DNA of 64,000 bases, taken from assembly GCA_040285745.1 (NCBI GenBank), contig JAUFOR010000008.1, positions 1,674,001-1,738,000 on the forward strand, in the 5' to 3' direction. The notes below the pieces were generated by a model. The model saw only the letters and a list, made by a program, of their open reading frames with translations. It searched no databases and was not told the DNA's origin. The position numbers and the translations under genes are program-made. Of this stretch, positions 1-64,000 are shown piece after piece (the first letter of the stretch is position 1; every line of letters begins with the position of its first letter). This stretch comes from Barthelona sp. PCE. Lineage: Eukaryota.

Positions 1-185
1 CATTGTATGAACGTGGTTCTATACTCACTGATCTTGCAACAGATACGAACGACCTTGTTAACAGAGCTGATGCAGTTAAAAACAAAAGTATCGCACTCAG
101 ACGTAAAATGCTTATCAAAAAATACACACCTCTTGCAGTTATTGCTGCTATAGTACTTCTTATAATCTGGATGAAGTTTAGGTAA
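1..185 (+). CDS. R-SNARE (synaptobrevin/VAMP7-like), 3' partial
   Basis: ERG..L..L...T..L synaptobrevin coil followed by a basic patch and a C-terminal TM helix; the 5' end lies outside the window. Confidence 0.8.
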   Translation, partial: LYERGSILTDLATDTNDLVNRADAVKNKSIALRRKMLIKKYTPLAVIAAIVLLIIWMKFR

Positions 186-235
186 ATGTTTAAGAGGGTT
201 TACTATTGAATATATGAATAAATCAGAAAAAGTCA

Positions 236-1732
236 TTAAAACATTTCGTCTACAAAAGAAAATGTCTTCTTTGGTTGCTTTTTCGGTTTAACATCAGGTA
301 CGGTGCTGAATAAGGTGATGGGGACATCCTTTTTAACAGCAACAGGCTTTGTTCGAACAGGCACATCATCATCTAGCATATCAAGCAAACTTCCCTTGGC
401 TTTGGGGGATCCTCTAACAATTGGTTGTGGGTTTGGCTTGGGTTTTGGCTCATTATTGAATACACCGAATAAATCATTCGATTTTTCTCTTGAAGCAGGT
501 GCAACTTTAGGTTCAACATCTTCAACAAAGGAGAATAAATCGGTTTTTGGCTTGGGTTTGGGCTCATAAGCGACGGGTTTATATGAATGTGTTTCTTTCA
601 ATGGAGAAACGTTATTCAACGTCATGATTAGAACATCCAACTGTGGTTTGACGTTTGTGTTTCCTGAAAGGAACATCAAATCAGCAACATCGATGTAGCT
701 TTTTAGTTCTGACCGCTCCTGTGCCAATTTGTTGAGATAATAAACGGATTTGACGATTTTTTTTGGGACCTCATTAGCCTTTGCGATCTCCATCAATTTC
801 TCAACGATTGCAACAGTGTCCATCTTCAGCGCCCGTGTAATGTTATGCCCAGCCTCTGCCTCACTAGGAATCATACGGAATCCTCCTCCTCCAGTCATTG
901 TCTCAACCATTCTGGTTTCCAAGACAAGAGACGATTCAGAGAGTTCCCCGACCTCCTCAGGAGCAAGGATCTCCAACTGCGGCTCACTTGTTGACTTGGA
1001 AGTGTTAACAGATGAAGATCCAATACGTGAGTCAGAATAAGTCGTTTCTGTGATTGCCATTTTCGTATTTCCCTTTGTCCAACGGGAATCTGAGGATGAC
1101 ACTAGCTTTGTGCTTTCAGTCTTTTTCTTTGAGGTTCCATGAAAACCAGTTTCAACTGTTACGTCGGTCGGCATACTTACAGGTTTCGAGCTCATTCCAA
1201 TCTTTGATGAAGAAAGTCCAATGCGGCCGTTGCCAAATGCTTCAGACTTGTTATCGTTATTCGATCTTGCAGGACGAGAAGATGAAGAAATGGAAGAATT
1301 TGAGGGGCGGTTCTTCCTGCCAAAGCCTCCTGATATACTCAGGCCGATGGAGGGGGCTGCCGTGGGAGGCTTTCTAACAGGTAACATGTCGTCATAAATC
1401 ACGTTGAGCACTTCCTCTAATTGATTACGTACAGGTGAATTCAAGGGAACCTCACGGTTTCCGAGCTTCAGGGCGGCGTCACGAATGTTGGCAGAGCGAG
1501 ATCTACAAATATTTCTGGCTGCAACATCACCATCAGTAATAATAACTTCAAGAACTTTAAGTGTCTTCACTTTCACCTGCTCAGACCCTGATAGGCGTGC
1601 GATGAGGAAGTTTACGATGCTTGTGCATACAGGAGTTCCCTTAAATGTGTTCTCAGCGATTTTTGAAAGCAACGTATGATTTGCGAGTGTTTTATCATCT
1701 GACGTTGCGTTTACGAGAGAAACTTTGTCCAT
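236..1732 (-). CDS. Tepsin-like ENTH/VHS protein (AP-4 accessory)
   Basis: N-terminal ENTH (ATSDD; ARL..S.QVKVKTLKVL), central tVHS-like ETRMVETMTGGGGFRMIPS, disordered tail with DLF/FSF motifs. Confidence 0.7.
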   Translation of the reverse strand: MDKVSLVNATSDDKTLANHTLLSKIAENTFKGTPVCTSIVNFLIARLSGSEQVKVKTLKVLEVIITDGDVAARNICRSRSANIRDAALKLGNREVPLNSPVRNQLEEVLNVIYDDMLPVRKPPTAAPSIGLSISGGFGRKNRPSNSSISSSSRPARSNNDNKSEAFGNGRIGLSSSKIGMSSKPVSMPTDVTVETGFHGTSKKKTESTKLVSSSDSRWTKGNTKMAITETTYSDSRIGSSSVNTSKSTSEPQLEILAPEEVGELSESSLVLETRMVETMTGGGGFRMIPSEAEAGHNITRALKMDTVAIVEKLMEIAKANEVPKKIVKSVYYLNKLAQERSELKSYIDVADLMFLSGNTNVKPQLDVLIMTLNNVSPLKETHSYKPVAYEPKPKPKTDLFSFVEDVEPKVAPASREKSNDLFGVFNNEPKPKPNPQPIVRGSPKAKGSLLDMLDDDVPVRTKPVAVKKDVPITLFSTVPDVKPKKQPKKTFSFVDEMF

Positions 1733-1950
1733 AGCGACTTAGATACTGGTTTAAACCACTTTGAAATGGATATTATTAATCAAAACAGTTTTCCTATTCA
1801 AGAAGCAGCTATTTCCAGATACCCCCACACTAATTGAAGCAATTCTTCTTCACACAATAACTTTTTGGCAACAAAATTTGGCAGGCATGTGTTTTTCAAA
1901 CATCATCCTTTTCCTCTCCTTCTGTTTATTTTTTTAATTTTTTTTGTGGG

Positions 1951-3120
1951 ATGGCAGACGTTGATGAGGTTGATTTCCCGGATAACGTGATTTTACCACC
2001 CCCTCGTGTTTTACAACTTATTCATCGTATCGTACAGAGTGTACTAGCAAGTGGAAAAGAGTTTGAACAACTTGTCAAGGAGAAGTACGGTGGAAGGGCT
2101 GACTTTGCATTCTTAGATGAAGATAATCCATATCACACATACTACAAGTATAAGCTTTCCGAATCTGTTGAATCCAAGATATCCCCAGTGCAAGATGAGC
2201 CCGAGGAGGTACAGGAGGCTGAATTGGTGGACAGTACAGAGGAAAGTAGTACAACAGTTGCTATTCAGCAAGCAGCTCGCTTAGTTATCAATACAGAATT
2301 CCCTAAACCGGAAAATATCCCCTTAGACCTGGACTTTGTCATTGGTTCCTGCCCAAGTGATGCCAAAACCCGATTATTGATTGACGTAACTGCGCAACAT
2401 GTCGCCCGAGCAGGAAAAACAAAACTGGCTGATATTACGATGAAGTATTCAAATGATACTGAATTTTCGTTTCTATCAGCAAATGATCCCCACTATCTAT
2501 ATTTCATGTCCTTAATTAAATCATATGCGATTATTTATCACCATCCTCAACGGATTCATCAATATCTGGATGAAAGAAGCAATAAGACCGAATTTCTGGA
2601 GAGAGCATACGAGAGGAAGGGATATGCGTTGCATCAGGAATCAGAATTCTCCAAGAATATCGATTGGGAAGATTTTGAGTTGGTAGCAACAGTTGACTTT
2701 ACCGATAAGAGGACTGAAATAATTGAAACAAAGAAAGAAGAAAAGGAAGAAGTCGGTGGAATTGAGACACAGAACTGGTTAGATTTACTAAATACACAAC
2801 ATAATCAAGACGATAAAAAGAATTTCCAAGCTTCTTTAGGAAACAAAAAAGAAACTACTGCTCGAATTATCTTCCCACAGCACCGGACAAAGCCTGAATG
2901 GGATCTTAACGGTCAAGAACAGACAATAACAGTGGACTGCAACATATCACAGTTGGAGTTTAAAGATGCTGTGTGTCGACTTAAACCGCAGTGTCCGCCC
3001 AAAAAAATACAGCTCAAGATGGGGGATAGATGGATTAAACCAAAGAGCATCCCCATGGTTTTCGAAGAGGGCGTTCCGATCAGTGTCCATATTAAGTCAA
3101 GAGGTGGAAAAAAACGTTAA
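1951..3120 (+). CDS. SF3A1: Splicing factor 3A subunit 1 (Prp21)
   Basis: Two SURP motifs (FAFL...NPYHTYY; FSFL...DPHYLYF), IDWEDFELVATVDF, C-terminal ubiquitin-like region ending RGGKKR. Confidence 0.9.
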   Translation: MADVDEVDFPDNVILPPPRVLQLIHRIVQSVLASGKEFEQLVKEKYGGRADFAFLDEDNPYHTYYKYKLSESVESKISPVQDEPEEVQEAELVDSTEESSTTVAIQQAARLVINTEFPKPENIPLDLDFVIGSCPSDAKTRLLIDVTAQHVARAGKTKLADITMKYSNDTEFSFLSANDPHYLYFMSLIKSYAIIYHHPQRIHQYLDERSNKTEFLERAYERKGYALHQESEFSKNIDWEDFELVATVDFTDKRTEIIETKKEEKEEVGGIETQNWLDLLNTQHNQDDKKNFQASLGNKKETTARIIFPQHRTKPEWDLNGQEQTITVDCNISQLEFKDAVCRLKPQCPPKKIQLKMGDRWIKPKSIPMVFEEGVPISVHIKSRGGKKR

Positions 3121-4161
3121 TGCATCACTGGCGGCAAAGGGGATACCTGTGACGTTGGTAGAATCACAATATAAATTACAAAGAGGTGCATAATAGTTGT
3201 AACGCTCATTAACATAATTTGTGTTCAATTCAATCTTTTGTGACCGTTTCTTAGACATTCGCGGTTTAATTTCTTCAAGAAATACAGTAAAATTATAATA
3301 AAACATTGATAACACAATATTACATAAACTCTTTTCTTCTTCATCTTCTTTCGTAATCCATTCATCAAAATGCGAAAAAAAGAATATAAATGCGCTTGAT
3401 ACAACGCTGTTGTCACTTAGAATACGTGAATTTTCCCATGAAAAGTTATACAAATTAGCAAATGTGATACCCAATACTTTCAACTTAAATTTAAACTTTG
3501 CAAACACACTATCCGCCATAATATCGCTCAGCAGGTCACTGAATCGTGGAATTGTTGGCATATATACCACAAATTCTTTATAATTGCTCATCGTTAGGAT
3601 ATCCTTATAGTATTCGTACATGACTTCCTCTAACTCTGGAGAGCAGCACGATGCGTACTTTAGAAACCCCAGCAGCCGTTTGTCGACCTCTGTTTTTTGA
3701 ATGGGGAGGAAAATTCTAACAAACCTCAAAAATTCATCATCGAACCGCTTTGAATCATTGACATACACAGGGGCAGTAGTCTCGAAGAGTTTGTGATATG
3801 ATCTCAAACATGAAACAACTTCAGAACTGAACTGAATCTTGCTATCACGAAGATAATCAATGGTGAACTTTTTCCAAATCACCAGTAAAGCGCTAGTTAC
3901 AAAGTCAAAGTGATCCACCTGATCAACACTTTCCATGTCGGTTAAATAAAACTCAATATGTTGTTTAAAGTCAACAAAAATCTGCATTATGTGTCTATCT
4001 GGTCCGTTCAAGATAATGTCAAGGAAAAACTTGTCGTTCCTTACCTTCTCGCTCAGGTTTTCACCTAATCCCAACGTGTGACCCAACTCAATATCATGGT
4101 ATTGAATAATATCTTCCATAAGCTGACTGGATGCCTTCAGCGCGTCGAGCGTTTCCGCCAT
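3097..4161 (-). CDS. Hypothetical helical protein
   Basis: 354-aa ATG-initiated ORF, no recognised motif; its 3' end overlaps SF3A1 by 24 nt. Confidence 0.65.
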   Translation of the reverse strand: MAETLDALKASSQLMEDIIQYHDIELGHTLGLGENLSEKVRNDKFFLDIILNGPDRHIMQIFVDFKQHIEFYLTDMESVDQVDHFDFVTSALLVIWKKFTIDYLRDSKIQFSSEVVSCLRSYHKLFETTAPVYVNDSKRFDDEFLRFVRIFLPIQKTEVDKRLLGFLKYASCCSPELEEVMYEYYKDILTMSNYKEFVVYMPTIPRFSDLLSDIMADSVFAKFKFKLKVLGITFANLYNFSWENSRILSDNSVVSSAFIFFFSHFDEWITKEDEEEKSLCNIVLSMFYYNFTVFLEEIKPRMSKKRSQKIELNTNYVNERYNYYAPLCNLYCDSTNVTGIPFAASDALTFFSTS

Positions 4162-4541
4162 ATGATGCGCAGGGGTGTGACTTCCTCAAAAGGGAAAAAA
4201 TAACAAATACAATATAAAAACTAGCTTTAACGTTCATTTAGAATAATCCCGAATGTGGTTCGCAACATATATATGGATTTTAGCCAATTATACCGTGCTA
4301 CTGAGCCATATTTCCACTGTGAGCCCACTGCACAAAGAATCTCCTCAATTTCTATTCTACAGCTCCTAATAAATGGTGATCAGCATTCTTATAATATAAC
4401 ATACCGATGTTGCGGTAAGAAAATATCTAACTTCACCTTTTGTTTGAACTTGAAAACATTTCTTCGCTTTTGAGTTTCTCACTCTTATCATAAAACCTTC
4501 AGAAAAGTTTTTCACTTATCTATCTACACAACCACACTAAA

Positions 4542-5138
4542 ATGCTCGTTAACAAAGTTGCACCTGATTTTTCCGGCGTTGCCGTTATTGGCGCCGATTA
4601 CTTCAAGGATATCTGCCTTTCCGACTTCAAGGGAAAGTACGTTGTTCTTTCCTTCCTTCCTCTCGCATTCACATTCGTTTGTCCCACTGAAATTAAAGCT
4701 GCTGATGCTCTTCGTGGTCAATTCGAAGCTGCCAACTGTGAACTCATCATCTGTTCTGTTGACTCCCAGTTCACTCTCAACCAGTGGCGCAATCTTCCTG
4801 AGGAGCAGGGTGGTCTGAATGGTATTCGTACCACTCTTCTCTCTGATCTCACTCACAAGATCGCTGAGGACTACGGTGTCCTAACAGAGGCCGGTTACGC
4901 TCTTCGTGGTTCATTCCTCATTGATTACCAAGGTGATGAGCCCATTGTTAAGGCTGTTTGGTGTCATGCTGATGATGTTGGTCGTAACTTCACAGAAATC
5001 CTTCGTGTCGTCAAGAACTTTGACTTTGTCAAGCACAATGATGTCGTTTGTCCTGCTGGCTTCGATGTTGATGATGGCATTGAGAATACTATTGTTCCTG
5101 ATGTTAAGGATGCCAAGAAGTACTTTGAGTCCCATTAA
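4542..5138 (+). CDS. Typical 2-Cys peroxiredoxin (AhpC/Prx1)
   Basis: FTFVCPTE peroxidatic motif, VVCPAG resolving Cys, GGL and YF motifs; strong codon bias. Confidence 0.95.
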   Translation: MLVNKVAPDFSGVAVIGADYFKDICLSDFKGKYVVLSFLPLAFTFVCPTEIKAADALRGQFEAANCELIICSVDSQFTLNQWRNLPEEQGGLNGIRTTLLSDLTHKIAEDYGVLTEAGYALRGSFLIDYQGDEPIVKAVWCHADDVGRNFTEILRVVKNFDFVKHNDVVCPAGFDVDDGIENTIVPDVKDAKKYFESH

Positions 5139-5180
5139 TCATTCTTTGAATTAGTAAAATTGCGTAAATTAAAGTTTTTA

Positions 5181-6137
5181 TTATGTACTTGTGAAGGGGT
5201 TTTCTGAAATATAATTAAGTGGAATTAATTTGGGACATCCTTTACGATTCAACTCTCTCAATTTCCACTGTCGCAGATGATAAATCTCTGATTGAAAGCT
5301 TGCTAAGAGCAAAACATTGGATAAAATCAAAAAATATTGAGCAACACTTCTAGTGTTACAATAAACTCCATTATCGTTACAACCATTCGTAAACGTCACA
5401 TATACGACAGCGAAAACAAGATACACAATCACCAGAACATATTTATAGTTCAAAGATCGATGTGAGGTTAAAGATTGAAGATAGTACGGTTGGCTAGCCA
5501 ATGATAATGTGTGAAATAGTGAAACATGTGCAAAGCAGAAAATGGCTAACCAAATGGTGTACTGCCACGCTGCAACTTGATGCATGTACTCATGTACATT
5601 CATGGATATGATTGCAATGAGTGGTAAAAAAACCCCCAAGCCACAGCCTATTACGTACTCAAAGATGAAAAGAAGCCCTCTCCACACGCGTGCACTCTTC
5701 AACATGCACACGAAAAACCCTTGCTCGGTTGAATAAGGCCCCATGAAGGTAACAAATTCGAGTTCAACACCGTTAATATTCTGTTGGTCGAATAGCACCT
5801 CTCCTAACAAGCAGTAGAAGTTATGGGCCAAAAAGCAGAGCCCAATGTAACCTATAATGAATCCAATAACCATTATGGTGTATTCTGGTTGAGAAAACTC
5901 ATGCGGTGATGATCCCATACGACTCACAGTAGGGAATAGACGCTGGATCCGTTTCTTCACCCATACGCTAATAATGTAGTCTGCAATAATCGCGAGGATA
6001 ACACATGAGATACAAGACGAGAGGAAAACCTCCAGTCTTTTGTTGTAGTACTTTATCTGCTTATTCTTGATCCTTTCAGCTTCTAACGCACCTTTTCCAA
6101 CGGAAACCTTGCCCGTGATGCTAGGTGTATGGTCCAT
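5181..6137 (-). CDS. Multi-pass membrane protein, Frag1/DRAM/Sfk1-like
   Basis: About 6 TM segments; FPTVSRMG..PEY, MHQVAA and terminal QY..I patterns. Confidence 0.6.
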   Translation of the reverse strand: MDHTPSITGKVSVGKGALEAERIKNKQIKYYNKRLEVFLSSCISCVILAIIADYIISVWVKKRIQRLFPTVSRMGSSPHEFSQPEYTIMVIGFIIGYIGLCFLAHNFYCLLGEVLFDQQNINGVELEFVTFMGPYSTEQGFFVCMLKSARVWRGLLFIFEYVIGCGLGVFLPLIAIISMNVHEYMHQVAAWQYTIWLAIFCFAHVSLFHTLSLASQPYYLQSLTSHRSLNYKYVLVIVYLVFAVVYVTFTNGCNDNGVYCNTRSVAQYFLILSNVLLLASFQSEIYHLRQWKLRELNRKGCPKLIPLNYISENPFTST

Positions 6138-6703
6138 ACAAACTATTTTAATTGAATGCTAAAATAAAAAAGGAAAAGAAGCAACTACGAAGTCTTTACG
6201 AAGTTTTCTTAAGCTTTGCACATCATTCTATTCGTATTCAACACGAGCTTATTGTGCAAAAAAAGATGCACCATTCCATTCAAATACAAAAACAATTGTC
6301 TACACAAAACTAGGTTTCCATATATCAATGTAGCCACATTTAACATGCCCAATGCACGTAATTCCCACGGTATCAAAAAGCAATAACATACGAAATATAC
6401 GAAATGGATGAGAAATGAATAGCACCTTTTACAAGAAGCTAAATGCTCTATTGTATCTGTTAAGTTGGATTTTGGGAAGTTTAACACCATGTTCATGTAC
6501 GTACAAACCTGAATCAGACAAATTTCCGGAACAGCTGTTCAAAAAAAGTTCGCAATAATTTCTTGAGCGTGCGTGAGCCGCCCATGGAATATACCACATG
6601 ATATGAAACATACAAACTCATTATTACAACAAAGACATTGTAATTGCATTTTTATTCCTTTTCTTCTGTTTGTTTATTTTCAGGGTTGTAATTAGGTTAT
6701 TCA

Positions 6704-7351
6704 ATGTTTAATGCGTTCAGAATTGCGGGAGATTTCAGTCATTTACTGAGTTATTATTTTCTGCTGAAAAAAATGACAAAACGTAAATCATGTTCAGGTA
6801 TAAGCTATAAAACACAGTTTCTCTACCTAATCGTGTTCTGCACACGTTACTTAGACCTTTTTTGGAAAGTTAGAGATTTTTACTCTACATCTATGCGTAT
6901 TCTATACATTTTAACAACCGCTTATGTTGTTTACACAATTAAATTTAAGTTGAAGGGTACATATCAACGTGATTCAGATCAAATTAATATACTTTTTTTC
7001 ATAATCCCTTCTTATTTATTGGGACTCATTTGGAATCCAAAATTCACTTTTTTCTATGTTTTGTGGAGTGGAAGTGTCTTTTTAGAAAGTATAAGTATAA
7101 TACCACAAATTATTTTATTACGAAAATCAAAAAATATTGAAAATGTTACTGCAAATTATGTATTTACATTAGGTCTATATAGATTCTTATATCTGCTCGG
7201 ATGGGGTTACAGAACATTAACAGATAGTCATTATAAACCATTACCGTTCGTTTGGATTTGTGCAATTATTCAGTGTGCATTGTATTTAGATTTTTTTTAT
7301 TATTTTACTGTGGCACGCGTTGTAGGTATGAAATTTTCGCTGCCTAACTGA
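6704..7351 (+). CDS. ERD2: ER lumen protein-retaining (KDEL/HDEL) receptor
   Basis: FRIAGDFSHL, SCSGIS.KTQ, RYLDLF, LESI.I.PQ, LGLYR.LY, LY.DFFY. Confidence 0.97.
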   Translation: MFNAFRIAGDFSHLLSYYFLLKKMTKRKSCSGISYKTQFLYLIVFCTRYLDLFWKVRDFYSTSMRILYILTTAYVVYTIKFKLKGTYQRDSDQINILFFIIPSYLLGLIWNPKFTFFYVLWSGSVFLESISIIPQIILLRKSKNIENVTANYVFTLGLYRFLYLLGWGYRTLTDSHYKPLPFVWICAIIQCALYLDFFYYFTVARVVGMKFSLPN

Positions 7352-7388
7352 TCAAAAAGTAAATAATTGATGATTGCGAGTAACTTGA

Positions 7389-7571
7389 CTACTTCTTGAT
7401 TTCAGAGTAAGGATACACGCCTACCTCGATCTTTCCATCAATACGCTCTTTGGAGTGAGGATCGTGTACACTAAAACGTGCAGGATGAGCAGATCTAGTA
7501 AAAGCATCACATTTGGGACACTTGGAATCGAGTGTGTATGTCTCGCATCTTTCGCACCATTTAATAAACAT
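7389..7571 (-). CDS. NOP10: H/ACA snoRNP protein Nop10 (zinc-ribbon type)
   Basis: 60 aa from ATG 7571: YTL, TRSAHPARFS..D..SKERI, with CERC and CPKC. Confidence 0.9.
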   Translation of the reverse strand: MFIKWCERCETYTLDSKCPKCDAFTRSAHPARFSVHDPHSKERIDGKIEVGVYPYSEIKK

Positions 7572-7867
7572 CTGTAGGATTGGTAATGTGTAAATAAGGT
7601 TATATAGGAAATAACAAGTCATTTTTCATGTGTAGAAGTTATGTATCAGTTTATTGTTCATATTTGACATCCTAACTTTGTATAAGTACTTATAAAAGAG
7701 AAGAAATGTAAAAACAGTGATTGGAATACGAGAAAAAATAAATTCTCGAATATTTGTGGTTAGACCATACCGTCTATGTGGTCACTGGGCAAAGTATCAC
7801 TATTTGGATCCCCCTGCTCTTCTTTGAAGCTGTTTTCCAATTTATTTCCTACCTTTTTTTGAAAATC

Positions 7868-9056
7868 ATGAATAAGTTCGTTTTTTTCGCTTTGATTGCG
7901 TTTGTGGCGCTTGCCACTGCTGAGCAGGGCTGCCAGTATGTTTTTTTGGGTGATTCCCAACGAACACTTGTCATTCACATTTAGACACTTTTGTAACAAA
8001 GAAGATGGTGTGTTCACCTGCACCAAGGTGTGCAAGGACATTAAGATCCCTTTAAAGCCAAAGTCTGTTGATTCTTTTAAGATTCCTCCTAAGGAAATGA
8101 CTCGTCCTTTCAAGATTCCTCCTAAGAATGCCACATGGACATCCAAGATCCCCCCTAAGACTACTTCCAAGACTTTCAAAATTCCTCCCAAGAACAAAAT
8201 TTCTTTTAAGGTTCCTCCCAAGGCCATGAACGTTGTTGAGCAGAAGATTCCCCTTAAGGACGTCTCTACTAAGGTTGAGAAGATCCCTCTTAAGAACAAA
8301 ATTTCATTCAAGGTTCCTCCCAAGGCCATGAACGTTGTTGAGCAGAAGATTCCCCTTAAGGACGTCTCTACTAAGGTTGAGAAGATCCCTCTTAAGAACA
8401 AAATTTCATTCAAGGTTCCTCCCAAGGCCATGAATGTTGTCAAGCAGAAGCTTCCTCCTAAACCCATTAAGGTAAAGAAGATTGCACCCAAGCCTATGAT
8501 CACCAAGAAGCAGAAGCTGCCCATTACCGGTAACAAGTTCCACTTTGATCTGCCCGAGTATCCATTGTGCCCCATTTGTGAATCGGGCATGCAGTCTCTT
8601 TATGAGTATATTAAAACCCAGGGTGTCATCCAAAAACTTGACGATTACGTTATGCGTATCTGTGAGTATGTTGGTGATGATAAGAAGCTCATGTGCAAGA
8701 GCATTGTTCAAGCTTATGTTCCTCAACTAATTGATATCTTTGAGAATTCTGTTACTCCCAAGGCTGCTTGTGGATTCCTCTCATTATGTCCTAAGCAGGT
8801 TAAGCTTCAGCTCACTGAAACTCCTTCTTGCAGCATCTGCGAGTTTATTGTTTCCACCGTTGAGCATCTCTTAGCAGATGTTAATGTTGAGCAAATGATC
8901 ACTCAGGCTGCAGTTTCTATGTGCACCCACCTTCCTAGCCAGTACACCGGTCTTTGTCTTAATTTCGTCAATACATACGTACCCGCACTCATTGAACAAC
9001 TTGAGGGTTATCTTTCTGACCCTGAGGCTGCTTGCTCAGCTGTCAAGCTTTGTTAA
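7868..9056 (+). CDS. Secreted saposin-like (SAPLIP) precursor: signal peptide, Lys/Pro repeats, two SapB domains; exons 7868-7935 and 7985-9056
   Basis: The signal peptide MNKFVFFALIAFVALATA joins the long ORF in frame after removing a GT-AG intron; two six-Cys SapB patterns (CPIC..C..C..C..LC; CSIC..C..C..C..LC). Confidence 0.88.
7936..7984 (+). other. Spliceosomal intron, 49 nt
   Basis: GTATGT...ATTCACATTTAG; removal gives ..GCQHFCNK.. and restores the frame. Confidence 0.9.
8190..8449 (+). repeat. 102-nt (34-aa) near-identical tandem repeat, about 2.5 copies
   Basis: Units start at 8190, 8292 and 8394 (KNKISFKVPPKAMNVVEQKIPLKDVSTKVEKIPL). Confidence 0.92.
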
Positions 9057-9447
9057 ATGATTGGCTTAGTTCTCCATTATTGGATTTAGTAAAGTTTTTT
9101 ATAATCTTGAAAAATTTAAAGTTTGAAAAAGTTGTCTTTAAGCTACATTTAGGCTTCCTAAGACTGATATCTCCAACGACCTCCTTAGCAATCTTAAAAC
9201 TTTTTCAGAACAGGATGGTTATGATAAGCAAATTTACAATATCCCAGAATAGATGATAATAGAAAAAAAAATTATGGTTAAATAACAGCTTGAACGCCCT
9301 CAATCCATCAAAGGATGCTTCGCGAGCCACCCAGCGATAAAAGCCAGAGAGAAAAAATTGTGCTTCCAAAACATTCATCAATGCTTCTCACAAATTGTCC
9401 TTACCCATCACACGGTCCAATAAACACATACTCAGTGGTAAAAACGT

Positions 9448-9523
9448 TTGCTCAGTTTGTACAAGGAATGTAAAAAAAATGCAAGCTTCAAACCATTCAC
9501 TGCATATCTTTAACATCACAAAG
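9448..9523 (-). ncRNA. Candidate box C/D snoRNA
   Basis: Box C-like GUGAUGU (9519-9513), box D CUGA (9455-9452), possible D' GUGA preceded by UUAAAGAUAUGC, which is partly complementary to the LSU 5' GCAUAUCNNUAA. Confidence 0.4.
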
Positions 9524-9621
9524 CTCTTCATGAGCCAGTTAAGGAGCAGTTCCAACTGAAGAAAATGCTCAACAACTTCCTTTAGCTTTTTTTACTTCTT
9601 TTATACCCTTATAACACTTCA

Positions 9622-10185
9622 ATGCGTTATATCTTAAGATCTAACAGTAAGACCTCCAAGAAACCTCTCAATATGTTCGATAGATCACGCTTAAATGAGG
9701 AACTGCGCCTATGTGGTGAGTTTGGACTCAAGAGCAAGGGTGAGATCTACCGTGTACGCTATGCGTTAGGTAAAATCAGGCAGCATGCCAGAAACCTGCT
9801 GACTTTAGAGTCTGACTCCCTCATTAGACAATTTGAAGGTGCTGCACTCTTACGTCGTCTTCACAGGTACGGTATCCTTGATGAGAGCAAGAACGAGCTG
9901 GATTATGTCCTCTCCCTCACTGCCAAGGACCTACTCCGTCGTCGTCTTCAATCTATTGTCCAGGACCGTTCTGACAAGAGCATCCACGAGGCACGTGTTG
10001 ATATCAAGAAGCGCCACTATCGCGTTGGCAAGCAGCTCGTTGACGTTCCTTCATACATGGTTCGTGTCCAGAACGAGAACATGATTGATCTCGCTTACAC
10101 TTCCAGTCTCACCAACCACAAGGCCGGCCGTCGTGCTAAGAAGAACAAATCTAAGCAGTCCGAGGAGGGTGATGAGTTCATGTAA
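9622..10185 (+). CDS. RPS9: 40S ribosomal protein S9 (uS4)
   Basis: ELRLCGEFGLK.K.EI.RV, FEGAALLRRL, RRLQ, SIHEARV, VGKQLVDVPSYMVR. Confidence 0.97.
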   Translation: MRYILRSNSKTSKKPLNMFDRSRLNEELRLCGEFGLKSKGEIYRVRYALGKIRQHARNLLTLESDSLIRQFEGAALLRRLHRYGILDESKNELDYVLSLTAKDLLRRRLQSIVQDRSDKSIHEARVDIKKRHYRVGKQLVDVPSYMVRVQNENMIDLAYTSSLTNHKAGRRAKKNKSKQSEEGDEFM

Positions 10186-10483
10186 TTCGAGTAAATATTG
10201 AAGCTCTTAATTCCTTCATTCAAAGCCTTTTAATATTGTTTTAATGATGTTAAAGGAACATTCTTTTACTGTTTGAACTTACAGAGAATAATTACAGAAT
10301 AAATATTGTCAAAAAGGAACTTTTCAACTATTTTATATCTATACATGACATCAAATTGTCAGGTAAACGTTCCAGAAAAGACTGGAATACACTCCAATGC
10401 TTCCAAATATATATTCTTTTTTCTTACCTTTAACCTTTTTTTAAAATGTTCAATTAATGAATTGTATGAATACTCAATGATAA

Positions 10484-10549
10484 GTGATGAAGCGAAGAGC
10501 CGTATGAGCGCCCAATAGTGGTGTGTGATTACATTTACTTTCCAACTGA
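10484..10549 (+). ncRNA. Box C/D snoRNA, U49/SNORD49-like
   Basis: C GUGAUGA 10484, guide GAAGAGCCG, D' AUGA 10504, internal stem GCGCC/GGUGU, C' GUGAUUA 10525, D CUGA 10546; the guide pairs with conserved LSU CGGCUCUUC. Confidence 0.8.
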
Positions 10550-10976
10550 ACCATTTGATAGATAATAGTCATTGACATTTAGTGAATATCGTTTATGAAC
10601 AGTCTGTAGCAACTCTGAACCACTGAGTTGAATGTTTAAACGTAATTGTTTTTGTATATCTTTAGTAAAATTTTGTGTTGAAGAATAGCGTGTTAGCTTG
10701 CTGCTATGAATATAAAGTATGTATAGATCACTGTACAGTGCAGTAAAGAACAGAAACTCTTAATTTTCTTATTGTTGAAAAAATGTTCTGAATGATAGAT
10801 ACACTGCTTCAGGATATCACATTGTGATATAAACTGCAAGTTCCACCTTATACCGTTGTGAAAAATGAAGAATTATTCTGCAACCCTCATTTTTTTCAAA
10901 AGATCTTGTAATTTATTAACTACCTCTTTTCTCCGTTTACATATTCCGTAATTTAAGTACATTTCAAAATTTTACC

Positions 10977-13352
10977 ATGGGAGGGGATTCAGTTAAAGTT
11001 GTAACACGTTTCAGGCCCATCAATGATAGAGAACGTGAAGAGGGTGTATCGAACCCAGAATTGTTGGAACAGGTGGTCTTCTACACAAGTCCACAAACAG
11101 TAGAGGTACAAGATGGATACAAGGGTCGTAAAAAATATACTTTTGATCGCGTATTTGATCCTAGCACAACACAAGATCAGTTTTATGACTTTGCTGCGGC
11201 CCAGATCGTCGACGAACTGCATCAAGGTTTCAATGGAACAATGTTTGCGTATGGACAGACTGGTGCAGGTAAATCGTTTACTATGTTTGGGGCTGATATA
11301 TCAAATGAAGAGCTGAGGGGTGTAATTCCTCGCGCTATTATTGAAATATTTGATCGCATTGAGAATACGTTTGAAGACGTGGAATTCTCTCTCCGATGCT
11401 CATTTCTTGAAATCTATAATGAATCAATTAATGATTTGCTCAACGAAGAGGCAAAGGGGCTACCTGTGCGTGAGAGTGTCGCCAAGGGCATCTTCGTTGA
11501 TGGTCTCAGTGAAGTTCCCGTTTCGACAGTAGCCGATACTATGGATTACCTGGCCTATGGTGAGACAAACAGATCTGTAGCGTCTCATGCCATGAATAAG
11601 GGTTCCTCTAGGTCTCATTCGGTGTTCCAGATCACATTACAGCAACGGGATATGAATAAGGGTACGACAACAACCGGTAAGCTCAACCTCGTCGATCTTG
11701 CTGGCTCTGAAAAAATTGGAAAAGCAAATACGCAGGGACAGATGCTGAAGGAAGGTCTTGCCATCAACAGTTCGCTGTCTGCACTGGGTAAAGTTATTAA
11801 GGAGCTGGTTGAGGGAAAGGATCACATATCGTACAGAAATTCCAAACTTACACGTATCCTTCAGGATGCCCTGGGTGGTAACTCAAAAACAACTCTCATG
11901 ATTGCTTGCTCTCCGCACAAGTTTAACGTCAGCGAGACTATTAACACAATGGAGTTTGGTAAGCGTGCCAAGTCTATCAAGCTAAAGGCTAAAGCTAACA
12001 AGGTTTTGTCTCCTGGTGAGATGCAAACCATGATAACAAAGCTTAAGAGTGATGTGAAGGCCATCAAGACCCAGAACGAAGAGTTGAGGGGTATCATAGA
12101 CTGGTACAAGGACAATAGTGGGCTTGAGTGCCCAGTTAACCTCTCTGTGAAAAAAGTTTCCATTCATGATTTGGAGAATTTAGAGAAAGAGATGGACGAT
12201 CACATCAAGGATCAGCGTAAACAAGAAGAGGAGATGAACAAATTGGGTGATGTTGAAGATGAGCTTAATAGATTAAGGAAGATTGATGAAGATGCAAATG
12301 AGGAAATTGAAGTTTTAATGGAGGAGATCCATAAAACTGAGGAAGCTATCACAATTCTCGAGGACGTGGACGAGGAATCGCTGCAGGTAATGAAGGCGGA
12401 AAACCGCACACTGCAAATGGAGGTGATGTCGTTAAACGTTCAGTTGGAGGATATTGTTGAAGATCTGGATGAAGCAATGGAGGAAATCGCTCGTTTAGAA
12501 GAGCTACAGCCGACTGAGGATACTTCTGCCAAACCAACCGAAGCTGTTGGATGCCACGCAGTCGATGAAGAGGAAGAAATTGATGAAGATTTGGATTTGG
12601 AGATGCGCATGATAGATATGAACATATACCAGCAGGAGGTGGATAACAAAGCGTTATTGCAGAACATACTGCTGCTTGAGAGCGAGAACGCAGGCCTTAC
12701 CGATATTATTGGAGTTGTTGACGGTGCTATGGACCACGTTGTAGATGAGTTCGTTATTCCAGAAGACTGTACGGATGAATCAATTATTGACGTACAGGGC
12801 GCTGGACTAAAGCGCATTGCACGAACTATTGTTGATCTCAGAGCACAGATTGCGAGCGTCGAGCAGGAAAAGGAGTTTTTGGTTGATGAGGTATTAATCA
12901 TCCAGGATGATGCTATTGAAGGTCATGACACTATGCTTGAACTAAAGGAAGCCTGTGAGGCGAACGAGCTCACAGCAGAAGAGAAAGAGCACATGGCAAG
13001 ATTGAAACATGAAAACAGAGATCTCGAGCTCTACATTGAAAAATTGCAACGGAAAATTGCCCAGTTGCAAAAGAAAACTGATGCTGAAGTCAGTCGTAAG
13101 CAGAATGAGGTTGGTCGTATAGCAGCAGTTCAGGCAGAGCTTGAGGCAACATTGCAATCTCTTGCCCGAATGGAAGTATCAAACAAGGATATGGTAACCA
13201 ATCTCGAGAAGTCTGAAAGAAAGGTTGAAGGACAGCGTAAGCTCGTCAAGAAGAGAGAGCAGAACAGGCAGCGCCTCAACATGAACAAGCAGGAAGATGA
13301 GGTAGAAGATTTCAGAAGCGTTCTAAAGAATCTGAGACGTGTTCAACGTTGA
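10977..13352 (+). CDS. Kinesin heavy chain-like (kinesin-1 type) motor
   Basis: VVTRFRP, YGQTGAGKS, SSRSH, LVDLAGSE, HISYRNSKLTRILQDALGGNSKT; acidic coiled-coil stalk. Confidence 0.93.
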   Translation: MGGDSVKVVTRFRPINDREREEGVSNPELLEQVVFYTSPQTVEVQDGYKGRKKYTFDRVFDPSTTQDQFYDFAAAQIVDELHQGFNGTMFAYGQTGAGKSFTMFGADISNEELRGVIPRAIIEIFDRIENTFEDVEFSLRCSFLEIYNESINDLLNEEAKGLPVRESVAKGIFVDGLSEVPVSTVADTMDYLAYGETNRSVASHAMNKGSSRSHSVFQITLQQRDMNKGTTTTGKLNLVDLAGSEKIGKANTQGQMLKEGLAINSSLSALGKVIKELVEGKDHISYRNSKLTRILQDALGGNSKTTLMIACSPHKFNVSETINTMEFGKRAKSIKLKAKANKVLSPGEMQTMITKLKSDVKAIKTQNEELRGIIDWYKDNSGLECPVNLSVKKVSIHDLENLEKEMDDHIKDQRKQEEEMNKLGDVEDELNRLRKIDEDANEEIEVLMEEIHKTEEAITILEDVDEESLQVMKAENRTLQMEVMSLNVQLEDIVEDLDEAMEEIARLEELQPTEDTSAKPTEAVGCHAVDEEEEIDEDLDLEMRMIDMNIYQQEVDNKALLQNILLLESENAGLTDIIGVVDGAMDHVVDEFVIPEDCTDESIIDVQGAGLKRIARTIVDLRAQIASVEQEKEFLVDEVLIIQDDAIEGHDTMLELKEACEANELTAEEKEHMARLKHENRDLELYIEKLQRKIAQLQKKTDAEVSRKQNEVGRIAAVQAELEATLQSLARMEVSNKDMVTNLEKSERKVEGQRKLVKKREQNRQRLNMNKQEDEVEDFRSVLKNLRRVQR

Positions 13353-13439
13353 TTGACTCAATTTCCCATTAATTTTATTTGACTTTTCCATTCTTTTAAA
13401 TGATGTAAATACTACTTTTTAATTTCTATTTATTCTCTC

Positions 13440-16400
13440 CTACAAATCGAATTCATGAGTATCAACCTTGAATTTCTTGAATGAGGCAATTTTATCTCGC
13501 CATTGCTGCTCGTCAACCTCCTTCTGTTGGTTTAGTATCTCGCCTTCAAGCTCAAAAGCGCGTGTGCGATTTCCATCCTCGATTTCTAGTGTATAATTAG
13601 TATTCATCAAATCATCCATACTTGCTGTGTTCAAGAAGAGAGATGCATTTGAACGACGGTTCGTTGTCGCTATCGCTGCAGCATCCTCGTCGCTTATAAA
13701 ACTGTCATTATAAGAAGTAACCGACATCATTTCACTTTCCTGAACGTTTGTCAACGAGTCATAAGCGCTTGCGTTCAGTGGCTGGCCTGGCTCGTGCGCG
13801 GCCGTGTGCAGCGAGTAGTGACTCTGCTTCATGTACGAATTGGGCGTGATTGGTGCTTGCGTCATTGGCGATCCATCAAATTTCAGAATGCCGTTTTCCA
13901 TCGTCTGCTTCTTGTGGTGCGTGGCAATCAGCTTTTTTGCAAAACGCCAGTCCTCATCCTCATCCTGCTCTTCATTCAAGTTCGCCAACAATGAGTTTAA
14001 ACCCTTCATGTCAACTCTTCTGAGTCTGTCCTCTGGCTTGAAGAATTTGGGCTTCAAAACGGTCTCCAGCTTCTCCTTCTTCCTGGTGGACTTAACAAAT
14101 GTCTTTTTGAAAATCGTATTAATTGTGTTTTCTTTTTTTAAATAAAAAGGTCTGATTTCAGGCACATCCACACCATTTTGAAGAAGCTGATAATAATAAG
14201 GAGCCATGTTATGCACCTCACTATCAATCTCCCCAACTAAGTGTGAATACTTTTGCCAATCCGTATCAAAAACTTCCTTTGGCACCTTAATGGCGTTCTC
14301 CTCGCCAAAGAAATCCATCTCCTGCTGTGAAACGATAGGTGGTATGTATGCCTCAAAAATTGCACAACAAAAAGGCTCAGCCTCATTCGGTCCCACCTTT
14401 GTGTGATTAGCATTGAACTTCCACTTTGTTTGAGGGTTTGTGAATATGCCTAACTCCTGGAGATCACTGTAGTGTAAAATCTTGGGCTGTTCGCTGTTGG
14501 TATTCAGTACAAACGTAGGTGTCCAATCACTCAAACCGTTAAGTGATACAAGATTCTGATTCAGGAACAGACGTGAGACAATTGCCTTGACTGAAATCGT
14601 TTTGCTTAAATCCATGCTTAACAAAACAGGTTCGCGGTACCAAACTCCACTAACGTTCATTCTCAGCGTTTGCTTGACCGCTGTTGACTGAATACTCAGA
14701 TGTGATGCGTTAGACTGTGTTGAGAAGTAGTAATGGGCAACAACCATCTGCTGAATACGTTTCAGACACAAAACGCGCAACTCAAGATGGATACCCTCGA
14801 TGGCGACAACAATGTACGGGGTCCTGACATCCTGTGCTGCCGAAACTATGCAAAACGAACCACTTATTGGTCCATCAACCTCAATCTCAAGAGTTGCAAT
14901 GATTTTGTGTGTGAATGGAGAGAAAAAGTGAAACTTTCCGCTTTCCATCATCAAAATAACAATACCCAGCATATGACAGTATTTCATATCTTCAATGTTT
15001 TCGGTAAAGTTGATGTATCCGTCGAGAGCACCAGATCGTGTGTCATATAATCGCAACTGCTTTCCTTTGTCACATACTGCGCTGATGTAAGCAACAGGCC
15101 ACTGACAATAAACAATTGACTGAATCATCGACGGGCAGCTGATGCTGGTGAGTTTCTTAAACTCAGTACCAAGCACGGAATATACATCAACAGTGAGAAT
15201 TGAACCAACTATTAGTACAGGGCTCTTGGCATCCTTCCACTGATCATACTCGATGAATATAATCGGGGTAGTGAACGGTTGGAAACTGGTTATCTCGCGC
15301 AGGGTATACGAAAACAGCGCCATTATGTATCCATTTGTGAGGCCTACGAAGAGCCTGCGGTGCTCACCGTCCAAGCATAAAGCGCTGGCATCAAGCATGT
15401 AGTCCTGATGTGGCATACCGCAAACCTCTTTTTCAAAACCGGGTTCATAAACAAGTGTAGGTATCAGTCTCCCCGTGCGGCTGTCGAACACAATGAGCCT
15501 TGAATTGCTTACCAAATAAAAAAGATAATATGTGAAATTGTAGAATACCTTATATATCAAGTTAGTGTAATCGTGTGTGACATCAACATTGGGGAGCATT
15601 GCGCGGATACGGAGGTTGCCTGTGAGCAGCACTGAGTTAAAATCCAAAAACTCAATGGCAAGAACGGGATCATCACAATAAACAGTCTGAAAGCACAATA
15701 GTGTTTTTGTGTTCCAAACACAGATCTTCCCGCTGGAGTCTAGCGACAGCATCAGGGGGAGCACTGACGAGCACCTGATCGAAATGACAGCCCGGTCGTG
15801 ATCTTGCAATACCTGAATTGGACTCGAAACAAAAGGATTCCATACGGTGATCTCACCATTGTTCTTCGCAGTGAAGAGCAGCCTATTCACCCCAGAGTAC
15901 GCGACTGTTGTTAAATCAGACGAATGAGAGCTTGCATCGAATGTGGCACGTAACTTTCTTCCGAAATTCCTCCTTATTGCTTCCAAATCCCAAACCCTGA
16001 GAAGCCCGTCATTTCCGGCAGTGGCAATCGCTTGTATGTCCGGTAGGAACATTATGTCAATGATCCAGCTGTTTGCGTGCGCTGAAATAGAGCATTCTTG
16101 AAGCCACTCGTTATGCACTAAATCAAAAAGGTGGATTGTACCGTTTGTGCCTCCACTAATAAGAATCTTTTGATCGGGGATGCTCAACAGGGCAGTTTGC
16201 GGGCATGATACAATGAAATCGTGCGTTGAAAGAAACGTGTGCGCATCCCATATACTGATGATCCGATCTGTTCCAGCTGTTGCCAGTTTGCTCAGCATAG
16301 GGATCTCTGTGATCGCGGATATCGCAGAGCTGTGCACAAGGCTGCCTGTATAGTGACCAGTTTCAGCAAAAACAAAGACTTCACTGCTTGAACATAGTAC

Positions 16401-16952
16401 AGCTATTCTCTTTGTGTGCTTCAAATGTACAATTTTCTCAACAGGTCCTGGGAATATCTGGGAGTGGAACCATGTGAAGTTTTGGGACTCATAAAGCGGC
16501 AGCGTCATGTTGGATGTCGCCTGCGGAGAGTGGAACTGATCAACCATGAAAGAGATGAATCCCTCCCTCGTAACAATTGATGAACCCGTGTAATCTATCT
16601 GACGAAAGAGGCTAATGAGATCCTGCGTTGCCTGTTCGATGATAACCTCATTATCTGCATCTATGAGATTTTTAAGTAGGTATGGAAGGAAAACATTCAC
16701 AAACTTATCTTCTGTGAGCCCTTCCTCGCCATCTCGAAGCCCAGAGTCGAATATAACCTGAACGGAATCAAGATCGTTGCGAGATAATCTCATCAACAAA
16801 TCAACAATAAGAATGGGATGAGATCTGTATGGGGGCAGAGCTTTCTTGCGCTCAACGCGCTTGCGCCAATGTCTACATATGAGTGTGGCAAGATGCAATT
16901 CTTGTTGCTTACGTTTTTCTTCTTCTTCAAATGATTTTCGTAAATATGACAT
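13440..16952 (-). CDS. IQ/EF-hand plus WD40-repeat protein (WDR49/WDR64/EFCAB8-like)
   Basis: IQ-like ATLICRHWRKRVERK, EF-like LFRQIDYTGSSIVTREGF, multiple WD repeats (ATAGTDRIISIWD; ATAGNDGLLRVWD). Confidence 0.75.
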   Translation of the reverse strand: MSYLRKSFEEEEKRKQQELHLATLICRHWRKRVERKKALPPYRSHPILIVDLLMRLSRNDLDSVQVIFDSGLRDGEEGLTEDKFVNVFLPYLLKNLIDADNEVIIEQATQDLISLFRQIDYTGSSIVTREGFISFMVDQFHSPQATSNMTLPLYESQNFTWFHSQIFPGPVEKIVHLKHTKRIAVLCSSSEVFVFAETGHYTGSLVHSSAISAITEIPMLSKLATAGTDRIISIWDAHTFLSTHDFIVSCPQTALLSIPDQKILISGGTNGTIHLFDLVHNEWLQECSISAHANSWIIDIMFLPDIQAIATAGNDGLLRVWDLEAIRRNFGRKLRATFDASSHSSDLTTVAYSGVNRLLFTAKNNGEITVWNPFVSSPIQVLQDHDRAVISIRCSSVLPLMLSLDSSGKICVWNTKTLLCFQTVYCDDPVLAIEFLDFNSVLLTGNLRIRAMLPNVDVTHDYTNLIYKVFYNFTYYLFYLVSNSRLIVFDSRTGRLIPTLVYEPGFEKEVCGMPHQDYMLDASALCLDGEHRRLFVGLTNGYIMALFSYTLREITSFQPFTTPIIFIEYDQWKDAKSPVLIVGSILTVDVYSVLGTEFKKLTSISCPSMIQSIVYCQWPVAYISAVCDKGKQLRLYDTRSGALDGYINFTENIEDMKYCHMLGIVILMMESGKFHFFSPFTHKIIATLEIEVDGPISGSFCIVSAAQDVRTPYIVVAIEGIHLELRVLCLKRIQQMVVAHYYFSTQSNASHLSIQSTAVKQTLRMNVSGVWYREPVLLSMDLSKTISVKAIVSRLFLNQNLVSLNGLSDWTPTFVLNTNSEQPKILHYSDLQELGIFTNPQTKWKFNANHTKVGPNEAEPFCCAIFEAYIPPIVSQQEMDFFGEENAIKVPKEVFDTDWQKYSHLVGEIDSEVHNMAPYYYQLLQNGVDVPEIRPFYLKKENTINTIFKKTFVKSTRKKEKLETVLKPKFFKPEDRLRRVDMKGLNSLLANLNEEQDEDEDWRFAKKLIATHHKKQTMENGILKFDGSPMTQAPITPNSYMKQSHYSLHTAAHEPGQPLNASAYDSLTNVQESEMMSVTSYNDSFISDEDAAAIATTNRRSNASLFLNTASMDDLMNTNYTLEIEDGNRTRAFELEGEILNQQKEVDEQQWRDKIASFKKFKVDTHEFDL

Positions 16953-17063
16953 TGATTCTGTGCGTTTTATGCGATATCAAACATACAGAAGTCAATTTGC
17001 CCAGCGAAATAGGTAGTGATAACGATAACGAACCTAATTGTTCTTAACATATTTACAAGATAT

Positions 17064-17867
17064 CTAACTGTTTACTAGGTTCAATACGATGAACATTGAC
17101 GGAATCAATTCAAAAACAAAGTAAAAAAAGCTATAGAAAACAAAATAATGTGGATTCCATGTCTCTAAAGCTTTATCTAACCATGATTGAAACGGATTCA
17201 GATCCAAGAGCATCAACAATGAGTAGATCATCCTCATGAATGATATAACAACGTAAATGAGGACAATAATGAAATATGACTTGATGGAATCATTCGACAT
17301 TGGGTTTAGGGCCCGTTTAGCCAGTCTGTTGTGCACGAAAAGAGCCATCCCGCCCAGGAATAAGAAGCTAATGCTAAGGAAAACAACATTTTGAATATTA
17401 ACGACTGAGTCATATTTAGGTGCTGAATGAGCTCTATTTTGAAGCTTGTACACTGTGTTGAAGATGTATAGAAATAGGAAGAGCGTTACTAACTGGAAAA
17501 AAGGGCGTATAAAATATTTGTAAGTGTTGCCTTTTGCCAGATTAAAATAACTTCTTGCAAAAAACATTACAAGAAGAGCAAAGAGGATGTACTGTAGGAA
17601 CATGGGGAACTCTAGACACCAGAAAAACACTGTGAATACGTTCTGAGAGGGAAATGGGGAAAATATGAACAAAGGTCGCCAGAGAAGGGATACAGCGAGT
17701 AGAAAAGTGAATGATACCCGAAAGTTCACTTTCCATTGGTTGTGGTATAGTGTTGCGATACATAAAGTGAAACTAGCGAATGAGAAAGCTAGATAAAAAA
17801 TCCCAAGCATGTAAAGAGCCCAAGACTGCACCACGTATACGCTGGGGCATATACGGTAGTCAATCAT
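17064..17867 (-). CDS. Seven-TM membrane protein (GPR137/TOM1-like)
   Basis: About 7 hydrophobic helices, with FELIP in the last helix. Confidence 0.55.
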   Translation of the reverse strand: MIDYRICPSVYVVQSWALYMLGIFYLAFSFASFTLCIATLYHNQWKVNFRVSFTFLLAVSLLWRPLFIFSPFPSQNVFTVFFWCLEFPMFLQYILFALLVMFFARSYFNLAKGNTYKYFIRPFFQLVTLFLFLYIFNTVYKLQNRAHSAPKYDSVVNIQNVVFLSISFLFLGGMALFVHNRLAKRALNPMSNDSIKSYFIIVLIYVVISFMRMIYSLLMLLDLNPFQSWLDKALETWNPHYFVFYSFFYFVFELIPSMFIVLNLVNS

Positions 17868-17950
17868 TAATTGTAATTGTGTGGAAAAGACGAGAAAAGC
17901 GTATTCGCATTTTCATCTTCTTTTTTAATGACATAGGGGCATACTTTTTT

Positions 17951-18886
17951 ATGTATTTAACGGATATCAGACTGCAGGCCATAAAGTCTAAACTGAATAT
18001 TGAATCCGACTTTGATCTACTGTTGTGTTCACGCGAACAACTCATAGACGTTGCTTCATCAGTATGTCAGAATCCCCGTGAGCTTGTGGAGGAACTCCTC
18101 GTTGGCTTTGCACCCGTTGAAACCGAAATACCATATAACCGTGAACTTTTCCAACGCGAACTGGTGTGTTCAGCAACAATCAACAACACCCTCGAATTTA
18201 TAGAGCTGCTACAGCCAGGTACAATCACTGAGATATACGGAGAGGCAGGCAGCGGTAAAACGCAAGTGATATGTCAGTCACTGTGTTACACCATTCTCAG
18301 ACAACGATCGTCTGCAGTCTATTTATGTAATGAGTCGACTGCATACACCAAGCGTCTGCAGGGGATGCTGAAGGGGCTGCAGTCTCGTGGGATAATACAA
18401 AACTCATTACTAAAGTATCAGCAAGTTCTGCACTATACAGACGAAACCGAAGACGCCCTGAATTATTTCTGGTGGTTTGTGTTTAGAGAGCTGCCTCAAA
18501 TACTTAAACGAGAGAGTATATGCTTTCTTGCCATTGATTCAATTTTTGGTTTCTTTCAGGAATTAACCGAACAAAGAGATTATATTCAGCGTTCTGAGAA
18601 GTTAAACCATGCATTTGCTGAGTTGAAGAAGCTTGCTGTGATACATAGATTCCCAATTGTTGTCGCTAACCACGTTGTTACAAACTTCAAAACTAACACG
18701 CTTGTGCCTGCCTTGGGTTTCAACTACAGATACCTCCCTGATGCACAGGTTGAACTGACTGTCACTGATGTTGAAAAGGGGCGTCTACGGTCCATATATA
18801 ATAGGAGATTTGGAATTTTAGATCCAAATATAAGATACACTTTACTAATCGATACGCATGCAGTCAGTATCGTTGCTCCTTGTTAG
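17951..18886 (+). CDS. RAD51 paralog (XRCC3-like)
   Basis: ITEIYGEAGSGKTQ Walker A, LAIDSI Walker B, VVANHV, PALG; probable start at ATG 17951. Confidence 0.8.
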   Translation: MYLTDIRLQAIKSKLNIESDFDLLLCSREQLIDVASSVCQNPRELVEELLVGFAPVETEIPYNRELFQRELVCSATINNTLEFIELLQPGTITEIYGEAGSGKTQVICQSLCYTILRQRSSAVYLCNESTAYTKRLQGMLKGLQSRGIIQNSLLKYQQVLHYTDETEDALNYFWWFVFRELPQILKRESICFLAIDSIFGFFQELTEQRDYIQRSEKLNHAFAELKKLAVIHRFPIVVANHVVTNFKTNTLVPALGFNYRYLPDAQVELTVTDVEKGRLRSIYNRRFGILDPNIRYTLLIDTHAVSIVAPC

Positions 18887-21800
18887 AATATTTTGCTTAC
18901 ATATCCGAGATAATCCACGGTGTTATCAGAACGCATAGAGAGAGAAGTTGCGAATTCACTGTAAAAACGGCCCATTGCTATGTAAAAACCGTTTTTCATA
19001 TCATTAAGTGTCAAAGACGTATCATCTGAGTTGTACAAGTTGCGGAAGAGCTTAAGAACATCTTTTGGATTGAGCTTCTCACATCGAGGACCAAACCAAA
19101 GTTCTAATTCTTCGTCGTTAAAGAAATTCGTAAGACCGTTGTATGTTTTGTAAAACTCATCAGAAGATACGAATGATTTGTTTAAAAGAGGGTCCACAAT
19201 ACCGGATACAAATGAATACCGCTCAGTGAATCCGGTAAGAACAGTGTTCAACGCCTGCACAAAGCTCTCATCACGTGCAAACTCAACTGAGGTAACCAAA
19301 CGATTGGCGATGCTCTTCATTGTGTCTTCGATGAATAAATTGAAACGAATACCTGATCTACGAACAGGAGCAGGATTTGATCCTCCGACCTCAAGAGTGC
19401 TAAGCCAGCGAATGGCTGCACCGAGTTGCACCTCAATCTCGTGGGGCTGAACCGCTTCCAGTGCGTTGACGAAACGGTGAACAAGTTCGTCGATGAAGCG
19501 CTTTATAATCGAGCCAGTGAAGAGAACATTGTCGTTTCCGTATATCGGCTCAAGCGTCTGGTGGACAATGCAAGTCTGTAGTGGGAGCACAGCAACCTCA
19601 TCGAGCATCAGAGAAGAGTCAATGCCGCAGTTAATCAGACGCATGTAAGCCAGCAGCTCACCGCTGTGGACTGTGATCTTCTCCACAAACGCCTCAGCGA
19701 CGACGGTGCCCAGAAGACCCTGGTAACAGTGCAGATCCTCAACCCAATTATTGCAAGCAAGAGAGTAATAACGTACACGCTGATAGACCTCATTATTCTG
19801 AATGAAGCTATCGTCTAACGATATCATCTCTGATTCAAGGTTTAACTTACGAACCTTGTTCAATAACGTAGCAACACCGACTTCGATGGTCTTGATGATG
19901 CCAAAGTGTGAGTCTGTGCTGTGGATATCGTGTACGAGTGATTCTTGGCATCGGATCATTGACGAACACTCACGCAGCTGTTCCTCCAGTCTGGACAGTT
20001 CGTCCCAGCAGAGAATTGCAGCGTTGGGTGTATTGTAATCGATTTCAATACCGTTTATATTCATGATACTATCACAAATTTCGTGCTTCAAATCGAGAAG
20101 CCCCTTTTCGAATGTAGGAGACACTTCTGGCAATGAAAGAACATGCAACACCGTCTCAATATCACCATCGAGAACAGCGCTCATTGGTGTCTGTTGTTGA
20201 GCAAATATTTCAATAACTCCCCTGTTCTCATCAATGACTGTCGAGAAATCTTTGAGCTGAGAATCAATCATTCTCACCAGCGCACTATCTCCGTCCTCCA
20301 TGATATGCTTTGTTGTTTCTGTGTTTAGATCGAGGATGTACGAGCATTGCAGACCTATTTCGCTGAAAAGATCAGTTAAAATCGTCTCAGAAAAGACAGT
20401 GTTGGAGAGCTGCTTCTCTTGCAGTTTCTCCAAGTTCTTGCTCAGCTTATCCATCGCCTCCTTTGCGGATGCAACAACTGTGTTCACATTGATGTCATCA
20501 GCAATGTTGAACTGCTTCTTAGCACGCGCAACAAGCACGTCACGTAACACATCCAAGGCTTGGTCGAATATTGTGCGGTGGCGACCACACTCGTTCTGTA
20601 CGAGGTGCTCCTGTTCTGCGACAACATCGTCTATCTCTCCTAAAAAGTCGGGATACACGTCGTTGTGCGGCAAAACCAACTGTCTGAGACGTTGAATATA
20701 GTCAAGTGGGATGGTGTTCTGGATTTCATCTTTGAGCATGTTATAAAACTCAATCTCACGGTCAACTAGAAGCAGTGAGTTTTCTTTGCTGCCCTCAAGC
20801 AATACATAAAGTGTCGTCAATAATCGCTGTGTGAGTGAGTCGATAGCTCCCACCGTGCTTTGAATAAGACTGTGCTTCGCGTCGAAACCCTGCTGTTTGG
20901 CAAACGTAATGAGGAAAGAGCATCGCACAATGATTCCCACGCCACGAAGAAGACAATTGACAAAGGTGTCACCATCAGCACAGTCTTCAATTTCTAGCGT
21001 AAGTTCATCAATGCTAGCGATGAACTCGGCGCTCCAAACAACAAATACCGTGCTGAAAGCTCCAATAAATACCTCACGTTCACGGACCTTCTGCTGCTTA
21101 GCACGCTTCAAGTCAAAGGTCTCCTTGATATCAACAAGGGAAGCTTTGCGTGCGCGCAGGCGACCTATGAGACCATTTACGAACGCAGAAACGCCCTCGT
21201 CGTGAAGTTGTCCGGAAAACATCGTTTCAAGCACGCAGATGGAAGCATACACATCATCAACCGTATCACTTTCAATGTCGCACAGACACACATCCTGGAA
21301 GAAAGCGACGTCGACGTCAATCGGCGCTGCAATCTGCTCCTGTAGTTTAGCAATGCGAATAAGTCGGGTTACAATGGTTTCCAACAAATTAACCTGTGAA
21401 AAGACAAGCTGTGAGAAAATATTGACATATGATTCGGATTGAGGTTCAACGAGGATAATTGAGTATGCAAGGTTTGAGAGTCGGTCAACAACACTCTTTG
21501 CTTGCGCAATCCTTTCAAGTTCTTCCTGCACTCTGATAAGTGGTACTGTCTCAAACTCAACAATATGTTCAGCTGCGTCAATACTACGCTGACACCACTC
21601 TAACAGACATACAGCATCAATAGTAAACTGTTTAAGCTCAGAAACACGTTCCTGCTTACGCATGGCGTTCTCTGCTTCATCCTCTTTAACAAAGATAATA
21701 TGGGAGTTAATCTCAACAACTACGCTCTCGAGAATACCAAATGTTACCCTATCAATGTCAAGAGACATGAGGAATGAAGGAAGTGAGGCGAACGGTGGAC

Positions 21801-24800
21801 AGTCAATCTCTCCAGGCTCGAGCTCTGCACCAAACTTCACAATTTCCGTCACTACGTTCATAACATCGCGTGTGGCAAGCATAGTATGTTGTGATCCCTT
21901 AATGAAGCGCTTGATAATGTCAACTAGTTGAGCTTTGACGCTCATCATGAGATCCCTTCCGTTACTTTGCATCGTAACATCTGTAACTTCACAAATCTCT
22001 ATCTGCTGCTTCTCAACTGTGCTTCTGACACATTCGAAGAGGGCGCCGAGGTAGACGTTAAGCAACTTGTTGACTCGAGCCATTTCCATAACTGATTTAA
22101 TAGTGAGATCACCCTCAGTTCCGCCTTCCATAATTGCAATCTTTTCTGTGATTGAAGCCGATACGAGATCGTTTGTGCGGGTAGCGTCAATGGTGAGAAG
22201 GTTTGATACGATAAGAGCATCACGAACGTGTTCAAACAATGAAGTGACACAATCGATCATCTCAGTCATCTCATCTGAAAGATGACTGAGAAGCTTAGGT
22301 ACCTTGAACACTGCCAAATTATTTGCAATGTCAGCTTCAACAGTTTTAATGGTATCATCAGTATTGGAATGTGTGAAGCAATACACAATGTTGTGCATCA
22401 CCGATTGGAGGTTAGACGCAAATTGTTGCAAGGACATGGCATCCTTCAGCGCCATGCGTTTGATGTTTGTGATACTCGTCCTACTATTAGAAATTTTGCT
22501 TCCCAATGAAACAATTTCTGCAGTCACACTTCTGATCTTGTCATCAACCTCTGCCAGAGCCACGTTATCCTCACTCCTAACAAGGTCAAGACGGGTTGCT
22601 GTCAGCTCCTTTCGCTTCTGCTCCTGCTCGACCAAATCTGATTCACTCTTAGAAACCGTTTCTCTTAAAACTTGAACATCGGTGATATACTCATTACAAA
22701 CTTCCGTTTCTTCCACATCGAACTGCGAGAGGATATATGTGTGATAGCGAACTGCAAACAGATTCAACTGCTTTGTAAAGGTCTTGATAAACTTTAATAT
22801 AGACTTGCAATCTCCGAGCAAAATTTCTGCTTTCAGCGATCTTGTGAGACCAAAGAACAGTGAAGAGTCGTACTCAACAGCCTTTAACTTTGCCATGTAT
22901 GTCTTAAGCGCCACTATCTGACCACCTAGAGATGCTGTTGTTGTAACAACGTCCTCTTCTGATGTAATCGTGATATTGAATGACTCACAGACCAACGGGA
23001 CAGTAACGCATGTTCGGGTGAAGGCTTCCATCTGTGTGAGCCGCTTGATGCGGTGACACAGTGACACATAAACCTCGTCTACATATGAAACCATTTTGGG
23101 TAAATTGTACTCCAACAACAATGCGTTTATGTCACTACATAGTGTAGATTGCTCAAGAACATCCTCGTAGAAACCGAGAATATGTAAGATAACATCACTT
23201 AAACTGCTGAGTGATCCACAAAGCTTGATTTTGGTTTCGAACTCAGCGTATTTCTCAAGCGTCTCACCCACAAACTCAGCAAAGGAGGCGAGTTTCGTAT
23301 ATATGACACTGTATCCGTCAGCCTTGTGCTGCATTTCTGATTTCTGACGAAGAGAGTACAAGAAGCCATCGGTACGGTGTTTGAGTAAATCGTTGGCTTC
23401 TATAGCATCGGAACACTCACCCATAACCGCCATAACAAAGTCCTTCAGCTCAGCGGGGAGCAACGGGTCTGACTGAATGATAGTTTCGATGATTATCTCC
23501 TTAATATTCGGATCCTCAACCTCTTCATCGGGAACGTCAACAACGGTGCTGTTGATGGAAATGCCGAAGAAATCAATCAGTGGCTTGAGAATAGCCATGT
23601 CCTCGCAACTCTTGGACAAATCAAAGTAAAATGCCTGAGGTTGCTGCAGAGATTTTGTAGTCAAATCACCCTGTTGTATGAGTCCAATGATGTCCTCCTT
23701 CAGATGAGAGACCTCAGTTTGCTCGGTACGACGCAACTGGTCAACCAAAAGCAAAGCGTGAAGCATGCGAATGGCAGAAGCGGTTCGTGTGCAGCCACAA
23801 TCCTTGAGATGAGCAATCGTCATCTCGCTACACTGCTTTCCATCTACGGCGCTGTTAATAACAGTATCAAGCAATTGAGCACGAGTGGTGAACGGATCAC
23901 TCTCCACAAGCATGTCCAACTCCTGGATTTCTTCCTGTACCTCGATCAGGGAATCTTGAGCGGTTGCAGCCTCGATCAGACGGCCACGGATGCGCTCAAT
24001 GAGCCCAACGATGCTGATATCAGAACAAGATTCTGAAGCAACGTTGATGACCGACCTGGCTATTTCCAATGTGTACACCAGCATGTCCTTCTCGCACTCT
24101 TCCTGTGCCGTGAATGGGAGACATGTGAGTGCGTTTTCCCACTCAGAATCGCACGTAAGCACGTCAAAAAGAGACATCAACGAGTCGGTTGAAATGCTAA
24201 TGTCCAGCTCAACGCCCTCTTCGCTGAGGAACCCCTTAATTGAGTTGATGAGACTCATGTGGTAAATGAAAAGAGACACAGTAGAAAAATCAACGCTATC
24301 AGAAAATGAAATTGCGAAAATCACACTTGCTGAATTCCTTGCAATTGTCTCGTACTCATCAAGGTGTGTCTCGCGGATCTCCTTAACGAGTTGGGCGGTG
24401 CTTGCATCGTGAAGACTACCCTTTGCGTATGAAATCTCGGCAAATGCAACCTCCATTTTCAACAAAAGCTGTTTAATATTCTCAATGGAGCTTACAACCT
24501 CTTCTAGAGGAATTCTCTGATGTAAAATGCCATAAACACTTCGGAGAAGCGAGCGGAGACCTGTAAGCTTGTCGAAAAAGAAACCCTCGATGTCAACGAC
24601 AGATGTGTACTCCCCGCATTCAAAAACACGCTCGCTGAGCGACTCCATATATCTCAAAACACCGCTGATATCTGATTGCGTCTCGTTGTAATGTGCTTGG
24701 ACTTGCGCAAGTGCTCCGAAGCGATCTGTCAGTACATTAAATTGCTTGATGTGCACGTTGTTAAGGATGTTCAGACGATGAAGACGAATGAATGCCTCAT

Positions 24801-26619
24801 CACTGAGCTCGCTCAATCGCTGCCTGACTGGGTAGAACCCTTCAATACTGTCCACTAACTCGTTGATTTCGTCATACTTACTCTTAATACGTGATATAAC
24901 ACTCGGGAACACTTCAATCCACTCCTGGAGCACCAACAATTTGCTCTGGAAGTCATCGAAATTAGAGCATCTCAACATTTCGTATTCGGGGAACGAATCG
25001 CACTCGGTGTAAAGAGCTGTCAATTCATCCTTATGCAGCTCGTAATCTTCTGTGATTTTGCGCAGACGCGGAAGGAACTCCTTTTTGGAATTGTATGCGG
25101 CCTTGACATCATTCCATAGCTCACGAACCTCAAGAATGGAAAAACCTCCGGATTCAAGCTCATCATTCTCACCCAAAACTAAATCAACCATAATATCTTC
25201 AACAATCCCGTTAAGATCTTCAAAGTCTGCAATGGCACTTTCCAATGTCGAAATGTCGTGGGCTGTGCTCAGTTTGTAATAGCAAAATGTAATCAGCAGC
25301 GTCACACGATCGATCTTCACGTTAAGGAACCTGTCTACGTTCTGGTCATCAAAATAAGTATTGATACTCTTGGAAAACGTGTCGATGAACTCGTGATACG
25401 TTGTACGGTAGTCAGAGGGATACTCAATCGCGAACTTGTTGTCCATCTCAATCGATAGCATCTGCAACATCTTCCACAATGTCTCCACAGTGATGATGTC
25501 ATACTTGAAGGCGAGAAGTTGCTTGTGCGCAGCTTCCATCTCTTCAACTGTCCTAAAATTCAAAACACTGTAACCGTTCAAAGATGCCTCCAAGAACAAT
25601 CTTTTCTGTTGATAACCATCGTATATCTCCGTGTACAGCTTCTTTGCGAGTGTCAGGCCCTGATTCTTCTGGTGCTGAAGATCCCTAATCTCGTCCTCCA
25701 TCTGAAAGACTTTCTTGAACCGATCTTCAAAATCCACAAATGCAACAGGCGTCTTGTTAAGTGCAGTACTGGTGACCAGCATCATGTTGTAATAGTACAA
25801 AAAGGCACGCCAATGAGACTCACTACCGTCGCTGACTGAATAGTACTCGCTCCTTAAGTGATACTTATTATCCTCTAACATACGCTCACGATTCCCCAAA
25901 AGATGCGATGTTGAGTGCAGCTCAAGGTCGTATCGAAGACTGATGGACTTGTACAGTGCCTGCTTGATGGCTACATCAGTAAACTTGGCTATAGTGGGGG
26001 TGACGCGTACCTTATCAAATGTATAGAAAAGTTCTGTCACAAATAAGAGTAAAACATGCTCGAAATCGACCAAATCAAAGAACGCTGGCGTTATGATTGG
26101 GTTAACCTCGTACTGTTCCTGGAGGATATTGTTTGTGAAAGCCATACTGTCGATATTTGACAGAGACAATACATTATGCACAGAAAAGAGGCGGAAGTCG
26201 TGATACATGAGCAGAAAGGGCGACCAATTAGCTGTCTGGAAGAATGAATCCTGAAAACTGTGTGGTTTGGAAAAGAATTTTCCAAAAAATGGATTTAGAC
26301 ATGTAAGCACCCATTTAAACAGTGCTTCCTTGCCCTGAAGGCCCTCGAATCTGATTTTTCCAAGTCGCATCTGCATAAAAACGTCAAAAATGTGATTTGC
26401 TAAAACTTGATCTGTGCTTTCATCTATGTTGCATGGTTTAATACCTCGATCGCGCAAAATTGCGTCTACATCCTCGAAAAGCAAAGTGCTGTTAGGAATG
26501 TCAAGTAATTTAACCAGAAGCGAACAGTAATTAGCCTCTAACCGAAGGGAATCACATGTCAGATCCTTCTTGCAGATTTCTGAGGCCCAATTAAGAATTG
26601 CGTCTGACAGAACGCTCAT
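18883..26619 (-). CDS. Giant alpha-actinin/spectrin-like protein (2578 aa)
   Basis: Degenerate CH domains (GKEALFKWV; HSFQD), long helical rod, C-terminus VDYLGYVSKIF resembling actinin EF3-4. Confidence 0.55.
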   Translation of the reverse strand: MSVLSDAILNWASEICKKDLTCDSLRLEANYCSLLVKLLDIPNSTLLFEDVDAILRDRGIKPCNIDESTDQVLANHIFDVFMQMRLGKIRFEGLQGKEALFKWVLTCLNPFFGKFFSKPHSFQDSFFQTANWSPFLLMYHDFRLFSVHNVLSLSNIDSMAFTNNILQEQYEVNPIITPAFFDLVDFEHVLLLFVTELFYTFDKVRVTPTIAKFTDVAIKQALYKSISLRYDLELHSTSHLLGNRERMLEDNKYHLRSEYYSVSDGSESHWRAFLYYYNMMLVTSTALNKTPVAFVDFEDRFKKVFQMEDEIRDLQHQKNQGLTLAKKLYTEIYDGYQQKRLFLEASLNGYSVLNFRTVEEMEAAHKQLLAFKYDIITVETLWKMLQMLSIEMDNKFAIEYPSDYRTTYHEFIDTFSKSINTYFDDQNVDRFLNVKIDRVTLLITFCYYKLSTAHDISTLESAIADFEDLNGIVEDIMVDLVLGENDELESGGFSILEVRELWNDVKAAYNSKKEFLPRLRKITEDYELHKDELTALYTECDSFPEYEMLRCSNFDDFQSKLLVLQEWIEVFPSVISRIKSKYDEINELVDSIEGFYPVRQRLSELSDEAFIRLHRLNILNNVHIKQFNVLTDRFGALAQVQAHYNETQSDISGVLRYMESLSERVFECGEYTSVVDIEGFFFDKLTGLRSLLRSVYGILHQRIPLEEVVSSIENIKQLLLKMEVAFAEISYAKGSLHDASTAQLVKEIRETHLDEYETIARNSASVIFAISFSDSVDFSTVSLFIYHMSLINSIKGFLSEEGVELDISISTDSLMSLFDVLTCDSEWENALTCLPFTAQEECEKDMLVYTLEIARSVINVASESCSDISIVGLIERIRGRLIEAATAQDSLIEVQEEIQELDMLVESDPFTTRAQLLDTVINSAVDGKQCSEMTIAHLKDCGCTRTASAIRMLHALLLVDQLRRTEQTEVSHLKEDIIGLIQQGDLTTKSLQQPQAFYFDLSKSCEDMAILKPLIDFFGISINSTVVDVPDEEVEDPNIKEIIIETIIQSDPLLPAELKDFVMAVMGECSDAIEANDLLKHRTDGFLYSLRQKSEMQHKADGYSVIYTKLASFAEFVGETLEKYAEFETKIKLCGSLSSLSDVILHILGFYEDVLEQSTLCSDINALLLEYNLPKMVSYVDEVYVSLCHRIKRLTQMEAFTRTCVTVPLVCESFNITITSEEDVVTTTASLGGQIVALKTYMAKLKAVEYDSSLFFGLTRSLKAEILLGDCKSILKFIKTFTKQLNLFAVRYHTYILSQFDVEETEVCNEYITDVQVLRETVSKSESDLVEQEQKRKELTATRLDLVRSEDNVALAEVDDKIRSVTAEIVSLGSKISNSRTSITNIKRMALKDAMSLQQFASNLQSVMHNIVYCFTHSNTDDTIKTVEADIANNLAVFKVPKLLSHLSDEMTEMIDCVTSLFEHVRDALIVSNLLTIDATRTNDLVSASITEKIAIMEGGTEGDLTIKSVMEMARVNKLLNVYLGALFECVRSTVEKQQIEICEVTDVTMQSNGRDLMMSVKAQLVDIIKRFIKGSQHTMLATRDVMNVVTEIVKFGAELEPGEIDCPPFASLPSFLMSLDIDRVTFGILESVVVEINSHIIFVKEDEAENAMRKQERVSELKQFTIDAVCLLEWCQRSIDAAEHIVEFETVPLIRVQEELERIAQAKSVVDRLSNLAYSIILVEPQSESYVNIFSQLVFSQVNLLETIVTRLIRIAKLQEQIAAPIDVDVAFFQDVCLCDIESDTVDDVYASICVLETMFSGQLHDEGVSAFVNGLIGRLRARKASLVDIKETFDLKRAKQQKVREREVFIGAFSTVFVVWSAEFIASIDELTLEIEDCADGDTFVNCLLRGVGIIVRCSFLITFAKQQGFDAKHSLIQSTVGAIDSLTQRLLTTLYVLLEGSKENSLLLVDREIEFYNMLKDEIQNTIPLDYIQRLRQLVLPHNDVYPDFLGEIDDVVAEQEHLVQNECGRHRTIFDQALDVLRDVLVARAKKQFNIADDINVNTVVASAKEAMDKLSKNLEKLQEKQLSNTVFSETILTDLFSEIGLQCSYILDLNTETTKHIMEDGDSALVRMIDSQLKDFSTVIDENRGVIEIFAQQQTPMSAVLDGDIETVLHVLSLPEVSPTFEKGLLDLKHEICDSIMNINGIEIDYNTPNAAILCWDELSRLEEQLRECSSMIRCQESLVHDIHSTDSHFGIIKTIEVGVATLLNKVRKLNLESEMISLDDSFIQNNEVYQRVRYYSLACNNWVEDLHCYQGLLGTVVAEAFVEKITVHSGELLAYMRLINCGIDSSLMLDEVAVLPLQTCIVHQTLEPIYGNDNVLFTGSIIKRFIDELVHRFVNALEAVQPHEIEVQLGAAIRWLSTLEVGGSNPAPVRRSGIRFNLFIEDTMKSIANRLVTSVEFARDESFVQALNTVLTGFTERYSFVSGIVDPLLNKSFVSSDEFYKTYNGLTNFFNDEELELWFGPRCEKLNPKDVLKLFRNLYNSDDTSLTLNDMKNGFYIAMGRFYSEFATSLSMRSDNTVDYLGYVSKIF

Positions 26620-26678
26620 TAAAGTGAGGGAAAAGGGAGTAAAAATGTTAACGCTTTTCTAAACCTTTTCTTTGGCGC

Positions 26679-29600
26679 ATGACTTCAGAATTAATCAGTA
26701 GGCTCGCAGCAGAGTCAATTGAAGCTAGATTAGAGGTTCTTGAGCAAATCCTCTCTACAACATCTGTTTTCGAGGTCACAGATACGATCCCTGCTGAGGC
26801 TGCCATACTTTGTGAGATGTTGCCTTCAACTAAGGACGAAATGGTATTCGAAAACGGTAGTGTTTCAGGGCTTTCAATTCCACCTCATTTAAAAAAACTT
26901 TCTCTTAAATTCATAACTATCCAAGACTGGGGCCAATTCGCGCACTCCATTGCGGACTCAACCCTCGAGGAGTTGCACATGGTCTCTTGTGGAATAGATT
27001 CAACCGCAATGTCAGTTCTTGCATCAAATCTCCCCTACTCTCTTTGTGTATTGAACCTGAGCTTCAATCCTCTGGGCAATACCGGCCTTGGACTTCTCCT
27101 GGTCCGTCTCGACGTACTGCCAAGCATGAGAGAGTTGGTGTTAAGAGCTTGTTCCATCGATATTGATGGAGCAAGGTTGTTGTCCAGGCAGCGCATCTCT
27201 TTTGAGAAGCTGGACCTCTCAGGAAACTCAATCACCTCTTTTGCATCCGATTTCTTCCATTTCCCCTCACTTCGAATTCTTTATTTGAGGAATTGTGGTC
27301 TAGATGATAACTTCCTCGGTGATTATATCGCTGAGGGAACGTTAAAGGAGCTCTATATTGGCGCGAACTCGTTCACGACCAGAGCCACTGAAGATTTCCT
27401 GAGAAGAGTTCATCCGCAACTCCAAGTCCTCGACATATGGACGAGCACTGTTCCTGTGGGGTCGTTTGACATAAGCCAGTTTATTAGGACATGGCAGGGG
27501 CATCAACTATGGCTGCGCCTCCCTGTGCTCTCTGAACCGGACGCTGTTGCCCTGAAACAGTCAGTTAGTGTGAACTCCACTTTGCTTGAGTGGCACTGCT
27601 GTGAGAACTCCCGAGAGATCAATGCAGACGTGTCCGAGGCTATCCAGTCAATGCTGCGTCTCAACGCCTTTTTGAAGAAGAAGAATGATAATCCTAGAAA
27701 ACTTTTCGAATCTATGAGTACAGAAGGGATCGATACAATAACCGATAAGTTCACCCACCTCATGAATCAGAAGATGGATGGGTCTCACACAAATGAGATT
27801 ACAGTACCACTCGACGAACAGATAACACGTCAAGAAGTCGAGGAGCGATTCACTGGAATGTGTGAGAGTCTCGAGGCTGTTTTGGCGCTTAAGACTGGTA
27901 TTGACGACCGCGTTGAGCTCATCGCCATGACCACAGACAAGAATACCACGGAGATCCGTGGTTTAGTTGATGGATCCATCCAGCGCCAAACTGTGCTTGA
28001 GCACAACATCCAGCGCGAATCTGAGCGCATCACCAACGTCACTGATGAACTGGGCGTTGTTGGTGACCGTGCGTCCGGTAACAGTAAGGTAATTGAAATA
28101 GTGCAGAAGGATATCACCAAACTCTTTGATGAGACAATGCAGACGATAGACGCCATCGGTTTGGTGGAAGAGACGCTCCTGGACAAGCAGGGGGATCTGC
28201 TGAAGCACCTCTCTGGTGTGAGCGATAATCTTGAGAGTAAGATGAGTAGTAACCAACAGAAGTTGGATCGGGCACGCGACGAACTCATGCTGTGTGTCAC
28301 AACACTCAAGGAAGATGTCGATGACCGCGTAGCGGCTGTGCATAAGGAGCTTGAAAACCACACAATGGCAATCATGGAGCGCGTCAAGAGCACTGATCTT
28401 GAAAGAATAGTTGATGGTATTAAGCACGTTGTCAATGACGAGTTGGATTCACTGCGAGGTTTGGTCGAAAGCCACAACGAGGACATTATCACCTTTGAGA
28501 AGAGAATTGTTGCTTTTGCTAACGATATAGAAAGCCTAAAGGAGTATATGCACGCTGATATAACTGCTATTAACAACACCATCAGCACTCTCGCGTCCAA
28601 AGAAGCCCTGCAGGCGGTGGACGACGATGTCCGTGCGGTGAAGATGGGTATCGAGCAGCTGAAGGAACAAGTGAACGCTTCTCTGAAGCAGCTCCAGTTC
28701 CAATTGTCATCTGATATTAGCGATGTTGTTGCTTCTGTCTCTGTTGTTAATGAGCGCCTGGACGCCATTGAGGTATGGCGCGGCGAGCACAGCGATTTGA
28801 TTGCAGCAAACGCTGATTCCATTGTTGCTGTCGAAACTGCTCTAAATGAACACGTTGCAATCAACCAACAAGAGTTTGAAGCGGTGGCTGAGAAGTTTTC
28901 TGAAGCTGCAGATGCGGCAACAGCGGCCCAAACTATGCTCAACACACGCATCAACAGCGTTGCTGACGAGGCAGCACTCAATCTCTCAATTCTTGATGAA
29001 GTTGTTGAGAGTAATAAGGTGCAAATTAACAACGTCAACACCAAGGTGGAGGAGAGGGTCAGTCAGCTGCGCACCGCCATGGACAGCACTGTTGAGATGT
29101 TAAAGTCAGAGAACGAAGACGTTCTTCGTACAGTTAGCGAAAACGTTGACGATGTTAAGGCTCGCATTGAAACAGAGCACTTGTATATCGATGACACACG
29201 CGAAGAACTGGTGCTGATGATCCAAAAAGACATTGAGGATGTTGAGACTGCCATGAACATGAATATCAACGTTTTAGCCGAAGGAATTGAGTCGTTCAAA
29301 GAGACCATGCTCAAGACGACTGATGAAACTGTAAGTATGGTTGAGAGCAACACGTTACTTATCGAAGATGTGCGCGAGGAGACAAACGAGTTTGTATTGA
29401 AGCACAACGGTGAGCATGACTCTTTGAATGCACAAGTTGCCTGCGCAAATGCGCACATCACTGATGTTGTTCAGGGACTGAGTACAGCTGAACACGATAT
29501 TGCTGAGCACAGTGATGCAATTTTGGTGATCAACAAAGAGCTCACGAGTGTAGCCCAGGCTACAGAGATTGTTGATAATTCTGTTAAAGATTTAGCAGAG

Positions 29601-31109
29601 TATCTGCAACAGTCATTCAATACTGTTAAGGATGATGTTGATACGCTGGACGAGAGCATGAACGCTTTGGGAACAGAATTGAGATCAAGCTTTGAAGGTG
29701 TTCGCACTGACATTGATATTGTTGACAATGCCGTTAACGAGCTCACTGAGTTTACCAAGCAGTCATTCACGACTGTTAAGGATGATGTTGATACTCTAGA
29801 TGAAAGCATGAACGCTTTGGGAACAGAATTGAGATCAAGCTTTGAAGGTGTTCGCACTGACATTGATATTGTTGACAATGCCGTTAACGAGCTGACCAAG
29901 CACACCCAGGAATCATTTAACAAGGTTGTTGCGGATGTTGAACTGCTTGACAAGACGGTTACTGATATGTTTACAAAATCCCAGGCCAGCTTTGATGCTG
30001 TACAAAATGATGTCAACATTCTGGACAAATCTGTATGTGATATGAATACGAAGGTTAAAGAATCATTCGACAACGTTGAAGAGCATGTCACTGTTCTCGA
30101 TACGAATGTGAGCGAGTTTTTTGAGAAAACACAAGCCTCATTCGATATTGTACAAAGTGATGTTACCAAGTTGGACTGTGCAGTACAGGAAACATTTGAG
30201 CATGTGCAGACATCATTTGACACCGTCCGAAAGGATGTGGATGCCGTAACTGAGCACAGTGCATCCGTTGAGGCAGAACAAATATTGCTTAAACAACATG
30301 TTAATGAGCTTGAAGGAAAGATGCTATCCAGTGAGGAGTTTGAAAAGAATGTCGAACTGTTACTGGGTCAGTTTGATAGCAAGCTGATGGAGGCCGATTT
30401 TGTCAAATCCAGCGATTTCAATAATGCAGTTAATGCCATTCATCCTGAAATTGAGGAGATTAAATCTGAGTTCGATGCCATCCGTACCGTAATATCAGAG
30501 CACGCTGAAGTTATCCCAGCAGTTAGCGGCGCCACAGAGGATGTGAAGGCATTAAGAATTGCGTTTGAAGCTCTTTCAGGAAAGGTTGACGTTCTATCCC
30601 ACAAATTCGATCGATTTGATGGTATTTCAACCACACTTGAGGAGCTCTCCGAGGCAGTAAGCAGTCTTACATCCAGAATCGACTACCAAGACACCATCAT
30701 CAAGAATCTTGAGGACGGTTTTGAAGTTGTAGCCGACCTGTCGACAAACGTAAAGCGCGTTGACGAAGCAGTTATTACTATTACCGAGGAAGTCTTCAGT
30801 GAAGACCGTAAAAAGATGCACAAGGAGCAAATGACAGCGTTCGATGTATTCTCAAAGAAATATGACATTGAGCTCAGGGAAATGCACGCTGCTATCGCTG
30901 CCAACGTGTCCACGAGCAGCGAGGTTCTTTCAAATCTGTCAAAGAAGATTAGTGTTCTTCACAACGACATGAAGATCGTCCACAAGCGTATCAGACGCTT
31001 TGAAAACACTGTATTGACACACGAAGCTCATGCTCTACATGAACTTGAGGATATCCTTGAGCACAAACCTCCTCAACTAGGTACCCCTCGTCTGCCGAAT
31101 CCAAACTAA
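26679..31109 (+). CDS. RI-like LRR protein with long acidic coiled-coil/helical repeats
   Basis: LxxLxLxxNxL/C repeats (LNLSFNPLGNTG; LDLSGNSI; LYLRNCGL), then about 1100 aa of heptad-rich sequence. Confidence 0.75.
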   Translation: MTSELISRLAAESIEARLEVLEQILSTTSVFEVTDTIPAEAAILCEMLPSTKDEMVFENGSVSGLSIPPHLKKLSLKFITIQDWGQFAHSIADSTLEELHMVSCGIDSTAMSVLASNLPYSLCVLNLSFNPLGNTGLGLLLVRLDVLPSMRELVLRACSIDIDGARLLSRQRISFEKLDLSGNSITSFASDFFHFPSLRILYLRNCGLDDNFLGDYIAEGTLKELYIGANSFTTRATEDFLRRVHPQLQVLDIWTSTVPVGSFDISQFIRTWQGHQLWLRLPVLSEPDAVALKQSVSVNSTLLEWHCCENSREINADVSEAIQSMLRLNAFLKKKNDNPRKLFESMSTEGIDTITDKFTHLMNQKMDGSHTNEITVPLDEQITRQEVEERFTGMCESLEAVLALKTGIDDRVELIAMTTDKNTTEIRGLVDGSIQRQTVLEHNIQRESERITNVTDELGVVGDRASGNSKVIEIVQKDITKLFDETMQTIDAIGLVEETLLDKQGDLLKHLSGVSDNLESKMSSNQQKLDRARDELMLCVTTLKEDVDDRVAAVHKELENHTMAIMERVKSTDLERIVDGIKHVVNDELDSLRGLVESHNEDIITFEKRIVAFANDIESLKEYMHADITAINNTISTLASKEALQAVDDDVRAVKMGIEQLKEQVNASLKQLQFQLSSDISDVVASVSVVNERLDAIEVWRGEHSDLIAANADSIVAVETALNEHVAINQQEFEAVAEKFSEAADAATAAQTMLNTRINSVADEAALNLSILDEVVESNKVQINNVNTKVEERVSQLRTAMDSTVEMLKSENEDVLRTVSENVDDVKARIETEHLYIDDTREELVLMIQKDIEDVETAMNMNINVLAEGIESFKETMLKTTDETVSMVESNTLLIEDVREETNEFVLKHNGEHDSLNAQVACANAHITDVVQGLSTAEHDIAEHSDAILVINKELTSVAQATEIVDNSVKDLAEYLQQSFNTVKDDVDTLDESMNALGTELRSSFEGVRTDIDIVDNAVNELTEFTKQSFTTVKDDVDTLDESMNALGTELRSSFEGVRTDIDIVDNAVNELTKHTQESFNKVVADVELLDKTVTDMFTKSQASFDAVQNDVNILDKSVCDMNTKVKESFDNVEEHVTVLDTNVSEFFEKTQASFDIVQSDVTKLDCAVQETFEHVQTSFDTVRKDVDAVTEHSASVEAEQILLKQHVNELEGKMLSSEEFEKNVELLLGQFDSKLMEADFVKSSDFNNAVNAIHPEIEEIKSEFDAIRTVISEHAEVIPAVSGATEDVKALRIAFEALSGKVDVLSHKFDRFDGISTTLEELSEAVSSLTSRIDYQDTIIKNLEDGFEVVADLSTNVKRVDEAVITITEEVFSEDRKKMHKEQMTAFDVFSKKYDIELREMHAAIAANVSTSSEVLSNLSKKISVLHNDMKIVHKRIRRFENTVLTHEAHALHELEDILEHKPPQLGTPRLPNPN
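29610..29893 (+). repeat. 150-nt (50-aa) recent tandem duplication within a 25-aa periodic array
   Basis: Near-identical copies start at 29610 and 29760 (QSF.TVKDDVDTLDESMNALGTELRSSFEGVRTDIDIVDNAVNELT). Confidence 0.9.
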
Positions 31110-31129
31110 GTTAATCAATAAATGTACGT

Positions 31130-34100
31130 TTACTCCTCGATGATCTCCATCTTTTCCAATTGGCGCTGATGCTTAAGTGTAAGTTGTCCTACTGCATGAT
31201 CGATAGAAAGCTGCTTAGACATTACTCTGCGCAGCAAGCGATCCCTCTCAGTCTTCAATGCCTCAATTTCCTCCTCTCTGTCCAAAACAAGACGCTCCTT
31301 TGCTGCTACACCGTCTCTCAGCTTTGAGATTCGATCTCTATGCTTCATGGACCGCTTCTGCCACCGCACACATCGCATCCAAAGTTTCATTGGATCAAGT
31401 GTGCTTGGATCTGGAACGTTTTCAATGTCAAAATCGTCATTCTTTGTGTTGTTATCGTTGACAAGGCGCTCAATTTGTTCAGTTTTCTCCTTGATCTCGA
31501 CCTTCAGCTTCTTGATGGTTTTTCGAAGAGAACTAATTCCGTTTGCACGCTTCTGTGCACGCTCAAGGTCACTCTCCTTCTGTCTGAGGTTACTTCTTAG
31601 TCGCATAACCTCATCATCGCTTACATTTGAAGTCGGTTCAGTACTATTTCTGAGCTTCCTGCGCAACTTCTTCACCTCTTTCTTCGCCTCAGACAAGCTA
31701 TCGCGGGCTGCAACAAGCTCGTCTGCCAGGTTTCCGTACTTATCCCGTGTTGTGCTGACAATGATTCCGAGATCTTCGTTCTCCTTTCGAATTCTACTGA
31801 GCTCTGCCTTCAATGTAGAAACGATGCCTGATTCACCAATAGAATCCAGCGCATCCTGGTTACTTGTTGTCCGCCTCAGTCTCAGTATCTCTGTATTCTT
31901 ATCTTGCATCTCTTCGTCCAACTCCTTAACTCTCTTTGCCAAATATGCTGTTCGCGCAATCTGTTCGCGCAGGGCTGTCCTAACAGAAGCGCTTATTTGT
32001 TGTCCTGGATCTGATGTCTGCCGCACTCTGTTACGCTCTTCAAGGCTTGTTATCTGACTCTCCAGCACTCTCTTCTCCTGGTTACGCTCTTCCAGCAGTC
32101 GCTCGAACTTATCTCGCAGAGTCTGTGCCATTGCCTTGTATCCTTCAATGGTTCTTTGGGTTTCGAGCTGCTCAATACGCTCTTTGTCCTCGTTCTTGTC
32201 TGCCTCGAAGCGCTCTTCAACCGCCATTGGTGCACGGACACTATTGACGTAAGATTGATCCTTTATGGCAGTGTACTGAGACATTAGCTCAGAAAACTGC
32301 TGATTGCGCGAGATAAGTGCCTCTCTCAGAGTACGCACCTCCTCCTCGAGGCCTGCGCTGCTACTGAACAGCTTCTGGTACTTAGCCTTCAGGTCGATCA
32401 GTTCGATACCGGTGTTGAGCCAATTCTTTATCTCATCGACGATCTCAATGCTGCCGCTCTCGTTGAGCACAGCAATTTGACCATGTGCGCTAAATCGTGA
32501 TATCTGTGACTCAATCTCGCCGACAAGCTTTCGTAGCTCTAAATGAGCCGACCCAAAGTCGTCCTTCTCGACTAGCGTATCGATGCGCCTGAGTGTCTCG
32601 CTCACTGTAACTGTGTATGTGTCTCTGTCTTGTAACAGGCTCAAAAGAAGGTTGAGGATAGAACGCACACGATCATTGTCTGAGTCACGCTTGCCCTTCA
32701 AATAGCTCACGTTCCGCTCGAGATCCTGAATCTGAACAGTGCACATTGCAAGTGCGCTCTTGTCCTGTGGGATATCGTCAACGTTGAATTCAACGCGATC
32801 AACAGCGCCGTCCAAAATCTCCAGTTGGCCTGTTAACTGGCCATTTCTGCGAGTGAACGACTCATTTAACTCCTCCAGGCGTGTAAACGTAACCTCCTGC
32901 TCCTGGTCCATCATTGAAACAAGCACCTTACGCAGAGAAACATAACGCTCCTCCCATGACATCAGCATCGTATCACTAAAGGAAACGCGTTGCCTGACAA
33001 AGTCCTCCAGAGTTATGACAAGGCGCCTCAGTGTCGTAAAGCGATCAGCCATCACCTTGATCAAAGCATCTCTATCCTGCAACATGAATCTGAACTCGGC
33101 CGCCTTGCCTTTGGCATCTGCGAACGCGACTTCATCGTCAGTCGCCCCGGAAACGTATGCAGCAACCTGTTCTGTTAAGGACTGGACTTCAGCCTTTGAA
33201 GTAACCAGCTCCTCCTTGAGAGCAACAACACGCTGCTCGTTCTTCTCGTCGAGATCAATGATGATCTCGCCAGTGTCCGGCACAAAGCGTATTGTACTGA
33301 TATTCTCCAGCTCCGAAGCGCGGTGGCTGAAGACCTGGGTAAAGAAGTTGACTGCAAGGGTATGGTTCTGGCGATTGAGAGCATCATACTTATCCTGAAG
33401 GACTTCATACTTACCCTTCAGCAAAGTGTTCTCCTTGCGCACAGTTAGATAGCGCTGCATGATCTTGAGCATCGTCGGATCATCAAGTTTAAATCCTGAC
33501 AGAAGTGATGAACTCACGACGCTCGTTTTCATGTTATTCTTCAACTGGGATCTGAGCGCTGCATTGTCAGCTTCTAAGCGCTCCATAGCTCCATCGGAGG
33601 CTGCTTCGACCGCACTTATAACAATTGAATTATCTCTCCTCAACGTATTGAGAACATGGTCTTTCTGGTGTTGTGAGCACACCGCTAGCAGTTTGCTGTC
33701 CAGTTTGGCCACGCCGCGTTGGCTTACAAAGAAAAGCGCAGTAGCAACCATGTGTAAATCCTTAGTAACGTTTCTGAGTTTTGTTGTGAGTGTATAGTCC
33801 TCGTTACTGATCTTATCGGTGTCTATCTCACCGACAAACGCTTCTCCGCCAATCATACCAATAATCTCGGTCTCTGACAACCCTGCCAGAACACCAACCT
33901 CAAAGAACTTCTTGTGTAAGAACCCAAGTCGTGCGCGAAGTTTGGAAGACATCTCCCTAAACTCCGTGTTTTCCTGTACAAGTCTAAAGTTCTCGTACTC
34001 AATACCCTCCTTGACAAGGCCCTCAATCCGAAGTTCCTTTGGTACAATAATATTTTGGGCTTGCAACCAATAATAAAGCTCGCCCAGTTTATCATACAAC

Positions 34101-35296
34101 CAGTTAAGCTCATGCCTGGTTTCGTTCAGCTTCTCACTCCGCAACCTGAGCTGGTTACTTCTTTCCAACAAATCGTGAGCCAATCTCTCCTTGTCGATAT
34201 CACCTGCCAACAAATCGTTAAGTTCCTTCTCAAGGACCTTGTTGTCCTTCTCCCGTTCGACAAACGCAAGCTCCGCTGACTTGAGCTCTTGTTGCATCAC
34301 TTCAATCTTTGATTCACGTTGCAGAAGCTCCTCCTCGAGATTAGTGATCTTTGTGAGGTGCTGCTTGACATCCGCTCGTTCTGAAGCGATTGCCAGCTGC
34401 TTCTTAAGCCGTGCGTTCTCAACCTGAACCTGCTTATGGTCTATTTCAAGCGCGTCGAACGAATATTCATAACGCTCAGCCAATGATCGAGCAGCATCCA
34501 GTTCAAGTAAACCGAACTTCATGGAGCTGATCTGCTCGTCCTTCTCATAGATTGTGTCACGTAAAGCTTTTATGCTATCATCTTTTGCTCGCATTATCGC
34601 ATCAAACTCCTCCTCCTTTTTTTGTATTTCCAACTCAGGGTTCAGAGTCTCCAGCTCCTCGTCGCGTTTGTGTAGCCTATTGCGGAGAACAACAAGCTTT
34701 TCATTCAAGTGCTGAAGCAACTGCCTGCTCTCAATAAGTTCTGTTTCTAATCGCAAGCTCTCCTCTTCTTTTTCTATTGCCAGCTCGCGTAAACTGGTGA
34801 TCTCTCCTTTTTGATTGTCAAGAACACGGTCGTTCTGATCATATCTATTCTCAAGCTTATTGATCTCCTTCATTTTGCGATTCATTTTGAGATTCATCTG
34901 CTTGATGGTCTCTGCTTGCTCCTGTAGCTTCTTGGCAAGCAGTGCCTTCTCATTCTCGGAGCTAGCTTGTGCTTTCTTCAGACTGCGCATCTGTGCTTGA
35001 AGTTGTCGGGTCTGTGCAGACTCTTGAGTTGCAACCTTCGTTAGCTGCTCCTTCAATGTGAGCGTTTCGTTCGTCCGCGTGCGTAGTTCGTCCTGACTAC
35101 GGTCTAATTTCTGCTTGAGTTGCAGAACTTCGTCTTGCAGGTCTTCTATCCGCCTTGAGTGCTGCATGCGGTCGTGAGTAGCGCCCGATACACCACCTAC
35201 TGGTGTGTAACTGCTTCCAACACCCATAACTTCTCCATCAAGGTTGTTTAAATCCTCTTCCGAGTAGTAATCGGAATACTCGTCTTCTGGATCCAT
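31130..35296 (-). CDS. Long coiled-coil protein, CEP290-like (ciliary transition zone)
   Basis: About 1390 aa of coiled coil from MDPEDEY; segments such as VRWQKRSMKHRDRISKLRD resemble CEP290. Confidence 0.5.
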   Translation of the reverse strand: MDPEDEYSDYYSEEDLNNLDGEVMGVGSSYTPVGGVSGATHDRMQHSRRIEDLQDEVLQLKQKLDRSQDELRTRTNETLTLKEQLTKVATQESAQTRQLQAQMRSLKKAQASSENEKALLAKKLQEQAETIKQMNLKMNRKMKEINKLENRYDQNDRVLDNQKGEITSLRELAIEKEEESLRLETELIESRQLLQHLNEKLVVLRNRLHKRDEELETLNPELEIQKKEEEFDAIMRAKDDSIKALRDTIYEKDEQISSMKFGLLELDAARSLAERYEYSFDALEIDHKQVQVENARLKKQLAIASERADVKQHLTKITNLEEELLQRESKIEVMQQELKSAELAFVEREKDNKVLEKELNDLLAGDIDKERLAHDLLERSNQLRLRSEKLNETRHELNWLYDKLGELYYWLQAQNIIVPKELRIEGLVKEGIEYENFRLVQENTEFREMSSKLRARLGFLHKKFFEVGVLAGLSETEIIGMIGGEAFVGEIDTDKISNEDYTLTTKLRNVTKDLHMVATALFFVSQRGVAKLDSKLLAVCSQHQKDHVLNTLRRDNSIVISAVEAASDGAMERLEADNAALRSQLKNNMKTSVVSSSLLSGFKLDDPTMLKIMQRYLTVRKENTLLKGKYEVLQDKYDALNRQNHTLAVNFFTQVFSHRASELENISTIRFVPDTGEIIIDLDEKNEQRVVALKEELVTSKAEVQSLTEQVAAYVSGATDDEVAFADAKGKAAEFRFMLQDRDALIKVMADRFTTLRRLVITLEDFVRQRVSFSDTMLMSWEERYVSLRKVLVSMMDQEQEVTFTRLEELNESFTRRNGQLTGQLEILDGAVDRVEFNVDDIPQDKSALAMCTVQIQDLERNVSYLKGKRDSDNDRVRSILNLLLSLLQDRDTYTVTVSETLRRIDTLVEKDDFGSAHLELRKLVGEIESQISRFSAHGQIAVLNESGSIEIVDEIKNWLNTGIELIDLKAKYQKLFSSSAGLEEEVRTLREALISRNQQFSELMSQYTAIKDQSYVNSVRAPMAVEERFEADKNEDKERIEQLETQRTIEGYKAMAQTLRDKFERLLEERNQEKRVLESQITSLEERNRVRQTSDPGQQISASVRTALREQIARTAYLAKRVKELDEEMQDKNTEILRLRRTTSNQDALDSIGESGIVSTLKAELSRIRKENEDLGIIVSTTRDKYGNLADELVAARDSLSEAKKEVKKLRRKLRNSTEPTSNVSDDEVMRLRSNLRQKESDLERAQKRANGISSLRKTIKKLKVEIKEKTEQIERLVNDNNTKNDDFDIENVPDPSTLDPMKLWMRCVRWQKRSMKHRDRISKLRDGVAAKERLVLDREEEIEALKTERDRLLRRVMSKQLSIDHAVGQLTLKHQRQLEKMEIIEE

Positions 35297-35612
35297 TTTT
35301 GCCCCCTGTGTGTTCTTTAAAAAAGGTGGGGTGCTTTGAAACGGAAAAAAGTTGAATAACACTGCATTTTTTATTGTTTTTGAAAATTAGTATCGTTGCA
35401 CTGGGAACCGTTGCAAATATAAACTCTGCTAATAAAAGCATTGTCCTGAAATATGCTGTACAAACGACTGCGCGAAAACTGCAGGCAGCACTTCAGCTCA
35501 TTCTGTTTTGTTTGTGTCGTTCTATGAATCGTGTCCTGTGTGGTGAATTGATTTCTTAACCTGAAATGCTGTGAATGATGACCTGCAAGAAATTGCTTCT
35601 TTAACACAATAT

Positions 35613-35819
35613 ATGAATCCATTAATCGAAGAATTACAACGCCAGATGGTGCTGCATCGTGTGTTCAGCGGCTTCAACACAAACATCTCCAAACTCTGTG
35701 CTCCGGAAAAAATTTCCCCAAAAAAAAATGATGGTGAGGTTGCATTGTCAATTTTTCAAAAGGTGTTGAACTGCGCTGACATCCAGATTGCGCACGCGAG
35801 CCTGCGCTCAGTATCCTGA
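35613..35819 (+). CDS. Possible small hypothetical protein
   Basis: ATG 35613 opens a 68-aa ORF in an intergenic gap; no motif. Confidence 0.2.
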   Translation: MNPLIEELQRQMVLHRVFSGFNTNISKLCAPEKISPKKNDGEVALSIFQKVLNCADIQIAHASLRSVS

Positions 35820-35968
35820 TAAAGCCCCAAACGGTGCAAGTTTCGGTAAAAAAAGTTTGTGTTGAAAACTTTTTTTTTTTCAGAAATATTTATAATTTAA
35901 CCAAATTCTGCTAATTATAATCGTATAGTTTTGACCATAATGGTGTTTTATTTATTTGACATAATAAT

Positions 35969-36586
35969 TCACTGACTAGAATCCCTTATACTAATGAGCT
36001 TCTCTTGTACTCTACGCATTCCCTCTTGAGGTGTCGTCTCATAAAGTTTATCAACCGGAACCCACTCTATGCCATCAATTTCCTCCACTTGACGTTCCAA
36101 ATTGGTAGAGATATCAACTCGAGCAAGATAACGAATGTCAAAATGAAAATGATCTGGGTTGACCTCAACACCATTTTTTACCTTCCTTGGAAAGAGGTGG
36201 ATGTCCACATCGAACGGTAAAGGTTCTATCTCAAAAGTTTCGATTCCAGTTTCCTCTGATAATTCGCGTTTTCCTGCTTCAATAAAGGATGTGTCACCGT
36301 CTTCAATGTGTCCACCTGGCTGTAGTTTCATCTGCAACTTCTTATGATGAATTAAAAGAACAGAATTCAACTCCTTATCACAAACGAAAACTGAAGTAGT
36401 AAAATGTCCTGGATCAAAATGGAGACGATTCCATGAGTTTTCCCGGTTATTTTCCCACAATTCAAGCATCTTTGTCTTGTCACTGCAATCATCAATGTTA
36501 ACCAGGGCTCTACAAATGTCAAACCCAATATCGTTATTTTCACCAACATATACGGCCATGCGTTCGTTACTTTTGTTATTTTCCAT
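35969..36586 (-). CDS. Nudix hydrolase
   Basis: Nudix box GGHIEDGDTSFIEAGKRELSEETGI; GHFT, DVDIH, HFHFDIRY. Confidence 0.92.
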   Translation of the reverse strand: MENNKSNERMAVYVGENNDIGFDICRALVNIDDCSDKTKMLELWENNRENSWNRLHFDPGHFTTSVFVCDKELNSVLLIHHKKLQMKLQPGGHIEDGDTSFIEAGKRELSEETGIETFEIEPLPFDVDIHLFPRKVKNGVEVNPDHFHFDIRYLARVDISTNLERQVEEIDGIEWVPVDKLYETTPQEGMRRVQEKLISIRDSSQ

Positions 36587-36777
36587 TGCAAAAAACTAAA
36601 AATAAGGAAAAATAAAGAAAATGCAACCTGTTTTACCTATCTGCCGGCTTTTCAGCAACCGCCTGCAAGATTCCGCTATCAAAGCCGAGTTTATTCACAC
36701 ATCCTTCCTTTGTTTGCGTTTTTTTGCACAATACATCTTTTTTTGTTTTTTTGTAGCCTTAAAAGCCTAATTTTATA

Positions 36778-38466
36778 ATGCAGAGTGCAGAAGTTGATCT
36801 GGGTCCATTTTTTAGACTGGGAATCGATGCCATCAGGGATATATACGATGAAACAGAGAAAAACCAAAACATCAAGGAAGTCATTCTGAATCACTTTGAT
36901 GAAAACATAGACGCAGCTGATGTTTCGACCATAATCGATGCGATTGTTATTCTCATTCGTATTTCGACGGATTTTGACCACTTTCTGACTTTAACCGAAC
37001 CCTACCATGATTTTATTAGCAAAATTATGAATGGAAGAGTGTCTCCGCCCACAAAGCTACCCGCCCATAATGATGTACAAGAATCTATTTCGAAACCAAG
37101 ACGTAGAGTGCAAGCCTTAAAGGAAAAACCAACTACGTTTTTAGATAGCATAGATTCTATGCCAACAAGTGAAACTGTCCGGAAAAGAGTACGTGCAGCA
37201 CTTAGAAACCCTAATAATAGACTATTTTCTTTTTGTGAGTTTTTTTATCCAGATATAGATGTTCTCCATTACTTTTCATCTGATTTTGTGATACAGGTAA
37301 ACGAATTGGACCCCATACTGCCGTACATCAAGCTGAACAGGCTTGAATGGGCTGTTGTTAAGAATCAACTAGGTCGAATGAGGCGTTTTACAAACAACTT
37401 GATCACCGGAGAACTGGCTGCGATCAAGGAATACAGAGATGTGATACGTGCAAAGCAGGAATCTATTCAATCATTACCAGGTTTTTCACGCTTCCTGACT
37501 CCACCCCCTTTACTACAGGTGGGCACACTTGTATTAGCAATCCATCCCACGACTCAGGAGCCGACCCCTGGCTTTGTGATCTCTGACCCTCTCAATCACC
37601 ACTATAAGATAAGGTTCTATGATGGTGTAGTTGATCCAGTCGTTGACCATCAGATTATGAGCGCACATTCTGTCGCCGAATCCCTCTCACGTATTGGAGA
37701 GATTAACAGAAAGCAGTATGCGACGTATTTATGTGAGAACTCCCGAACAACCCCGATTAGGCCAACCTTCAAAAGATACATGCCAGCTGTGGAGAGCACC
37801 ACTTCTTTGGATACTCAAAACATTGTGGAGAAATTAGGCAAGGTGCAGTATTTATTGCGGTTAAAGAAAGAAGCTCTAGATGCTATTGATGCGTTAGTTG
37901 CAATGAAGTCTATAGCTACTGCAGAGGAAAGTCATTGCATAAACTGCAAAATAGCTTGGATATTCAGCGATATCGTTGGTGGCATAAATAACGCGCTTTT
38001 TAGAACTGATATGGGGCAATTAGTGGCCCAGAGTGATGAAGCAAGTGTAATGAATTCTTTATCACAACGTCTCCACTACACCGCGGTTGATATAGACAGT
38101 AGCGTCCAGAAGGCAGTTGCAGATAACTTCAGTGTTGGTGCATGTTCCTTCTTTGCATTGTGCGATGAAGTCCTTCGCTGGCGTAATCATTTTTTAATCA
38201 ACGTTGATTTGTGCACAAGTGAACATTATCGCAGGACACTCATCCATTACCAGCAGCAGAAGAAGTCAGCGTTCATCGAGGCTGTGATACGATGCTTTGT
38301 GCTTGTCCAACAGATTGCTTTTGTCCCTCTTCTACAGTATGAAAGTGAGCTGGTCTTGGTGTGTGTGCTGGGTGATTTGGAGACGCTATGCGACACCGAT
38401 CCTCTCAAGGAGCAGTTTTCCAAGTTTCAAGCAATCATTCGCAGTCTAGTTCTATCTTTGTACTAA
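36778..38466 (+). CDS. LIN9: LIN-9/ALWAYS EARLY homolog (DIRP plus Tudor-like)
   Basis: CEFFYPDID, KLNRLEW..VKNQLGRMRRF, followed by PLLQVGTLVLAIHP. Confidence 0.8.
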   Translation: MQSAEVDLGPFFRLGIDAIRDIYDETEKNQNIKEVILNHFDENIDAADVSTIIDAIVILIRISTDFDHFLTLTEPYHDFISKIMNGRVSPPTKLPAHNDVQESISKPRRRVQALKEKPTTFLDSIDSMPTSETVRKRVRAALRNPNNRLFSFCEFFYPDIDVLHYFSSDFVIQVNELDPILPYIKLNRLEWAVVKNQLGRMRRFTNNLITGELAAIKEYRDVIRAKQESIQSLPGFSRFLTPPPLLQVGTLVLAIHPTTQEPTPGFVISDPLNHHYKIRFYDGVVDPVVDHQIMSAHSVAESLSRIGEINRKQYATYLCENSRTTPIRPTFKRYMPAVESTTSLDTQNIVEKLGKVQYLLRLKKEALDAIDALVAMKSIATAEESHCINCKIAWIFSDIVGGINNALFRTDMGQLVAQSDEASVMNSLSQRLHYTAVDIDSSVQKAVADNFSVGACSFFALCDEVLRWRNHFLINVDLCTSEHYRRTLIHYQQQKKSAFIEAVIRCFVLVQQIAFVPLLQYESELVLVCVLGDLETLCDTDPLKEQFSKFQAIIRSLVLSLY

Positions 38467-38930
38467 ACCAAATTTATTGATTGTAGTTGACATATAACTT
38501 TGCTCTGACTATCGACTGAGATCGTGAACGATGGCTTGCGAAGGTTCAACTCACTGACGCGATGCAGTATGTGATTGAGATCAGAGCTTGATCGAAGTTT
38601 GTAAGTTTTTTCACATAAAACTGTCTTTCTATTGTATTTTTCATGCTCAATGACCTGATTTATAGGTTTTATATATATTTTCTCCCATAATTTCCACTTG
38701 AAAAGATCATTGATTAGCGTTCGCTTTTGTGCTAGTAAATTAACTTTTTGTTTCTTTTTTTCCACACTATTAATGTTGTGTTTCGTTCTTTTAACCTGCC
38801 TTTTCTTTAAAGTTCGTAAATGGAAAAACGATTCAGCAGTATTGAAACAACCTGCTTTCAGATCTGACGGCTTAGTTCTCTTACGAAGTTTCTGAGCCCT
38901 TACAGATGCTTGTGCATCTATTAGATTCAT
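38463..38930 (-). CDS. Hypothetical basic protein
   Basis: Lys/Arg-rich ORF from ATG 38930 (MNLIDAQ); its stop overlaps the LIN9 stop. Confidence 0.45.
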   Translation of the reverse strand: MNLIDAQASVRAQKLRKRTKPSDLKAGCFNTAESFFHLRTLKKRQVKRTKHNINSVEKKKQKVNLLAQKRTLINDLFKWKLWEKIYIKPINQVIEHEKYNRKTVLCEKTYKLRSSSDLNHILHRVSELNLRKPSFTISVDSQSKVICQLQSINLV

Positions 38931-39262
38931 TATGGAATCGCAGCAGGATAATGGAACACGAATTGAAAGAAGAAAATGGAAACAAACCGGAATTTCATAT
39001 TTTAAGTATGTGATGCTGTAAACCTTGCTTCCAGTACATTTTAAGCCGTACATACGCAATTAAAAGTGAAACAAGTTACATACGTAATTTTAACCAATTT
39101 CATGTTTTCTTACCACAAAAGGGTGTGCTCTGAGACACTCAATCATATTGAATGGGGCTTTTTTGAAGTCGGGGGGAAATTTTTAGAAGCTTTTTTTTCT
39201 TTTGAATCTGCTCATGAATCTTCTTTTTTTACCTTAAACAAGGTGTTTGAATATTAATCATA

Positions 39263-40345
39263 ATGCGTATACTAGTTTGTATGATGAGTGCACGTGGAAA
39301 CGTGAACACTATCATTGATTACGTCTTCCCCATGACCGAACATGAGATCCACATATGTTTGGATGGCACAGAGTTTGCCGAACAAGCTCAAGCCGGTGGG
39401 TATGAAGTCTTTATTGTGGATTATTTCACTGTTTCAGATGATCAATTAAGAATGGCCCTTGAAGCCAATACAGACTCTATTAAATTGGTTCAGACTCAGA
39501 TCTGCGGCACTGGAGGCCACCCACGCGTAGTGAAGGAAGTTGCTCCACATTGTATCTACGCTAACAATCACAGTAATGCCACAAACGTAGCCTACAATGG
39601 CATTTCCATGTTATTTGCATTGGCAGCACGCACAGTATTCAGCGACCGATCAGTCAAAACCGGAAAATGGCAGCGAGGTCTGTACGACTTCCCATCATAT
39701 GATCTGCGAGGCAAGACAATCGGATTTCTGGGTCTTGGCAACATAGCCTCAGAAGCATCTAAGTTGCTTTCAGGGTTACGCCATCACGGCGGTAAGTTCA
39801 TTGGGTATCGCAGAACCAATAAGCCATGTGATTTCGTTGATGAAGTATACACTGATATGGATTCGTTTGCTAGTGCTAGTGACGTTGTGTTCTGCACTCT
39901 CCCTTCGACAAACGCAACTCGAGGGCTTGTCGGGCACGAATTCATCAGGAAACTGGGTTCAGGTCTGCTTGTTAACGTGGGTAGAGCAGATGTTGTTGAT
40001 GAGAAAAGTGTTTTTGAACACCTGGTTTCGAAGAGTTTATTAGGTTTTGCCACCGACGTCTTCTGGGATGAGGGCTCACATGAGACCAAGACACTCATAT
40101 CTGCTGAAGATATGGGACTAAAGTTACGACCACACTTCAAACAGTTCATTCAGCAGCAACACACAGGAGCAACTGGCATATTTCCATTCAATTATGACTT
40201 TAGGATCAATAATGTTGTCAGCTCACCACATAGAGCTGATGTCGTTGGTATTGACTCACTAAATGACTTTGTCGTGTTAGAAAACAATATCGAAGCATTA
40301 CAAGAGGGTAAAGAAGTGATGTATCGTGTATACGGTGAGTATTAG
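39263..40345 (+). CDS. D-isomer-specific 2-hydroxyacid dehydrogenase
   Basis: LRGKTIGFLGLGNIA, LP.T.ATRGL, LVNVGR, DVF..E, SPH. Confidence 0.9.
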   Translation: MRILVCMMSARGNVNTIIDYVFPMTEHEIHICLDGTEFAEQAQAGGYEVFIVDYFTVSDDQLRMALEANTDSIKLVQTQICGTGGHPRVVKEVAPHCIYANNHSNATNVAYNGISMLFALAARTVFSDRSVKTGKWQRGLYDFPSYDLRGKTIGFLGLGNIASEASKLLSGLRHHGGKFIGYRRTNKPCDFVDEVYTDMDSFASASDVVFCTLPSTNATRGLVGHEFIRKLGSGLLVNVGRADVVDEKSVFEHLVSKSLLGFATDVFWDEGSHETKTLISAEDMGLKLRPHFKQFIQQQHTGATGIFPFNYDFRINNVVSSPHRADVVGIDSLNDFVVLENNIEALQEGKEVMYRVYGEY

Positions 40346-41069
40346 TGGTATAGTGATTTTAATAAACATATTGATAAAATTTGCATGCAAAAGAGTAAAA
40401 ACAGCTTATTTTCTTGGCTATTCACTTTGTTCCCAATAAATTCGAATATAATTATTTGATTGTTTACTTCAAAAAAGTCTAGAAACAAAAAAAAGTGTAA
40501 ATCATCAGGTTGTCGATTTTATGTATATTTAATGCTTTACTCTGGATATATCTAATGCTTTCTATGTGAATTTGGTATTTATTTTCACTAATTAATTAGG
40601 AAGCAATCAAAAATTTTTAATTTTTTCTTCATGTGTTTTGTTTATTTCACTTTTCCTTAAAGAAATTGGGATGTTCTGATACTAAAATGTTCGGTAATTA
40701 ATTTTCTTGGAATTTTTTTTTGCAGGCAATTAATTTGCAGCATAATTGTCTATATTTTTGAATAGTAATGGACGGAAGAACTTATGATATGCATATAAAG
40801 TAAAGTATAGAGGATTTTATGTGGTTACATTCGGATTTTTTTTCATATATTGGGGTTATAAGTATATTTCGTGCAAATTCTAACTCTAATACTTATTTAA
40901 CCTATGAATTAGCCATTCAGTATTGAAATATGTTGAATTGGATATAATATGTAGTTGATTTTTTGTAGTTGATAAGCAGACGTTAACTCTTCATTTTTGA
41001 AAGAAATGGCGGCTATTCCTAATTACTTGGTGTTTTAGATTCGGGCACGCTTGTGAATAACACGCTATT

Positions 41070-41269
41070 TCGTAGGAGTAAATCTACTGAGGAGTAGACA
41101 CGCGGTCTTCCCTCTTGTACTCTGTGAGTACTTACATCATTTCTTTCTCCCCTTTTTTTTTAAAAAAAGGGGGCTCTAGAACAATTCTCAGTGCAAGCAC
41201 AGCACTCGAGGGAGCTCGCAACTCCCGTACAAGTGTCTAACTCCGAAGTAAATTTACAACCTCCTACGA
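41070..41269. ncRNA. Candidate structured RNA of about 200 nt (family unknown)
   Basis: Long bulged closing helix 41070-41101 with 41233-41269, enclosing three or four internal hairpins. Confidence 0.55.
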
Positions 41270-41920
41270 TCAACAATGAAGAATTTTCAGAACTTCAATC
41301 ACGATTGAAAAACTTATTTATTACTGTTGTTTGCAAATGTATCCGCTATTGAACATGCGAAACCAGTATAAATCATATGTTGTTTTAAATGTAAGTGGAA
41401 AAAGTTACAAAACAACACAGTAAGCATGAAGAAGTTGGTGAGTTAGAATTTAGTTTTAAATCCTTTGTGTCATTGAGCCTTCTACATACCATTAAATATA
41501 GTTTACAGTTCTGAAAAGATTAAACAATTTGTTATCCATTGTATTCGAGACAAAAGTATATGTAACTACTTGAGATATTGAAAAATCAGCAAAAATCAGC
41601 AAAAGAGTCACTGAAATCAATGAATTATTCAAAGTAAATGAACCATTCAAATAATGCAGGGTCGGGCAGTTTCACATTTTTCAAACAAGGGAGACACGCC
41701 CGCCGCACACCTGGAAGTATGGGCGCGATTAAACATGTACCCTACTAAGTTACATGTGGGATGAGAATAAAGGAAAATCTTTGCATATGTGTGATTTATC
41801 GCTTCTTGAGTACTACAAACCCAAGTTCTTACTGGTCGTAGAGCCTTTTCAGATGTGTGGCAATGGTGGTTTGAAGAAGTAGTTATATCCACATAATTGT
41901 TTTCTTTCACTAAAACACAC

Positions 41921-44657
41921 ATGAACTATCGTCACTGTATGTACCATTTGACTATTCAAACTTATGTAGACACAGTAATACTGACTTTTAGGTTACAACT
42001 TTGCTACTTCCAACGATCTTCTTGAGCTGCCCGTAAAGCAGATCAAGGATGAGATTGGTGGCAAGGGTTTCGGTCTTTGTTTACTCACATCCAAGCTTGG
42101 TATCCCCACACCTTCCGGTTACGTCCTTTCTATGCGTCTCTGTGAGGAGTACAAGAAGAACGGCTTCAAGTACCCTGAGGGTCTCAAGGAGGAGATGCTT
42201 GTTGAGCTCGAGAAGCTCGAGAAGCAGACTGGTCAGAAGATTGCTCCCGCTAACGCTGATGAGCCCATCCTTCTTCTTTCTGCTCGTTCAGGTTCTTCTA
42301 TCTCCATGCCTGGTATGATGGATACCATCCTTAACCTTAACCTCACTGATGAGAGCGTTGAGATTCTTGCTGCTCAGTCCAACCGTCGTTTCGCATTGGA
42401 TTGTTACAGAAGACTCATCCACATGTTTGGTTCCACCGTCTACGGTCTTGAGCACCTCGAGTTCATCCACGTTCTCGATGCCCTTAAGAAGTCTAACGGC
42501 ATCGTCAACGATGTTGATCTCACTGAAGCTCACCTTGAGGAGCTCATTGCTACCTACAAGCAGATCATCCTTGAGAAGGTCGGCAAGCCCTTCCCCCAGG
42601 ATCCTTATCAGCAGATCTTCGAGGCTACCGAGGCTGTTTGGAGATCCTTCTACGGTGAGTCTGCCATTACCTACCGTGTCATGAACAAGATTCCTCACAA
42701 TATTGGTACCGCCGTCAACATCCAGAAGATGGCTTTCGGTAACATCAACAACGATTCCGGAACTGGTGTCGCTTTCACTCGTGATCCCGCTGATGGTACC
42801 AAGATTTACTACGGTGAATACCTCATCAACGCCCAGGGTGAAGATGTCGTCTCCGGTGCCCGTACCCCCAACAAGATCGCCGCTCTCAAGGAGCAGATGC
42901 CTGAGGTCTACCAGCAATTGACTGATACCTTCGACAAGCTCGAGGCTCACTTCAAGGATGTCTGTGATATCGAGTTCACCATCGAGAACAAGAAGCTCTA
43001 CCTTCTTCAGACCCGTATTGGTAAGCGTACCGCCGCTGCTGCCATCAAGATTGCTTGCGATTTCGTCCGTGAGGGTGTCATTACCCCCGAGGATGCTGTC
43101 CTTCGTATCTCCCCCGATCAGATCGAGCAACTCCTCCTTCCTCAGCTCTGCCCTGAAGCTAAGAAGAATGCTGAGATCGTTACCTCTGGCCTCAACGCCT
43201 CCCCTGGTGCTGGTGTCGGTCAAGCCGTCTTCACCTCTCAGCGTGCTGTCGAGCTTAAGGAGCAAGGTGTCAAGACCATCCTTATCCGTCTCGAAACCTC
43301 CCCTGAGGATATCAAGGGTATGGGTGCTTCCGAGGCTATCGTCACCGCTCGTGGTGGTCGTACCTCCCACGCTGCCGTTGTTGCCCGTGGTATGGGTAAG
43401 CCTTGTGTTTCTGGTTGTGAAGGCCTCATCATTAATGAAGAGGAGAAGTACTTCGAGAACCCCGAAGGTGTTCGTGTCAACGAAGGTGATGTCATCTCCG
43501 TCGATGGTACCGATGGTAACGTCTTCACTACCGCTGTCAAGACCGTTCCTCCCAAGATGGACGGTGACTTCGCCCAGATGATGGAGTGGATCAAGGAGAA
43601 CGCCACTGAGGTTGAGCTCCGTATGAACGCCGAGACTGAGCGTGATATCAGAAAGGGTATCGAGCTCTACAACCCCATTGGTATTGGTCTCCTCCGTACC
43701 GAGCATCAGTTCCTTACTCAACTCGATGTTATCCGTGCTTTCATTCTCGCCGAAACCGAGGAAGAGCGCAAGCTTGCTTGTGATGATCTTCTCGATGTTC
43801 AGATTGCTGATTTCACTGAGATCTTCCGTATCATGGGTGAGGATGGTGTCAAGCGTGCCTGTAACGTTCGTCTCATCGATCCTCCTCTTCATGAGTTCCT
43901 TCCCCACACTGAGGAAGAGAAGAAGCACACTGCTGAGGTCCTTGGTAAGACCTACGAGCAAGTCGAGGCCACATGTGTCCGTATGGAGGAAGTTAACCCT
44001 ATGATGGGTTTCCGTGGTTGTCGTATTTCATGCGTCTTCCCTGAGATGGCTGAGCTTCAGGCCCGTGCCATTATCACCGCCGCTATCACTGTTGCTAAGG
44101 AGGGTCTCCCTGTCAAGCCAGAGATCATGATCCCCTTCGTTATGTTCGTTTCCGAGTTCGAGCGTCTTTCTAAGATTATTCGTTCTGTTGCTGATGAGCT
44201 TATTGCTGAGTCCGGTATCGAGCTTAAGTATCAGGTTGGTGCTATGTTCGAGGTTGTCCGTTGCGCCCTTATCACTGAAAAGTTGGTCAAGGCCGGTTGC
44301 GAATATTTCTCACTTGGTACTAACGATTTGACTCAATCTACCATGCTTCTTTCTCGTGATGATTATTCCAAGTTCTTCGGTCTCTACCAGGAGAAGGAGT
44401 TCATTGAGTTCGATCCCTTCCAAGATTTGGATATTGAGGGTGTTGGTGAAATCATCAAGATTGGTGCTCGCGGTGCTCGTAAGGTTGATCCTAACATCAA
44501 GATTGGTGGCTGTGGTGAACAATTCGGTCGTCTCGGTGCTTGTAGATTCGCCGCAAAGATCGGTATGAGATACTCATCCGTTTCTCCCATGCGTATTCCT
44601 GCTACCCTTACTGCTATCGCTCACGCCTCAATTGAGAAGAAGCGCGGCCAGCTCTAA
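41921..44657 (+). CDS. PPDK: Pyruvate, phosphate dikinase; exons 41921-41936 and 41992-44657
   Basis: IGGKG, ARSG..SMPGMMDT, QGEDVVSG.RTP, GGRTSHAAV (phospho-His), GIGLLRTEH, EVNPMMGFRGCR, GTNDLTQ, CGE. Confidence 0.97.
41937..41991 (+). other. Spliceosomal intron, 55 nt
   Basis: GTATGT...TACTGACTTTTAG; removal gives MNYRHCYNFA.. in frame with the GGKG motif. Confidence 0.92.
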
Positions 44658-44909
44658 ACAATAAATGACATGTTTTGACGTGCCACCGAACAATTTACAA
44701 CGTTACGTTTAGCTCCAAAAAACTCATTCATGTGGGCTCGTGCAACAGGCGTTCGTCCAGGATGGCAGTGAAGTAAAAGCTTCTAAACTTGTTCACTCGC
44801 AGCTTTGATCAAAAACAATACAAACTACATTTGCAACAATAGTGTCGAGTGGTGGTGTTCAATAATGCAAATATTTCTTCATTACTAAAGCTTGGAACGT
44901 GGTGGTTTA

Positions 44910-46154
44910 CTAAAACTGTGCAGCAAAAGCTTTTTGATCATTGGTTAGTGTAAGAACATTAATGTTAAGGGCACGTGTCATAATCTTCAAAACATAGACA
45001 ACGAAATGTACAAGCATGAATAAATTGAACACTACAAGGCCAACTAGGAAAGCAAAAGTATGTTTAGCAACTGAAAAACCGAAAGCTTGAAGAGCAATAA
45101 AAATAAAATATGCAATAAAGTTAAAATAGTGCAAAAGAGAAGCACGAGGGATATACTGGCCAGAAACGCGACAGACAATCATATCGCAAATAGCGAGCGA
45201 AACAGGGATTGCCATAGCTAAGCAAAATAGAGCAGTATTCTCGTAAATATTACCGTTTTCAAAGATGTTATGTTGAATAATGACAAAAATAGAGCCAAAA
45301 AGAGGAAACGAAACTGTTTGAAAGATGGAAGGAAATGCACTCCAGAAGGTTGTGTAGGTATTAAAAGAAATTGCAGTTTTGTAGTATTTGTATACATTAA
45401 CTATGCTAACAACACTAGTTAACAAGGATCCAACAGCGAGGAAGTATATGAGTATATCTACCAGCTTGTATCCAAAGACCGTATTATAAAAGAAATCAAC
45501 TCCAGCTATACCGCTGTATATTTCAATGATTGAAACTAACAGCAATCCTTCTGTTGGACCGTTGATAAAACCAAGATAGAGGGAATGCGTGTGGTACTCC
45601 TCCCAGTTACATACAGCAAATGAAACAACAGTTGTGAACATAATAACAATTATTTGAACGGGTGGTGCTCCTAAAGCTAGTGCAACTCCGACCATTACAA
45701 AGTTGCATGATAGGGCATCCATTGAGTGGTCCATGCACTGGCCTGCAGGGCTGCCAAGACTGGTCACCTTCATTGCTCGTTTATCGTCTTCTGTGAGAAG
45801 GTTCCAATCCTTTGGCTTACGACGTGCCTGACGCCCATCCAAATTATCAAGAAGTTGATACATAAAAACACAGATGCCTCCGACAATGGACATCCATGAG
45901 GGGGCAGGGAGAGATCTGTATGATGGATCTTGTACTGCAACTAAGCATGGGTAAACAATAGCGCACAGAAATCCAATAAACGTAAGCATATTGGGTGCCA
46001 CGCTGCGGGGGACGAGTTTAATGGCCCAGTTCCAGAACGGCTGCATGATGTACTTTGATATTGGACTCTTATCAATGCAGGAGTATTTGTACTCTGATTT
46101 GAGGAAGTCTATACCGTCCTCGGAGAGATACTCTGATGTGAAGCCCCTCAGCAT
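44910..46154 (-). CDS. Choline/ethanolamine phosphotransferase (CEPT1/EPT1 family)
   Basis: YKY..D.S, APN.LT, LDNLDGRQARR, SPAGQCMDHSMD, WEEYHT, GPTEG; start at MLRGF. Confidence 0.93.
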   Translation of the reverse strand: MLRGFTSEYLSEDGIDFLKSEYKYSCIDKSPISKYIMQPFWNWAIKLVPRSVAPNMLTFIGFLCAIVYPCLVAVQDPSYRSLPAPSWMSIVGGICVFMYQLLDNLDGRQARRKPKDWNLLTEDDKRAMKVTSLGSPAGQCMDHSMDALSCNFVMVGVALALGAPPVQIIVIMFTTVVSFAVCNWEEYHTHSLYLGFINGPTEGLLLVSIIEIYSGIAGVDFFYNTVFGYKLVDILIYFLAVGSLLTSVVSIVNVYKYYKTAISFNTYTTFWSAFPSIFQTVSFPLFGSIFVIIQHNIFENGNIYENTALFCLAMAIPVSLAICDMIVCRVSGQYIPRASLLHYFNFIAYFIFIALQAFGFSVAKHTFAFLVGLVVFNLFMLVHFVVYVLKIMTRALNINVLTLTNDQKAFAAQF

Positions 46155-46470
46155 AATTAACAAAGAAATAAAAGGGGAAAGAAAAGAACAAAAACTGAAA
46201 AGCAGGTTCACGTGGCATTTTTTCCATTGTAGTTTCTTCTCAGGTCTAATTCCTTTCATTTACTTCATTTTGCGATGTATATTTTCGCTACGCGTTGATG
46301 ACTCACACCAATTAGTGTTTTAATTGATACGTTTTGAGATTAATCACTTCCGAACACGGTCTTTATCTGCACAACTGTGCCATAACCGCCTTTTCTAAAC
46401 ATAATATTAGCATAAAGTACTGTTTTACACCTTATTATCCTTTTACCAACATTTTTTTTTCTTATTTTAC

Positions 46471-48423
46471 ATGCCCAGACGATTGCATCGTGAAGTTATA
46501 GCGTCAGGGTTACTGGCAGGGCAGTTTGTTGATTTCTATCATGACTTTTTTTATTGTGCTAAAGCAGAACCGCAGAGTGCTGTATTTGGCCCAGGGATAC
46601 GGGACACTCCTAAATTCTACATCATTCCTGAAGCGTGTGTTAAGTGGGATATATCCAAAGCTGCATTGGTTGCTCCAGTGCATAGTGCCGAATTAAATGA
46701 TAGCGCATATCTGTGTTTAACCCATATTACCAAGAATAACAAAGAGAAAAGCTTTACATTTGTCCATAAAGAGTCAGGAGAAGTTAGGAAACCAGCTTAT
46801 GATATTTTGAAGGATAACGTTGAATACGGATTCGTATCAATTAATAGCGCCATCGTCCAGAGGTACTCAAGATCAGAGGAGGAGGCTGCAGCAGAGATGA
46901 TAGTTTGGGATGATCATGGAATCGAAAGATCACGTGAAGAGCTTCCGTTTGTTCATAAAAAGGGACAAATTCATATTCGTGGAGATTCTGTTGTTTTTAG
47001 AGATAAACTTACATCCGTCATGTGGATGGACATGAGTACAAAGTCTTTTTCAGAATCATATTTCGGAAGTTTCATTGATGTTATAAATTTGGCAAATGCT
47101 TTTGTGATTGCAACATCCAAAACGCTACTTTTCGTCGTGGAAAACAAAGTGTTTGACTTTGGAGAACTGTTAAATATTGGTAGACCGGATGTACAGGGAA
47201 TATACATAGAGACTCTCGAGTTGAATCAGTATAGTGCCACCGGAATCATCTGGCTGATGACTAAGTTCGGTAATATGCGTGCTGAATATGAAGAGGGATC
47301 AATAGTGTCAATTCATAGAGGTGCAGGTCCTGAGGATATATATGCAAAGCGAAGATATGTGTTGGATCCAGATATTCCGTTCAGTTGCCCGTTTGAATGT
47401 TTTTCAATAGACGAACGGGGCCGTCACAGCTTGAGGGCTGTTCGTGGTGAGGATGTATCCCTTTTTGTACCCACAAAGAATATGTTTAGTGCTGGTCATC
47501 ATGTTTTTTTTGATCTTAAAGGTGAATACGGTTATCCAAGGCGGAGTTTGTTACTTTCCCTGAACATGCGAGACTGCATCGTGCGTGCCCAGTCGATATT
47601 TGAAGCAAGAGTGGAAAATGTGACTGACAGTGATGTTATTGTTAGTCAGCATAACTCTACATATATTCATTGCATCCAGTCAGACGGGACTCTAACGAAG
47701 CGGGTAAGGATCAAGGGTTGTTATTCGGGCCGGTCTCATAAAGGTGAGTTAATTTGTGTTGACAGGGAAGAATGGGATTTTTCTTCGCCATTAAAAATGT
47801 ACGTAGATGGAGAGGAATTTTCTTTTCCAACCGAAATGATGTTTTTAATCAGCAATCCCAAGGTCCTGTATTCATCGGATTCACAGAAGATATTCGGGAA
47901 TTCAGTGATAGATTATATTATTCAGGAAAATTGTTTTAAAAAAGCGAAATTGGTCGCAAACGAGCGATTCTGGCCCATTATGTCAAAGACAGAAGACGAA
48001 AACGGCGATGTTGTATTCTTTTGTTGCGACAATTTAGCAAAAAAGTGGTTTGTGGCTGATACTGGAGGATGGCATATCCCTGCCCGTGAAGACTGGGGCA
48101 GACCAATTATGTGGCTCGATGAAAAGCATGTTTTATTCAGAGGAGGTGTTGTTGAATTCGATGGACATTTGATATATAGAGTAGTTGTTTTGTTTGAACA
48201 ATGGTTTCCACAGTACATTTTAAAGGAAAACGTGAGTGCGCAGGAAAATGGTGTGTGGATGGTGTATGGCTTTGAAGTAGATCGATTTTTATGTTGGACG
48301 ATTAATGTTGAACATGCTTCTTATGTTTATAGTGAGACGCTTCTCATTGATTTTTTGTCTCATGCGCGCTTTGGGACACTCGATGGAAATGATTGGAACA
48401 AGCGTGATCTCAGTTTGAGATAA
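46471..48423 (+). CDS. Hypothetical beta-rich protein (possible divergent beta-propeller)
   Basis: 650-aa ORF with short aromatic beta-strand-like segments; no family recognised. Confidence 0.65.
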   Translation: MPRRLHREVIASGLLAGQFVDFYHDFFYCAKAEPQSAVFGPGIRDTPKFYIIPEACVKWDISKAALVAPVHSAELNDSAYLCLTHITKNNKEKSFTFVHKESGEVRKPAYDILKDNVEYGFVSINSAIVQRYSRSEEEAAAEMIVWDDHGIERSREELPFVHKKGQIHIRGDSVVFRDKLTSVMWMDMSTKSFSESYFGSFIDVINLANAFVIATSKTLLFVVENKVFDFGELLNIGRPDVQGIYIETLELNQYSATGIIWLMTKFGNMRAEYEEGSIVSIHRGAGPEDIYAKRRYVLDPDIPFSCPFECFSIDERGRHSLRAVRGEDVSLFVPTKNMFSAGHHVFFDLKGEYGYPRRSLLLSLNMRDCIVRAQSIFEARVENVTDSDVIVSQHNSTYIHCIQSDGTLTKRVRIKGCYSGRSHKGELICVDREEWDFSSPLKMYVDGEEFSFPTEMMFLISNPKVLYSSDSQKIFGNSVIDYIIQENCFKKAKLVANERFWPIMSKTEDENGDVVFFCCDNLAKKWFVADTGGWHIPAREDWGRPIMWLDEKHVLFRGGVVEFDGHLIYRVVVLFEQWFPQYILKENVSAQENGVWMVYGFEVDRFLCWTINVEHASYVYSETLLIDFLSHARFGTLDGNDWNKRDLSLR

Positions 48424-48587
48424 CCCTGATTTTTTGTTTTGTGGTTGTTTCTTCACACAATTTGTAAATATTGAGAGAATTCCCGTGTAGAAGCCACGAA
48501 ACCTGAATAATACTCCGATACACCCAATATGATCTTGTTTTTTTTTTTTTCACATCGTATTTCTTTAATTCAAATTGTTCTTGTACA

Positions 48588-50780
48588 ATGCAGTTTGATT
48601 TTGCCAAAGCAATTCCTGAAACAGCAACGGAAGATAGTTACACAGACTCAGATAGTTATCTTTTTTGCGATCCTACGCCTTTTTCATTTTCCATACAGGA
48701 AGACGACATAAACAGATTCAGAAGGCATTCAATATCGGAGAACGGACCGGATTTGTTTCTTCCTGAGGGTCCAATTGGACCCAGAATTAACGGGCTTGGT
48801 TTCTGCGATTCACCCAATCTTCAAGATGGATATCAATCCGACAACGAGGTCGAATCCGAGGTCGAAGAGGATTTAATTGATGATAAAGATGAAAGTTCTC
48901 CTCAACAATTTGAAGAAGCTGGGAAGCAAAGTTCCTTTATTTATGGATCAAGGATTGATGTTGAAGAAGACAAGCATCATGAGTTTAAAGCAGTTCAAAA
49001 CACACGAAAGTTACGAGCCACAGTTTCTAAACTCGCCAATCATTATGTTTGTGCGTTTTTGAATGGTGATGGAGGAAAAATCTATTTCGGTGTTGAGGAT
49101 GATGGTAATATTTTAGGAGTTCCACTCTCAATCAAGCAGCGTGATGACGTGCGTCTTGCTATTGATGGCGAGATTAACAGATTCTTACCTCAGGTTGATC
49201 CATTTTTGTACACCACCGAATTTGTTCCAGTTATTCGTCACAACCCCAAATTACAGACATTTGTGGTTGTGATCACCGTGCGGAAGGGCACAGCGCCCAT
49301 CTATATGACGAACTCGTTCGGTGGGGGTTCGGCATACATAAAAAGAGATGGAGGCATCAAGAAAGCAACGCAAGATTTTATCTCCAGTCGCATTCGGTTT
49401 GGAAGGTCGCTGCCTTACAGCCACCTGTTGCTGGATGGGAAAACCTTTGATTGCTTTGGGCGAGAGCGAGAAACACATGAGGTTCTGGAGTTTCTTGAGC
49501 AAAGCAGGACACGGGTTAAACTGGTTACTATTACTGGCCTTCCCTTTATTGGTAAGACGTTCTTCGCCCATCACGTATGCGGAACGCTCAAGAAGGAATT
49601 TGGAACAAAGAAACTTGCCATCAATATGAAAGGAGCAGCGGCTGAGTACAGATCATCGCATGATGCTAAGAAGTCGATTTTACGCGGGCTCCAGATCCGT
49701 AATGAGGCCAAGTTTGACCCATCTTTCATGGACGATGATGGGAACATCGACTTTTTGTATAACTCAATTTTCGATGATGGAACAACTGTTCTTGTCATTG
49801 AAAACTGCTCGAGAGAGCATCTGATCCAAGATATGTTACCCAATGACATTAAGGGAAGGGCAGTAATCATTGTAACAAGCAGACGTCGAGTTGATCCTCG
49901 TTTCCCACGAGTAGATGTGCACAATCTCGTGTTAGAGCCCCTTCCACCGGCTGCAAGCACGCGTCTGTTCAGATCAATAGCGCCACGTGTTAATTCAAGT
50001 CAGGCGGTCAAGTTTACTCGGTTGTTGGGCGGTCTTCCGGCAGCTATAGTATCACTAGCAAGTCTGATAAACCGCAAGCAGGGTATTCCCATCGATTTCT
50101 TCCTGGAGCAGCTACAGGAGTCGACAAAGAGCAAGATCGATCTCGCTCTACCCTCCGAAATTCGGTCATCGTTAGAGATTCTACCCGACACCATAATCCA
50201 GGCTCTCAGGCTCGTAAGTGTCTTCCCCGCGTCGTTTACTGCATCCTTCTTTTTCGACATGTATCACATGCTTCCGGAAGAGTGGAAGATCAGAGACGAA
50301 GAGGGCCAAATGGTAAAACCATACTTTTTGTTGGGTGATTTGGTTGAGACCAATCTTCTTCAGCACCACGCGCCCACATCACGCTATATCCCTCACGAAC
50401 TACTGAGGGATTATGGTTTGAGCACGATCAATCCAAGAACGCTCAGTGTAATGAAAGTTGCGTTTGTCAAAGTTTTCAGTGATTATATCAGTGGGTATCT
50501 TAAAAAGAAGAAAATCAGCGGCATCATCCACGCTGATTCCACCAATTTAGAGTATGTATTTAAGCTTGCCAAGGAGATTAACCATTTCGATTTGGAAGGC
50601 TTAGTTGATCTCTCTCAGATGCAAAACATTCGAAATTCAGTTGAGAAACTCGCTAACGGACTCGTAATGCTGGGCAAGCACATTGTTCCTGAAGAAATAT
50701 TATCAATAATCACTGATTTTTCTAAAGTTGAAGAGGAGGAAGACGGTGAGAGTTCAGATTTTTTTGAGGTGGATCTGTAA
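48588..50780 (+). CDS. Schlafen/AlbA_2 nuclease fused to NB-ARC (STAND) NTPase
   Basis: EEDKHHEFK and AFLNGDGGKIYFGVEDDG (Schlafen); FGRERE, GLPFIGKT, VLVIEN, IVTSR, LEPL, GGLPAAI, PHELLR (NB-ARC). Confidence 0.88.
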   Translation: MQFDFAKAIPETATEDSYTDSDSYLFCDPTPFSFSIQEDDINRFRRHSISENGPDLFLPEGPIGPRINGLGFCDSPNLQDGYQSDNEVESEVEEDLIDDKDESSPQQFEEAGKQSSFIYGSRIDVEEDKHHEFKAVQNTRKLRATVSKLANHYVCAFLNGDGGKIYFGVEDDGNILGVPLSIKQRDDVRLAIDGEINRFLPQVDPFLYTTEFVPVIRHNPKLQTFVVVITVRKGTAPIYMTNSFGGGSAYIKRDGGIKKATQDFISSRIRFGRSLPYSHLLLDGKTFDCFGRERETHEVLEFLEQSRTRVKLVTITGLPFIGKTFFAHHVCGTLKKEFGTKKLAINMKGAAAEYRSSHDAKKSILRGLQIRNEAKFDPSFMDDDGNIDFLYNSIFDDGTTVLVIENCSREHLIQDMLPNDIKGRAVIIVTSRRRVDPRFPRVDVHNLVLEPLPPAASTRLFRSIAPRVNSSQAVKFTRLLGGLPAAIVSLASLINRKQGIPIDFFLEQLQESTKSKIDLALPSEIRSSLEILPDTIIQALRLVSVFPASFTASFFFDMYHMLPEEWKIRDEEGQMVKPYFLLGDLVETNLLQHHAPTSRYIPHELLRDYGLSTINPRTLSVMKVAFVKVFSDYISGYLKKKKISGIIHADSTNLEYVFKLAKEINHFDLEGLVDLSQMQNIRNSVEKLANGLVMLGKHIVPEEILSIITDFSKVEEEEDGESSDFFEVDL

Positions 50781-50792
50781 ATAACTACACGT

Positions 50793-51248
50793 TTATTCTG
50801 TGATAGAATCATAGAAACTTTTGATGCAACGAGTGATTTGTTCATAAACAAGATCAAAACCACGTTTCCCACCATAATATGGATCAGGTACTTCAGATCC
50901 TGGTTCTTCAGGATCGTAATCACCAAGAAGTACTAGTTGCGCCTGACTACGCGTCCTCCCCCGGATCCTCTTTGCGTTATTGATGTTGGAACGATCCATA
51001 CAGACAATAAAATCGAATGTCTCAAAATCACTCTTTTGAAGCTGTTTGGCAGAATGTGAATTGTCCAATCCATGCTTTGCGAGCACATCCGCGCTTCTGT
51101 GATCCATATTTTCTCCAGAATGGTAAGCAGCGGTTCCGCAGGAATCAATAACCCAATCTAGGTTTCTTTCATCACAAATGTATTGACCCACAGACCTGGC
51201 AATGGGGGATCGGCAAATGTTGCCCAAACAAACGTACATAATTCGCAT
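50793..51248 (-). CDS. Low-molecular-weight protein-tyrosine phosphatase
   Basis: VCLGNICRSP P-loop, DSCGT, VPDPYYG. Confidence 0.96.
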   Translation of the reverse strand: MRIMYVCLGNICRSPIARSVGQYICDERNLDWVIDSCGTAAYHSGENMDHRSADVLAKHGLDNSHSAKQLQKSDFETFDFIVCMDRSNINNAKRIRGRTRSQAQLVLLGDYDPEEPGSEVPDPYYGGKRGFDLVYEQITRCIKSFYDSITE

Positions 51249-51660
51249 CGTTTTGTATGTGTAAATGAATATTAACTCAAAAGCAGGTTTTATGCACTTT
51301 ATTCAGCATTAATGGGAGCTAAGCGATTATTAATACTGAATTGTGAACTTATTTCCCACAATTTCTGTAGAAATGTGAGTAGAAATTGTTGTGGAGTGCA
51401 GAAGATGTTTTGTACAGTTAAGTTGCTCTATTGGAGATTTACATGTTTTTTCAACCCCCTGCATGGAATTCACACGAATCCCCTGCATTTCCCATTTCAA
51501 AAATAGATCACAGCTTCTGTTCATCAAAGCGTTTTGTTTAGCTAGTCTACGTGATAATTACAGCAATACAGAACTTTGTAGATGTGTACAAAACATAGAA
51601 GTTGATCGATGAGTACTTTCACAAATTTTCTTCATTCCATTTCAAATATTCTTCTATTGA

Positions 51661-53100
51661 ATGGATTCTAAGTCCATCAATTCGGAACTTGCAGTCGCTA
51701 GTATGGTAGACAGCCCTCTTCTTGGGGATAGGCATGATGGGAAAATTCAAGATAAGCAAACTTATGGCAGTTTTCATGCTTTAGCTTATTTGATTGCGTA
51801 TGCAGTAGGAACTGGAGTCCTAAACCTCCCTTCACAAGCACTGAACAGCGGTATTCGTATGGCAATCGTAACTCTCATCATTAATTCTATATTCCTCTAT
51901 CAGACTTACTGTCTTTTGGCAGATGCAATGTCGTTCGCCCCAACAGTAGATCGCCTGAACAAAACAGGAACAACCACATTGCACTTGGACTACGAAATCG
52001 AACGGAAGATTGAACTTCCAGAGCTGATCAACATTATTATTGGTCGCAACGCACGTCGTTTTTATCAAGGAGCCATCACCTTCTACATGATTGGGTCCCT
52101 TTGGTCCTACGCTGCGACATTCTCAGGGTCTTTGACACAAGAGTTCTCACACTTGTTTGGTGTTGCCGAAAACTGTGACCCAGATTTGAATTGGAGCCCA
52201 GCATGCAACCGTGTCTACGTCTACTTCATGTTGGCGTTCACGGTCATCTGTATCTTTTTAACTCTTAAAGATCTCGCAGACCAGGCGATTATCCAGGGTA
52301 TTCTTGCAGTTTTCCGTTTTGTTGTTCTTTTCATAATGATCATTACTGCAACTATTGGCTACTTCACTGTCAAAGATCCCATGTTTGCTGACCCGCACAT
52401 CCCCGCAGACTGGAACTGGAGGAGCATCGTGAATTTGTTCCCTGCAGTGGCTTTCAGTCAGATTGGTCATCACTCTGTTCCTGGTCTCGTGCACCCGCTG
52501 AAGAACAAGAAGAAACTCAAGTGGCTCTTTTTTGGCGCCATTGCTCTCACATTCGTCTTCTACACAATGCTCATTATATCTACCGTAGTTTTCTTTGGCG
52601 ATAAGACAGCACAACTCATCACATTGAACTGGATAAAGTACCCCTGGACGGGAGCTGAACCGAACTGGTGGCAGATGGTCATCAAGCAGACGGTTATTTT
52701 GTTTGTCCCAATCAACGTCTTGAGCTGTTTCCCAATCAATGCAATCACGCTGGGAAACAACCTGCTCGATTCGGTACCGCCGGAGAAGCGCACTAAGAAG
52801 GTGCAGGTTGGTTTCCTCCTTTTAGCCGCAATTCCCCCTCTCATAGCTGCAACTTTTTCTCACACACTCAGCGCAATTGTAGTCCTTGCAGGATGCTTTG
52901 GATTCTTCATTTGTTTAGTATTCCCCAGTGTTTTGTTCATCAAATCGAGAGATCGTATCCAAAAGCACTTGAAAAGCAGGAAGGTCCGTGGTCCTTACCA
53001 CAGCTGGTTCTCCAACTTCGGTTTCAGTGCATTATACAGCATTGTTGGTGTTGTTGCTTGTTTTGTCAGTTTATATTTCTCGATTCGTAACAACTTTTAG
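51661..53100 (+). CDS. Amino-acid transporter (Aa_trans/SLC38, TMEM104-like)
   Basis: VGTGVLNLP, HHSVPGLVHP, ITLNW, FPINAITLGNN; about 11 TM. Confidence 0.88.
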   Translation: MDSKSINSELAVASMVDSPLLGDRHDGKIQDKQTYGSFHALAYLIAYAVGTGVLNLPSQALNSGIRMAIVTLIINSIFLYQTYCLLADAMSFAPTVDRLNKTGTTTLHLDYEIERKIELPELINIIIGRNARRFYQGAITFYMIGSLWSYAATFSGSLTQEFSHLFGVAENCDPDLNWSPACNRVYVYFMLAFTVICIFLTLKDLADQAIIQGILAVFRFVVLFIMIITATIGYFTVKDPMFADPHIPADWNWRSIVNLFPAVAFSQIGHHSVPGLVHPLKNKKKLKWLFFGAIALTFVFYTMLIISTVVFFGDKTAQLITLNWIKYPWTGAEPNWWQMVIKQTVILFVPINVLSCFPINAITLGNNLLDSVPPEKRTKKVQVGFLLLAAIPPLIAATFSHTLSAIVVLAGCFGFFICLVFPSVLFIKSRDRIQKHLKSRKVRGPYHSWFSNFGFSALYSIVGVVACFVSLYFSIRNNF

Positions 53101-53159
53101 TCGCAAATAGTAAAAATCAATTATTCATGTTTTTATTCATATCGGCTGAATATGCGGTG

Positions 53160-55433
53160 CTAAAAGAAATTAATGTGATCGCCCTGGCGATCTGTGATCT
53201 TAACCTGTATGCCAGCTCCATTGTTGCGATCCGGAATTGTAAATTTTAATCCTGGGGCCACAAGTTTGCGTGGTTTCTGTCGTGGCGACAGAAGTTTCAC
53301 ATGTCCATCAACAAACATGCTTCCACTGTTTTGAATGTTAATTTTGGGGAGTACAGATTCTCGCTCAACAACCTCACCATCAAAAAAGATGCGCTTCATC
53401 TTATTGATATCGTTTATACGCTCTTCAAGCTCATGAATCTGCACTACATGCTCTTTGGCAACCTTTGACTTTCTCCTGAACCTTTTCTTGCCTTCTGTGA
53501 GATTGAGTCGCAGTATTGCATTTGGCACAAGATCTGTGCTAGTCAATGGGTGTTGAGGAATCTCTTCATATTCATCGCCGAACTGAACAGTATGCAGTAC
53601 TCGATCGTCAATCTTCTCTACAAGACCTTTGTCTCGGTATGTTTTTAAGGGGAAGAAATCGTGTTTGTCCAGCGCTGATTCGGATCGCTCACGGACCGTG
53701 CTGGCTCCAGGTGCCCATATATTATCAGTTAGATCGAGCAGATGAAGTCTGGTTCCTTCGATTGTTGACTCGCAGTCACTAAAGGTATCTATTGGCTCTG
53801 CTGCTTCCTGCTGGGTCTTTGGCACAACAATCGGATCATCAACATCATCCTCGTCCTCGGGAGGAAGATCAGTTTTTGGTGATTCAGGATCTTTTTTGGT
53901 AAGAAGCATTGGTGTAAGCTTCGTGTGCAGTTTAATCTTCTGTTCACGGGATCCAAAGGTCTTCTCGAATATGCGCTGCTGCTTAAGTTGCAGGATCTCA
54001 ATTTTTGTTAAATAATCGTTTCTCAAAGATGCTTCTTTTTCTTCGACAATTTCAATATGTCTCTTAAGTGTATCATTGGGATCATATGCATACTGTGCAC
54101 GCAGTTCCTCGCTGAATTCATATAGTTTATAAGCGCGAACCATATATGCCCACAAAAGCATGCTTCGTTTCGAAACAATTGACTTTTCTTGACTTCTGAA
54201 GTAATCAATTTGTGCAACAAGTGCTTTGTCAACTTTGACTGCATCCCCCTTGCGCTTCCTTTTACGTTGAAATCGCTTATGTCTCTGACTTCTTTTCTTA
54301 TTGAACAGCAAACCTTTGAGATTCTTCTGAACGCCTTTGTCTTTGGTAATAATACGCCCCACCCTGCTACTTCCTCGGGGACTGCTCATGCGACTCCTGT
54401 TGAGATATCTGCTGATAGATGAGTCATAACTGAGCTCAGTGCCTGTTGGTGAAGGCAACACTTCAAAAGCACTTGAACCTATGAAATCTGGACTATGGGA
54501 ATCAAGCAACAGGTCAGAGGGAGGATAATCCACGTCAGTTTTCAGAGGAGTGACAACCTCAAAGGAAGGTACCCTGTCCAGTTCTCGGTCTACCACTGAA
54601 AGCACTGGTATTCTTATGTTTCCACTTGTAGTAACATCCTCTTCGGTAATCACAGCCGGAGAAGGTGGCTTTTCTGCCATCATAAGTGGTTTTAATGTTC
54701 CACCACCACGACTATTTCTTCGAACATTCCTGGTTAACCTTGGTTTTGGTTTTTCAGGAACTGCGAATAAATTGGAAGCCATACTCTGGACGTTATCATT
54801 CAGCACAGTGTTCAATTCTCCAAGGGTGGTTGATGGTGAATTTGAATTGGAAATCATTTCTTCATCAGAAGAAATTGCTGTGAAATCTTCAACAATCGTT
54901 GACGGTGTTGTTTCAGGAAGGCTGGTGTAACTCATGCGCGAGGGGCTGCTCAGATGCTTCTGTAAGGACTGCACTTGAAGTTTGAGCTCCTTATTTTCTT
55001 CACTCAGTAGATATACTTCTTTTCGTGATTTGTTCTGTTCTTCAACAAATATTTGTTCCGCATTCTTACGCAGTGCAACAATGTGTTTATCGAATTCAAA
55101 GCGTTGTCGACGCAGTTCTTGTTCTTGTTCTTTGCTTATAAGTAAGACATCAGAGAGTTCTTTTTTTAATTCAGAAATGGTTTCTGCCTTCTTTTTTGAG
55201 TCCTCCATGCTCTTTCTATTCAAAATTAAAGGGTCGGTTTGCACAATAGCGACTTCTTTTCTACCACGTGCAATAAGGAAATCTTCAAGAGCAACATTTG
55301 CCCCAGTGAACACCGCGACCTCCTGTTGTGTAAGTAGTTGTCGAATTTTTGTTCGTAATTGCACGAGACGTTCATCTTTTTCTTTAATCTCGAGTTTAAG
55401 ATCGCGGATTATGAATTGTGGATCGTCAAACAT
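53160..55433 (-). CDS. Hypothetical coiled-coil/disordered protein
   Basis: 757-aa ORF with an N-terminal coiled coil, Ser/Pro-rich middle and basic clusters. Confidence 0.7.
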   Translation of the reverse strand: MFDDPQFIIRDLKLEIKEKDERLVQLRTKIRQLLTQQEVAVFTGANVALEDFLIARGRKEVAIVQTDPLILNRKSMEDSKKKAETISELKKELSDVLLISKEQEQELRRQRFEFDKHIVALRKNAEQIFVEEQNKSRKEVYLLSEENKELKLQVQSLQKHLSSPSRMSYTSLPETTPSTIVEDFTAISSDEEMISNSNSPSTTLGELNTVLNDNVQSMASNLFAVPEKPKPRLTRNVRRNSRGGGTLKPLMMAEKPPSPAVITEEDVTTSGNIRIPVLSVVDRELDRVPSFEVVTPLKTDVDYPPSDLLLDSHSPDFIGSSAFEVLPSPTGTELSYDSSISRYLNRSRMSSPRGSSRVGRIITKDKGVQKNLKGLLFNKKRSQRHKRFQRKRKRKGDAVKVDKALVAQIDYFRSQEKSIVSKRSMLLWAYMVRAYKLYEFSEELRAQYAYDPNDTLKRHIEIVEEKEASLRNDYLTKIEILQLKQQRIFEKTFGSREQKIKLHTKLTPMLLTKKDPESPKTDLPPEDEDDVDDPIVVPKTQQEAAEPIDTFSDCESTIEGTRLHLLDLTDNIWAPGASTVRERSESALDKHDFFPLKTYRDKGLVEKIDDRVLHTVQFGDEYEEIPQHPLTSTDLVPNAILRLNLTEGKKRFRRKSKVAKEHVVQIHELEERINDINKMKRIFFDGEVVERESVLPKINIQNSGSMFVDGHVKLLSPRQKPRKLVAPGLKFTIPDRNNGAGIQVKITDRQGDHINFF

Positions 55434-55522
55434 TAATTATACATATTTATGCGTGTGCGATCGCAAAACGCGAGGTGAAAAGGTTATTCAAATATTAACA
55501 TGAAAAAATCACATAAAGTTCT

Positions 55523-56971
55523 TTATTTTCCTGAACTCACCGATTTCCTGGTGCTAGACTTCCTCGTGTGTGTGGAGGATGCAAAAGATCCAGTTCTGTT
55601 GAACGAAGATGTTCTTGAAAAATTCTTTTTCTTCTTTGGATCAACTTTTGCAAAATAAACATACAAACTCATAATCTCCTCATGATTGACATATTCATGG
55701 ATTTCTTCAATTGGTCCCACTTCATCTTTAAAATATGAAAAAACGTTGGGAAAACAAAGCTGATAAATTGGTAAACTAAGAATTAATGCTTTGACTTCAA
55801 TCCAATTCACTGTGCCCCACATCTTTTTGGGCATATAAACAGAAACATCTTCAGCAATCTTTCTTCGCAACTTCTTGTTCTTGTTCAGCTCCATCAAATC
55901 GTCATTCTTTCGCAAGATACCGCTCTTGGAGTCACCAAAGATGCGTGACTTCTCTGTGGGTGAAGACAGTGTATCTTTCAAAGCATTCTTACTAGGAACA
56001 GCCCGAACTCGATCATAAACACCAGTTGATCGAGATTTCTTCCGAGCCCTTCGCCCCTGCTTATCGGTTTTTGTCCTACTGACTGTGTTAGAATCTGGAT
56101 GATCCCTCAATCTCATGGAATGTTTCGCAATAGCAGGAGAAAATGGAGGTCTTAGTTCACTAACATAAGTACGTGCAAGCAGAGCATCATTTCTCTTTGA
56201 AGGTTTTGTCTTTAAACTCATAACTTTCTCTAATAAAAATGAACGTGAGGGTTGGATAAGGTCATTCCGGATCTTTCGCTCGTATTCATATAAAAATTGT
56301 GATGGTTGCTCTCTTTCGAGATAGTTGGCAGCGCTAGCAATGGATTGCTCTACTGTTTGCTGAATGTGACGCATTTTAGTGGACATTGTTTCACTCTCGC
56401 TCTCATAATTGACACTAGCATCCTCACTCAGCTCCATATCCTTTTGGGATCCGCCGTATGACGATTCCAATAGATCAGCAGTACTGGATAAGACTCTCTC
56501 AGTTTCCTCCATCGAACGCATAAGATGAGGGGAATCTTCAAGTGAATTGGATAATTCAAATACTTCCTCTGACGTGTTTTGATGCTTTTCAAGAGCCAAC
56601 CGTAGGTTATCCATCATCTGAGAGCTCAATCCCTCATCGATAGGAGTCTCGTGCGATATAGGTGTTTCCGGGGTTTGTACAGGTGTGGTGGGAGGAACCT
56701 TACGCTTTTTCCGAAGGAGGGGATTGGAGATAGTTGTCTCAACTTCTGGAGATTTGATTTTAGGAGAAAAATCGTGCGAGTTATCAGTTACCTCATAGTT
56801 CTCAAACTTTTCCACCGGGCGCGTCTTTTTCTGCTCCGGTGTCACAATACATGACTCATTTTCGTCTTCTATTGGTGCATTAGGATTATGGCGTTGCTCT
56901 AAAGTATCCAATTTCGTATTTAATGCTGTGACTAACGAAGCCATGTCACTCAAGAGATCGTCGTCGGACAT
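55523..56971 (-). CDS. Hypothetical low-complexity protein
   Basis: ORF from MSDDDLL; acidic N half, basic C half. Confidence 0.7.
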   Translation of the reverse strand: MSDDDLLSDMASLVTALNTKLDTLEQRHNPNAPIEDENESCIVTPEQKKTRPVEKFENYEVTDNSHDFSPKIKSPEVETTISNPLLRKKRKVPPTTPVQTPETPISHETPIDEGLSSQMMDNLRLALEKHQNTSEEVFELSNSLEDSPHLMRSMEETERVLSSTADLLESSYGGSQKDMELSEDASVNYESESETMSTKMRHIQQTVEQSIASAANYLEREQPSQFLYEYERKIRNDLIQPSRSFLLEKVMSLKTKPSKRNDALLARTYVSELRPPFSPAIAKHSMRLRDHPDSNTVSRTKTDKQGRRARKKSRSTGVYDRVRAVPSKNALKDTLSSPTEKSRIFGDSKSGILRKNDDLMELNKNKKLRRKIAEDVSVYMPKKMWGTVNWIEVKALILSLPIYQLCFPNVFSYFKDEVGPIEEIHEYVNHEEIMSLYVYFAKVDPKKKKNFSRTSSFNRTGSFASSTHTRKSSTRKSVSSGK

Positions 56972-57041
56972 GCGATCTTGTAAGGGAAGGAAAAGGTATA
57001 GCAATCTGTAAGTTTGTTTCTATCCCTTTTCAAGACAAAAA

Positions 57042-58298
57042 ATGCCATCTATTGTCGATCAAAACGAGGGCACGCGGTTACGCGCAACAAATATTTTGGA
57101 AAAGAGCGATGATACAGTTCCTTTAACTGTTAAGAATGGTAAGATCGATTCTGGGAGCAAATCGGACCGCACAATGTTTGTATACCTCATGTTATTCGTG
57201 GCAGCTATGCTGTTGAGCACATTAAGTTATCCTGCGTTCAATCTTGTTTTTTTTCCTTCGGTAGGAAAGCAATGGAACTCTGAAATCTATTACTCTGTTT
57301 GTTTATCGCTTTTCGGGGCACTCCAGATCATTGCAAACCCTCTGATTGGGTATGTGGCAGATCGCTTCACCTTTAAGACAGCATTTCTGTGCTGCACGTT
57401 TTTCTCATCAATTGGATACCTTGTACAGGCATTCGGCACACCATGGTCGTTCATCATGGGTCAGACATTCAAAGGACTCGCTGCTGGGATTGGTACGACT
57501 TTGTTTGTATGGTTCAATTATGTTTTTAAAGGATACAGCAAACAGCCAAAGTATTTGATATGGCTCAACACATCATGTTCCCTGGCCAGCTTTATCGGTC
57601 CACGTATGGCTATCTTGTTACAAGGAAAAAAAGTATTTGGATTACATATTTTATCATTTTTCTTTGCTTTAGTAACATTTCTGGGTTATTTTGTTTCATT
57701 ACCCCTACCAGACAAGCAGCCACAAGCAGATTTTGACAAGAAAGAAGCCAAGGAAGAGAAGAAGGGCGACTTAATGCAGATGACGCTCGTCTTCCTTATA
57801 ACAGCAACATGTTTTGTTTGTATAAAGGGAATGGAGATCGTATTGCCTCTTTTCTTCGGTCCCACGGAGTTTGGGCTTGTTTTTTCGCGATGTGCATTGC
57901 TGGCTATCCTTTTGGGCCTTGTCTGGGGTATGGGAAAATACACAGTTTACCTTTCATTTTTTTCATTGTTTTTATCTCTTGCTTCAGTGTGGTTTCTTCC
58001 ACTTTGGACATTTGCTATTCCTTTTGCATATACAATGTCTTTCTTCTATCCTGCTCTTTTGAAGTTGGTACTTGCTAGAACTGGAGGTAAGACAATTTTT
58101 GCAGGTCTCATAAAGAGTGGCATGGCGTTCGGTAAGCTCGTGGCACCTTTCATCATCGTTGGTGGTATGTCACATAATACAATATATAGTATTTTTGCTG
58201 TTTTTCTCGTTTTGTCGGTTTTAGCATTATTTGTTCTTCTTAAAGTGACCAATTCAACCACATGCGATGGTGATTCTGATAAAATAAAGCAGGACTAG
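57042..58298 (+). CDS. Major facilitator superfamily transporter
   Basis: MFS motif A (IGYVADRFTFK), IGP in TM5, about 12 TM. Confidence 0.85.
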   Translation: MPSIVDQNEGTRLRATNILEKSDDTVPLTVKNGKIDSGSKSDRTMFVYLMLFVAAMLLSTLSYPAFNLVFFPSVGKQWNSEIYYSVCLSLFGALQIIANPLIGYVADRFTFKTAFLCCTFFSSIGYLVQAFGTPWSFIMGQTFKGLAAGIGTTLFVWFNYVFKGYSKQPKYLIWLNTSCSLASFIGPRMAILLQGKKVFGLHILSFFFALVTFLGYFVSLPLPDKQPQADFDKKEAKEEKKGDLMQMTLVFLITATCFVCIKGMEIVLPLFFGPTEFGLVFSRCALLAILLGLVWGMGKYTVYLSFFSLFLSLASVWFLPLWTFAIPFAYTMSFFYPALLKLVLARTGGKTIFAGLIKSGMAFGKLVAPFIIVGGMSHNTIYSIFAVFLVLSVLALFVLLKVTNSTTCDGDSDKIKQD

Positions 58299-58672
58299 TT
58301 TTTTTCATTCCATTGACTGGAATTTATCCATTTTCTTTCTCATTGCATCTTTTATAGCACGAGAACTGCGTCTTTGCACAATTTTTTAGGCATAGCTATC
58401 ATATTGAAGCTGCAGAGAAGCTTTTCGAGTTTTGTTATTGCTTTTTTGTTTGGGTTTGGTATACAGGGCTTTTTTAATAATAAAAACAATCATTACTTGG
58501 GACATGTACCCTGCAAACAATATAGTTTTATTCAAAAAAGGCACTGGGCTTAATTACTGTAAATTTTACTTTTTTGTCTTTGGGCTTCTTGAATACATTC
58601 TTTGAGTGTAAGATACCTGAGAAACACCCCAGTGAATGTTAGAGAAGAAAAGCTCACGCTTGTTGCTGTAGG

Positions 58673-58714
58673 GTATGTTTCTCCTTTTCTTTCCTTTTTT
58701 ACCAATTTCTACAG
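58673..58714 (+). other. Probable 5'-UTR intron, 42 nt
   Basis: GTATGT, pyrimidine tract, TACCAATTTCTACAG; 5 nt separate it from ATG 58720, which is preceded by an in-frame TAA. Confidence 0.6.
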
Positions 58715-58719
58715 GCTAA

Positions 58720-60633
58720 ATGAGCGAAACAGACAAGAACAAAGACTTCTACGGCTCACAACCTCCGTCCACTGAGCTTGCTCAGGAACCCGGCGTTGCT
58801 ACTCGCAATACCGACGAGTTCGCAACTTTAGATCCGGCAACCAAGCCCCCAATGCCCACAACTGTTGAGGAAGCTGCCGGACTCGGTGTTTTAGAGCCCC
58901 AACTCAACGAACTGCACCCTGTCTTACCAGCTGATGACGATCAGATTTTATTCGCTGAAGTACCCAATCCACCACCTTTTATGCCCGAAGACTTTCAGCC
59001 CCAGTCCACCGTTGGCGTATTCAGACCTCAGAAGTCTCTCCTTTCAAGAGAGATGACGCGTGTCGAACTTTTAAAAAAGAAGAATATTTGGGGTGTCACA
59101 GATGAAGATATTGAGAGCTTTGCTAAGAAGGATGGTGCCTTTATCCCTCATTTAGTTATTCCCAAGAGCACATACAACATTGTTGTGCTTGGCAGTGGCC
59201 CTGCAGCCATTGAGGCAGCACTAACGGCCCGCTCCATGGGTGCCAGTGTCCTTATTGTTGATAAGGAGTGGTGTCATAATCTTCCAGAGCTGAACCGCAT
59301 CCAGATTTCATCGTTTACACGCTCTCTTGTCGATGCACAGAACCTTGCCCGTATTGGAATGTGCACCAAGCCTCATGTGCACTATAATCAGTTCAGAACT
59401 GCTTTTTCTGCGTTCTGTGAGAAGGTACGTATCCGTTACTCTTCACGTCTTGTACGCATTCATGGTATTGATATATGCCTTGGTAATGCTGTTTTTGAAA
59501 CGAAGAAGTCACTTAAGGTAGGCGAACACAACTTTGAGTTCTCCCGCTGCATTATTGCCGCGCAGGGAAATCCGACAGTTCCTTCAATTGCAAACATTGA
59601 TCAAATTGAGTACTTAACGGAGTTTTCACCGCTCCCTGAGATCCTCCCGGGCGGTATTTGCATCGTGGGGTCAACACCGGCTGCTATCGAGTACGCACAG
59701 TTCTACTCTTCACTGGGTAGCAAAGTTTCCCTTTTCTCGCACGACATGCTTCGTGATTTCGAGCCTGAGGCTGTTGACATTGTCCGCAGCAGCCTCGAGC
59801 GTATGAGGATTGAGCTGTTCCTCGGCAGAGAATCCGGCATCGTATCAGTTGAAAAACGCGGAAGGATCATCACGGTTAACCATAACGGCGGATCGATTAA
59901 GGCCGATGCAATCATGTTGTGCACCAACCGCCGTGTTGACTTCAGCGATATGGAAGTTGAGAACGCATCACTTGATGTTAACGATGAAAACAAGATCAAT
60001 GTTGACAGTTACATGTCTTGCAAGAACAAACGTGTTTTCGTCTTGGGTACTGGTGCATCCACATCCTTGATGTATCAACGCAATCTCTCAAGCGAGTTTG
60101 TGAGTCATGCTCGTCTCGCTGTTCAAAATGCTATCCATCAGGAGAGGCATCGGGTTAAGACTACTGCTAGAACTGTCTTCTCTTACCCGTCTATCAGTCA
60201 AATTGGTCCCGTCCGTGCGATGGAGGAGTCAGGTGCTAGCGCTAAGGGCTATCGCTTGTATGAGTGGCACGATCTCACCATGTTACCTGTGTTGTGTACC
60301 AGCTCTGATACAAGCGGCTTGTTAAAGGTTGTCATTGACAAGGACGGCTTTATTGTGAGTGTAGTGTGTGTTTGTCAAAACTCAGAGGATGTTCTTCAGC
60401 CTATCGCATTCTGTTTCCAGAACAGACTCAAGGTTAAGGCGCTGGCATACTCTTTTACTTCTCCTGCGGCCACCGGCTCCCTTCTACGTGAATTTTTCGT
60501 TGAAGCAAGATTCTATCAGAAACTTGGCAAGCCGAAAGATATCCAAAAGTGTGGACAGCCCCATACAGAGGTTATCGACACGTTACCTTCCGAGGAAAAT
60601 GTCAAGGAGGAGGATAATGCTTCAAATGAGTAG
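58720..60633 (+). CDS. Pyridine nucleotide-disulfide oxidoreductase family protein (DLD/MerA-like fold), catalytically degenerate
   Basis: VVLGSGPAA FAD motif, IIAAQG.P, IVGSTPAAIEYAQ, RTVFSYP dimerisation domain; no CxxxxC. Confidence 0.8.
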   Translation: MSETDKNKDFYGSQPPSTELAQEPGVATRNTDEFATLDPATKPPMPTTVEEAAGLGVLEPQLNELHPVLPADDDQILFAEVPNPPPFMPEDFQPQSTVGVFRPQKSLLSREMTRVELLKKKNIWGVTDEDIESFAKKDGAFIPHLVIPKSTYNIVVLGSGPAAIEAALTARSMGASVLIVDKEWCHNLPELNRIQISSFTRSLVDAQNLARIGMCTKPHVHYNQFRTAFSAFCEKVRIRYSSRLVRIHGIDICLGNAVFETKKSLKVGEHNFEFSRCIIAAQGNPTVPSIANIDQIEYLTEFSPLPEILPGGICIVGSTPAAIEYAQFYSSLGSKVSLFSHDMLRDFEPEAVDIVRSSLERMRIELFLGRESGIVSVEKRGRIITVNHNGGSIKADAIMLCTNRRVDFSDMEVENASLDVNDENKINVDSYMSCKNKRVFVLGTGASTSLMYQRNLSSEFVSHARLAVQNAIHQERHRVKTTARTVFSYPSISQIGPVRAMEESGASAKGYRLYEWHDLTMLPVLCTSSDTSGLLKVVIDKDGFIVSVVCVCQNSEDVLQPIAFCFQNRLKVKALAYSFTSPAATGSLLREFFVEARFYQKLGKPKDIQKCGQPHTEVIDTLPSEENVKEEDNASNE

Positions 60634-60680
60634 CACCAGTTAATAAACACTGAAAAAAATTATGAATAAGAATCTAGGAT

Positions 60681-60777
60681 TCATCACTAAGACGCAGCAA
60701 CGGGCTGACTAACTCAGCATGACTTTGTCTACTCTCAGAATCCATCATTTATTGACTTTCAGAACGAAAGCCAATAA
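60681..60777 (-). ncRNA. Candidate kink-turn RNA (C/D-type motifs) plus adjacent hairpin
   Basis: Minus strand AUGAUGGAUUCUGAG...GUGAUGAAUCCUAGA; hairpin UUAUUGGCUUUC/GAAAGUCAAUAA. Confidence 0.4.
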
Positions 60778-60804
60778 AAATATAAAGCGAGTTTTACTAT
60801 GAGT

Positions 60805-61908
60805 TTAAGTGTACAAAACCCCAAAAAAGCTCAACAGGTTGCGGAGTACAAGAGCGCCAATGCAACACAAAACCTGAAACCACATGAGTTCGCGGCAAAG
60901 CCTCTTTTCATGTTTAGGCCCAAACAACCTCAGCCACAAATTAATAAGGGTCATATGTTCTGGTACACCCACAAGCTTATCAGTTTTCGGGTCGTATCTC
61001 GGTAACCGATGACGTGGACATGGTATTATACCAATGAGCTGTGGTAAAGAATACATGAAGTTAATAATCTGTGGGGTAAAGAACAGCAAAAGCGTCTTTG
61101 TGAAGTGGCCAAAGAGTGCAGCTACAGCCAATGCAGTTCCAGCAAAATATGTGAACGAGTCACCAATGAAAACTTTTGAAGGGTACTTGTTAAACTGAAA
61201 TAATGCCAAGCATACGAAGAAAAATGGCAGAAGGACACACACAGAGAGAAGGGCTTTATCGTGTTGAGGAGAGAAAAGACGTATTATGCTGTGAAGAAGA
61301 CATCCGCCACTGAGGATAAGCGATTGGCCCACCTCAATACCATTGATGCCTGCGTATATGTTAATAGAGTTGGAGCAGAATGTCGTGAGTGCGAGAAGAT
61401 ACACAGTGTAAAGAGGACCTAATTCAATAGAGTCTGGTAACCAACGTCGAAGAGGAGTAGGGACGATTACATCAGTTGCTCCCTTCCAACACGTGATGAG
61501 GGGGACACTTGATAACACCGATAGAATGATCTTGTAGCGCCATCTTAATGCAATAACATCATCTATGAATCCACTTAATAAGTTCAATAAAATACAAATG
61601 AGACCTGCATAGAAGGAGATTGTCTCTGCCTCCGATATACGCATGAATGATGTTAGTATAATAACGAAAACAACGAATAAAGTACCTGAAACAATACCCA
61701 CACCTTCTGGGATACGTTTAGGATCGTTATCATCCTCTTTGGGCTTTAACTTGTTCAGATCAATGCCGCTGAGTCCTGCACGCTCCAGTTTCTCTGCAAA
61801 CGAGGGAATGAGCCTCTTGCTAACCCAAAAACCAATGATGCTTAGAAAAAGACTGAAAATGACGAGTGACACAGTCTCGAATGTAATGTACCCCAGCTCG
61901 AAGAACAT
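60805..61908 (-). CDS. DPAGT1: UDP-GlcNAc:dolichyl-phosphate GlcNAc-1-P transferase
   Basis: GIDLNK, IPEG.G, GFIDD...LRWRYK, NSINIYAGING.E.GQ, VFIGDSFTYFAG, PCPRHRLPR. Confidence 0.97.
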   Translation of the reverse strand: MFFELGYITFETVSLVIFSLFLSIIGFWVSKRLIPSFAEKLERAGLSGIDLNKLKPKEDDNDPKRIPEGVGIVSGTLFVVFVIILTSFMRISEAETISFYAGLICILLNLLSGFIDDVIALRWRYKIILSVLSSVPLITCWKGATDVIVPTPLRRWLPDSIELGPLYTVYLLALTTFCSNSINIYAGINGIEVGQSLILSGGCLLHSIIRLFSPQHDKALLSVCVLLPFFFVCLALFQFNKYPSKVFIGDSFTYFAGTALAVAALFGHFTKTLLLFFTPQIINFMYSLPQLIGIIPCPRHRLPRYDPKTDKLVGVPEHMTLINLWLRLFGPKHEKRLCRELMWFQVLCCIGALVLRNLLSFFGVLYT

Positions 61909-62351
61909 TTCGGCTTGTAAATTTGGAAAATTGTGAAAACACGTCTTCTATTCTGTTCATGCTCAAAATTTTTCTAATAACATGCATTACTTATAATATC
62001 AGTGATGAACAGTGTCTAAAAAGAAGGTGATAGAAGGATGAGTATTGCCGGCATAGTTTTTTTTAGCATGCGGTTAACACGTCATGTTGAATAGTCATAA
62101 TTGCCACAACAAACCTGATTTATACCATAATCCAAGAAAACAAAAAGTGGAATGAGGATAAAAAATTTGAAGAATATATCTGTAACTTTTTTGCGATCTA
62201 GCAGGACTTTAGAAGTTCAAAAATTAGTTTAAATAAGCAAAGTATGAATTCGTTTAAAAATTGTGTTTTCTCTTATTCCACCTCCATCTAGAACTTCTAG
62301 AACAGTAGACTTTATTGTTTATTCTTTTTTAAACAGGTAAAAACACATAAA

Positions 62352-63155
62352 ATGAGCGAGGGTCGAGATCCAACAATTTTAGCAACGAAAATGTGCCTTA
62401 AACAGTGCAAAGACAGACTTAAATCTGCGAAGCACGGGCATTCCCTTTTGAAGAAGAAGGCTGATGCGCTCACACTTCGATATCGTGAGGTACAGCGGGA
62501 GATTGAAAAAGCCAAGTTAGAATTGGAAGATGCACACAGTACTGCAAAAGAACGTTACGCAGAGATGACATTCAGGGCCGACAGTAATATTACACACTTT
62601 TTGGAACAACAGGTTGGTTCAGCTTCAACAAAAGTGACATCAAAACTTGTACATGTCGCTGGTGTTGTTTTGCCTCGTTTTGAGGTCCAAACAGATAGCC
62701 TGGGTACAACATCAGAGCTGTCTGCGCTTCAGAAGGGTGGTGAACAAATCAGAGAGTGCAAGAAGGAGTATTTCAGAATGCTTGAATATGCAGTTCGTGT
62801 TGCAGCTCTTCAAAAGAGTTACAAGATCTTGAATGAGGTCATTAAGCAAACAAACAGGCGTGTTAATGCGATCGAGAACGTCATTATCCCGAGGTTGGAT
62901 GCAACCATTCATTATATCAAGGGAGAGATTGACGAAATGGCTAGAGAGGATTTCTTTAGGCTTAAGAAGGTACAGAAGGCTGCAAAGATTCGTCAAGAGA
63001 AGGAACATGAAGAACGAAGATTGCGTGAAGAAAAACGTCTTGCTGAAGAAAAGCTCAGACTTGAGAACATGGAAGACGTGGAATCTAGCAATGAGGATCA
63101 GGAAATAACCACAGATGAAGATGAATCTGACTTTGACGATATGATTATTGTTTAG
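62352..63155 (+). CDS. ATP6V1D: V-type ATPase subunit D
   Basis: GHSLLKKKADAL..R, VAGV.LP.F, TNRRVNAIE.VIIP, REDFFRLKKVQ. Confidence 0.97.
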   Translation: MSEGRDPTILATKMCLKQCKDRLKSAKHGHSLLKKKADALTLRYREVQREIEKAKLELEDAHSTAKERYAEMTFRADSNITHFLEQQVGSASTKVTSKLVHVAGVVLPRFEVQTDSLGTTSELSALQKGGEQIRECKKEYFRMLEYAVRVAALQKSYKILNEVIKQTNRRVNAIENVIIPRLDATIHYIKGEIDEMAREDFFRLKKVQKAAKIRQEKEHEERRLREEKRLAEEKLRLENMEDVESSNEDQEITTDEDESDFDDMIIV

Positions 63156-63423
63156 TTATCGAATAGTAAAGAATTAGTGTTTTTTATTGATACTGTGAGG
63201 CTTTTTTTGCGTAGTAATAAGGTTAAACAAGTATGAATAACCATATACGCAATATGTGTTCAGATGTGAAATAGAAGCACTCAAGTTTAAGCATTTCAAC
63301 AAAATTTGCTGGCTCTATAGCCTCGTCTGCATATTACATATGTGTGTCTACTAATGATGAAGCTTGAACTGGGTGCTATTTGAATTACGCCCTTATACTT
63401 CTCGTTTTTGTGTTTTCATTGTG

Positions 63424-64000
63424 ATGGAAGTCCACGAAGCGCACGAGACAGAGCCACAGTCGCCAGAGATCGAAAAGATAGAGGAGACTCTTGAACCAGC
63501 AGTTCAAACCGAAGAACCTGAGCAGGAAGCCAAGAAAGTCATTCCAGAGGTAAAACCAGTCACAAAACCAGAGCCTGTAAGCAACCCAGATGATCGCAAA
63601 GTGATAGACGTTGATCAAAGTAGAGAAGAGTATTATTCTTCCCTCTCAGAAGTATTACCTGCCGAAAAAATGCCTTCAGTAACCCTAAAGAGCGGATACC
63701 AGATGCCCAAATTAGCTTTTGGCACATATAAACTTCGAGGTGAGAGTTGTTATATGGCTGTTCGGAGTGCTTTGAAGATTGGCTTCCGCCATTTCGACAC
63801 TGGTTCCTTTTACGAGAATGAAGAAGCCTTGGGTCAAGCAATCAGAGATTCAGGTGTTCCAAGAGAGGAGATTTTTGTAACTAGCAAAATTTGGAGAGAT
63901 GCCATGACTGAAGAGAAAGCAGAGACTGCAGTTGAAGACATTGTCCGTCGCCTCGGTATCGAGTATGTTGATCTTATCCTTATTCATTACCCTTCGCCAT
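63424..64000 (+). CDS. Aldo-keto reductase, 5' part (runs off the window; absent from the ORF track)
   Basis: Translation from ATG 63424: acidic extension, then MPKLAFGTY, GFRHFDTGSFYENE, REEIFVTSKIW, YVDLILIHYP. Confidence 0.92.
   Translation, partial: MEVHEAHETEPQSPEIEKIEETLEPAVQTEEPEQEAKKVIPEVKPVTKPEPVSNPDDRKVIDVDQSREEYYSSLSEVLPAEKMPSVTLKSGYQMPKLAFGTYKLRGESCYMAVRSALKIGFRHFDTGSFYENEEALGQAIRDSGVPREEIFVTSKIWRDAMTEEKAETAVEDIVRRLGIEYVDLILIHYPSP

Follow-up and report, generated by a model that had tools for sequence, protein, structure and literature searches.

Does a protist gene that joins a Schlafen-type RNase to an NLR-like nucleotide-binding module encode a switchable effector, and how would such a switch be triggered in a protein that carries no repeat sensor? 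The question is raised by one ORF of the anaerobic flagellate Barthelona sp. PCE (contig JAUFOR010000008.1), found in a stretch of 64,000 nucleotides that we call the window. Both Schlafen/AlbA_2 tRNases and STAND switches are counted as immune modules that bacteria and animals have in common, and the protists that lie between them are almost unexplored. A first-pass annotation, made from the sequence, had proposed that the gene is a candidate immune effector. Here we combine profile searches, structure prediction, phylogeny and a survey of relatives to establish what the protein is, how widely its architecture occurs, and which explanation of its function fits best.

Results

The gene and its surroundings

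The ORF is intact and intronless, runs from 48588 to 50780 on the forward strand (as do all features below), starts with ATG, is preceded by in-frame stops, and encodes 730 residues plus the stop (window protein P0001). Both this extent and all ten motifs named in the first-pass annotation were confirmed: EEDKHHEFK (residues 126-134), FLNGDGG (157-163), GVEDDG (168-173), GRE (291-293) and GLPFIGKT (317-324) in the first half, and VLVIEN (401-406), VTSR (429-432), LEPL (449-452), GGLP (481-484) and PHELLR (602-607) in the second. The gene lies on a contig of 2,170,504 bp amid typical eukaryotic genes, and Pfam-type annotation of the flanking ORFs identifies its neighbours as housekeeping genes (kinesin, ENTH, Surp, DIRP, WD40). 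Its GC content of 0.42 falls inside the 0.34-0.52 range of the window. Within these 64 kb tblastn found no second copy or paralogue of P0001, and no Rfam RNA family was found across the whole window. Near the gene, sigma-70 promoter patterns (5 against 5.1 expected) and terminator patterns (3 against 2.2) are about as frequent as chance predicts and irrelevant to a eukaryote, and no family of the PADLOC-DB prokaryotic defence models matched P0001 at E<=1.

The AlphaFold model (mean pLDDT 82.3, pTM 0.70) recovered, for the monomer, both a Schlafen fold and the fold of a nucleotide-binding oligomerization module (NOD). These are preceded by an acidic, disordered tail at residues 1-112 (48588..48923; pLDDT below 50 at 1-40 and 42-112, 23% Asp plus Glu), which in the relatives of alignment A1 can be anywhere between about 0 and 430 residues long.

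A single-lobe Schlafen domain with a complete active site

Residues 113-275 (48924..49412) form a single Schlafen/AlbA_2 nuclease domain, identified by Pfam SLFN_AlbA_2 (PF04326; 60.1 bits against a cut-off of 25.3, E=4e-16, residues 127-260) and by structural matches. P0001 also matched rat Schlafen 5yd0 in a phmmer search of the PDB (E=5e-7). The best structural match of the domain was the rat SAMD9 tRNase 9o0d, with Z 15.9 over model residues 110-284 and 171 residues aligned; the SAMD9 AlbA_2 structure 7ksp, crystallised with DNA, gave Z 15.5, and SLFN5, SLFN11 and SLFN13 spanned Z 13.7-14.5 (SLFN5 14.5; SLFN13 13.8, rmsd 2.1). Since the solved Schlafens align over model residues 110-272 only, and Pfam finds a single stretch, P0001 has one AlbA_2 lobe.

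The glutamate pair E127/E132, previously described as intact, belongs to an E127-x4-E132-x-K134 motif (48966..48989) that aligns with EFK of 5yd0 and agrees with E-x4-(E/D)-x-K, the definition of the Schlafen catalytic motif (PMC13056530). When column conservation was computed over 31 fused family members, these positions were kept in 28, 29 and 28 of them, respectively. Further active-site acids, D171 (25/31) and D172 (27/31), lie in GVEDDG (49089..49106), which aligns with FGVDDE of 5yd0; behind this assignment stand the active-site residue numbers that we take for the reference Schlafen enzymes. No other part of the protein is as well conserved as the Schlafen domain, whose identity to six distant relatives is 42%, where the other parts have 15-30%, and whose identity within a close set of relatives is 90%. 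Not every AlbA_2 domain that binds nucleic acid also cuts it, and human SLFN5 is not known to cleave tRNA. From its sequence, the AlbA_2 domain of P0001 is a predicted single-lobe endoribonuclease, putatively active, in which the active-site residues are complete.

An NB-ARC-type NOD with an unusual Walker B

The nuclease is followed by what had been proposed to be a complete NB-ARC module. Of the two Pfam families expected, AlbA_2 scored above its cut-off, but NB-ARC was silent on P0001 alone, without a match at E<=1 (the matches obtained instead were AAA_16, E=0.004, and nSTAND3, E=0.17), so that the NB-ARC class rests on relatives, family profile and fold. Among the relatives, 23 of the 31 fused proteins matched Pfam NB-ARC at E<=0.001, and five of the first six homologues exceeded the gathering cut-off. 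P0001 alone matched the AfsR NOD 8k60 over residues 304-514 (E=7e-6, phmmer against the PDB) and the NCBIfam AfsR model (E=9e-7), and the family profile matched a series of solved NB-ARC proteins: AfsR (7e-51), Apaf-1 (7e-21), NRC4 (2e-19), Roq1 (4e-17), ZAR1 (8e-13) and CED-4 (2e-7). Structural comparison with VIA gave Z 24.8 for the NRC4 resistosome, 24.1 for CED-4 (335 residues) and 21.0 for active Apaf-1 (392 residues, through residue 720); taken together, resistosomes, CED-4, Apaf-1 and Dark aligned over about 320-390 residues with Z from 24.8 to 17 and rmsd of 3.5-4.8. The top Foldseek matches of the model were likewise resistosomes at E=1e-12, with NRC3 first at 1.2e-12. The profile and fold matches establish a complete NB-ARC-type STAND NOD after the Schlafen domain and contradict the notion that the NTPase is not of STAND class. 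The model has an open, resistosome-like pose, which is a property of the prediction and not a sign of activity.

The nucleotide-binding domain (NBD) spans residues 286-452 (49443..49943), with approximate boundaries taken from secondary structure (VIA alignments start at 275-288). It begins with GRE (G291 29/31, R292 30/31), and its Walker A (49536..49559) has G317, G322 and K323 in all 31 relatives. VTSRR (residues 429-433, 49872..49886) is the sensor-1 arginine strand, with T430 in 31/31 and R432 in 27/31. HD1 (ARC1) covers residues 453-522 (49944..50153; boundaries approximate, helices 454-520) and contains GGLP, whose GxP proline P484 is invariant (31/31). The winged-helix domain (WHD, ARC2) at residues 523-612 (50154..50423) consists of helices and a beta-hairpin at 591-602 and carries RYIPHELLRD.

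Two of these motifs depart from the usual pattern. Walker B (49788..49805), aligned to LVLLDN of AfsR, reads Glu-Asn for Asp-Asp or Asp-Asn; this had been noticed as an oddity of the gene and extends across the family (E405 28/31, N406 25/31), which thus departs from the canonical hhhhDD/DE. The variant keeps the acidic character at the first position, and Glu-Asn is a family hallmark. The second concerns the MHD-like reading of PHELLR: His603-Glu604 stand at the aligned place in P0001, but the family column has His in only 2/31, with Asn in 15/31, Cys in 3 and Leu in 3. We tentatively take His603 to occupy the plant MHD position on the strength of the motif as generally known and of its place in the secondary structure. 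Because of the Glu-Asn Walker B and the MHD histidine that most of the family lacks, the nucleotide cycle may differ from that of canonical NB-ARC proteins, and hydrolysis in the family may be slow or absent.

The C-terminus ends after an HD2-like bundle

After residue 612, the end of the winged helix, 118 residues remain, close to the 125 or so estimated earlier. In the model they form a five-helix bundle (helices within 616-719) that we assign to an HD2-like domain at residues 613-720 (50424..50747), since the active Apaf-1 chain 5juy (residues 116-539) aligned to model residues 279-720 and Dark 5jul (112-531) to 283-712. An HMM built from this part of the family also finds the stretch that precedes the TPRs in two relatives, P0028 and P0026. 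Pfam found no LRR, TPR or WD40 repeats in P0001, in keeping with the first description of the gene as sensor-less, and only these five helices follow the WHD. Most fused relatives are similarly short, with 95-200 residues after the WHD; the exceptions with repeats are P0021, P0026, P0028 and Thecamonas P0029 (TPR) and Blattamonas P0034 (LRR). The short C-terminus and the Walker B Glu-Asn are consequently family traits, by the sequences compared, and not defects of the P0001 gene.

The co-oriented upstream ORF (46471..48423) was considered as a sensor acting in trans and dropped. It has no Pfam family and no homologue among the scored candidates; hints of a beta-propeller were sub-threshold only, and its model was poor (pTM 0.34, TM at most 0.40).

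A family spread over distantly related protists

The search for the architecture recovered both domains in 52 of 162 retrieved proteins, with named carriers in Amoebozoa, Metamonada, Ichthyosporea and Thecamonas. The Schlafen-NB-ARC fusion is, on this sequence evidence, a family common to many distantly related protists. In the NOD tree the first of the fused forms to branch off are those with TPRs, and the bacterial NB-ARC-TPR proteins are placed outside; P0001 falls inside an all-eukaryote fused clade (SH-aLRT 97). The subclades agree with taxonomy, with support for Archamoebae (SH-aLRT 96), for Ichthyosporea (100) and for the two Skoliomonas genomes (100), and a topology that places P0001 with Skoliomonas is not rejected (p-AU 0.79). 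The named genomes looked up have one or two copies, and no domain stood out as hypervariable when identities were compared domain by domain.

Relatives were also sought in prokaryotes: when the genomes of 185,579 prokaryotic species were scanned for patterns from A1, none of 400 pattern matches was confirmed; of 140 pattern matches to the locus of the TPR-bearing P0028 in metagenome contigs, none was confirmed either. The NOD-only relatives that come nearest, among those with names, are bacterial: they are NB-ARC-TPR proteins encoded in MAGs of Anaerolineae and Acidobacteriota, with E of about 1e-14 to 1e-17. In one gene model of Paratrimastix the Schlafen-NB-ARC unit is joined to a complete GCN2-like kinase with RWD, kinase and HisRS-like parts, and the sequence of the junction is uninformative.

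Discussion

A probable nucleotide-gated nuclease as the best explanation

We consider it probable that P0001 is a CED-4-like switch, gated by nucleotide, that controls a nuclease acting on tRNA or rRNA, with shutdown of translation as its output. The blade would be the Schlafen/AlbA_2 RNase, with tRNA or rRNA as its likeliest substrates, as in SLFN11/13/14, SAMD9 and bacterial Schlafens. The switch would be the NB-ARC-type STAND NOD (NBD-HD1-WHD-HD2), connected to the blade by a linker of about 10 residues. On this model the NOD would open with nucleotide and self-associate, thereby licensing the nuclease, and translation shutdown would then lead to growth arrest or cell death. As neither P0001 nor most of the family has a repeat sensor, the trigger would either be sensed directly at the WHD/HD2 surface or come in trans, through a releasable inhibitor or a separate sensor. 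For P0001 we infer the RNase activity, substrate, oligomerisation, direction of control and biological trigger, be it infection or stress; an immune or suicide role is plausible.

The same domains might instead serve a conserved regulator with no part in immunity, which would act in RNA metabolism or in the stress response, for example one that exerts translational control through regulated tRNA cleavage. The family resembles an old, low-copy orthologue group and not an expanding receptor repertoire: its subclades track taxonomy, P0001 may group with Skoliomonas (p-AU 0.79), none of the domains looked hypervariable, and the gene has housekeeping neighbours and no further copies within the window. 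None of these features speaks for immunity in particular. Furthermore, the Paratrimastix GCN2-like fusion, if the model is real, ties the family to the sensing of uncharged tRNA, but it may also be two adjacent genes merged in annotation. On the other hand, in the accounts given by PMC13056530, PMC12680541 and a preprint by Kibby et al., all Schlafen/AlbA_2 nucleases that have been studied functionally act in defence or cell killing, and a STAND NOD with an N-terminal nuclease is, according to the same preprint, the standard layout of conflict systems. On balance we regard this reading as rather unlikely.

It is still harder to see P0001 as a regulator that binds nucleic acid and does not cleave it, with an AlbA_2 domain that would bind DNA or RNA and a NOD used as in AfsR-type transcription regulators. 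Mere binding would not demand the intact E-x4-E-x-K motif and DD pair, which are near-invariant in the family, and Pfam and NCBIfam found neither a SARP/BTA DNA-binding domain nor an HTH in P0001. We therefore hold it to be improbable, even though AfsR provides the closest solved NOD by sequence and the SAMD9 AlbA_2 domain was originally reported to bind DNA (PMC5445408). The name 'SARP family', given by NCBI to the Pelomyxa homologues, is another point in its favour, but evidently stems from NOD similarity alone. That the gene is a bacterial contaminant or was acquired horizontally only very recently, as the bacterial origin of the nearest named NOD-only relatives and the intronless ORF might suggest, was rejected and retains next to no probability: the gene lies among eukaryotic neighbours on a 2,170,504-bp contig, its GC of 0.42 is within the window range, it belongs to the all-eukaryote fused clade (SH-aLRT 97), and neither the scan of prokaryotic species genomes nor PADLOC yielded a confirmed relative.

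The nuclease switch that we favour can be extended, as a doubtful but far-reaching idea, to an ancient eukaryotic 'RNase apoptosome'. A sensor-less, CED-4-like scaffold would be held by a partner in trans, and its release would allow assembly of a ring that turns on the Schlafen tRNases, leading to programmed arrest or death. Such a system would predate the divergence of Amorphea and Metamonada, would have been passed on mostly by vertical inheritance, and would descend from a bacterial-type Schlafen-NB-ARC-TPR receptor that lost its TPRs. If true, it would have been retained in lineages that include anaerobes with reduced mitochondria, where the cytochrome-c/caspase route to an apoptosome may be unavailable.

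Novelty and significance

The concept of a STAND-controlled AlbA_2/Schlafen nuclease is not new, since SAMD9/9L, Avs9 and bNACHT34 already join the two, and the contrast with SLFN11/13 that was drawn in the first-pass annotation was in this respect incomplete. What is new is that the NOD is of NB-ARC type, that the carriers are protists and that the protein does without a sensor. We found no description of a eukaryotic Schlafen-NB-ARC family in the literature, where the supplementary tables of PMC13056530 (55 Schlafen architectures) and PMC12680541 may list related fusions; the terms Schlafen, NB-ARC and NLR have no occurrence in the main text of the paper on the genomes of Barthelona's clade. 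The family offers a compact, intronless model of about 700 residues for an enzyme-armed NOD without a sensor domain, and some of its carriers are culturable. It could reveal how a repeat-less NOD gets triggered, whether eukaryotes have long used tRNA cleavage to shut down translation under stress or in defence, and whether protist NLR-like proteins derive from bacterial NB-ARC-TPR proteins.

Comparison with known systems

The mammalian Schlafens SLFN11/12/13/14 share with P0001 the catalytic motif and the C-lobe fold, but each of their chains contains two AlbA_2-like lobes and a linker, to which the long forms add a helicase-type NTPase, where P0001 has one lobe and a STAND NOD. Bacterial Schlafens (pSlfn, Cash, SLFN-pAgo) are reported to be fused to varied sensing modules and to cut tRNA on activation in phage defence (PMC13056530); the partners given in the main text of that paper, such as histidine kinase, HTH, Ig-like and DUF262 domains, differ from that of P0001. 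In bNACHT34 a Schlafen RNase is likewise the N-terminal effector of a STAND protein (Kibby et al. preprint), whose NOD is, however, a NACHT and not an NB-ARC.

The same logic, an AlbA_2/Schlafen-like tRNase under a STAND NOD, is found in SAMD9/SAMD9L of animals and Avs9 of bacteria. The SAMD9 AlbA_2 domain is described as a tRNA-Phe anticodon nuclease (PMC10246899) that its NOD keeps autoinhibited (PMC13600222), and killing by Avs9 is reported to require its AlbA_2 site (PMC12680541). Nevertheless the SAMD9 NOD is of a different lineage: the P0001 family profile matches SAMD9 over the AlbA_2 part only, the P-loop is GKT in P0001 and GG[TS] in SAMD9 (PMC5445408), and the SAMD9 survey is reported to have had no matches in protozoa (PMC12680541). 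In P0001, where about 10 residues separate nuclease and NOD, the SAM, SIR2, TPR and OB domains of SAMD9/Avs9 are not present.

By sequence, the closest NODs are those of Streptomyces AfsR, whose Walker B LVLLDN shares the Asn, and of bacterial NB-ARC-TPR proteins; these have TPR sensors and other N-terminal domains, whereas P0001 has a Schlafen N-terminus and no TPR. By fold, the best overall matches of the P0001 NOD are plant CNL/TNL and helper NLRs (NRC2/3/4, ZAR1, Sr35, Roq1), and GGLP (GLPL-like), TSR and HELLRD presumably correspond to plant NB-ARC motifs, which they resemble. Unlike plant NLRs, P0001 has no LRR, its effector is an RNase and not a CC or TIR domain, its Walker B is Glu-Asn and not Asp-Asp, and its family has Q-N-D as the consensus where the MHD would stand.

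In architecture, P0001 has its closest precedent in CED-4, which together with Apaf-1/Dark has the same NBD-HD1-WHD-HD2 fold. CED-4 has no repeats and is controlled in trans by CED-9, and P0001 similarly ends after HD2 without a repeat sensor. The two differ in that no CED-9-like partner is known for P0001, whose Walker B is Glu-Asn, and in the effector, which in CED-4 and Apaf-1 is a CARD adaptor that recruits a caspase and in P0001 an enzyme in its own right, the predicted Schlafen RNase.

Results

Sequence matches of the two halves

P0001, the Schlafen-NB-ARC protein of the window, is encoded by a single ATG-initiated reading frame of 730 codons on the + strand (48588..50780), as the first-pass annotation had proposed, and every motif listed there is found where it had been placed. 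The one Schlafen/AlbA_2 domain that Pfam recognises spans residues 127-260 and scores 60.1 bits (E=4e-16), where the cut-off is 25.3, and in phmmer searches of the PDB this part matches rat Schlafen 5yd0 (5e-7), and also SLFN12 and SLFN14. The claimed NB-ARC domain is not recovered by Pfam from P0001 alone, the second half giving only weak matches (AAA_16, E=0.004; nSTAND3, E=0.17). In phmmer, the nucleotide-switch module (NBD-HD1-WHD-HD2, or NOD) of AfsR, 8k60, matches residues 304-514 at 7e-6 and aligns its LVLLDN to the VLVIEN of P0001. Residues 288-524 match the NCBIfam models HaaT (3e-8), AfsR (9e-7) and FxSxx-TPR (2.5e-5), bacterial proteins bearing NB-ARC, with scores far under the full-length cut-offs, which is what a shared domain would be expected to give.

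Predicted structure

The AlphaFold2 model of P0001, built from an 80-sequence alignment (A2), has a mean pLDDT of 82.3 and a pTM of 0.70; residues 1-112 are disordered and nearly all of 113-720 exceed a pLDDT of 85. Plant resistosomes lead the Foldseek ranking of PDB structures (NRC3 at E=1.2e-12, then NRC4, Sr35, Roq1 and ZAR1), followed by Apaf-1 and CED-4, and SLFN12/11/5/13/14 cover the N-terminal domain. Using a second structural aligner, the NOD fold of the predicted monomer was matched to NRC4 (Z 24.8, 327 residues aligned, rmsd 3.7), CED-4 (Z 24.1, 335 aligned, model 278-660 on chain 120-543), active Apaf-1 (Z 21.0, 392 aligned, model 279-720 on chain 116-539) and Dark (Z 18.8). Since the Apaf-1 alignment runs through residue 720, the last five helices of the model (616-719) correspond to HD2 of apoptosome proteins, given the Apaf-1 domain limits used here. 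The nuclease domain (model 110-284) is closest to the rat SAMD9 tRNase domain 9o0d (Z 15.9, 171 aligned), ahead of DNA-bound human SAMD9 (Z 15.5), SLFN5 (14.5) and SLFN13 (13.8, rmsd 2.1). The whole NOD fits open assembled states at an rmsd of about 4 and resting states partially or at an rmsd of 16-21 (1z6t, 8y6p), which is a trait of the predicted model and says nothing of P0001's own state.

Family size and taxonomic range

The fusion is not a singleton. A word-indexed search retrieved six relatives at 27-30% identity, among them a Pelomyxa schiedti protein labelled 'SARP family' by NCBI; all six have the Schlafen domain and five reach the Pfam gathering score for NB-ARC. An exhaustive search over 1.84 billion cluster representatives returned 2952 matches at E<=1e-3, of which 362 reached E<=1e-10 and 34 reached E<=1e-30. 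When 162 proteins, the best-scoring matches and hence no census, were scanned with the fused-family HMMs, the Schlafen part was found in 146, the NOD in 67 and both in 52. Read from 30 proteins with names, the fusion is present in Amoebozoa (Cavostelium, Mastigella, Mastigamoeba, and Pelomyxa with two copies, P0020 and P0002), in Metamonada (Dysnectes, Paratrimastix, Blattamonas), to which Barthelona belongs, in Thecamonas, and in the ichthyosporean Creolimax, the closest Sphaeroforma protein matching the NOD part only. It is also found in genomes labelled 'Eukaryota sp. GEM-RC1', taken to be Skoliomonas strain GEMRC, and 'Eukaryota sp. TZLM1-RC', presumably Skoliomonas litria. The main text of the paper on the Barthelona clade's genomes describes GEMRC and S. 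litria as relatives of Barthelona.

Two long relatives carry additional parts. P0010 (Paratrimastix pyriformis, 2478 aa) holds a full GCN2-like eIF2-alpha kinase (RWD, kinase, HisRS-like) and Schlafen-NB-ARC, joined by some 30 linker residues. Either the fusion is genuine, which would link the family to uncharged-tRNA sensing, or the annotation has run two tandem genes together. P0031 (2337 aa) gives 19 separate SLFN_AlbA_2 matches totalling 510 bits, an extraordinary tandem Schlafen-like array.

Conservation within the fused family

Column counts were taken from 31 fused members, all of which are recognised by Pfam as Schlafen and 23 as NB-ARC. The nuclease residues are kept at E127 (28/31), E132 (29/31, plus one Asp), K134 (28/31), D171 (25/31) and D172 (27/31), and those of the NOD at G317, G322, K323, T430 and P484 (each 31/31) and R432 (27/31). 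The Walker B EN of P0001, which had been noted as an oddity, is real, but it is not peculiar to one gene: Glu405 is present in 28 and Asn406 in 25 of the 31, and the pair is therefore a family signature and not decay. Conversely, the MHD-like PHELLR exists in P0001 as described but is no family trait, His occupying this column in only 2/31 (Asn 15, Cys 3, Leu 3; next column Asp 20, Glu 4), so that the PHE of P0001 is atypical against a family consensus of Q-N-D.

The fused-family profile (A3) matches the NODs of AfsR (7e-51), Apaf-1 (7e-21), NRC4 (2e-19), Roq1 (4e-17), ZAR1 (8e-13) and CED-4 (2e-7), and the nucleases SLFN11 (2e-13) and SAMD9 (2e-6, AlbA_2 part only). Identity of P0001 to the six distant relatives is 42% in the nuclease, 25% in NBD, 27% in HD1, 30% in WHD and 15% in HD2; among four close sequences it is 90% in the nuclease and in the NBD, 75-78% in HD1/WHD/HD2 and 60% in the N-terminal tail. 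Judged by sequence identity, the nuclease is the best-kept part of the family, and no hypervariable structured domain stands out in either set.

Absence of a sensor and origin of the short form

The reported lack of an LRR/TPR/WD sensor was borne out: five helices end P0001, and most fused members are equally short, with only 95-200 residues after the WHD. TPR arrays are present in a few (P0021, P0026, P0028 and Thecamonas P0029), and LRRs in Blattamonas P0034, labelled 'NLR family CARD' by NCBI. In P0034 (Blattamonas nauphoetae, 1533 aa) and in P0019 (1827 aa) the Schlafen domain is N-terminal, and several hundred unassigned residues separate it from a segment that matches the family NOD in part, with the LRRs coming last in P0034; both may be true three-part Schlafen NLRs whose NBD is different or diverged.

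A NOD tree of 50 rows was obtained by a quick IQ-TREE search (LG+C20) with SH-aLRT as its only support; its outgroup is non-monophyletic and several branches are long, that of P0001 measuring 1.92. The tree contains a 38-row clade (support 97) in which all but P0077 and Sphaeroforma P0087 have the Schlafen part, and bacterial NB-ARC-TPR proteins lie outside it. TPR-bearing P0026 branches first within the clade and P0021 with the Thecamonas protein (both TPR, support 100) second, followed by the short forms as a 35-row group (support 84); P0028, a metagenomic Schlafen-NB-ARC-TPR protein, instead clusters with one from Acidobacteriota (support 91). Subclades match taxonomy (Archamoebae 96, Ichthyosporea 100, the two 'Eukaryota sp.' genomes 100). 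P0001 is unplaced in the free tree; forcing it together with the two 'Eukaryota sp.' genomes and P0041, a grouping picked after tree inspection on taxonomic grounds, gave a log-likelihood 11.2 units above the free quick tree and was not rejected (p-AU 0.79). The simplest reading of this weakly resolved tree is that the ancestor was a bacterial-type Schlafen-NB-ARC-TPR protein, that the TPR array was lost, and that the short form has since been inherited mainly vertically within protist groups.

Genomic context

The window is typical eukaryotic nuclear DNA, densely packed, and the P0001 gene has no obvious introns. A co-oriented orphan ORF of 650 aa (46471..48423, + strand) lies 165 bp upstream. 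Pfam assigns it to no family, the candidates scored from 5.8 billion proteins include no homologue, and the Atlas, from a poor model (pTM 0.34), yields only beta-propeller-like hints below threshold; a functional link to the NOD gene would be pure speculation. Downstream, a low-molecular-weight phosphotyrosine phosphatase gene (50793..51248, - strand) is convergent, and the 12 bp between the two stops (50778..50795) hardly leave room for separate 3' untranslated regions in this compact genome.

Other window genes encode ENTH, Surp, kinesin, WD40, Rad51-like, NUDIX, DIRP, 2-hydroxyacid dehydrogenase, amino-acid transporter, MFS, pyridine-nucleotide disulphide oxidoreductase and family-4 glycosyltransferase proteins. 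Nothing like a defence island is seen among them, and eukaryotic gene order is not expected to show one. A pyruvate phosphate dikinase (42132..44657, + strand) has 841 aa from the first listed ATG against 893 aa in the database model, so its true start is further upstream; its closest relatives outside its own organism are from Bacillota (Defluviitalea and others) at about 50% identity, and a bacterial-type enzyme fits. Two very long ORFs on the - strand, of 2578 aa (18883..26619) and 1410 aa (31130..35362), match nothing in Pfam at E<=1e-4, and the ORF of 1476 aa between them (26679..31109) has LRR and coiled-coil-like matches only.

Discussion

In the portions of the literature cited here, Schlafen nucleases cut tRNA through E-x4-E-x-K and in bacteria are effectors fused to sensing modules (PMC13056530), one bacterial NACHT protein having an N-terminal Schlafen domain (Kibby et al. 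preprint); the AlbA_2 acid is required for Avs9 killing (PMC12680541); and SAMD9 is a tRNA-Phe anticodon nuclease whose ATP-bound NOD clamps the protein closed, intermolecular contacts being needed for activation (PMC13600222). By analogy, the NB-ARC NOD of P0001 would keep the Schlafen domain inactive, nucleotide-dependent opening and assembly would release or pair the nuclease domains, and RNA cleavage by these would halt translation. That the NOD binds nucleotide and turns it over slowly is hinted at by the Glu-Asn Walker B and by the absence of the MHD His in most of the family; CED-4 binds nucleotide with slow turnover. P0001 ends after HD2, as CED-4 does, and a brake or sensor acting in trans is therefore the most economical idea of the trigger, direct sensing by WHD/HD2 being the alternative. 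An immune role of the family is plausible but unproven.

The architecture itself, a Schlafen nuclease followed by an NB-ARC NOD, is supported by Pfam AlbA_2, family profile, fold and motif conservation. Neither the literature searched nor the main text of the Barthelona-clade genome paper yielded an account of Schlafen-NB-ARC proteins as a eukaryotic family, although the supplementary tables of PMC13056530 and PMC12680541 might list related architectures; the SAMD9 survey, in the part cited, recovered no matches in protozoa (PMC12680541), no PADLOC defence model matches P0001, and members carry generic database names ('SARP family', 'putative nb-arc domain containing protein', 'hypothetical protein'). 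P0001 represents a compact, conserved, enzyme-armed NOD without a sensor, found across protist supergroups and open to ordinary expression, mutagenesis and assembly assays. It differs from a strict three-part NLR, in which the sensor is present, and from mammalian-type Schlafen proteins in having one lobe and no helicase. With an NOD of the NB-ARC lineage and without SIR2, TPR or OB, it belongs to none of SAMD9/9L, Avs9 and bNACHT34, yet it shares with all of them a common logic, that of an AlbA_2/Schlafen nuclease mounted on a STAND switch.
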